From Candidatus Bruticola papionis (GTDB taxonomy: Bacteria > Vulcanimicrobiota > Xenobia > Xenobiales > Xenobiaceae), in contig DHKB01000034.1 in NCBI GenBank assembly GCA_002407045.1, positions 37,786 to 101,785 of the forward strand: DNA of 64,000 nucleotides. Reading direction: 5' to 3'. The position numbers and the translations under genes are program-made. The notes beneath the pieces are model-generated. The model was not told the origin of the DNA and ran no database searches. It was given only the letters and a program-made list of their open reading frames with translations. Below, one piece after another: positions 1 through 64,000 of the stretch (the stretch's first letter is position 1; every line of letters starts with the position of its first letter).

Positions 1-3
1 GAA

Positions 4-3000
4 TTGGGCGAGATAGCTTTTGAGCCAGCTCACGTAGCTACGCCTAATGCCGCCAAACCGGCAGCGGCTTCGGTTACTGAGCCAACTGCCACAACTAAAC
101 CGGTGAACGCTAGCGCTAATGGTGAAGCGGTTGCCCATGCTCCCATCTTTGCCTCTTCGCCAGCTCCGATAGCAGCTTCCAATAATGCTGCCAAACTTCA
201 GAAAGGTTCTGCTTCTCAGGCTGTTCCTATGACATACGAAGAACATGAAGCAATGGCTTTGCCCACTGTTGGCGAAATTTCTATGTTGAGCCAAGCTTTC
301 CAGACCATTCAAGCTGGCTTAGAAGCTATGCAAACTTTGCAACAGCAAACAGCCAGCGCCCACTTGCGTTTCTTAGATAGCCAAGTTCAAATTCAGCAAA
401 CCCTGCAAAGCATTATTACCTCTCAACAAAACCTGGCTCAGCTCAGCTTAGGTTCAGGAGCTTTGGCCAATATGCCAGGTTTTGAGCTTAGTTTGCCAGC
501 CATACCTACCGCGCAGCCAACAATAGATAGAGCCTCTTCCGCTCCCGCTGCTCCAATGCAACCTGCTGCCGTCGAGCCGTCCATACCTATTGCTCAAACT
601 ATGGCCGCTTTTTCCACGGCAGAACCTTTGCCTAAGCCTATTTCCGAAGAGAAAATCGCTGTTACCGAGCAAAGTGAATTTAAGCCGAGCTTCACTGCCG
701 CTCCTCAAGAAGCCGCTCAAGGTGGCGATCTTACCGCAGCCATTTTGGGTGTAGTTGCCGAAATGACCGGTTATCCGGCCGATATGCTCAATTTGGATAT
801 GAACTTAGAAACCGATTTGGGCATCGACTCTATTAAACGAGTAGAAATTTTAGCTGCCATTCAAAAGCGCTTCCCCAATGCCCCAGCTATCGCTCCCGAT
901 GAAATCGGTTCTATGCAAACTTTGCGCCAAATTGCCGATAAATTGGTCGCTCCTACAGCAACAGTCAAAGAATCTACCGTTATTCCGACAGCTGATATTA
1001 AGTCTGCTCCCGCAGTCGAAAAGTCTGTAGTTGGCGTGGCTAACCCGGAAAAAGTTTTGCTTGACGTTGTAGCCGAAACAACTGGCTATCCAGTGGAAAC
1101 TTTAAATCTGGACATGGATTTGGAAAACGATTTAGGCGTCGACTCCATTAAGCGCGTAGAAATTTTAGCCGCTATCCAGAAGCAATTGCCCGGCTCAAAC
1201 AGTGTTGCCCCTGACGAAATTGGCTCTCTGCGTACTTTGCGTCAGATTCTTGACAAGCTCGCTCCTACAACTACAGGAGAAGCTAAAGCTGAGCCTATCG
1301 CCATACAAAATGACACTTCAGCTGAAGAAGCCATTATTAAAATTGTGGCTGAAATGACCGGCTATCCGGTAGAAACTTTAAATCTTGATATGGATTTAGA
1401 GAACGACTTGGGTATCGATTCCATTAAGCGTGTAGAAATTCTGGCCGCTGTGCAAAAGCAATTGCCCCAGGCTGGAGCTATAAGTCCCGAAGAAATCGGC
1501 TCTTTGCATACTTTGCGCGACATCGTCAATCGCTTAGGTGCATCAGCTCAGCCTCAAAGCCAGAGTGAAACTAAGGCTAAAGTTTCCCCTGCACCTGAAA
1601 ACCAAGAGCAAGCTGTGCTTCAGATCGTAGCCGATATGACTGGCTATCCTCTGGAAACGCTCAACTTGGACATGGATTTAGAAAACGATTTGGGCATCGA
1701 TTCCATTAAACGTGTGGAAATTTTGGCCGCCATTCAAAAGGTCATTCCCGCCGCTTCTTCCATAGGTCCAGACGAAATAGGCTCTTTACATACCGTACGC
1801 GATATACTTAAGCGTTTAGGTAACGACGATAAGCCTACTCCTCCGACTGACGCTCCCCATAAGGACGATCAAGGCGCAGAGGAAGAAAAAAAAAATGAAG
1901 CTTGCCAGAGCGTAGATTTGCCCACAGAACCTGCGCTGACTTCAAATGACAAAGCTGAACAAAAGGCGACCGAAGTTTCCGTAGCCGACACTAAATTGGA
2001 AGCTGAGGCAACTGCGGTCGCGCAGCCTGTCGACCATGACTCAAATTCAGAAGCAAAAGCTGAGCAGCAGCCTGAAGTAAAAATCGATTTGACAGCCAGC
2101 TTAGCCCCTGACGGTCAGATGCTCAAACGCAGAAAGCTCTACTATAAAGAGTCGCCCGCGCCTAACAAGCCTGTTGAATTAAACACTCAAGGCCTTTATG
2201 TTATTACCGACGACGGTTATATTGCTCCGGCTCTCTGTGCAGCTATGCAACAATTCGGTTTGCAAGCTTGTTTAATTAGTAAAGATCAGCCTTTAACTGA
2301 TCAACAGCTTCGTTTAGCTGACAGATTTGCAGGCTTAATAGCCATCATGCCTAGTTTTCCTCTCTATGAGCATGGAGATCTCTTCTTCAAACGTGGTGTT
2401 GCTGAAGAGGCTTTAAAAGATTGCTTTAAGTTGGTACGTCAACAGTGTCAACTTTGGAAGCAAGTTGGCCAAACGCCCGATTTCTTCCTGACTGTCACTC
2501 GCATGGACGGTCACTTTGGCACTTTTGATGAAGCTAGCAACCCCATAGAAGCTGGCTTACATGGCTTAGCCAAAGTTGTAGCTCAAGAGTATCCTCGCTT
2601 ACGCAGCCGTTCCTTTGATTTTTGCGTAGATACCGATCCCGGCCATATTGCTACTCAGATCTTAGCCGAGCTTATGGTAGATGGTAGTAACGAAGTTGGT
2701 ATCGATCGTCATAACGTGCGTCGTATTCCGGTCTTACGCGAAGAGAAGCTGGACTTAACTAAAGTTAATTTGCCAGCTCCAGGCTCTACCGTTATTGTTA
2801 CTGGTGGAGCCCGCGGCGTGACTGCTGATTGCGCCAAGTTACTGGCCCAGCATTGCAAACTCAACTTTGTATTGGTAGGCCGCTCACCTATTCCCGTGCC
2901 TGAATGGACTCAAACTAAGTCTGCCAAGACGGCTAGAGACTTAAAAACTTTATTGTATCAACAATCGAAACAGAGTGGTAAGAGTCTCTCTCCTAAACAG

Positions 3001-4716
3001 CTTGAAGGCGAATGCCGACGCATCTTAGTCAACCGTGAGATCGCTCAAAATATCAGTGATATCAGAGCTTTAGGTTCACAAGTGGAATATATTTCCTTAG
3101 ACGTACGCGACGATAGTTTAATCGCTCAAGTAGTGGAAGATATTCACCAGCGTTACGGCTCGATCGTTGGTTTAATTCATGGAGCTGGAGTTTTAGCAGA
3201 TCGCTACATTTGCGACAAGACCGACGAGCAATTCAATATGGTCTTTGATACTAAAGTCAATGGCTTATACAATTTCATGCAAGCCTTAAATGATGAGCCT
3301 TTGCAATTTGTACTTACCTTCTCCTCTGTATCTGCCAGATTCGGCCGTCCCGGCCAAGCCGATTATGCTATGGCCAATGAAGTAATGAATAAGTTTACTT
3401 ATGCGGCCAGCAGTTTATATCCCAAAACTCGCTTTAACGCTATGGGCTGGGGTCCTTGGGAAGGTGGTATGGTCGACGAAAGCCTCAAGCGCAAGTTTGA
3501 GCAACTCGGCGTAGAGGTAATTGAACGTGGACGTGGAGCCAGAGCTTTAACAGCCGAAATTTTGGCTGGTCATGAACAAGCTTGCGAACTCATTATGGGC
3601 GCAGGTTTTGACGTACCTCACGAAGACGACGCCTCTTCAGAAACAAAATCAGAAGCCTCACCAGCTTCAGAAGGTAACCAAGAAGTTAGTCCTTTGGCTC
3701 AGTCTTTAGGTTTAGATAAAGATGAAGAAGCTAAGGAGTCAGAGCGCCCTTTTGCGTCGACGGGCCTAAAGCCCGTCCAGTCTCAAAGTCGCGTATCTTT
3801 GGTCGACACAGACGAACTCTCTGCTAATTGGACTAAGCGCAGCAAGGACGATCCTTACAGTAGGACTCTGAATGCGGAGCAATATCCGCTTTTAGAAGAT
3901 CATGTTTTAGGCGGCCATTCCGTTATGCCTACGGCCTTAATGGTCGAATTGGCTGCCCAAGCTTGTCATAAATACTTTCCTCAGTATCGCTTCTTAGGAT
4001 GTGACAATTTGCGGGTACTTAAGCCAGTTACTTTGCCGCGAGGCGAAGAGCATGACGACCCCGCCAAGAACATTGTAGATACAGACATAGCCATCGTTAT
4101 TCAAAAAGTTGAACGTATCGATTCAGAGTTGTTAGTATCTTTTGCTATTGAGCATTACAAACCAAACGCACGTCCCGTCAAATGTGTAGAGGGAACGGCC
4201 GTTTTAACGGCTCAGCCTCAAGCTAAGCCATTAAAAAAGCATAATCGACAGCCACTGGAAGAAAATGGCTATCCTTGCACTATGCCGGAAGCTTACGATA
4301 AGTATTTATTCCACGGCCCTAAGCTGCGAGGCATAAACAAAGTACGTTCTTGTAACAAACATGGGCTGGCCGCCAACGTAGAAGATATGGGCCACGCTTT
4401 GGTAAATCATCCCCAGGATAAGCCTATTACCAATCCGCTTTTCCTTGATTGTGCTTTGCAAAGCGGTTTGTTGTGGAGCGGAGCCGAGTGCGGACTTTGT
4501 TCTTTACCCATGTTTGGCGGCCGCTATCGTCAATACGTAGACAAGTTCCCTGCCAAAGCACAAATATTGCTTTATCCCAAAGAAGTTGGCGAAAGCCAAA
4601 TGTGCGGCGATGTCTTTGTAGTAGACGAAGAAGGCAGAGTTTTAGCTGAGTGGCAAGACGTGCGCTGGGTTATGAGCTCAACCTTGGCCAAGTCTTTTCG
4701 CAGCAATAAGTTATAA
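4..4716 (+). CDS. pfaA: PUFA/polyketide synthase PfaA-like multidomain protein, 5'-truncated at window edge (linker, ACP x4, KR, PKS-type DH); upstream KS-MAT part not in window
   Basis: The frame is open from nt 4 with no real start. Four repeats carry LGIDSIKRVEILAAIQK (phosphopantetheine Ser at nt 829, 1144, 1420, 1702). A Rossmann motif VIVTGGARGVTADCAKLLA and the YAMANEVMN KR signature follow. The C-terminal LLEDHVLGGHSVMPTA matches the HxxxGxxxxP PKS dehydratase motif. Confidence 0.85.
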   Translation: MGEIAFEPAHVATPNAAKPAAASVTEPTATTKPVNASANGEAVAHAPIFASSPAPIAASNNAAKLQKGSASQAVPMTYEEHEAMALPTVGEISMLSQAFQTIQAGLEAMQTLQQQTASAHLRFLDSQVQIQQTLQSIITSQQNLAQLSLGSGALANMPGFELSLPAIPTAQPTIDRASSAPAAPMQPAAVEPSIPIAQTMAAFSTAEPLPKPISEEKIAVTEQSEFKPSFTAAPQEAAQGGDLTAAILGVVAEMTGYPADMLNLDMNLETDLGIDSIKRVEILAAIQKRFPNAPAIAPDEIGSMQTLRQIADKLVAPTATVKESTVIPTADIKSAPAVEKSVVGVANPEKVLLDVVAETTGYPVETLNLDMDLENDLGVDSIKRVEILAAIQKQLPGSNSVAPDEIGSLRTLRQILDKLAPTTTGEAKAEPIAIQNDTSAEEAIIKIVAEMTGYPVETLNLDMDLENDLGIDSIKRVEILAAVQKQLPQAGAISPEEIGSLHTLRDIVNRLGASAQPQSQSETKAKVSPAPENQEQAVLQIVADMTGYPLETLNLDMDLENDLGIDSIKRVEILAAIQKVIPAASSIGPDEIGSLHTVRDILKRLGNDDKPTPPTDAPHKDDQGAEEEKKNEACQSVDLPTEPALTSNDKAEQKATEVSVADTKLEAEATAVAQPVDHDSNSEAKAEQQPEVKIDLTASLAPDGQMLKRRKLYYKESPAPNKPVELNTQGLYVITDDGYIAPALCAAMQQFGLQACLISKDQPLTDQQLRLADRFAGLIAIMPSFPLYEHGDLFFKRGVAEEALKDCFKLVRQQCQLWKQVGQTPDFFLTVTRMDGHFGTFDEASNPIEAGLHGLAKVVAQEYPRLRSRSFDFCVDTDPGHIATQILAELMVDGSNEVGIDRHNVRRIPVLREEKLDLTKVNLPAPGSTVIVTGGARGVTADCAKLLAQHCKLNFVLVGRSPIPVPEWTQTKSAKTARDLKTLLYQQSKQSGKSLSPKQLEGECRRILVNREIAQNISDIRALGSQVEYISLDVRDDSLIAQVVEDIHQRYGSIVGLIHGAGVLADRYICDKTDEQFNMVFDTKVNGLYNFMQALNDEPLQFVLTFSSVSARFGRPGQADYAMANEVMNKFTYAASSLYPKTRFNAMGWGPWEGGMVDESLKRKFEQLGVEVIERGRGARALTAEILAGHEQACELIMGAGFDVPHEDDASSETKSEASPASEGNQEVSPLAQSLGLDKDEEAKESERPFASTGLKPVQSQSRVSLVDTDELSANWTKRSKDDPYSRTLNAEQYPLLEDHVLGGHSVMPTALMVELAAQACHKYFPQYRFLGCDNLRVLKPVTLPRGEEHDDPAKNIVDTDIAIVIQKVERIDSELLVSFAIEHYKPNARPVKCVEGTAVLTAQPQAKPLKKHNRQPLEENGYPCTMPEAYDKYLFHGPKLRGINKVRSCNKHGLAANVEDMGHALVNHPQDKPITNPLFLDCALQSGLLWSGAECGLCSLPMFGGRYRQYVDKFPAKAQILLYPKEVGESQMCGDVFVVDEEGRVLAEWQDVRWVMSSTLAKSFRSNKL
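720..1830 (+). repeat. Tandem array of 4 ACP-domain coding repeats (period ~280-315 nt) inside the pfaA-like gene
   Basis: Near-identical nucleotide stretches gatttgggcatcgactc/attaa(a/g)cg(a/t)gtagaaatttt(a/g)gc recur at ~814, 1129, 1405 and 1687. The encoded peptides are DLGIDSIKRVEILAA. Confidence 0.85.
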
Positions 4717-4757
4717 ATTATTATTTTGAGCTTTTAGATATAGGTTGTTAAAGTAAA

Positions 4758-7700
4758 ATGGCAGCACGTAATACAGATATAGCCATAGTCGGTCTGGGAC
4801 TCCACTTTCCCGGTGCCGCTAATGTCCAAGAATATTGGCAGCGTCTCAAAGAAGCTAAAGATCTTTCCGAGCAACCGGGGCCAGATCGTTGGCCCATAGA
4901 TGCCGAAAAGCACCTTAGTAAAACTCCCCAAGACGACGCTTTGCGCTGCTTGCGTGGTTATTATTTGCACAATCTTCCCACTCCTGAGGAAGAAGGCTTG
5001 CCACAAGGGATTGATCCTGTATTTACCTTAGGCTTGAACACAGCCAAACAAGCGCTCAAGGATTGCTCAAATATAAACAAGCAGCGCACCGGTGTAGTGA
5101 TGGCGGCTATAGCTTTACCCACCGACACTACTTCTGCTCTTAGCGAAGACATTTTGGGCGGTGACTTTGAAACGCGTTTACGCCAAAAGTTGGTTGCCGC
5201 ATTTCCAGAAAAAAGCGCTGCTTTCAATTTGTCAACTGTCGATAAACAAACTGAACCAGCCAATTTGCCAACCACTGCAGCTAACACTGCTCCAGTAGGT
5301 TTGCCAGCTCAGTTAATTGCCAATAAATTGGGCTTAGGCTTGGGAGGTTACACTTTAGACGCAGCTTGTGCCAGCTCTTTAGTGGCCGTTGCCTTAGCTT
5401 GCGATGAGTTGCGAGCCCACCGAGCCGACGCCATGTTAGCCGGAGGTCTTTCCCGTCCCGATTGTCTATATACTCAAATGGGCTTTTCAGCTTTGCGAGC
5501 TCTCTCACCAAGCGGCGTATGTTCTCCTTTTGATGCTAAAGCCGACGGCCTGATGGTAGGCGAAGGCTGTGGCTTGGTAATACTCAAGCGCTTGGAAGAC
5601 GCCGTAGCTCAGAGTGATAAAATTTACGGCGTTATTAAAAGCGTCGGTCTATCAAACGATATTGAAGGTAGCTTAGTGGCACCCTCAAGTGAAGGCCAAA
5701 TCCGTAGCTTGCGCCAAGCTTACGCCGCTTGCGGTTTGCAACCTTGGGATATTGATCTAATCGAATGTCATGGTACTGGCACTCCTGTAGGAGATAAAGT
5801 TGAGTTTGACAGTTTGCAAACACTCTGGCAAGAAGCCCCTCAGGGCACTTTATGCCAATTGCGTTCTGTTAAATCTATGATTGGCCATTTGCTTACCGCT
5901 GCTGGTTCGGCCGGACTAATTAGAGTATTGCTCAATATGCAAAATGGCTTGATTACTCCTCAGGTAAATTTTGCAACTCCCGGTTTACCTTTGGCAGAAA
6001 GTCATTTCCGCGTAGAAAATAAAGAAGTAGCTTGGCTTAAGCACCCTAACCGTCCTCGCCGTGCAGCGGTCAGCGGTTTTGGCTTTGGCGGCATCAACGC
6101 TCACCTTATTGTGGAAGAATACGATTCATCTACTTCAGATACAAGCGTCAAAAGTTTAGATGAAAGCCTTATCAACGACAACTCCGAACAAAAAGCTGAA
6201 AGTATAGCTATTGTCGGCTTAGCTTGCCATTTTGGCTCTTTAGATAATACTGATAAATTTAAAAAGGCTATCTTTAACGGACTTTCAGCTTTAACCGATT
6301 TGCCTGAAAATCGTTGGCAAGGCTTAGGCGAAAGTGAAAACGCAAAAACAAATGCTAAGCAAGCCTATATTGATAAAGTATCTATACCTTTAGGCAAATT
6401 CCGTATTCCGCCTACGGATATTCCCAATATTTTGCCTCAACAATCTTTGTTGTTGAATGTGGCTTCTCAGGCTATGGCCGACGCCAGACAGCCTCTTCGC
6501 GAACGGCGCAATGAGGCGGCTGCCTTTATAGGTATAGCTTTAGACTTAAATTCCACCAACTTTAACTTGCGTTGGCAATTGGAAAAGAAAGCCCAGCAAC
6601 TTGCTAAAGCTTTGGATTTAACGGCCGAAGAAGCGAAGTCTTGGCTTAAAGAGCTTAAGAATGAAATTTCTAAGCCTTTAGACTCTACCCGTACTATGGG
6701 AGCTTTAGGTAGTATCGCGGCCAGCCGTGCCGCTCGCGAATTTCAATTCGGAGGCTGTTCTTTTACAGTTTCAGCCCAAGAAGTTTCTGGCTTTACAGCT
6801 TTGAAACTTGGTGTACAAGCTTTACAGAGAGGCGACTTGAATCTAGCTCTGGTCGGAGCTATCGATTTGCAAGGAGACGTTCGTCAAGCTCACAACCACT
6901 TAGATGGCCAAGTTGACGGTTATGGAGAAGGTGCTTGTTGTTTAGTCTTAAAGCGTTTGAGCGACGCCAAGCGCGATCATGATCATATTTACTGTTTAAT
7001 ACAAGGCTTAGGCCAAGCAGAGAATAGCCAAAATGAAGCTGAAGAGCAGCCAGCAACTCAAACAGCCTTGGAGCAAGCTTGCCATCAAGCCAAGATAGAG
7101 CCTAAAAAGATCAGCTACTTGGAATTTAGCAATGGCAACTTACTGACTAATTCAAGCCAATCCCAAGTTTTAGAACAATTACGCCACAAACTCGATCAAG
7201 GAGAGCTTCCTCTTTCTGTTGGTACAGTCAGCGATATAGTTGGTAAATGTGGGGCCGCTTCAGCCTTAGCTTCCATAGCCAAAGCAGCTTTAAGTTTGGA
7301 TCGCCATATTTTGCCTGGCACTCCAGAATATATTAAGCCTATTGCTGAATTGAACGCTTCAGAGAGCCGTTTATGTGTTCATTGTAAGCCTTCTTTCTGG
7401 TTCCGCAATCGCGCCGAAGGGCCGCGCCGCGCTGCCGTAATTAGCACAGCTTATCCTGGTCATGTTTGTGCTTCTATTTTGGAAGAAGCGCCAACCGATA
7501 ATTATGTAAGCCAGAATGAAGCTATTGAACCGGCCAAATCAGTTATCTTCGCTTCTTTAGCCGCTCAACCTCAAGAATTAAAAGCCAAATTGCAAGAATT
7601 GCAACAAGAAGCCAACTTAGCTAGAGAAAGCGGAGTGTCAGCTGCCAAAGCTTTGCTCAAGTTGGGTGCTTCTTGGTGGCAACGTCAAGATATGAAGCAA

Positions 7701-10700
7701 AAGTTGGCTATGGCTTTTGTTATCGACTTAACTACCGAAGAGCCCTGGAATGAGTTTCAAATTCGCCTCAAGCTGGCCATAAAGCATTTAGAAGATTATG
7801 CCGACAAAGCTCTAGCCAATCACTCTATTTTCTATACTCCAGAGCCTCTGGCCGAAAATGGCAAAGTAGCTTTCGTTTATCCCGGTTCAGGAGCCAATTT
7901 CCTCGGTTTGGGACGCGAGCTGGCTTTGCAATTCCCGGCCCTTATGGATCGCTTCGATAATGAAAATCTTTACATGGCCGACGAATTTATGGCTCGTTGG
8001 AACCAGCCTTACCGCTTAAATTGGGAGGAAGGTTGGCAACATGATTCTCTGAAAAATTTAGCTTCTGACACCCACAAGATGATGTTTAGCCAAGTTACCT
8101 TTGCTATGCTTTCTACTGATGTAGTCCGTTATTTAGGTATCGAGCCTCAAGCGGCTATCGGCTATAGCTTAGGAGAATCAGCTGCTCTATTTGCCCTCAG
8201 AGCTTGGCCAGAACGCGACTTAATGTATAAACGCATGGAAAGTTCTGACTTATTCCGCAAGCAACTTTCCGGTCCGTGTCTAGCTGCCAGACGGGCTTGG
8301 AATATTCCTTCGGGCGCTCCTTTTGAATGGACTGTAGGCCTTATTAGAGTGCCTGCTTCTCAAGTAAAAGAAGCGATTAAAACAAATTCCAAAGTGCGCT
8401 TGCTAATAGTCAATACCGATAATGAATGCGTTATTGGTGGCACACGTGAAGCCATTAGCGCCATTTGCGCTCAATTGCATACTAAAGCAATTTTAGTAAG
8501 TGGCGTTGATACGGTACATTGCGATTGTCTTGATCCAGTAGCTAAAGAATATTGGGATATGCACCATCTTCCTTGCACTCCTCCCCAGGGTATAGACTTC
8601 TATAGTGGCTACTATCATCGTTCTTACGGTTTGACTTCGGAAAAAATTGCTGACTCTATTGTTGCCCACGGTCGTTTTGGCTTTGATTACACGAAAACTA
8701 TTCGCCAAGCTTGGCAAGATGGCGTGCGCCTTTTCTTAGAAATGGGGCCTGGCACAGCTTGCAGCCGTATGATTAACAATATCTTGGCTGACAAGCCCCA
8801 CTTTGCTATCAGCTTAAGCAATAGAGGCAAAGCCGAATTGGCTTCTTTAGAATGTCTGTTGGCTGGAGCCATAAGTCATGGCTTACGTCCCGACTTAGGC
8901 AAACTTTTCCCAGCGGAGCTTATGCCTCAAAACGATGCAGAAGCCAAAACTATTGATATTTATTTGGGCAGACCTGCTTTTAACCCACCAGTTCCCCAAT
9001 CAACCCAAGCTAGTTTGCCCACTCCAAACAAAATAGAGAACTCGCCTTCTTCTAAGCCAGTTGCTCTTACCACGCCTTCCCAGACGATCTTGAAAACCGC
9101 GTCGGTTCCTCAGGAGCCTGTCATTCCTACCGAGGAAAGAAGAGCTGTAAATATGAGTATTCCTCAATATAAAAACCAACCATCAGTTTCTGTAGCTGCT
9201 ACCCAAGCAACTACCACCCCAAAGATCAGCAGCCAAGTTGCTCCCGCTTCTTCTCCTACGCCAATGCAACAACTGGAGCAAATTTTAGTTGAAGTTTCCC
9301 AATCTTCACAACAAAACCACTCCAAATGGCTGGAATTTGTTAAAGACAGCTCTCAAGCAATAGCTTCTTTAATGAATCGTCAAAGCGTTTTAATTCAGCA
9401 ATTATCGACTGTGCCCGGAGCCACTTTGCCAAGTGAGATTCGTTTGCCAGATCATACACAAGCGGTTCCACAATTACGACAAAATAGCAATATCGAAGCA
9501 CATGCTTATACAACAAAACTTCATGGCGTCGAATTTACTACTTCCGATGGCTATGTATGTGGAGGCAAACCTTCCTTAGCTCCCAAAAATCAAAAAGTAT
9601 TTTTAGATAGAGATGAATGTCTGGAATTTGCTATAGGTAAAATAGGCAAAGTTTTAGGTGATAAGTTCGCTCCTATCGATAATTACTCTACACGTGTACG
9701 CTTGCCAGCCGAACCGCTTATGCTTGTCGATCGTATTATTTCCGTAGAAGGAGAGCCGCTATCTTTGGGTTCAGGCCGCGTAGTTACCGAACACGACGTA
9801 GTGCCTGGTATGTGGTATTTGGATGGCAACAGAGCTCCGGTCTTTATTTCTGTGGAAGCTGGACAAGCCGACCTTTTCCTTTGCAGCTGGTTAGGAATTG
9901 ACTTTAAAGCTCAGGGCAAACGCGTCTACCGTCTCTTAGATGCCAATGTAACTTTCCACCGTGGCTTGCCTCAGCCTGGCGAAACTATCCATTATGATAT
10001 TCGCATTAAACGCTTTATCAACCAAGGAGACACGTGGCTCTTCTTCTTCGAATACGAAGGCACTATAAATAATCAAATCTTCTTAACTATGCGTGATGGT
10101 TGCGCCGGTTTCTTCACTCCGCAAGAGATACGCAATAATGGCGGTTTAGTCTTAACTGAAGAGAATTTGCGTCCTAAACAGGGCAAAAAAGATCCCCACA
10201 TGAAAGACTTAGTGCCTCTAAGCGCCAGCAGTTACAACTTTGAACAAGTTGAAGCTTTGCGTCGTGGTGATTTAGAAGCTTGTTTCGGTGAAGATTTTGC
10301 CGGATTGGCTTTAAAAAATCCGGTCAGTTTGCCTTCCTCCAATTTGTTGCGTTTAATTCATCGTATTCCCGAATGCGATCCTTTCGGTGGACGTTGGGGC
10401 TTAGGTAAAGTTGTAGCCGAAGCTGACGTTCATCCCGAAGACTGGTACTTAACTTGCCACTTTGTTGACGATATGGTAATGCCTGGCACCTTAATGTATG
10501 AGTGCTGTGCTCATGCCCTGCGTTTCTTGCTGGCTCGCTTAGGCTGGGTTGGCGAAAAAGACAAAATTGCTTACGAACCTGTCGTGGGCGTAAAGGCTGT
10601 CCTTAAATGTCGCGGTCCTGTCTTACAAAGCACCAAAACTGTGCGCTATCAAGTAGAGATCAAAGAGATAGGTTATAACCCTCAGCCTTATGTAATAGCT

Positions 10701-11984
10701 GATGCTATTATGTACGCCGACAATAAGCGCGTAGTAGGTTTTGAGAATGTCTCAATGCAACTTACTGGTACGACAGGACAGGAATTGGAAGAGCTGTGGC
10801 ATTCTCGCCAACCTAAAACCAAAGCGGCTATCTCTTCCCAGCATTTAGGCGATCCTATCAAGCCTGGCATCTTCAACGAAGAACAATTTATGCAATTTGC
10901 AATTGGTCGTCCTTCTCTGGCTTTTGGCCCTGAATTTGCCAAGTTTGATTCACGCTTTATCGCTCGCTTGCCTGGCCCGCCTTATCAGTTTGTCAGTCGT
11001 ATTGTCAGTGCCGATCATCCTTTCCTTAAGGCTGTACCTGGAGGTTGGGTTGAAGCTCAGTACGATATTCCTGTCGACGCTTGGTACTTTAAAGCTGGCC
11101 ACACTGGACGTATGCCATTCTGCGTTCTCAACGAAATAGCTTTGCAAGTTTGCGGCTGGGTATCAAGTTATGCCGGTTCTTCCATGCACAGTGAAGAAAA
11201 TTTGCATTATCGCAACTTGGGCGGTTCTTCTCGTCTCTATGAAGAGATTACACCTCAAACTGGTACTGTTACCATTAAAGTACGCATGACCAAATCATCA
11301 GAAGCTGGTGGCTTGATTATTCAAGACTTTGATATGTGGCTTGGTCAGCAAGGACGTACTATTTACGAAGGCCAAACTACCTTTGGATTCTTTACCGAAA
11401 AGGCTTTAGCCGATCAAGTGGGCGTACGTGGAGCTGAAAAACGCATTTGGCATCACCAACAAGAAGAGCCTTGGGAAACTTTGCCTAGGCTGGCCCCCTT
11501 AACTCCCGATGATGGTAGCAATACCCAGAAGTGCTCTTTGGCAATGCCTGGTAAAGCTTTACTCATGCTCGATGAATACGCTTGGTATCCACAAGGCGGT
11601 CACCACGGCTTGGGAGCTATTGTTGGCAAAAAGAAGATCGATCCTCAAGAATGGTTCTTCAAAGCCCATTTCTTCCAGGATCCAGTTATGCCAGGCTCTT
11701 TAGGTTTGGAGGCTTTTATCCAAGCTCTTAAAGCGGCTGCTCTAAAGTTGTGGCCCAATCTTAAGGACAGCCATCATTTTTCAGCCATTTTGCCTAATAG
11801 CACTCATAAGTGGCTCTATCGAGGCCAAGTAATTCAAGCCAACAAAGAGACAACTGTCAGGGCGGAGATTAAAGAGATAGGCCAAGGGCCCAATCCTTAT
11901 ATCAAAGCCGATGGTTTCTTGCAAGTTGACGGAAAAGTTATCTACGAACTTAAGGATTTTGGCTTAGCTCTCTTGGCTAATTGA
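4758..11984 (+). CDS. pfaC: PUFA synthase PfaC/PfaB-like fusion: KS - chain-length-factor (KS-like, no active Cys) - acyltransferase - tandem FabA-like dehydratases
   Basis: KS motifs DAACASSL (Cys at 5367-5369), ECHGTGT and GHLLTAAG. A second KS-like half starts at IAIVGLACHFGS. The AT carries VAFVYPGSGANFLGLGREL and the GYSLGESAA GxSxG (Ser at 8166-8168). Two FabA-type hotdog pairs carry HFVDDMVMPGTLMYE and FFQDPVMPGSLGLEAF. The protein is 2408 aa. Confidence 0.85.
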   Translation: MAARNTDIAIVGLGLHFPGAANVQEYWQRLKEAKDLSEQPGPDRWPIDAEKHLSKTPQDDALRCLRGYYLHNLPTPEEEGLPQGIDPVFTLGLNTAKQALKDCSNINKQRTGVVMAAIALPTDTTSALSEDILGGDFETRLRQKLVAAFPEKSAAFNLSTVDKQTEPANLPTTAANTAPVGLPAQLIANKLGLGLGGYTLDAACASSLVAVALACDELRAHRADAMLAGGLSRPDCLYTQMGFSALRALSPSGVCSPFDAKADGLMVGEGCGLVILKRLEDAVAQSDKIYGVIKSVGLSNDIEGSLVAPSSEGQIRSLRQAYAACGLQPWDIDLIECHGTGTPVGDKVEFDSLQTLWQEAPQGTLCQLRSVKSMIGHLLTAAGSAGLIRVLLNMQNGLITPQVNFATPGLPLAESHFRVENKEVAWLKHPNRPRRAAVSGFGFGGINAHLIVEEYDSSTSDTSVKSLDESLINDNSEQKAESIAIVGLACHFGSLDNTDKFKKAIFNGLSALTDLPENRWQGLGESENAKTNAKQAYIDKVSIPLGKFRIPPTDIPNILPQQSLLLNVASQAMADARQPLRERRNEAAAFIGIALDLNSTNFNLRWQLEKKAQQLAKALDLTAEEAKSWLKELKNEISKPLDSTRTMGALGSIAASRAAREFQFGGCSFTVSAQEVSGFTALKLGVQALQRGDLNLALVGAIDLQGDVRQAHNHLDGQVDGYGEGACCLVLKRLSDAKRDHDHIYCLIQGLGQAENSQNEAEEQPATQTALEQACHQAKIEPKKISYLEFSNGNLLTNSSQSQVLEQLRHKLDQGELPLSVGTVSDIVGKCGAASALASIAKAALSLDRHILPGTPEYIKPIAELNASESRLCVHCKPSFWFRNRAEGPRRAAVISTAYPGHVCASILEEAPTDNYVSQNEAIEPAKSVIFASLAAQPQELKAKLQELQQEANLARESGVSAAKALLKLGASWWQRQDMKQKLAMAFVIDLTTEEPWNEFQIRLKLAIKHLEDYADKALANHSIFYTPEPLAENGKVAFVYPGSGANFLGLGRELALQFPALMDRFDNENLYMADEFMARWNQPYRLNWEEGWQHDSLKNLASDTHKMMFSQVTFAMLSTDVVRYLGIEPQAAIGYSLGESAALFALRAWPERDLMYKRMESSDLFRKQLSGPCLAARRAWNIPSGAPFEWTVGLIRVPASQVKEAIKTNSKVRLLIVNTDNECVIGGTREAISAICAQLHTKAILVSGVDTVHCDCLDPVAKEYWDMHHLPCTPPQGIDFYSGYYHRSYGLTSEKIADSIVAHGRFGFDYTKTIRQAWQDGVRLFLEMGPGTACSRMINNILADKPHFAISLSNRGKAELASLECLLAGAISHGLRPDLGKLFPAELMPQNDAEAKTIDIYLGRPAFNPPVPQSTQASLPTPNKIENSPSSKPVALTTPSQTILKTASVPQEPVIPTEERRAVNMSIPQYKNQPSVSVAATQATTTPKISSQVAPASSPTPMQQLEQILVEVSQSSQQNHSKWLEFVKDSSQAIASLMNRQSVLIQQLSTVPGATLPSEIRLPDHTQAVPQLRQNSNIEAHAYTTKLHGVEFTTSDGYVCGGKPSLAPKNQKVFLDRDECLEFAIGKIGKVLGDKFAPIDNYSTRVRLPAEPLMLVDRIISVEGEPLSLGSGRVVTEHDVVPGMWYLDGNRAPVFISVEAGQADLFLCSWLGIDFKAQGKRVYRLLDANVTFHRGLPQPGETIHYDIRIKRFINQGDTWLFFFEYEGTINNQIFLTMRDGCAGFFTPQEIRNNGGLVLTEENLRPKQGKKDPHMKDLVPLSASSYNFEQVEALRRGDLEACFGEDFAGLALKNPVSLPSSNLLRLIHRIPECDPFGGRWGLGKVVAEADVHPEDWYLTCHFVDDMVMPGTLMYECCAHALRFLLARLGWVGEKDKIAYEPVVGVKAVLKCRGPVLQSTKTVRYQVEIKEIGYNPQPYVIADAIMYADNKRVVGFENVSMQLTGTTGQELEELWHSRQPKTKAAISSQHLGDPIKPGIFNEEQFMQFAIGRPSLAFGPEFAKFDSRFIARLPGPPYQFVSRIVSADHPFLKAVPGGWVEAQYDIPVDAWYFKAGHTGRMPFCVLNEIALQVCGWVSSYAGSSMHSEENLHYRNLGGSSRLYEEITPQTGTVTIKVRMTKSSEAGGLIIQDFDMWLGQQGRTIYEGQTTFGFFTEKALADQVGVRGAEKRIWHHQQEEPWETLPRLAPLTPDDGSNTQKCSLAMPGKALLMLDEYAWYPQGGHHGLGAIVGKKKIDPQEWFFKAHFFQDPVMPGSLGLEAFIQALKAAALKLWPNLKDSHHFSAILPNSTHKWLYRGQVIQANKETTVRAEIKEIGQGPNPYIKADGFLQVDGKVIYELKDFGLALLAN

Positions 11985-12006
11985 CGCTTGATGTCAATAT
12001 TTTCAT

Positions 12007-12068
12007 AAAAAACTGCCCATTCTAGCTCAATACTTAATGTATCAACAGCTTGAGAGGGCAGTTTTTTT
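12007..12068 (+). terminator. Putative rho-independent terminator of pfa operon (8-bp GC stem AACTGCCC/GGGCAGTT, ~37-nt loop, T7 tail)
   Basis: Inverted repeat aactgccc...gggcagtt is followed by ttttttt, 23 nt after the ORF2 stop. The loop is unusually long. Confidence 0.45.
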
Positions 12069-12169
12069 ACTTTAGGCACTATTTTGCCAAAAATGTTCAC
12101 ATTAAAGCGCCCCATACTTTTAATATGTATGCTATCATGGACGGAGACATTTTTAACGGAGGTTCTAGT

Positions 12170-13024
12170 ATGTTCACTCCTGGCATTCCTTTCGGAGGCC
12201 CGGGCCACTTCGGCGGCCCCAGTCCTTTTGGAGGCCCTCTGGGCCCAGGCTCGATATTCGCCCCCGGTATGGGTGCAACCTTAATGATGGGCCTCTCCGG
12301 CTTAGCTGGAGCAGTAGTTGGCGTGCCCATTATGGCTGCAGCATTAGATAGTTGCATTCCTATTGATGGAGCTCAAAATCCCGCTGCTGGTTTCGGCATG
12401 GGCGGTTTTGCTGGTTCTATCGTAGGTCAAGGTATCGGTGGTATGCTTGGTACCAGCCTCGGCATGAAATTGGGCGGTCCCTTAGGTATGATGGGCGGCG
12501 GTGTGCTCGGTTCCATTTTGGGTGGTGGCATTGGCTCTAAAGTCGGTAGTACCATCGATAAGAGAAAAATGGCTAAGCAAGCTCAAGCCGCTCAAAGACA
12601 TAACGGCTTCAGTAGCGCCGAAGCTTCCAATTTATACAGCAACTTAGGCAAAGCCGCTGTGGGCGGAGCCGCAGTTGGCTTAGGTGCTGCCGCAGTTTCT
12701 AGTGCTGCTTCTAAAGCGGCAGAAAAAACTGTCAGCGCCAATTTATTCAGCCCCTTCCCCACCCCTCCCGGCGGTCGTCCTGGCGACTTATTCCCGCCGC
12801 CTCCTCCACGTGGAGGCTTATTTGGCGGCTTCCCTCCACCACCACCTGGTGGTCCGTTTGGCGGTCCTCCTCGCCACGATCCCTTCGGCGGTCCTCGTCA
12901 CCATGGTCCTTGGGGTCCTGGTCCTGGTGGCCCTGGTGGTCCCGGCGGACCTCATCACCGCGATCCTTGGGGACCTGGTCCTGGTGGCCCTGGCGGTCCC
13001 GGTGGACCTCCTCCCGGATGGTAG
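12170..13024 (+). CDS. Gly/Pro-rich low-complexity protein with glycine-zipper-like central region and tandem C-terminal HxxPWGPGPGGPGGPGGP repeats; hypothetical
   Basis: The ORF is open from 12050. The ATG at 12170 has GGAGG 8 nt upstream. The central region has GxxxG-rich hydrophobic segments (GMLGTSLGMKLGGPLGMMGGGVLGSILGGGIG). The C-terminus carries a direct repeat. Confidence 0.55.
   Translation: MFTPGIPFGGPGHFGGPSPFGGPLGPGSIFAPGMGATLMMGLSGLAGAVVGVPIMAAALDSCIPIDGAQNPAAGFGMGGFAGSIVGQGIGGMLGTSLGMKLGGPLGMMGGGVLGSILGGGIGSKVGSTIDKRKMAKQAQAAQRHNGFSSAEASNLYSNLGKAAVGGAAVGLGAAAVSSAASKAAEKTVSANLFSPFPTPPGGRPGDLFPPPPPRGGLFGGFPPPPPGGPFGGPPRHDPFGGPRHHGPWGPGPGGPGGPGGPHHRDPWGPGPGGPGGPGGPPPGW
12898..13010 (+). 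repeat. Tandem ~57-nt direct repeat (x2) encoding H(H)(R)(D)PWGPGPGGPGGPGGP
   Basis: catggtccttggggtcctggtcctggtggccctggtggtcccggcggacct is followed by caccgcgatccttggggacctggtcctggtggccctggcggtcccggtggacct. Confidence 0.8.
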
Positions 13025-13083
13025 TTTGTGAATAATAGCTCAAATTAGAGTTGTATCGATTATAATTTGAGCTAGCGGAATGC

Positions 13084-13136
13084 AAAAAAAGCGCCCTTGG
13101 CAATATCAAAAAGGTATTAGCCAGGAGCGCTTTTCT
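13084..13136. terminator. Bidirectional terminator-like hairpin between convergent genes (A7 - GCGCCCTTGGC ... GCCAGGAGCGC - T4)
   Basis: Imperfect 11-bp GC-rich inverted repeat flanked by an A-run and a T-run. It is preceded by an 11-bp perfect AT-rich IR at 13037-13073. Confidence 0.45.
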
Positions 13137-13162
13137 GTTATGTGTTAATGCGCTGCGTGAAG

Positions 13163-14089
13163 TCAGCCTTGTAAACTTTTCTCCTTGCGGCTCTTAGCAG
13201 TCAAAGACACAGTAAAAACGCCAGCCATAACTAAAAATACTCCCAAATAGCCACGGCCAGACATCGTTTCATGTAAGAAGATAAAAGCAAAAATAGCCGC
13301 AAATACCGGTTCTAAAGAGAAAAGCACTCCAGTATGCTCCGGAGTAGTATATTTTTGAGCTACAGGCTGAGCCACAAAGGCAAACGCACTACCAAACACA
13401 GCCAATCCCAAAACAGCCACCCAGCCAATAGTGCTTGAAGGCAAAGAGGGAGTTTCAAAAAGCAAAGCGCTTATAGAAGAATAAAGACCAGCGAAACCGA
13501 TTTGCCAAACGCCTAAAAGTAAACCGTCATCCTGTTTACTAAGCTTATCAGTTAAAATAATATAAGCGGCATAAATAACGGCTCCAATAAAACAAAGTAT
13601 ATCTCCGCTATGGAATACCAACGATTGTTGCAAAGTCAAGCAACTAATACCCACAGTTGTCAAAATTGTGCCTATTACTACCGAAAGATCGGGCAATTTT
13701 CTAACGAGAAAAGCGTGAAAGATCGGCACCATTACTACAGCAGTACTTGTCAAAAAGCCAGCGTTAGATGCTGTGGTTGTCTTTAATCCCAAAATAAGCA
13801 AGGCACACATACCGTAGGTAAGTATGCCTAATAGAGCTCCATTGCCAATAGTACGCCAAGTATGATTAAGGTGCTTAAAAAATATTAAAGCTACAATTAA
13901 AAAAGCAATACAAAAGCGTAAGGCCAAAACGGTAAATGGAGGTAATACCCCCAAGCCCAATTTCATAAAAAGATACGAAGTTCCCCAAGCCATAGATATA
14001 CAGATCATAGTTAAATCAGCGGTGCGCTGATTCCAAAAGGTGCCTTTTTTCATTGTTTCGGTACGAAATTCTTTAGTATTAGAAATCAT
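13163..14089 (-). CDS. DMT-superfamily (EamA-like) transporter, ~10 TM helices
   Basis: The protein is 308 aa and is uniformly hydrophobic, with paired EamA-like halves. Helices are Gly/Ala-rich with periodic charged loops. Confidence 0.6.
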   Translation of the reverse strand: MISNTKEFRTETMKKGTFWNQRTADLTMICISMAWGTSYLFMKLGLGVLPPFTVLALRFCIAFLIVALIFFKHLNHTWRTIGNGALLGILTYGMCALLILGLKTTTASNAGFLTSTAVVMVPIFHAFLVRKLPDLSVVIGTILTTVGISCLTLQQSLVFHSGDILCFIGAVIYAAYIILTDKLSKQDDGLLLGVWQIGFAGLYSSISALLFETPSLPSSTIGWVAVLGLAVFGSAFAFVAQPVAQKYTTPEHTGVLFSLEPVFAAIFAFIFLHETMSGRGYLGVFLVMAGVFTVSLTAKSRKEKSLQG

Positions 14090-14227
14090 ATTAAGATCTA
14101 AAAAGTGAATTGTCGGATATTAAGAAGCGGCCCCAATTATAGCCAAACTTAGCAAAAAGGCAAGCAAAAAAATCCAATTTCTAGCCAAGGGGGACAAACT
14201 GTCCTCCTAACGAAAAGGCCGCGCGTT

Positions 14228-14914
14228 ATGACAGTTAATTCACATAAACCTTTCAAAGCTTGTATTTTTGATATGGACGGAGTGCTTTTAGACTCCGAAC
14301 CTTTTTGGCGCCAAGCCGAACGCGAAATTTTTGCTACCGTCGGTCTCAATCTCACTGAAGAAGATTGCATGGAAACTATGGGAGTGCGTATAGATGAATT
14401 AGTCGTCTACCGCCATAGTCAGAAACCGTGGGCTACTCCAAGCTGTACTGAAATAGCCAACAAAATTCAATTGCGCGTAGCTGAATTAGTTAGAGAAAAG
14501 GGTACCCTACTGCCCGGGGTGCTGGAAGCTTTGCGCTTTTTAAAAGAAGAGCAAAAATTGCCTTTAGCTTTAGCTTCATCTTCTTCACGTATGCTCATTG
14601 AGGCTGTTTTAGAAGCTCTCAAACTTCAGGGCTTCTTTGAAATAACATGTTCAGCCGAAAAAGAGCCCTATGGTAAACCCCATCCGGCTGTATATATAAA
14701 TACTGCAAAATTACTTAACGTCGAACCTATCGACTGCTTGGCCATAGAAGATTCCATAAATGGAGTAATTGCTGCTAAGGCTGCGCGTATGGCTTGTGTC
14801 GCTATTCCAGAAAAAGCCTTACGCAACAATAAAAAATTTGCTATTGCCGATTTGCAATTAGACAGCCTCTTACAATTGCCTGAGCATTACCAGCAACTTT
14901 TGGCAGAGCGTTAA
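14228..14914 (+). CDS. HAD-superfamily hydrolase, subfamily IA (sugar-phosphatase / beta-phosphoglucomutase-like)
   Basis: Motif I is CIFDMDGVLLDSEP (DxDG). The text contains AIEDSINGVIAAKAA with an ED motif IV-like element. The protein is 228 aa. Confidence 0.8.
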   Translation: MTVNSHKPFKACIFDMDGVLLDSEPFWRQAEREIFATVGLNLTEEDCMETMGVRIDELVVYRHSQKPWATPSCTEIANKIQLRVAELVREKGTLLPGVLEALRFLKEEQKLPLALASSSSRMLIEAVLEALKLQGFFEITCSAEKEPYGKPHPAVYINTAKLLNVEPIDCLAIEDSINGVIAAKAARMACVAIPEKALRNNKKFAIADLQLDSLLQLPEHYQQLLAER

Positions 14915-14922
14915 ATTTAACG

Positions 14923-15669
14923 CTAAGGTAAAAGACGATGTGCTTCTAAGCCATTCACAACAATAGCCGGATAGGGACGCGCCGGGCATGCATGTTCACA
15001 AGCTCCGCAGCCAACACATAACCGTGAGTTGACCATAATTTGTCTAGACGAGTGGTTGTCAACTTCAGCTACGCTTAAAGCCCCATGCGGGCAAGCATTA
15101 ACGCACGCTTGGCAAAAGCGTCCCTGGCTATTTTGGCAATTCATGGCTTGCCAAGTTGCTAAACCGATGCATATTGAGGATTTATCGGCTGCGGAAATAG
15201 GCCTAATAGCTCCCGAAGGGCAAATTTGTGAGCATTTGGTGCACCTAGGCAAGCAATATCCCAGAGCAAAAGACATGGCCGGTTGGGAAAAGTTTAATTC
15301 TCCATATCGCTTATCGATAATTTTATGAGCCGCTTTTACATTTAAAACTTTGCCTGGGCAATTACTGACACACAACATGCAACCTACACAGCGACGATGA
15401 AAATTTTCATAACTTTGAGCACCGGCAGGTAAAATATAATTTTGGCGCTCAGGATCGAGACGCTTTATTTTCGAAGCGGTATCGGCCTGGGCAAGTTTAG
15501 TCATACTAAAAATGCTACTTCCCAGGCTGCAGCCAACAAAAAACAAAGTACCTAACGCAGAAAGAAATTTACGTCTAGACAACAAAGCTTGATCATGCTG
15601 TATTTCTTCATATTCAGCCTCTTTTTCGACCAAGTTGAGCCCTTTTAATTGATTATCACAATTGCTCAT
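14923..15669 (-). CDS. napG: NapG/MauM-family ferredoxin-type protein with twin-arginine (Tat) signal, 4x [4Fe-4S] CxxCxxCxxxCP motifs
   Basis: SRRKFLSALGTLFFVG is a Tat motif. Four clusters are present: CVGCMLCVSNCP, CTKCSQICP, CQACVNACP and CVGCGACEHACP. Confidence 0.7.
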   Translation of the reverse strand: MSNCDNQLKGLNLVEKEAEYEEIQHDQALLSRRKFLSALGTLFFVGCSLGSSIFSMTKLAQADTASKIKRLDPERQNYILPAGAQSYENFHRRCVGCMLCVSNCPGKVLNVKAAHKIIDKRYGELNFSQPAMSFALGYCLPRCTKCSQICPSGAIRPISAADKSSICIGLATWQAMNCQNSQGRFCQACVNACPHGALSVAEVDNHSSRQIMVNSRLCVGCGACEHACPARPYPAIVVNGLEAHRLLP

Positions 15670-15686
15670 TTTTTTGCCTCCAAGTT

Positions 15687-16556
15687 TTACTTTTCTACTT
15701 GATCGTTTTTACTAGACATTTGGAAGATTATCGGCGTACGATTAAAGCTAATAGCCCCTTTATGACAAATATCCAAACAATTGAAACATTTTATACAACG
15801 GCTGTTATCTACATTTCCACAACTTATATCTATACATTCAGCTTGGCAATTACGAGCGCAAAGTCCACATTTTATACATTTTTGTCGTTCAATTTCTATT
15901 TGATAAAGTGAATTACAACTTATAAATCCCAACGCCGTTCCCACTGGACAAATACTATTACAGTACAAACGGCCCGAGAAAAATGACATTATTATAATAA
16001 TTATCCCCCACAAACCAGAAATAGCGAAATTCAGCCAATCGATAGTAAAATATTGTACTTGAGTTGTACTAGAAATACTTGTTTCTGCCAATTGAGCAGC
16101 GATTTTATTATCGATCCAAATAGATACAGGGTTAAAGAAATTGGCTGCCAAACGACCGAATATAGCATAAGGATCTAGGAAACTAACTATATAACTCAAT
16201 CCTCCAACTAAGGCAATAGCACAAATGGATATACAAATATAGCGAGCATTATTAACCTTACTTCGAGGTGAGCGGAAAACAAATTTGGGCTGACGTCGGA
16301 ACTTTGCTCCCAAATAAGAAAAAATTTCTTGCATAATGCCCAAAGGACAAATAAAAGAACAGTAAAGACGGCCGCCTAATACAGTTGCAACTAACCACAG
16401 CCCCAAAACAAACAAATTAAGGCTTAATAAGGCTGGTATTATTTGCAATTTAGCTAAACAAGATAGACCATAAATGTTGGTACCTGAATTAGTGAACAAC
16501 CATAACATACCGCCGAACATAATAACGGCTAGCCAAACGCGTACTTTTTTCAGCAC
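15687..16556 (-). CDS. napH: NapH/MauN-family integral-membrane polyferredoxin
   Basis: Four TM segments are followed by CSFICPLG and CNSICPVG. C-terminal 4Fe-4S motifs are CIKCGLCARNCQ and CIKCFNCLDICHKGAI. The gene is adjacent to the napG-like gene. Confidence 0.7.
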   Translation of the reverse strand: MLKKVRVWLAVIMFGGMLWLFTNSGTNIYGLSCLAKLQIIPALLSLNLFVLGLWLVATVLGGRLYCSFICPLGIMQEIFSYLGAKFRRQPKFVFRSPRSKVNNARYICISICAIALVGGLSYIVSFLDPYAIFGRLAANFFNPVSIWIDNKIAAQLAETSISSTTQVQYFTIDWLNFAISGLWGIIIIIMSFFSGRLYCNSICPVGTALGFISCNSLYQIEIERQKCIKCGLCARNCQAECIDISCGNVDNSRCIKCFNCLDICHKGAISFNRTPIIFQMSSKNDQVEK

Positions 16557-16606
16557 AACTTATCCTCTGCTCAAAAATATCGATAATTACTTTAATAGCC
16601 AGATAT

Positions 16607-16648
16607 AAAAATTGGTTCGATCTACTTGTGAAAATCGAACCAATTTTT
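16607..16648. terminator. Perfect 14-bp inverted repeat AAAAATTGGTTCGA / TCGAACCAATTTTT (14-nt loop); likely terminator of ATP-grasp gene
   Basis: The palindrome lies 35 nt downstream of the ATP-grasp gene stop. A/T tracts are built into both arms. Confidence 0.5.
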
Positions 16649-16682
16649 ATACAACTATTGACGTTCTTGAAAACTGTGCGAA

Positions 16683-17885
16683 TTAATCAGCAGTTTGTTT
16701 AGGAGGCTCTATAGCCATATAGTCTTGGCGCATACGCTCCATGTAAGAATTAGTCAGTTCGGTAATACGATTAAAGCTGGGGCTCTTAAGTACCATACCG
16801 ACATGGTGATCTTTATCCATACGCCAAACGACTTCAGGATCATTATAAGCTGAAGTATCAGGCTTGGCCTGGCGAGAGAGCGAAACCATTAAAGAAGCAC
16901 TATCATAACGACGCTCGGGCACAGTATATTCTTCGCCGCGAGCACAAGCCAGCTCTAAGCGAGCCCACTCTTGCCACAAATTGATGCCGGTAGCTGCTTC
17001 TACCATCATATCAATATTGGCTCCACCTACACGAGCAGCAATTTCTAAGAAATAAACCTGGCCATCTTTAGAAGAGCGAATAAACTCTGCATGAGTAACG
17101 CCACGCACCAGCTTCATAGCTTTAACGATCTTGCGATTCATTTCAGCTACTTCCGGTTCTTCTTCGAAGCCCTGAGGCAAAGTACGAGTGCAGAACACGC
17201 CACCGAAGTTCCAAATATCAAAAGGAGGTTTTACATAGCGGGAGACGTTAGAAAAAACGATCTTGCCATCCCAAACGATAGAATCGACATGATAAACGGA
17301 ACCGGGAATATACTCTTCCAATAAACGATGACTCTGTTCGTCGCCTAATTGACTGATAATATCCCAAAATTCTTGAGGGCTGTTGATTTTTTTTATTCCT
17401 ACTGCGCCAGCCTCAGAGCGAGGTTTCAAAAACCAAGGGCCGGGAACTTCTTTCATAAATTTGTCAAGTTTGCCATAATTTAAGACATGCTCAAAACGAG
17501 GGCAGCGAATATGCTCATCGCGAGCTTGCACGCGCATAGCTAACTTGTCACGGAAATAGCGAGCGGTAGTGTCTCCCATGCCGGGAATGCGCAAATGCTC
17601 TCGCAAAGAAGCTACCAGCTCCACGTCATAATCGTCCATAGGAATAATACGATCAAAGACGATATTGCGAGCCAAGTAAGACACAGCATTCAGAACTTCT
17701 TGGCGGCTGGTAAATTCTGGCATATAGAACACGTCTTTTAAGTATTGACGCGCCCAGGGTTCGTCTTTAAAGCTAAGTTTAGTCAATAAATAAACTTGAC
17801 ATCCCTCTTTATAGCATTCTTCTATAAAACGGTTGCCTTTAAAATAGCTAGCGACGACTAAAATAGTGACTGGCTTCTTGTCCAA
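16683..17885 (-). CDS. ATP-grasp domain protein (carboxylate-amine ligase family)
   Basis: PGPWFLKPRSEAGAVGIKKINSPQEF is a central ATP-grasp nucleotide-binding region. FLEIAARVGGANI is a C-terminal catalytic loop. The protein is 400 aa. Confidence 0.6.
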   Translation of the reverse strand: MDKKPVTILVVASYFKGNRFIEECYKEGCQVYLLTKLSFKDEPWARQYLKDVFYMPEFTSRQEVLNAVSYLARNIVFDRIIPMDDYDVELVASLREHLRIPGMGDTTARYFRDKLAMRVQARDEHIRCPRFEHVLNYGKLDKFMKEVPGPWFLKPRSEAGAVGIKKINSPQEFWDIISQLGDEQSHRLLEEYIPGSVYHVDSIVWDGKIVFSNVSRYVKPPFDIWNFGGVFCTRTLPQGFEEEPEVAEMNRKIVKAMKLVRGVTHAEFIRSSKDGQVYFLEIAARVGGANIDMMVEAATGINLWQEWARLELACARGEEYTVPERRYDSASLMVSLSRQAKPDTSAYNDPEVVWRMDKDHHVGMVLKSPSFNRITELTNSYMERMRQDYMAIEPPKQTAD

Positions 17886-17976
17886 AATAAACTCCTCGGC
17901 GAGTTTTAAAATGAACTCGCCTTAGTGCAATGATAGTTGATATAAAATAACTAAAAATAGTAACTTGTATATTTTA

Positions 17977-35761: not shown

Positions 35762-36361
35762 TTAAGCTTTCGTATCTTCTTCAGCGGAAGTATTTTCAGT
35801 GGAAGTTACTTCATTTTTAATTTCAGTAGACTCCCCGACTTCCGTTCTTTCTTCAGTTGCTTTGAAAGCTTCTTGTTCAGCTTCTGTTTCTTCTTCTGGA
35901 TTGGCTGTTACTGGATGCACATTTTCAGCGATATCGATATAGACGCGTCCATCCAAGTGATCACATTCATGCTGAGCACAACGAGCGAAGAGTCCTTCTC
36001 CTTCATAGCTGACTCTTTGACCATTCTCATCCAAGCCGCTCAAGCGGACTTTAGAACAACGCCATACTTCACCTTCTAATCCAGGATAAGAGAGGCAACC
36101 TTCCATGCCCAATTCTTCTTCGTCACTCAAAAAAGTGACTTTAGGGTTGGCTAATTTGATAGGGCCGTCACCTACATCTATAACGATTAAACGGCGGGAA
36201 ATTCCTACTTGAGGAGCAGCTAAACCTACACCAGGAGCCGCATACATAGTTTCCAACATGCGATCAAAGATATCGCGAACCTTCTGATCGACTCTCTCTA
36301 CAGGTTTGCATTTGCGACGTAAAATAGGATCATCGTTAATTCTTATTTTAAATGTAGACAT
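35762..36361 (-). CDS. def: Peptide deformylase with acidic C-terminal extension
   Basis: GVGLAAPQVG, EGCLS and HECDHL are present. The extra C-terminal ~35 aa is Glu/Thr-rich. Confidence 0.9.
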   Translation of the reverse strand: MSTFKIRINDDPILRRKCKPVERVDQKVRDIFDRMLETMYAAPGVGLAAPQVGISRRLIVIDVGDGPIKLANPKVTFLSDEEELGMEGCLSYPGLEGEVWRCSKVRLSGLDENGQRVSYEGEGLFARCAQHECDHLDGRVYIDIAENVHPVTANPEEETEAEQEAFKATEERTEVGESTEIKNEVTSTENTSAEEDTKA

Positions 36362-36531
36362 AATACTTTTCCTTAAATAACAAGACCGAATGTCGGCCTA
36401 CAGAAACTTTTTCTAGGGAAAAAGACCCGCTACCAATTGACACTCGGTCGTAGCTTAATCAACGCAGCTCCCTAATAGCCATTGACAGTATTTTACCGAA
36501 AGCTTAGGGAACTGACGCCAGCAGAATCATC

Positions 36532-37542
36532 TTAGAAAGAAGGAGCGAACTCATTCATAGGATCAGACTCTTTTTCTTCAGCAGGAGCTGCCGGTTTAGC
36601 TTGAGTCTCGGCAGGAGCCGGAGTGGCTTTAACTTTGGGTTGCTCAGCAGGCTTTTCAACTTTGGGCGGATCATGCATAATGAGAGCTTTACAATCGACC
36701 GGCACTCTATTGTAGTTGAACCAAATAGGGTTGTCAGGAGTGAAAGTATAGCTTTGTCCAGCTTCCAAAATACCTACATCTTTGCTCCAAGTGTTTACTA
36801 CAGTTCCATCATAAAGCACGGCATTGACGTTAAACTGTACGCCACTGAGAGAAGTATTGCCAGTATTGGTAATTTTGGCACTATTAAAGTGGACTTCAGC
36901 AGTATAGGCACCACCGGCATCGTTATTAAACCAATCAATACTATTGACAGCAATAGGAGATTGAGAATTACTGCCATCAGTTTCGATTTTGCCCTGGGCG
37001 TTAAGTTTGTACTTTACTTCACCACCGCTTTTTTTAGCTGAATCAACATTTTTACCAGCACCTTTGGAAACGCTGGAACGCGGAGTAGCTGCAGCTACTT
37101 GAGCTTTGGTAACAGGGACGATTAAATCGATACTGCCAATAGCTGAGGAAACTGTATATTTTAAACCAAAATATTTAGCGAAAGTCTGTACATCAACAGT
37201 TAAACGGCCAGCCCTAAGAGCAGTAGGCAGAACAAATTCTTTGCCGCCAAAAACTACCTTGCTAATATCCGAAGTAAGGAGAGGACCATTATCTTCTCCT
37301 TTAAAACTCTTCTTAGATTCTGTGGCAGTATAAACGTACAACTTGCTGCCATCCAAATTCCAAGTGTAATTTAAGGACTTAAGTAAATCGTCCAAATTTG
37401 CTTTGACAGTTTCTCCGGAAATAACGGCACTGCCTTTAAATGGACGGTTGCGTACATAGAAATCGTAATCAGCGGCACTTACTGAAGCGGCAGAGCCCAG
37501 TAAAATAGCAGCCGTCAAAAAGCCATAGAAAAATTTGTTCAT
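36532..37542 (-). CDS. Secreted hypothetical protein with Pro/Ala/Lys-rich C-terminal tail
   Basis: The ATG at 37542 has GGAGG 7 nt upstream. The signal peptide is MNKFFYGFLTAAILLGSAASVSA|ADY. Confidence 0.55.
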   Translation of the reverse strand: MNKFFYGFLTAAILLGSAASVSAADYDFYVRNRPFKGSAVISGETVKANLDDLLKSLNYTWNLDGSKLYVYTATESKKSFKGEDNGPLLTSDISKVVFGGKEFVLPTALRAGRLTVDVQTFAKYFGLKYTVSSAIGSIDLIVPVTKAQVAAATPRSSVSKGAGKNVDSAKKSGGEVKYKLNAQGKIETDGSNSQSPIAVNSIDWFNNDAGGAYTAEVHFNSAKITNTGNTSLSGVQFNVNAVLYDGTVVNTWSKDVGILEAGQSYTFTPDNPIWFNYNRVPVDCKALIMHDPPKVEKPAEQPKVKATPAPAETQAKPAAPAEEKESDPMNEFAPSF

Positions 37543-37813
37543 TCTTAGTCCTCCAAAAATATGAGAAACTTCTTCCTGCCGAATTGCACTTTTTAGCGAA
37601 CGGCACTGCTTCAAAGGTAGCAAAAACAAAGTGCTATAAAATGCGCTGCCCTTTCAGCAATTCAGCCGAACCACCTCAGCATCTCTGAAGTTTGAAATTC
37701 AACATAGACAAAGAATATCCGCCCGCCACAGCTCACAAACAATGTAGTCAAAAGAGAGCCCAATTTGACAGCAAATAAAAACGCTGCTGAAAATAGGGCT
37801 CCAAGCCAGCGAA

Positions 37814-39187
37814 CTACTTCACAAACTTTAGGTCTATAGGCGTACCTACAAAGCCAAAAGCTTCGCGCAACTGATTTTCCAGATAGCGCTTATAAGAGAA
37901 GTGAACTAAATCGGGAGAGTTGCACTTAAAGGTAAAACGAGGCGGAGCGCTGGGTCTCTGGCTCACATATTTTATTTTCAAACGCTCACCCTTGTAACTT
38001 GGCGGTGGCCTTAAAGCTACAGCTTCTTTAACAACTTGGTTGAGTACAGGAGTGGGAACTCGGCGGCAAGATTCGTCATATGAATCTAAAGCTGCTTCCA
38101 AAATTTCATCGACTCCGTCACCAGTCAGAGCGGAAGAGAAAATAACTGGAGCATAAGCCATAAACTCCAAATCTTTGCCCAACTTTTTGACAAAGCGCTG
38201 TTTCCATTCCTCAACTTTAGCTCCGTTGGCCAGACCTTCTCCTTCTTCTCCAGCTAATTCACGCACTAAGTCCCATTTATTGACTACAATAACGGAAGGC
38301 TTACCAGATTCGTGAATATCGCCAGCTACGCGCTTATCTTGAGCTACCACGCCATCTCTGGCATCGATAACCAAAATAGCTACATCAGCTTTTTCTAAAG
38401 ATTGGGAAGCTCTGACACTAGAATAGAACTCGACACTCTCATCGACCTTAGCTTGACGGCGCAAACCAGCAGTATCAATTAAGCGCACTACTCTATCACC
38501 GTATTCGACTACGGTTTCTACGGAATCACGCGTAGTTCCAGCCTGATCGTGAACGATACTGCGCTCCTGACCTATAAGGCGATTCATAGTAGAAGATTTG
38601 CCCACATTGGGACGGCCTACCAAAGCGATAGAGACTTCCTGCTCCTCACTAGGCTTAACCTCGGCAGGCAATCTTTCTAAAATAGCATCAAGAAGATCTC
38701 CAGTGGAGATACCGTGAATGGCCGAAACAGGATAGGGATCGCCCATGCCCAAAGCATAAAATTCGACAGCATGAGTTTCAATATCTAGAGTTTCGGCTTT
38801 GTTGGCAATAAGCAATACCGGTTTCTTAGAGCGACGTAAGATATTAGCTACTTCTTCATCCAAAGGTTGGACACCAGCACGAATATCAACAACAAAAAGC
38901 ACTAAATCAGATTCATCGACAGCCGTTTGAGCTTGTTGATGAATATCGCGGCGCAGAATATCGGGGTCGTTAGGATCGATACCTCCGGTATCGCAAACGG
39001 TAAAAGTACGTCCATTCCACTCACATGTACCGTAAATACGGTCGCGAGTAATGCCAGGCGTATCTTCTACAATAGCTTTGCGCTCGCCAGTCAAACGATT
39101 AAACAGCGCCGATTTACCCACATTGGGGCGACCGACTATAGCTACCATAGCGTTGCTGTTTAAACGCGGCTTAGCTTGATTGTTCAT
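37814..39187 (-). CDS. der: Ribosome-biogenesis GTPase Der (EngA), double GTPase + KH-like domain
   Basis: Two G1 motifs are present: GRPNVGKSALFNRL and GRPNVGKSSTMNRL. The DTGG/DTAG G3 motifs and NKWDL/NKAE G4 motifs are also present. Confidence 0.9.
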   Translation of the reverse strand: MNNQAKPRLNSNAMVAIVGRPNVGKSALFNRLTGERKAIVEDTPGITRDRIYGTCEWNGRTFTVCDTGGIDPNDPDILRRDIHQQAQTAVDESDLVLFVVDIRAGVQPLDEEVANILRRSKKPVLLIANKAETLDIETHAVEFYALGMGDPYPVSAIHGISTGDLLDAILERLPAEVKPSEEQEVSIALVGRPNVGKSSTMNRLIGQERSIVHDQAGTTRDSVETVVEYGDRVVRLIDTAGLRRQAKVDESVEFYSSVRASQSLEKADVAILVIDARDGVVAQDKRVAGDIHESGKPSVIVVNKWDLVRELAGEEGEGLANGAKVEEWKQRFVKKLGKDLEFMAYAPVIFSSALTGDGVDEILEAALDSYDESCRRVPTPVLNQVVKEAVALRPPPSYKGERLKIKYVSQRPSAPPRFTFKCNSPDLVHFSYKRYLENQLREAFGFVGTPIDLKFVK

Positions 39188-39289
39188 GTATTTTTATTTC
39201 CTATAGTTTTGTACAGGCAACTCTTGCAAAAGAACTGCCATTAAGTTAAACATTTGCAGCCCCGGCTTTGCGAAAGTCTGAGCTTTTTA

Positions 39290-40141
39290 TTAAGAGCGAG
39301 ACACCGGCCCTAAAGCTTGCAATTGAGCAATCGAGCTCATAACCTGGTTGCAAACTTCTTTCATAGCCTTAGGATCGGGACGTTCATTTAAGGCTACAGG
39401 TATGGGTTTACCAAAGCGAACACTCAAACGACGTCCGCAAGGAATACCGTGATTGTGCCCTATTTCATAAGTATTAAAAACACAAGCTGGAACTATTGGC
39501 ACACCGCTTTTTAAGGCCATGACAGAAACTCCAAGCTTGCCTCTTTGCAACTTTCCGTCTTTGGAACGGGTACCTTCAGGAAAAATCCCGACTATTCGAC
39601 CATTCTTAAGCAAATCGATAGCTTGGTTGACAGAGCTACCATCTTTTGAGCTTCGATCCACCCAAACACAACCACAGCCAGCCAGAATTCTGCCCAAAAC
39701 AGGAATCATAAAAAGCTCTTTTTTAGCTACAAAATGTACCTGTCTAAAACTGATAGCAATGCTAACCAGAGGCGGATCGAATAGAGACACATGGTTTGAG
39801 GCGATTAAGCACCCACCCTCTTTAGGAATATTTTCCAGTCCTTCAGCATCGACTCCAAATAAAGTGTTACAGTATAAATATACAACACTGCGAGCAACTT
39901 TATATAAAGTTTGTTTAAAGTCTGGTGGCTTCAAGCAAACTTTGCCCAACGGTGTGTTGCGCAAACTTTCAGGAATTATCCGCAGCGAAGACAAAACAGT
40001 ATCGCTAGCGCTAGCTTTGCCATCTGCAGGTGCTAAGTTCTCGGTAAGACTTGCAACAGCTACCGACTTATCCGAAAAAGTGTCGGTATTCTGACCCTGG
40101 CTTTGCTCACTCATAGGCAGAGACGGCCTCAGCATAATCAC
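39290..40141 (-). CDS. plsC: 1-acyl-sn-glycerol-3-phosphate acyltransferase
   Basis: SNHVSLFDPP (HxxxxD), FPEGTRS and VPIVP are present. A ~60-aa N-terminal extension in the long frame overlaps the cmk end, so the true start is probably internal (e.g. MSEQS at ~40114). Confidence 0.8.
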   Translation of the reverse strand: MIMLRPSLPMSEQSQGQNTDTFSDKSVAVASLTENLAPADGKASASDTVLSSLRIIPESLRNTPLGKVCLKPPDFKQTLYKVARSVVYLYCNTLFGVDAEGLENIPKEGGCLIASNHVSLFDPPLVSIAISFRQVHFVAKKELFMIPVLGRILAGCGCVWVDRSSKDGSSVNQAIDLLKNGRIVGIFPEGTRSKDGKLQRGKLGVSVMALKSGVPIVPACVFNTYEIGHNHGIPCGRRLSVRFGKPIPVALNERPDPKAMKEVCNQVMSSIAQLQALGPVSRS

Positions 40142-40841
40142 GACAAATTATGTCGGCTACTTCTTCAGCACTCAGAGAGCTACAATCTATATAAGTAGCT
40201 CCTGGCGCTTTTACTAGAGGTGAATCAGCTCTATGAGTATCTTCATAGTCACGCTCGGCCAATTGCTTATAAATATCATCGTAAGTGAGAGTGTTGCCAG
40301 GACGTTTTTGCATATCTAACAAACGACGGCGCGACCTCTCTTCCAAGCTGGCATCTAAGAAATACTTTAACCTAGCCTCAGGCAAAACGACAGTGCAAAT
40401 ATCGCGACCGGCCATAACAATGCCGCCCTCATTGGCAATTTGTTTTTGTCTTTCTACCATATCAGCTCTAACAGCCGAACAACTGGCCACCTTAGAGACC
40501 GCTCCACTTACCCTGGGACTATGTAAATCAGCGGTGATGTCATGTCCATCAACAAAGACTTTGCAACCGGCGACATTGTCTTTATCTGGCTCGAGACGCA
40601 AATCTAAATTTTGCGATAACAGCCCTAAGGACTTAGCATCATCTAAAGCACAATTTTGCTCCAGAGCTTGCCAAGTTGCGGCTCTATACATCATTCCGGT
40701 ATCTAAATAGAGCAATCCTAAGCGAGCAGCAACTAAGCGAGCCACCGTGGTTTTACCTCCGGCAGCTGGCCCATCGATAGCGATATTGATATTGCGATTA
40801 CACATGGTTCTGGAGTCCCTCATATATGCAAATAAACGCAC
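40107..40841 (-). CDS. cmk: Cytidylate kinase
   Basis: IAIDGPAAGGKTTVARLVA is a P-loop with cmk-type context. Possible later starts are at 40823/40805. Confidence 0.85.
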   Translation of the reverse strand: MRLFAYMRDSRTMCNRNINIAIDGPAAGGKTTVARLVAARLGLLYLDTGMMYRAATWQALEQNCALDDAKSLGLLSQNLDLRLEPDKDNVAGCKVFVDGHDITADLHSPRVSGAVSKVASCSAVRADMVERQKQIANEGGIVMAGRDICTVVLPEARLKYFLDASLEERSRRRLLDMQKRPGNTLTYDDIYKQLAERDYEDTHRADSPLVKAPGATYIDCSSLSAEEVADIICRDYAEAVSAYE

Positions 40842-41075
40842 TTCTCGAACTACCTACTGAGGCGAGAAGACAAATTCCGGTGCGTTTCGCAGCATTTTCG
40901 CCAGACAGGTTCGCCATGCCAACCTTTATCCCCTACCTAAGAGGCGAAGTGCTTCTAGTAAGAATGGACTAAAACGGCCTTAAACGGCCATATGCTTTTA
41001 GTACAGCAGGAAAATACGCCAACTATCGAGAGATTTTGACATATTTGAACATACATTCCCCAAAGTAAGCTAGGA

Positions 41076-41657
41076 ATGCCGGACAAAAGGATTTTATTTA
41101 TGAATAAGGCTATTTTTTTAGATCGAGATGGTACTCTTATTGAAGAAGTGAACTTCTTGCACAAACCTGAGCAAGTGCGCTGGATCGAGGGAGTTCGAGA
41201 AAGGTTGGCCGCTTTATATAAGCAAGGCTGGCGTTTAATTATGGTAACTAACCAATCTGGAGTAGCTCGCGGCTATTTTACTATGGATGACGTCAATAAA
41301 GTGTATGCATACATGCAAGACACTTTGCGCCCTTATGGAGCGCATTTTCAAGCTATGTATTGCTGTCCACACCATCCTGTATTTTCTCAAAATGAAGCCG
41401 ATCGCCATTGTTCTTGTCGCAAACCTAAGCCTGGTATGTATTTGCAAGCTCAGAAAGACTGGGACTTGGACTTATCTCAATCTATAGCTTTTGGCGATAA
41501 ATTAACCGATATAGAAGCTCCTTTATCCTTGGGCTGTCGCTGCTTTTTAGTAGGGACTGGTTATGGAGCTAGTGAAGCGAGCAAGTTACAAGATGATCGC
41601 TACGCCAAAATAGAAACATGTTCCGATCTGGCAGCCGGACTAGATCTTTTTCTTTAA
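41076..41657 (+). CDS. gmhB: D-glycero-D-manno-heptose 1,7-bisphosphate phosphatase (HAD, HisB-N family)
   Basis: AIFLDRDGTLIEE, NQSGVARGYF, and CPHHP...CSCRKPKPGM (Zn motif) are present. The probable start is ATG 41100 (MNKAIFLDRDG). Confidence 0.8.
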   Translation: MPDKRILFMNKAIFLDRDGTLIEEVNFLHKPEQVRWIEGVRERLAALYKQGWRLIMVTNQSGVARGYFTMDDVNKVYAYMQDTLRPYGAHFQAMYCCPHHPVFSQNEADRHCSCRKPKPGMYLQAQKDWDLDLSQSIAFGDKLTDIEAPLSLGCRCFLVGTGYGASEASKLQDDRYAKIETCSDLAAGLDLFL

Positions 41658-43696
41658 ATGAGCGACTGAGGCTCGGGATCAACAGAAATACGCACTTCGG
41701 GATGTTTCTTGCCCAGCTTTTCAGCTATTCCGGCACAACTAGAGACAAACTGACCAAGGCCACAATGGGGGTGACCTTTAACCAATAAGTGCCAACGATA
41801 TTGACCTTGGATGCGTTCTATAGGGCAAGGAGCTGGGCCAACCACTTCTCCTTTTGTCAAAGAAGATCGCATAATGTCGGCAGTTTCTATGGCGGCCAGC
41901 TGAACTTTTTGCGGCTCTGGGCCAGAAAAAATAAAACGTAACAAACGGCAAAAGGGTGGATAAAGTAGCTGGCGACGCACTTTTATTTCGCTATCGTACA
42001 TGGCTTGATAGTCGTGCTTCACCACAGCTTCAACAATGGGATGTTCCACATTCCAAGCTTGAATAATCACTTCTCCGCCCAGTTGGCCCCGCCCAGCTCG
42101 TCCAGCAGCTTGAGAAAGTAGTTGGAAAGTACGCTCACCGGCTCTAAAGTCGGGCTGGTTTAACTCGGCGTCGGCTCGCAAAATACCAACTAAGGTAATT
42201 TTCGGATAATCCAATCCTTTGGCAATCATTTTAGTGCCAAGCAGAATTTGTGTCTTGCCACTGCCAAATTCTTCCAAAATAGCTTGATGAGCGCCTTTAC
42301 GTCCAACTGTATCTCGATCTAGCCTAGAAATGCCAACTCCAGGAAAAAGTTCGGAAATTTCCGCAGCTAAGCGCTCCGATCCAGGAGCGCCCACTTTAAA
42401 ACTGATTGCTTTACAATTGGGACAGCAGTTGCTCACAGGCTGGTGATAATCGCAATAGTGGCAAATCATGCTCTTAGAGCTGCGGTGCCAAGTCAGACTT
42501 ATACTACAACGAGGGCACATAGGCACGTAACCGCATTTGCTGCACTGTAAATTGCTGGCAAAACCGCGCCTATTAAGTAATAAAACAGATTGTTCTCCTC
42601 GGGCTAAGCGAAGCTTTAAGGCTTCATACAACGCCTGAGAGATCAAGCTATTATTCTTCTCTTGGCGCATATCAACTAAACGTACTGGAGGTAAAGGACG
42701 ACCTCCGGGGCGTGATTCTAGCTTAGCTAAGCGATAAACACCTTTCTGTGCCAAATAAAAACTTTCAATAGACGGCGTGGCACTACCCAGAACTAAAGCG
42801 GCTTTATGTCTTTGAGCTCGCATAAAAGCTACCTGGCGAGCATGATAGCGCGGCTGGTTTTCTTGCTTGTAAGAAGATTCATGCTCTTCATCGACACAAA
42901 TAAAGCCAATATTGTCAAAAGGAGCGAAAATGGCCGACCTAGTCCCCAGAGCCACGCTGAGTTCACCGCGCCGCATAGCCCACCAATAATCACGCCGGGA
43001 AGCTTCAGTTAAAGCTGAATGCAAAACGCCTACTCTGTCTCCTAAGCGTCCTTTGTAGCGTTCTACTGCTTGTGGAGTCAAAGACAGTTCCGGAACTAAG
43101 ACAATCCCTTGCCTACCCTGTTCTAAAATACGGTGTAGTGCTTGCAAATAGACTTCCGTTTTGCCACTTCCTGTCACTCCATAAAGTAATACAGGCTTAC
43201 CATCTTGGGCCGATTGGCAAATCATATTTACAGCAGTCTCTTGAGCAGAGGTGAGAGGTATTAAAGGATAGGCAGCTGTCTCTACTTTAGCTTCTGTTTT
43301 GCGTTTGGACAAAATTCGCTTTTTGGCCCACATAGCCCGCATACGCTTCATTACCGGAGCGGGGACTACCGTTTGAAAGCTGTCATACCAAGAGCCAGCA
43401 TAATATCGACGCATGATATTAACTAATTGCATAAGCTCATCACCCCAAAAGGGAGCTTCTTCCAACACTTTGGCAATAGGGCGCAAAGAATACTGACGTT
43501 CTTCTTCAGAAAGCTCGTTACAAACTTCGACAACAACTCCGTTGAGAGTGCGAGAAGCTAAAGGAACTTCAACTACGCAGCCAGCGACCAAACTACGTTG
43601 GTATTCTTGAGGTATTTCATAGGTAAAAAGACGATTTAAAGCCCGCGCCGAAGACTCAACTACAACGCGGGCATACTTGTGACCAAAAGAATCCAC
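41654..43696 (-). CDS. priA: Primosomal protein N' (replication restart helicase)
   Basis: GVTGSGKTEVY Walker A, VDEEHE, and Cys4 zinc-binding region CSKCGYVPMCPRCS...CHYCDY...CPNCK are present. Confidence 0.9.
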   Translation of the reverse strand: MDSFGHKYARVVVESSARALNRLFTYEIPQEYQRSLVAGCVVEVPLASRTLNGVVVEVCNELSEEERQYSLRPIAKVLEEAPFWGDELMQLVNIMRRYYAGSWYDSFQTVVPAPVMKRMRAMWAKKRILSKRKTEAKVETAAYPLIPLTSAQETAVNMICQSAQDGKPVLLYGVTGSGKTEVYLQALHRILEQGRQGIVLVPELSLTPQAVERYKGRLGDRVGVLHSALTEASRRDYWWAMRRGELSVALGTRSAIFAPFDNIGFICVDEEHESSYKQENQPRYHARQVAFMRAQRHKAALVLGSATPSIESFYLAQKGVYRLAKLESRPGGRPLPPVRLVDMRQEKNNSLISQALYEALKLRLARGEQSVLLLNRRGFASNLQCSKCGYVPMCPRCSISLTWHRSSKSMICHYCDYHQPVSNCCPNCKAISFKVGAPGSERLAAEISELFPGVGISRLDRDTVGRKGAHQAILEEFGSGKTQILLGTKMIAKGLDYPKITLVGILRADAELNQPDFRAGERTFQLLSQAAGRAGRGQLGGEVIIQAWNVEHPIVEAVVKHDYQAMYDSEIKVRRQLLYPPFCRLLRFIFSGPEPQKVQLAAIETADIMRSSLTKGEVVGPAPCPIERIQGQYRWHLLVKGHPHCGLGQFVSSCAGIAEKLGKKHPEVRISVDPEPQSLI

Positions 43697-43712
43697 GGAC
43701 TCTTAAGCTCGT

Positions 43713-44747
43713 TTACTTATCTAAAGTTACTAAAATAGCCTTATCGAAGCCGTGATCCTTCAGGCGTTGTAAAGCAGCTTCGGCGTCGGCTCTAGTAGAG
43801 AACGAACCGGAATAAACTCTATAGAAGAAGCTACCACCGGAGCGTTCGAACTTGCGATAAATCGCCTCATAACCTTTAGCTTTGAGAGAATCTACTAATT
43901 CTTTGGCATTAACTTCGTTGGAGAAAGCACCTACCTGGCAACTGAGATATTTACCCTCGGGAACAGGAGCGTATTTTTTGTTGGAAGTTGGAGCTTGGCT
44001 GGAAGATACGGCCGGAGCTTTGACAGAAGCGTTAGAGCGCACAGTAGAAGAAGCCGGAGCAGTAGAAGGAGCTTTTACGGACGGCTTAATAGCGGGAGCT
44101 TTGGTATTTTTAGATTGACTAACAGAACTGGTGCTAGTAGAGCTTATTTCAGTCTTGGTAGTAGTTTGAGCTTTGCTGACAGACGGTACAGGAAGAGCTC
44201 CGCCAGCTAAAAGATTTTCGGCATAGTTAAACACATCGGTAGCAGCTCGTTTTTCGTTAACTATACGATCGATGCGGTAGATAACTTTGCTGGGCAAGCG
44301 ATCATTAAGCGCAATGACACCCAAGAAGAGCAAATCTTCACCTAAAATGTTGAGTTTTTTCTCACAGAACTGCTTCTCACGGTCATGGTTAATATGATAA
44401 GAAAAAACTTGCATACCAGAGCGGGCACGATTGTATTTATAGGCGCCTTTTTCATCTTTTTCCGCTAAAAGCTTAGTAATTTCCGAAATCAATTCTTTTT
44501 CGGAACGTACCATATCAGGCTTAGATTCGTCGCCAACAATAAGAACGGCATAACCACTATTTTTAGTTTCTGGCTCTGCGGCCCAAGCTGCTTTATGAAA
44601 AGAACCGAATCCGCATAAAAATGCAAATACCAGAGCCACAATCGCTGCGATATTGAAGCGAATACTTCTGAATAAGTTTGTATTCAAGGTGAAACCTCCG
44701 ATCAGTCTATGACAAGCTTTCCAAATAGCCCGAAATAAACCGGTCAC
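43713..44747 (-). CDS. Membrane-anchored protein with C-terminal SPOR (septal peptidoglycan-binding) domain
   Basis: An N-terminal TM segment is followed by a Ser/Thr/Ala-rich linker. The C-terminal YLSCQVGAFSNEVNAKELVDSLKAKGYEAIYRK...FFYRVYSGSFSTRADAEAALQRLK matches SPOR. Confidence 0.7.
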   Translation of the reverse strand: MTGLFRAIWKACHRLIGGFTLNTNLFRSIRFNIAAIVALVFAFLCGFGSFHKAAWAAEPETKNSGYAVLIVGDESKPDMVRSEKELISEITKLLAEKDEKGAYKYNRARSGMQVFSYHINHDREKQFCEKKLNILGEDLLFLGVIALNDRLPSKVIYRIDRIVNEKRAATDVFNYAENLLAGGALPVPSVSKAQTTTKTEISSTSTSSVSQSKNTKAPAIKPSVKAPSTAPASSTVRSNASVKAPAVSSSQAPTSNKKYAPVPEGKYLSCQVGAFSNEVNAKELVDSLKAKGYEAIYRKFERSGGSFFYRVYSGSFSTRADAEAALQRLKDHGFDKAILVTLDK

Positions 44748-44816
44748 ATAAACTACAAAATATCGAGGGGCAGACTTTTTTGCAAATCAGTCTGCTAATC
44801 CTCCCCTCCCACTTTT

Positions 44817-47800
44817 TTAACGACGCAGCCTACTCAAAAGAGACCTTACCTGTTTTTTCTCTTCGGCAGGAGCTAAACGTTCGGCACTTCTGTAAGCGTT
44901 GGCCGCTTCGTCAAGCTGTTGCAAACTACTGTAAGCTTTACCTAAATCTATATAGATGCGCCAATCTTCTGGATCGGCTTCTGCGGCCTGACGATAAGCC
45001 CAGGAAGCAGCTTCGTATTGGCCTTGACGATAAAGCACACGCCCTTTAAGCCAGCCGAAATGACCAGCCAACTCGGGGAAATCTTCCATAGCTTTGCTAA
45101 AGACATCGACAGCATCCTGCAAACGGCCACATTTACGATAGGCTCGTCCCAATTGCTCAATAATACGATGGTTGCGTGGAGCTTCTTGACTGGCTTCAAG
45201 TAAAACCGATACGGCACTACTCCAGCGATCCTGAGCGCCCAAAACGTCAGCTTTGACCAACAATAAAGGAGCATAGCGAGGAGCAGACTTGAGACCATCT
45301 TCTACGTTGGCTAAAGCTTTCGCATAATTTTTCTTACTTAACCATACCTTAGCTAAGCCTATGTAAACCTCGGCATTGTAAGGATCGCGAGCCAAAATAG
45401 AAGAGAGCATTTCTAAAGCCGCCACTGCATGGTCCTGGGCTAAAAGATTACGAGCAGCACCGACATAAGCATTATAAACGACTGCAAATCCGCTGCTATC
45501 GGGGACGACGCTAAGGAAACGACGGAAGCAAAGTACAGCTTCATCGTGGCGCCCTTGAGTATAGTAAGCGCGAGCTAAAGGCAAATTGAATAAATACATA
45601 TCAGGATCGCTATCGATAGCGTTCTTAAATTCGATAATTGCCAAATTGCTGAGCCCTTGGCCAGCAAAGGCCCTGCCAAGCATACCTCTAGCTTGAGCAT
45701 CGTTAGGACGCAAAGCCAAACTACTTTGTAATTGACGCACAGCGTCTTCGTAAGCACCAAGCTCCAAGAGCATGATGCCCAAAGACTTAGGATAATCAGG
45801 ATTAGTATAATCTAAGCGACAGGCTTTTACTAATTCGTTGATAGCGGGCTGATATTGGCCAGCGCAATAGTAAGCCATAGCTAAATCTTCACGATAAGCC
45901 GGATTTACAGGATGAGCCTCTACAGCTTTTTGATACTGAGCTACAGAATCGGCATCATAATGCTTTTTAAGATATATACGACCCAAACGATTATAATTTT
46001 CAGCACAGGCAGGCTCAAGTTTCACGATTTGTTCGAAGTGATCCATGGCCTTTTCCAAGGAGTTGCCTAAAATAAAGACCTCACCCAAACGGCGATGCAA
46101 ACTTAAGCTGTTGGGGTGGAACTTTAAAGCTTGCTCTAAAGTTTTGACAGCTTCATTTAGTTGGTTGTGATGGCAGAATAAAGTAGACAGCTTGATGGAA
46201 GCTTCTATGTGACCAGGCTCGTCTTCTAAAGCTTCACTCAATTCGCTGACAGCTTCTTGCTCTTTGTTTTGAGCCATATAAAGAGCAGCCCAATCGGTAT
46301 GGACTCCAGCATCGACACGTATGCCAACTTGCAAAGCTTTTTCCAAAATAGCTTGTGCCTTAGAATTTTCACCTAATTGTAAGCATACATTGGCCCAGAA
46401 ACTGTAAACTCCGCCATTTTGCGGTTGAGATGCGCAAGCTCTCTCCAAGCAAGCCAAAGCTTCATTACAGCGATTTTGAGTAACCAAAAACAGAGCCAAT
46501 TGATAATTGACTTGAAAATCTTGCGGAGCTTGCTCCAGTGCTATGCAATATTGTTCAAAAGCCACTTCTGGACGATTTTGAGCAAAATACAAGAAAGCCA
46601 ATCTGCAACGCAAAACATTGTCATATTCGCAACGATCTAGAGCTTTATGTAAAGCGGAGATCACCAAATCTGGCTGTTCAGTTCTAGAGAAGAAGTCGGC
46701 TAAAGCTACGTAGGGCTCGTGACTATCAGGAGCAGCCTGGATGGCTTGCTCAATAAGTGAACGAGCGCTGCCATAATCACCAAGTTCTAGACGGGCGCGA
46801 CCCAAACCAAGAAGGCCCGGCACACTATTGGGCTCACGAGACAGCACCAAATTAAACTCTGAGGCTGCTTCCTGAAAACGAGCCTCTTTTAAAGCATTTA
46901 ATCCAGACTGGATTACGGTTTCGCTGTCGCGCTCGGCAACTTCTTCGACGGCTTTGGGCACTGGCATAGACGCACGCTCTGCCGCCGAAGGAGCTTTTTC
47001 TTCGACGTTGGCCATCCAATCATTGGAAGCGACAGCTGCGCCGCTGCCTCCTACGAAGCGTCGGGAATTGGGAGAGCCACCCTCGGCATTTTCGACATCT
47101 TGGGAAGGCTGTTCTGGTTCGCCCCAAGATGGCGCCACCGGTTGGGTGGCCTTGGGCATAGTCTGAGCCGGTTTTATTTCGGGAATGGGGATTTTAACCG
47201 GCTCAGAAGCAGCACTTTTCGAAGAAGTGTCGGGCAGCGGCGCGGCAACACTCGTTTCGTTGATAACTTTGCGCAAAGCGGGCCCTGGAGGCGGCATGAC
47301 AGGTTTGACAGGCGCTTCGGCTTGCACAGCTTTAGCCTGTTCCTGCGATTCGTAGGAAGCAACTGAAGTGCGAAAAGCCGCTTCTCCTCCTATAGTGACT
47401 ACTCCAGCAGGCCTTTTTCTAGCTTGTTCATGCTGACGAGCCACATCAGCTTCATAATCGGCAGCAGAATTTATAACTACAGCTGGCCTGGACTGTCCAC
47501 GCAATACGCGAGAAGAGGAAGTAACCGTCTGGAAAGCGGGACGCCTTTCCGAAGAGGCAGCAGTAACAGGCTGAGCCGCAACAGGAGCGGCCTGAACAGG
47601 TGCAGCTTGTACCGTTTCCGCTAAATGGCTCTGCCCTATAGGGAGGCGTCTAATGCTAGAAGGACTGGGCAGCCGCTTAGGGCTGGTCTCAGTTGAAGCA
47701 GAAGCGCCTGCAGCCGAATCAGCGGTGCTGACCTTAGAGACATTAAAACGCGCTGAAGAAGGAGCTGGCAAACGCGAAGGAGTTTTGGTCCCACCCAATT

Positions 47801-48671
47801 TGCCAACAGAAGGCACACTGGCACTGGAAGACGGCGCGGAAGAAATAGCTTCATGTTTGAGACAAGCATCAAAGCTTTCGATCATGTCAGCGACGCTGGC
47901 AAAGCGGTCTTCAACTTTTTTGCGCAAAGAACGCAACACTAAAGTCTCTAGACCAGGAGAAATGTTCTTATTATAAAGGCGCGGTGAAGGAGCCGGTTCT
48001 TCGGCTACTTTGCGGAACATTTCCAAAGGGTTGCTGGCACTAAAAGGCCAACGGCCAGTAATGAGCTCAAAAAGGATAACGCCTAAAGAATATATATCGG
48101 TACGTTCGTCGGTAAGCTTACCTACTGCTTGCTCAGGAGAAACGTAAGCAGCAGTCCCCATAACTTGGCCAACTTCTGTTAAGGAATGCTGGCCAGCGAA
48201 GAAGGCCAAACCAAAATCCATTACTTTAACTTGTCCGGTTTTGCTTACCATAATATTATCAGGCTTCAAATCGCGATGGATAACGCCATTTTCATGGGCG
48301 TAGCGCACCGCTTCCAAAACTTGACGAAAAATTTTTAAGCGTTGGCGAAGTTGTTCGTTGGTGGGTACTTCCTCGTATTCAATCATATCGCTTAAGGAAC
48401 TGCCTTCAACATATTCCATAACGATAAAATGGATATCATCAACCTGACCGATATCGTGAATTTTAACGATATAAGGACTATCTAAGCGAGCTGCCGTTTT
48501 GGCTTCACGTAAAAAACGCTCGATAGACTTGGGGTTCATCTTTTTGGGAGGAAGAACTTTTATAGCTACCTGACGTTCCAGAACGGGATCTTCTCCGCGG
48601 TAGACTACGCCCATACCGCCTCTGCCCAATTCTTCGATAACTTTATAGCGCCCAATATAGATGGTACCCAT
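44817..48671 (-). CDS. Ser/Thr protein kinase fused to long low-complexity linker and ~20 TPR repeats (1284 aa)
   Basis: LGRGGMGVVYRG, AIKVL, HRDLKPDNIMV and DFGLA are present. The C-terminal ~650 aa carry repeated A/G/Y-rich 34-mer TPR patterns. Confidence 0.85.
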   Translation of the reverse strand: MGTIYIGRYKVIEELGRGGMGVVYRGEDPVLERQVAIKVLPPKKMNPKSIERFLREAKTAARLDSPYIVKIHDIGQVDDIHFIVMEYVEGSSLSDMIEYEEVPTNEQLRQRLKIFRQVLEAVRYAHENGVIHRDLKPDNIMVSKTGQVKVMDFGLAFFAGQHSLTEVGQVMGTAAYVSPEQAVGKLTDERTDIYSLGVILFELITGRWPFSASNPLEMFRKVAEEPAPSPRLYNKNISPGLETLVLRSLRKKVEDRFASVADMIESFDACLKHEAISSAPSSSASVPSVGKLGGTKTPSRLPAPSSARFNVSKVSTADSAAGASASTETSPKRLPSPSSIRRLPIGQSHLAETVQAAPVQAAPVAAQPVTAASSERRPAFQTVTSSSRVLRGQSRPAVVINSAADYEADVARQHEQARKRPAGVVTIGGEAAFRTSVASYESQEQAKAVQAEAPVKPVMPPPGPALRKVINETSVAAPLPDTSSKSAASEPVKIPIPEIKPAQTMPKATQPVAPSWGEPEQPSQDVENAEGGSPNSRRFVGGSGAAVASNDWMANVEEKAPSAAERASMPVPKAVEEVAERDSETVIQSGLNALKEARFQEAASEFNLVLSREPNSVPGLLGLGRARLELGDYGSARSLIEQAIQAAPDSHEPYVALADFFSRTEQPDLVISALHKALDRCEYDNVLRCRLAFLYFAQNRPEVAFEQYCIALEQAPQDFQVNYQLALFLVTQNRCNEALACLERACASQPQNGGVYSFWANVCLQLGENSKAQAILEKALQVGIRVDAGVHTDWAALYMAQNKEQEAVSELSEALEDEPGHIEASIKLSTLFCHHNQLNEAVKTLEQALKFHPNSLSLHRRLGEVFILGNSLEKAMDHFEQIVKLEPACAENYNRLGRIYLKKHYDADSVAQYQKAVEAHPVNPAYREDLAMAYYCAGQYQPAINELVKACRLDYTNPDYPKSLGIMLLELGAYEDAVRQLQSSLALRPNDAQARGMLGRAFAGQGLSNLAIIEFKNAIDSDPDMYLFNLPLARAYYTQGRHDEAVLCFRRFLSVVPDSSGFAVVYNAYVGAARNLLAQDHAVAALEMLSSILARDPYNAEVYIGLAKVWLSKKNYAKALANVEDGLKSAPRYAPLLLVKADVLGAQDRWSSAVSVLLEASQEAPRNHRIIEQLGRAYRKCGRLQDAVDVFSKAMEDFPELAGHFGWLKGRVLYRQGQYEAASWAYRQAAEADPEDWRIYIDLGKAYSSLQQLDEAANAYRSAERLAPAEEKKQVRSLLSRLRR

Positions 48672-48707
48672 TAGGTCAGCAACCTCATAATATACTTGAA
48701 GCGTCGA

Positions 48708-50222
48708 TTAAAACGCTACATCTTGCGAAAGCCGATCTTTCACCCAGGAAAGAGCCTCTTCCTCGGACATACCACGCAAACTACACTCCTCAGCCAATTC
48801 GCGCAGAATCCTGCCTAGCCCCGGACCTGGCTCTATCCCCAGTTTTTTTTGCAGCAAAGAGCCGTTTACCGGAACAAGAGGCTTAGAAAGCATCCCACCC
48901 TTTAAATAATCAAGCAATAAACAATCCAAGTAAAGGGCCCAAGAAGCATATTTGCCAACTGGAAAAGCTCCCCCTTGGCTATTCTCCATTTGTGCTTTCT
49001 TGCCTGCCCCAGCAAAAGCGGCCTCAGCAGTGGAACCTTTAGTGATAGAAGAAGTTTTAATCAAAGATGAAAGCCAAATTCCGTTTACAGATGCAACTAT
49101 AAAAAAATACTTGACTTTGCCGAAAAAGCAATAAAATTCGCGTCTATCAAGTGGTTTAGCCAAAAGTTCGGCCAATTCCTCAGAAGCTGTCCTCATTTCC
49201 TTAATAACTTGCAACTCTGCTCCTGATAATTTAAAACGATTGTTGTGAGGAGTAAGCGAATCAAATTTAGCCAAAAAAACTAGCTTTAGTAAAGATAAAT
49301 AATTGCGTCCACCCTTGGGACTCTCTTTAAGCTTTTGTTGTAAAAGTCGCCCACTGTATTTGAAAAGAGGCCAAGCCAGTCTTTGCTGTTCTTCTAGTCC
49401 AGTAAGTAATTCCCAGCAAGATAGTTCCGTCCCGAGAAAGTTTTGCTTATGATCCCATTTTTGGCCTAAGAATATATCAAAAGCCATACTTTGCAATAGT
49501 AACTTACGGTCTGATAAAGTATGATTTAATATGACAGATAGTTCAGCAATAAGGCGCTCACCAGCTATATTTATTAAACCACCGCGCAAAAAATTGGCAA
49601 TTTCTTCTTCCAATCGACTGTCGATAGTTAAAGAATATAGCAAACGAAAACGCACCGCTCGCAAAGCTCTTAGAGGATCACTGGCTAAACTATGTGGAGA
49701 AACAAGTGACAATTTGTGCTTCCAAAGATCCACTAATCCTGAGCCGACATCATACAAAGCACCATCCTTAAGGCTATAGGCTAAAGCATTAAGCGTAAAA
49801 TCACGCTCTTGCAAATCCTCGAAAATATTTTTTCCTTGTCTGGTGCAAAAATCAATTTCGATATTTGTCTGAGTAAAAACAGCTCTATAAAAACCACGTT
49901 CTTTATCTAAAACTACCCAAGATGCTTTAGCAAAATCACAAAATTGACGCGAAAGTAAGCACACTTCATTAGGATCGTCGCAATCGACAACTAAATCCCA
50001 ATCTTTTACTGGCTTGGCCAAAGCTAAGTTGCGCAAAGCTCCGCCTACAATAAAAATATCTCGCTCTGTACAAATGCGCAAATATTGCCAATAAGGCGAT
50101 AACATGCTTACTAGGCACTCTTTTACAGCTCGAAACAAATGTTGGCCAAATATAGACAAACTATCACTAATCTGAGGAGAACGAGACTCGGAAAGAAAAT
50201 CTGTTTGGTAATACTTACTCAT
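48708..50222 (-). CDS. tRNA nucleotidyltransferase (CCA-adding enzyme) / poly(A) polymerase family protein
   Basis: The head domain carries GGALRN, DWDLVVD, RDFTLNA and DPLRALRAVRF. Confidence 0.8.
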   Translation of the reverse strand: MSKYYQTDFLSESRSPQISDSLSIFGQHLFRAVKECLVSMLSPYWQYLRICTERDIFIVGGALRNLALAKPVKDWDLVVDCDDPNEVCLLSRQFCDFAKASWVVLDKERGFYRAVFTQTNIEIDFCTRQGKNIFEDLQERDFTLNALAYSLKDGALYDVGSGLVDLWKHKLSLVSPHSLASDPLRALRAVRFRLLYSLTIDSRLEEEIANFLRGGLINIAGERLIAELSVILNHTLSDRKLLLQSMAFDIFLGQKWDHKQNFLGTELSCWELLTGLEEQQRLAWPLFKYSGRLLQQKLKESPKGGRNYLSLLKLVFLAKFDSLTPHNNRFKLSGAELQVIKEMRTASEELAELLAKPLDRREFYCFFGKVKYFFIVASVNGIWLSSLIKTSSITKGSTAEAAFAGAGKKAQMENSQGGAFPVGKYASWALYLDCLLLDYLKGGMLSKPLVPVNGSLLQKKLGIEPGPGLGRILRELAEECSLRGMSEEEALSWVKDRLSQDVAF

Positions 50223-50227
50223 TTAAC

Positions 50228-51982
50228 TTATCTAATAACAGCATTTTCAAAGTGAATAACGCCCCAGCGGTCGTAATCTAGGCCATGTACATTTTTTCGA
50301 CAAGCGTGCACCAGATCTGTCCAACCAATACAAAACTCCATACCATCGTTGTCCAATTTAGCTCGTACAGCTTTATAACAATCGAGGCGTTCTTGTCTAT
50401 TTTCTGTAGAGCGAGCAGCTTCCAAAAGACGTAAAATACGCTGACTGGAGTAATTGTAAATGTTATACTCGTCGTGTACTCCACCAGGATCGGCTAACAT
50501 TCTGTTAGCTTCTAAGCTAGGATCACAAGCAGCAACTTCCTCAGTTAGCAAGCACAAATCATACAAATTGCTAGACAAACTGCGCCTATACTCTTCAGTG
50601 GCAGCTCCATATAATTCGATATTGAGCCCCGCACTATTTAAACAAGAGGCTAAAAATTCAGCAGTAGGCCCCAAATCGGCTGCTGCGTAAGTATTTCGAC
50701 AGTATAGCAAAGTAAGTTTGCCAAACTCGCTGCCGTTGCCATACATGCGACTGAACATACGTTTAGCTTTAACAGCACTGTATTCGGGTTGCAATTTGGA
50801 GGGTACTTGAGCCCAACTTAAAGGAGAAAAAAGAGTATGACAAACTTGGCCACGCCCACCAAAGAAAAGCTGCAAAACAGTCTTTCTAGGTATGGCAAAA
50901 CCTAAAGCCAAACGACCGCGGACGTCGTTGAAGGGTCGATGAGTACAATTGGGAATGAGGGACAGCTTTGTTAAAGTTGGTGGTTTAATTAGTTGTAAGT
51001 CCTTATTTTTTTTTACTTTTTCGATCTTATCTGCCGGTAAAGTTAAAATTACATCAACATTACCCCGCTCAAGCTCACGTACTCTACTCTGAGGATCAGC
51101 TATTACCATGAAGACAATTTCGTCTAAAGCAGATTTTCCGCGCCAACATCTGGACGTCGAGCGCAAAGTCAAACGCTGGCCCTTTCTCCATTCAACAATA
51201 GTAAAAGGACCGCTACCGTAGATATTTTTGTTGCCATCACTCCCTTGGGCATATACAGTGACAGCCATAGTCGGCGCGGCCATAAGCTCTAAAAAATCTG
51301 CACAAGGATAATTTAGAACGAATTGTACTGTTTGTTCATCTAAGCTTTTAACTTCAGATAGGACTGGACGCTCTCCGTCAAAGTTTGCCCTAAAAAAGGC
51401 AAAACGCCGATCTTTTCCCAGAATAAGACGTCGTACCCAATTAACTACAATTTGAGCAGAAAGTTTGGTTCCATTGTGAAAATATACCTCAGAGCGCAAA
51501 TTGAAAGTCCAAACTTTCCCATCAGCTGAACGAGTCCAACTTTTGGCCAAATTGGGAATTATTGTTCCATCTTCGATCTTTACCAAAGTATCAAAAACAG
51601 GAGAAAGAACCTGAGAAGAAAGAGAATTGGCTGATACAGCAGGATCAAGATCAACTAAATCACAAGGAACGGCCACGGTTAAATATTTTCTACTGCCAGC
51701 AAGCCAAGCTTTATTCTCCTCTTGAGCGCCGAACCAGCCGTAAAAAGCGATCATCAACATCCCGGCAGCCAGTAAGCAAAAGGCTAAAAAACGCATTTTA
51801 CCAAAGTTCGGACTGCTAACTACATCTAACTCACGAGAAAGGAATTTTTGGCCTTCATTTTTTACATTTTCTGCCAAATCGATAATAGAGCTGTCTCGAG
51901 CTTTGAGCTTTTGGCTTCCATTTTGGCCGGGGTTGAACTGGCACAGGTTATTTTTTTTCTTATTCTTTCCGCTACTAACCAT
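50228..51982 (-). CDS. ABC transporter substrate-binding protein, family 5 (peptide/nickel type)
   Basis: The LAKSWTRSADGKVWTFNLRSEVYFHNGTKL family-5 signature is present. The ATG overlaps the nfo stop (TAATG). An alternative start at 51796 (MRFLAF TM anchor) is possible. Confidence 0.7.
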   Translation of the reverse strand: MVSSGKNKKKNNLCQFNPGQNGSQKLKARDSSIIDLAENVKNEGQKFLSRELDVVSSPNFGKMRFLAFCLLAAGMLMIAFYGWFGAQEENKAWLAGSRKYLTVAVPCDLVDLDPAVSANSLSSQVLSPVFDTLVKIEDGTIIPNLAKSWTRSADGKVWTFNLRSEVYFHNGTKLSAQIVVNWVRRLILGKDRRFAFFRANFDGERPVLSEVKSLDEQTVQFVLNYPCADFLELMAAPTMAVTVYAQGSDGNKNIYGSGPFTIVEWRKGQRLTLRSTSRCWRGKSALDEIVFMVIADPQSRVRELERGNVDVILTLPADKIEKVKKNKDLQLIKPPTLTKLSLIPNCTHRPFNDVRGRLALGFAIPRKTVLQLFFGGRGQVCHTLFSPLSWAQVPSKLQPEYSAVKAKRMFSRMYGNGSEFGKLTLLYCRNTYAAADLGPTAEFLASCLNSAGLNIELYGAATEEYRRSLSSNLYDLCLLTEEVAACDPSLEANRMLADPGGVHDEYNIYNYSSQRILRLLEAARSTENRQERLDCYKAVRAKLDNDGMEFCIGWTDLVHACRKNVHGLDYDRWGVIHFENAVIR

Positions 51983-52815
51983 TACTGTCTATACAAACTG
52001 CGCAAAAGTTTTATTTCTTCGGCATAGCCAGACAATTCGTTGGGAGTTTCCAAATAAAATGGTAATTCACGCAAATAGGGATGATTGATAATTTTGGCCA
52101 TAGCTTCAATTCCCAACTTTCCTTGCCCAATCTTAGCATGACGATCTTTATGAGCTCCGAGCTCATTTAAGCTATCATTTAGGTGGATGGCTTTCAATCT
52201 GGATAAGCCCAAAACCTTATCAAAATTTTCCAAAGTCTGATCTAAGCCGATATTGACATCGTAACCACCATCCCAGACATGGCAAGTATCTAGGCAAACG
52301 CCGAGCTTTTCCGGACATTTTGTTAAACTTATAATTTGTTCTAGCTCTTCAAAAGAACGTCCCAGCTCAGTACCTTTTCCGGCCATAGTTTCCAAAAGTA
52401 CAAAACCAGGAAAATTTTCCGGAATAACATTATTGAGAGTATCGGCAATAGCGGCCAAACCTTCTTGCGGAGTGCGCTTCAAGTAATTGCCAGGATGGAA
52501 ATTATACATAGCTCCATCTATTTTAGCGGTAAAATTTAAGTCTTCGCGCAAAATTTCTCTGGTAAGCTCTTGCACACTTTCTTCCACCGAAGCTGGGTTG
52601 ATGATAAAGGGACTGTGCACTAAAAGGGGCCCTAACTTTTGCTCTTTTATTAAAGAACAAAAATTTTCGATATCTTGCTCTTTAAAACGCAAAGCTCCTT
52701 TGCCCCTAGGATTGCGGCAAAAAAACTGAAAGACATTAGCTTCAATAGAAACCGCGTCTTTTATCATAGCGGTCAACCCTTTAGAAATAGATAAGTGGCA
52801 ACCGATTTTAAACAT
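51982..52815 (-). CDS. nfo: Endonuclease IV (AP endonuclease family 2)
   Basis: MFKIGCHLS, LVHSPFIINPAS and HLNDS are present. The protein is 277 aa with a TIM-barrel Nfo pattern. Confidence 0.85.
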   Translation of the reverse strand: MFKIGCHLSISKGLTAMIKDAVSIEANVFQFFCRNPRGKGALRFKEQDIENFCSLIKEQKLGPLLVHSPFIINPASVEESVQELTREILREDLNFTAKIDGAMYNFHPGNYLKRTPQEGLAAIADTLNNVIPENFPGFVLLETMAGKGTELGRSFEELEQIISLTKCPEKLGVCLDTCHVWDGGYDVNIGLDQTLENFDKVLGLSRLKAIHLNDSLNELGAHKDRHAKIGQGKLGIEAMAKIINHPYLRELPFYLETPNELSGYAEEIKLLRSLYRQ

Positions 52816-52845
52816 TTTTCCGTCCTTTTTTTGATAATGTTGTAG

Positions 52846-54360
52846 CTAATTTTGAGAAGAGCGCAAATGTTCCAGCCAAATTGCTAATTTTTTTTCATAG
52901 CCTAATTGCCCAGGCTGATAAAATTGACTGCCTTGCAAAGCGTCGGGCAGAAATTGTTGCTTAACATAATGGTTGGGATAGTCGTGAGCATAGCGATATC
53001 CCTTTGCATAGCCCATATTTTTCATAAGTTTGGTAGGAGCGTTGCGCAAATGGAGCGGCACAGGCTCGCCAGGACTTTGGCGTACAACTTGAGCAGCTGC
53101 CATATAAGCGTTGCCTACGCTATTGGACTTCGGCGCCAAAGCTAAATACAAGGCAGCGTGAGCCAAAGGATAAAAACCTTCTGGCATACCTACAAAATGG
53201 ACCGCTTGCTGCGCAGCCATAGCCACTACTAAACCTTGAGAATCGGCTAAGCCCACATCTTCAGAAGCTAAAATGACTAAACGTCTGGCTATAAATAGAG
53301 GATCTTCTCCAGCTTCCAAAAGGCGGGCCAGCCAATAAATAGCTCCATCAGGATCGCTGCCGCGCACCGATTTTATTAGCGCCGAGATCGTATCATAGTG
53401 CGATTCTCCGGCCCTATCGTGGCGTAAATTAGGCCGCCCCATAACTTCAGCGATATGCGATTCAGTTAAAACGCGCTCTCCGTTGCTATTTGCCTCTAAA
53501 GAATTGACTGCTTCTTCCAGAATGTTGAGCGCTGTACGAGCGTCACCTGTACAAGCTCCGGCTAAAAGTTCCAACAACTCGTCGGAAGCTATAACATTAA
53601 AATTGCCTAAGCCACGTTCTTTATCATTTAGAGCTCGACGCAATAAAACAGTAATATCTTGAGTACTTAAAGCTGACAGTGTGAAAACACGACAACGTGA
53701 TAAAAGCGGCGCCACCACTTGGAAGGAAGGATTTTCGGTGGTGGCGCCCACCAAAATAATGGATCCATCTTCTACGTGAGGCAAAACGACATCTTGTTGA
53801 GCCTTATTGAAACGATGAATTTCATCTAGAAAGACAATAGTGCGCCGCTTCATTAGGCGCCAACGCTCTTTAGCTTCAGCCACTATGCGGCGCACTTCGC
53901 TTACTCCAGCGGTAACAGCCGACATAGGTACAAAAGTCGCCTTAGCTCCAGCAGTTAAAAGCTGAGCCAAACTGGTTTTGCCTGTGCCAGGCGGCCCCCA
54001 TAAAATCATGGAAGGTAAAGATCCAGAATCCAGCAAACGGCGCAAGACTCGCCCAGGTCCAACTAAATGTTTTTGCCCTACATATTCATCTAAGGTGCGC
54101 GGCCTCATACGAGCTGAAAGCGGAACAGAGAAATCGATTGCTGAAGCCTCTGCCTCCATTTGGCTTGCCTGAGTCTCATTGGCGGCGGCCCTCTTTTCGC
54201 TTTCAGCCTTCAATTGCGCCAAAGGACGGGCAGCAACTTCTTCAACACCTGGCTTCACAAAATCATGGCGAAAAAGAGGCGCTCTGGGCTTATTTGATTC
54301 TTTAGGTGAATCCGCCTCATTGGCAAATAAGCCACCTTGCAAGTCGGAATTTTTAGGCAT
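52846..54360 (-). CDS. rarA: Replication-associated recombination protein A (AAA+ ATPase) with ~70-aa N-terminal extension
   Basis: ILWGPPGTGKTSLAQLL Walker A, FLDEIHRFNKAQQD, and C-terminal MgsA helical domains are present. Confidence 0.85.
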   Translation of the reverse strand: MPKNSDLQGGLFANEADSPKESNKPRAPLFRHDFVKPGVEEVAARPLAQLKAESEKRAAANETQASQMEAEASAIDFSVPLSARMRPRTLDEYVGQKHLVGPGRVLRRLLDSGSLPSMILWGPPGTGKTSLAQLLTAGAKATFVPMSAVTAGVSEVRRIVAEAKERWRLMKRRTIVFLDEIHRFNKAQQDVVLPHVEDGSIILVGATTENPSFQVVAPLLSRCRVFTLSALSTQDITVLLRRALNDKERGLGNFNVIASDELLELLAGACTGDARTALNILEEAVNSLEANSNGERVLTESHIAEVMGRPNLRHDRAGESHYDTISALIKSVRGSDPDGAIYWLARLLEAGEDPLFIARRLVILASEDVGLADSQGLVVAMAAQQAVHFVGMPEGFYPLAHAALYLALAPKSNSVGNAYMAAAQVVRQSPGEPVPLHLRNAPTKLMKNMGYAKGYRYAHDYPNHYVKQQFLPDALQGSQFYQPGQLGYEKKLAIWLEHLRSSQN

Positions 54361-54550
54361 AGGGAGTTTTGCTCCTTTCTCAATAAGGCCATCCCTACTT
54401 TATACAAAAAAGCCGCCGAAGCTGGCTACCACATATTGCCGAACTCCGAAGGCTTTTCTACCAACGAAATATTTTAGCCTAAAAGACAAACCTTCGCCTA
54501 TATTCCCAACATATAAAAGATGGAAAAATTTAGGAGAAAGCAAGGCTAAG

Positions 54551-55927
54551 TTAATTTTTCAAAGCCTGCAAAGGAGCTGGGATTCTGCCTCCGCGCTCGA
54601 TAAATACAGAAGAGCTGTGCGGATTGACAGCTATAATAGAAGCAGCACCCAAAAGACCGCCGTAATCGACCTTTTCGCCAGCTTTCTTGCCTGGGATAGG
54701 CAAAATACGTACAGCCGTAGTTTTGCTATTAACCATACCTATAGCCATCTCGTCAGCTACAATACCAGATATAGTAGAAGCTGGAGTATCACCAGGAATA
54801 GCAATCATGTCTAAACCTACAGAGCATACACAAGTCATAGCTTCTAACTTTTCCAAAGAGAGAGCGCCAATTTGGGCGCAATAGGCCATTTCTTCATCTT
54901 CAGAAAGAGGGATAAAAGCACCAGACAACCCACCTACGTAAGAAGAAGCCATTGTGCCTCCCTTTTTAACGGCGTCATTGAGCAAGGCCAGAGCAGCAGT
55001 AGTACCGTGAGTACCACAGCGTTCTAAGCCCATAGCTTCCAAAACGTCAGCTACAGAATCGCCACGCTCGGGAGTAGGAGCCAAAGACAAATCGAGAATG
55101 CCAAAATTGACATTAAGACGACGTGAAACTTCTCTGCCGACCAATTCACCCATACGAGTTATCTTAAAAGCAGTACGCTTAACAGCTTCGGCAACCTTAC
55201 CTAAGTCGGCTCCATGACCAAGACGTCTGATAGCGGCATTGACTACACCAGGACCGCTGATACCGACATTGATCGAGCACTCAGGCTCGCCTACTCCATG
55301 CATAGCGCCAGCAATAAATGGGTTATCCTCCATCATATTGCAAAAGCAAACTAACTTACAGCAAGGCAACCCCTCTAATTCAGGGCGCATAAAAGCGGTC
55401 TTGAGAACGATTTCACCAAATAACTTAACGGCATCCATGTTGATGCCAGCTTTGGTAGAGCCCAAGGAGACTGAAGCGCAAACTCTGTCAGTAGTATTGA
55501 GAGCTTCAGGTATCGAGTCGAAAAGAATGCGATCCGAATTGGTAAAACCTTTATGTACCAAAGCGCTAAAACCGCCGATATAATCGACACCTATTTCCTT
55601 GGCCGCTTTATCTACGGCCACAGCCAAAGGCACATACGAATCGGCTCCTGTAGAAGCGCCCAAAAGAGACAAAGGCGAAAGAGCGATACGCTTATTTACA
55701 ATAGGTACGCCAAACTCCTGAGACACTTGCTCCACCACAGGCACTAAGCGTTCGCCTACGGTCAGGATCTTCTCGACGACCTTGTCGCAAGTTGTGCTCA
55801 TAGAACCTGTAGCACAATCTTGTAAATTTAATCCCATAGTAACGGTACGCACGTCGAGATGTTCATTCTCGATCATGCGCAACGTATCAAAAACTTCATT
55901 AGCAGCTAGCCACATAGCGCCCGCCAA
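54551..55927 (-). CDS. UPF0210 (DUF711) family protein
   Basis: The N-terminus [24 protein letters not shown] matches the conserved UPF0210 start. The protein is ~458 aa. Confidence 0.65.

Positions 55928-64000: not shown

Follow-up and report, generated by a model that had tools for sequence, protein, structure and literature searches.

Genes of the pfaD-pfaA-pfaBC locus

The window analysed here (the whole stretch of 64,000 nucleotides) begins within pfaA, of which it holds the last 1571 of 2537 codons (nucleotides 1–4716), and continues with a single long open reading frame, pfaBC (4758–11984). Both genes lie on the forward strand. The pfaBC gene starts with ATG and encodes a protein of 2408 amino acids with the domain order ketosynthase, chain-length factor, acyltransferase and two dehydratases (KS-CLF-AT-DH-DH). 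In the pfaA part, Pfam assigns four PP-binding domains, a KR domain and the pair PKS_DH_N and PS-DH, which correspond to four tandem ACPs (about 745–1827), the KR (about 2788–3462) and a PKS-type DH (about 3844–4680), all on the forward strand. The KS-MAT part of pfaA is located upstream of the window. A near-identical locus (L001; 22 differences from the window over 21,984 bases) contains the complete pfaA as a single unsplit gene for 2537 amino acids with the organisation KS-MAT(GHSYG)-4 ACP-KR-DH. The full-length PfaA scores 1675 bits with the TIGR02813 model (omega_3_PfaA; cut-off 1010), and the enoyl reductase PfaD scores 607 bits with TIGR02814 (cut-off 449).

The gene order in L001 and in another locus (L087) is pfaD-pfaA-pfaBC. 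The gap between pfaD and pfaA is 12 nt, and 41 nt separate the stop codon of pfaA from the start of pfaBC. As judged from the sequence, pfaBC closes a predicted three-gene operon of an uncultured UBP9/Xenobia (Eremiobacterota/Vulcanimicrobiota) bacterium. The downstream ORF at 12050–13024 was considered as a phosphopantetheinyl transferase (PPTase) or thioesterase gene and rejected, as it matches no family and encodes a Gly/Pro-rich low-complexity protein. A scan for terminators and promoters around 11800–14300 gave nothing decisive on the co-transcription of this ORF. The divergent gene for 296 amino acids upstream of pfaD is not a PPTase.

Domain organisation and integrity of PfaBC

The active KS domain (residues 6–471; 4773–6170, forward strand) is matched by PF00109 (223 bits) and PF02801 (142 bits), both far over their cut-offs, and by PF16197. 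Its catalytic triad consists of Cys204 (in DAACAS), His338 (HGTGT) and His377 (GHL), which are invariant in all 73 full-length relatives that were aligned. The following CLF domain (residues about 483–910; 6204–7487, forward strand) has the KS fold and lacks the triad. The two domains match each other in BLASTP (E = 2e-17), and Cys204, His338 and His377 are replaced in the CLF by Ala, Ser or Asn, and Lys, respectively. The precomputed Pfam matches also place a second ketoacyl-synt domain at this position. The closest solved structure for the KS-CLF part is 6riw (E = 1e-108, residues 7–710, reaching into the CLF), which was deposited as ORF10 and which we take to be the KS-CLF didomain of Moritella marina PfaC.

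The embedded AT domain (residues 1033–1352; 7854–8813, forward strand) carries the GYSLGE motif at nucleotides 8160–8177. It falls short of the curated cut-offs for both PF00698 (21.3 against 32.7 bits) and TIGR02816 pfaB_fam (76.7 against 144.3 bits); the latter aligns over model positions 175–484 of 534, which is the AT half only, and the N-terminal part of the model is unmatched. Because both scores are sub-threshold, the assignment rests on the match to a solved structure and on the motifs, whose definitions were taken from PMC12895367. The top match among solved structures is Shewanella baltica PfaB (9ry8, chain residues 357–691; phmmer E = 5e-23). The domain has a Ser1137-His1254 dyad (the latter in DTVH), a tyrosine (Tyr1136) preceding the serine, and Asn1219. 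It lacks the malonyl-binding Arg, and Ser1162 occupies the equivalent position. Across the 73 relatives, Ser and His are conserved in all, Tyr in 69 and Asn in 71, and the position equivalent to Arg is variable. ATs of the PfaB type transfer long acyl chains and determine the product (PMC12895367).

A linker rich in Ser, Pro, Gln and Thr (residues about 1353–1615; 8814–9602, forward strand) connects the AT with the first DH; it is poorly conserved, with hardly any conserved columns in the alignment consensus of the relatives. Two FabA-type units follow on the same strand, a dehydratase/isomerase unit at residues 1616–2002 (9603–10763; His1901 and Glu1915) and a second dehydratase unit at residues 2039–2405 (10872–11972; His2304 and Glu2318). 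Each is a double hot-dog, in which a pseudo hot-dog precedes a catalytic one, and the two units share homology (E = 4e-30). PF07977 matches both units, with 265.8 bits over four stretches, the strongest of which spans residues 2264–2398, and the NCBIfam FabA models align to residues 1852–2001 in the first unit. HFxxDxVMPG motifs are found at residues 1901 and 2304. The C-terminus of the protein (residue 2408) is 7 residues past the last invariant hot-dog residue, F2401, and a PF01553 search of the 2408 residues gave no match to an acylglycerolphosphate acyltransferase (AGPAT) domain. The PlsC-like gene at 39290–40141 and plsY at 57977–58585 were considered as a hidden AGPAT and rejected, since both sit in housekeeping contexts. 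The former, the sole PlsC-like gene of the window, is 27 kb from pfaBC within a cmk-plsC-der row.

The pfaBC frame is a genuine, intact KS-CLF-AT-DH-DH subunit of a polyunsaturated-fatty-acid (PUFA)-type lipid synthase. Our confidence in this assignment is high as regards the identity and enzymology of the protein and does not extend to the product. The same 2408-residue protein is encoded on 19 contigs from several different samples, among them contigs of ENA and JGI assemblies. The cluster formed around it at 90% identity comprises 102 members, including one from 'bacterium UBP9_UBA11836'; among the members listed, 14 of 15 have 2408 residues and the remaining one is a fragment of 490 residues. 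Homologues with 37–92% identity from many phyla are collinear along the full length, and the catalytic residues are invariant across the 73 full-length relatives. These observations leave virtually no room for the reading that the long ORF is a pseudogene or an assembly or sequencing artefact merging separate pfaC-like and pfaB-like genes, and the recurrence of the identical protein on 19 contigs, together with the 102-member cluster, rules out the frameshift that the original prediction had named as a possible cause of an artificial fusion. The domain order given in that prediction agrees with the domain profiles, motifs and structure matches. The AT that it placed between the CLF and the tandem DHs, with an intact serine in GYSLGE, is likewise supported; that the region around 7850–8750 is something other than an acyltransferase is ruled out by the match to PfaB and the invariant Ser and His, despite the sub-threshold Pfam and TIGRFAM scores. 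The missing C-terminal AGPAT was also read correctly.

Distribution, flanking genes and predicted product

The fused arrangement is widespread. PfaBC matches 7763 of 8000 scored candidates at E ≤ 0.001, and the best 120 database clusters all have lengths of 2267–2604 residues. The best 80 species-representative genomes, which belong to many phyla, each have a near-full-length match; for 73 genomes, the match is a single frame of 2100 residues or more. The matches start at about residues 1–8 (two at 91 and 105) and end at about 2405, except for one that ends at 2325 at the end of its contig. Shulse & Allen (2011) introduced the name pfaBC [KS-CLF-AT-DH2] for the pfaB-pfaC fusion in Types C, D, H and I of their secondary lipid synthases (PMC3098273), and 'pfaBC' is a routine term in a 2026 paper (PMC13291983). 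These findings do not support the word unusual, which had been applied to the architecture when it was first noticed in this DNA; PfaBC is an ordinary further member of the known fusion. The pfaD-pfaA-pfaBC family is thereby extended to the uncultured, animal-associated class Xenobia (Eremiobacterota), for which, including UBP9, Eremiobacterota and gut metagenome-assembled genomes, our literature search for Pfa or PUFA synthases found nothing specific.

The nearest named relative is Candidatus Bruticola (class Xenobia), with a PfaBC that is 70% identical. The entire locus, including an M3 peptidase gene, is syntenic in this relative with 70% protein identity, and this synteny down to the peptidase gene suggests vertical inheritance of the locus. 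In a neighbour-joining tree of 73 full-length proteins, the Xenobia sequences form their own monophyletic long branch amid ole-linked lineages of Desulfobacterota and Planctomycetota. The tree was midpoint-rooted and comprises relatives other than the Type A, C, D and L references, and the original typing used the KS domain of PfaA.

The genes that flank pfaBC distinguish Xenobia from most of these relatives. We searched the window and 86 loci for ole and PPTase genes by tblastn with Geomonas proteins; in the added flanks (10 kb upstream of pfaD and about 7.6 kb past the window end), called genes were checked by their precomputed Pfam families. Of the 55 non-Xenobia relatives whose downstream flank reaches 3 kb or more, 47 have ole genes, and in 44 of these the distance between oleA and pfaBC is no more than 1.5 kb; the other eight, like Xenobia, lack linked ole genes. 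The search returned no ole homologue for the window, for the loci L001–L006 or for those of Bruticola, UBA6111 and L036 (10 kb downstream flank), and the stretch that reaches from 10 kb before pfaD to about 60 kb past pfaBC contains none. The ole-free locus is common to the whole monophyletic Xenobia clade, so that the synthase is conserved and syntenic there, yet without the adjoining oleABCD typical of most relatives. Among window ORFs of at least 150 residues, there is no ACPS-family match, the Geomonas PPTase has no tblastn match in the window or in L001–L010, and neither the 10 kb preceding pfaD nor the flank covered past the window end encodes a PPTase. The PPTase needed by the ACPs may be encoded by an unlinked gene, as reported for Moritella marina and myxobacterial clusters (PMC4882568).

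The three genes are predicted to encode a 'secondary lipid' synthase of the iterative PUFA type. In PfaA, the GHSYG malonyl transferase would load malonyl units onto the four tandem ACPs, and chain extension would involve both the PfaA KS and the KS-CLF pair in PfaBC. Keto groups would be reduced by the KR, and the dehydration steps would fall to the PKS-type DH in PfaA and to both FabA-type units of PfaBC. The latter would also isomerise trans-2 to cis-3 intermediates, so that cis double bonds are retained, and PfaD would reduce the remaining enoyl intermediates. The AT within PfaBC has the features of PfaB (Tyr-Ser, a Ser-His dyad and no Arg) and so would not load malonate but act on the long acyl chain, either late in its synthesis or in its release. 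From the domain content, the product is probably a methylene-interrupted polyenoyl chain; the cautious wording of the original prediction, a PUFA or another secondary lipid, was appropriate. Since there are no ole genes near the operon in the Xenobia clade, we see a little less than an even chance that this chain stays a fatty acyl group, free or membrane-bound, instead of becoming an olefin.

Alternatively, the synthase could belong to an olefin pathway of the Type I kind, as in Geobacter and Geomonas, in which OleABCD, from genes elsewhere in the genome, would join the polyenoyl product head-to-head into a long polyunsaturated hydrocarbon such as C31:9. In the Geomonas locus (L046), the order is pfaD-pfaA-pfaBC-oleA-oleB-oleC-oleD-PPTase, and the prevalence of ole genes next to pfaBC outside Xenobia points in the same direction. 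Shulse & Allen proposed that Type I supplies olefin precursors and noted that ole may be unlinked (PMC3098273). The ole-free state of the window, of both added flanks and of every Xenobia locus searched argues against it, as do the eight non-Xenobia relatives in which linkage is also missing, and we regard an olefin fate as possible but rather unlikely.

A non-polyunsaturated secondary lipid, such as a long alkyl chain that is saturated, mono-unsaturated or hydroxylated, is a distinctly improbable product, although chain length and unsaturation are unreadable from sequence. Genes for PKS/NRPS, type III PKS, glycosyltransferase, aminotransferase or thioester reductase accompany known non-PUFA pfa-like systems, and the window and checked flanks contain none of them. 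Such systems make heterocyst glycolipids, phenolic lipids or the polyamine chains of zeamine and chitinimine. For many of the pfa-like types, the product is either not a PUFA or unknown (PMC3098273, PMC13291983). Against this stand the catalytic His and Glu, which are kept in both FabA-type units, and Types D and I, which are nearest in layout among characterised systems and lead to arachidonic acid and EPA or to polyene precursors.

Returning to the polyenoyl fatty acyl product, we tentatively consider that Xenobia of animal guts and the rumen might have inherited a Type-I-like Pfa synthase that became uncoupled from Ole and makes free or membrane-bound PUFA de novo under anoxic, warm conditions, a scenario that is at present doubtful. 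If true, bacteria inside mammalian hosts would supply PUFA-like lipids, and Pfa would have a role unrelated to cold or pressure adaptation. If the genome is truly ole-free, the clade would be a convenient natural case for what Type-I-like Pfa synthases make alone and would bear on PUFA-like lipid synthesis by gut anaerobes.

Comparison with known Pfa systems

In Shewanella and Moritella (Types A and B), the AT resides on a separate PfaB with its own pseudo-KS and pfaD comes last, whereas here the AT is embedded in PfaBC. The KS-CLF is most similar to 6riw, and the AT shares with S. baltica PfaB the Tyr-Ser pair, the Ser-His dyad and the lack of Arg. Asn1219 agrees with PfaB of the DHA type and with malonyl transferases, in contrast to the Gln of EPA-type PfaB. 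Schizochytrium subunit B has the order KS-CLF-AT-ER, with the AT directly after KS-CLF. Its DHs are on another subunit and its ER is fused, whereas the ER here is the separate PfaD. The description of Type E in PMC3098273 gives only part of the Schizochytrium subunit layout.

The myxobacterial Pfa1-Pfa2-Pfa3 systems (Aetherobacter and Sorangium; Type L) likewise begin with the ER gene, followed by pfaA-like and pfaC-like genes, and this shared order adds to the resemblance to Pfa3 that had already been pointed out. Aetherobacter Pfa3 also has the AT between the CLF and the DHs (PMC4882568). However, myxobacterial Pfa3 carries a C-terminal 1-acylglycerol-3-phosphate acyltransferase, whereas PfaBC of the window ends after the second hot-dog unit. 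In Type D (Aureispira marina and Psychroflexus torquis), the AT is fused into pfaC in the same KS-CLF-AT-DH2 layout (PMC3098273, PMC4882568); pfaA is split there into KS-AT-ACP and KR genes, in contrast to the single 2537-residue PfaA here. The fused-layout synthase of A. marina was shown experimentally to make arachidonic acid (Ujihara 2014, reviewed in PMC4882568), and Type D is the only fused layout in PMC3098273 and PMC4882568 with an experimentally proven PUFA product.

Type I comprises clusters of Geobacter bemidjiensis, other Geobacter, Desulfuromonas, Pelobacter and Gemmata obscuriglobus (PMC3098273). It shares with the present locus the order pfaD-pfaA-pfaBC with an unsplit pfaA, the KS-CLF-AT-DH2 fusion without AGPAT, and an association with anaerobes. 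Loci of Geomonas, Geobacter, Gemmata and Limnoglobus are collinear with PfaBC of the window over the full length at 38–44% identity. Type I usually continues with oleABCD, whereas the operon in the window has neither linked ole genes nor a linked PPTase, and the Xenobia sequences form a separate clade from another phylum and an animal-associated lineage.

Domain layout and integrity of the pfaBC protein

The pfaBC reading frame (4758-11984, plus strand) runs uninterrupted from an ATG start through 2408 codons. Its product opens with a ketosynthase (KS; aa 6-471, Pfam/NCBIfam), and the interval between the KS and the acyltransferase (AT) is a second KS-fold domain that aligns to the first with E = 2e-17. 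Because Ala, Ser/Asn and Lys replace Cys204, His338 and His377 of the first KS, the second fold can be assigned as a chain length factor (CLF). The top solved-structure match of aa 7-710 is 6riw (E = 1e-108), an entry deposited as ORF10, which we take to be the KS-CLF didomain of Moritella marina PfaC. The AT region (aa 1033-1352) matches its family models weakly, with 21.3 bits against a cut-off of 32.7 for PF00698 and 76.7 bits against 144.3 for TIGR02816 (pfaB_fam), the latter a partial match over model positions 175-484 of 534. Among solved structures, it best matches the AT domain from Shewanella baltica PfaB (9ry8, E = 5e-23). Four FabA-like stretches total 265.8 bits in Pfam, and the last 800 residues form a homologous pair of double-hot-dog units (aa 1616-2002 and 2039-2405; E = 4e-30), both containing an HFxxDxVMPG motif. 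No further domain follows the second FabA-type dehydratase (DH) unit, and the C-terminus lies 7 residues past the last position that is invariant across the family.

The KS-CLF-AT-DH-DH layout described in the original prediction for a single 2408-aa protein is borne out by Pfam, NCBIfam and the alignments, and that description is accurate to the base. The AT serine is intact in a GYSLGE motif (nt 8160-8177, plus strand), and the protein ends at 11984, as stated, without a C-terminal acylglycerolphosphate acyltransferase (AGPAT). Across 73 aligned full-length relatives, the KS triad, Ser1137 and His1254 of the AT and His1901 of DH1 are present in all 73, Glu1915 of DH1 in 72, and His2304 and Glu2318 of DH2 in 70, the remaining three having gaps at these sites. 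The identical 2408-aa protein was called on 19 examined contigs from several different samples. Its 90%-identity cluster has 102 members, and all of the 15 listed are 2408 aa long except one 490-aa fragment. Homologues at 37-92% identity are collinear with it from end to end. The identical protein copies, the cluster, the collinear homologues and the conserved catalytic residues rule out a frameshift that artificially fuses two genes.

The pfa operon and the predicted role of its parts

The window opens within pfaA, of which nt 1-4716 are the final 1571 codons. The complete operon is visible in L001, a near-identical copy of the region (22 of 21,984 bases differ from the window), and in L087. 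The first gene is pfaD (537 aa; TIGR02814, 607 bits against a cut-off of 449), followed after 12 nt by pfaA (2537 aa; KS-MAT-4 ACP-KR-DH; TIGR02813, 1675 bits against 1010) and, 41 nt after pfaA, by pfaBC as the last of the three. These co-oriented, closely spaced genes hold a full PUFA-synthase domain set, and the catalytic residues of the synthase are all intact and conserved. PUFA synthases carry out iterative malonyl-ACP-based extension on tandem ACPs, with 2,3-isomerisation by FabA-type units preserving cis double bonds; PfaD acts in trans, reducing enoyl intermediates, and a PfaB-type AT acts on the long chain late in synthesis. The product is probably a methylene-interrupted polyenoyl chain.

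PfaB-type ATs are distinguished from malonyl transferases (MATs) by a Tyr in place of the His preceding the catalytic Ser; they have a Ser-His dyad, have lost the Gln/Arg pair binding the malonyl carboxylate, and carry an Asn or Gln hydrogen-bonded to the Tyr (2026 PfaB structure paper, PMC12895367). PfaB moves long-chain acyl groups and sets the final product (PMC12895367). The embedded AT contains Tyr1136-Ser1137, His1254 and Asn1219, and its Arg position is Ser1162, in a column that is variable across the family. Together with the malonyl-type GHSYG of the MAT in the neighbouring PfaA, these residues mark the embedded AT as a counterpart of PfaB, as opposed to another loader of malonyl units.

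Every gene within 10 kb upstream of pfaD lies on the opposite strand and seems unrelated, including an Exo_endo_phos-family protein, a weak HTH_1 (LysR-type) match, a nitroreductase and a 5'-3' exonuclease, among others. Downstream of pfaBC are a Gly/Pro-rich ORF, an EamA transporter, a HAD phosphatase, Fe-S proteins, an ATP-grasp protein and an M3 peptidase, and then housekeeping genes. In the stretch that starts 10 kb upstream of pfaD and ends roughly 60 kb past pfaBC, we found no PPTase, thioesterase, ole gene (oleABCD olefin pathway), PKS/NRPS or AGPAT fusion. The ORF directly 3' of pfaBC (12170-13024, plus strand; the longest from 12050) encodes a 284-aa protein that combines hydrophobic, Gly-rich segments resembling glycine zippers with a repetitive Pro/Gly/His-rich tail, and it has no Pfam or NCBIfam match. 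It is clearly conserved in place in both Candidatus Bruticola loci (L056, 17758-18579; L007, 17744-18574) and is not conserved at the UBA6111 and L036 loci, which are more distant.

A PlsC-type acyltransferase (39290-40141, minus strand; in a cmk-plsC-der row) and PlsY (57977-58585, minus strand) are encoded elsewhere in the window, neither linked nor fused to the pfa operon; any Pfa product would have to be a substrate for these housekeeping phospholipid acyltransferases. An ADP-ribosyltransferase exoenzyme/toxin domain (PF03496, E = 1.8e-19) is present in a 344-aa protein (25472-26506, minus strand), which is adjoined by three ORFs whose N-termini carry type-IV-pilin-like methylation motifs (22353-23375, 23375-23917 and 24491-25147) and by an 801-aa ORF without family match (19930-22335). 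The window also encodes a 1284-aa Ser/Thr protein kinase joined to a very long TPR array (44817-48671, minus strand), two separate adjacent pairs of M16 (insulinase-type) peptidase genes less than 30 kb apart (30341-33247 and 58692-61583, both minus strand), and tRNA-Glu(CTC) next to tRNA-Gln(CTG) (61748-61905, minus strand). Four sizeable ORFs (265-493 aa) have no Pfam match at E <= 1e-4: 27002-28483 and 28740-30206 on the plus strand, 36532-37629 and 55985-56782 on the minus strand.

Distribution of the fusion

The architecture had been called unusual, which does not hold. The fused pfaBC [KS-CLF-AT-DH2] was described in Type C (Desulfatibacillum), Type D (Psychroflexus), Type H (Agrobacterium vitis, Saccharopolyspora) and Type I (Geobacter, Desulfuromonas, Pelobacter, Gemmata) clusters (Shulse & Allen 2011, PMC3098273). 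The Type D enzyme of Aureispira marina yields arachidonic acid in E. coli (PMC4882568), and a 2026 paper uses the term pfaBC as ordinary vocabulary (PMC13291983). In the protein database, 7763 of 8000 scored candidates match at E <= 0.001, and the best 120 clusters are all 2267-2604 aa long. Species-representative genomes hold at least 552 confirmed relatives, which were found via the DH motifs; unfused PfaC may be among them. In the best 80 of these, the matched part of the query begins at about residue 1-8 (at 91 and 105 in two cases) and ends near residue 2405, except in one that stops at 2325 at a contig end, and in 73 the match occupies one reading frame of 2100 aa or more. These 80 come from Desulfobacterota, Gemmatimonadota, Acidobacteriota, Verrucomicrobiota, Gammaproteobacteria, Elusimicrobiota, Hydrogenedentota, Nitrospirales, Ozemobacteraceae, Myxococcaceae, one Candidatus Avigastranaerophilus MAG, and Planctomycetota with the cultured Limnoglobus roseus and Gemmata algarum. 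The pfaBC of the window is a further member of this known fusion family.

The Xenobia clade and the ole genes

The nearest named proteins (69-70% identity) come from MAGs of Candidatus Bruticola, which is placed in class Xenobia, phylum Vulcanimicrobiota/Eremiobacterota. The 90% cluster includes 'bacterium UBP9_UBA11836', and rumen MAGs and UBP9_UBA6111 are further clade members. An NJ tree recovers the clade (window, L007, L056, L009, L010, L036 and L044) as monophyletic. Synteny between the window and the Bruticola locus L056 extends from pfaD to past the M3 peptidase, which suggests vertical inheritance of the operon in this family.

At the Geomonas locus L046, oleA, oleB, oleC, oleD and a PPTase gene come after pfaBC, and we searched all loci by tblastn with the proteins of this row. 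Of the 55 non-Xenobia relatives whose downstream flank reaches 3 kb or more, 47 have ole genes, and in 44 oleA lies within 1.5 kb of the pfaBC stop. No ole gene was detected by tblastn at any locus of the Xenobia clade, where the downstream flank is 10 kb long in three loci and 52 kb in the window; ole genes may be unlinked from the pfa cluster (PMC3098273). Linked ole genes are also absent from eight non-Xenobia relatives with 4-10 kb of downstream flank (L012, L017, L019, L028, L034, L039, L061 and L080; Desulfococcaceae, Verrucomicrobiales, Brocadiia, Planctomycetales, Thermodesulfobacteriota and others), and thus the ole-free state is not unique to Xenobia. One of them, L061 (Planctomycetales), and L045, whose downstream flank is only 2.8 kb, are the two closest non-Xenobia relatives of the window. 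The Candidatus Avigastranaerophilus locus L071 (25020-27192) has a fused pfaBC, and oleC and oleD lie some 8 kb downstream of it. Neither oleA nor oleB was picked up there with the Geomonas queries, so the intervening genes may be unlike the usual oleABCD row; the name of the host suggests another gut-associated lineage.

The ole-free, host-associated setting in Xenobia is the sole aspect that could repay further study. A pfaBC with an adjoining oleA is the Type I layout, and Type I clusters were proposed as the precursor source for the C31:9 polyolefin of Geobacter bemidjiensis (Shulse & Allen, PMC3098273); for the Xenobia clade, we tentatively suggest that the product may be used as a fatty acyl group instead of feeding olefin synthesis.
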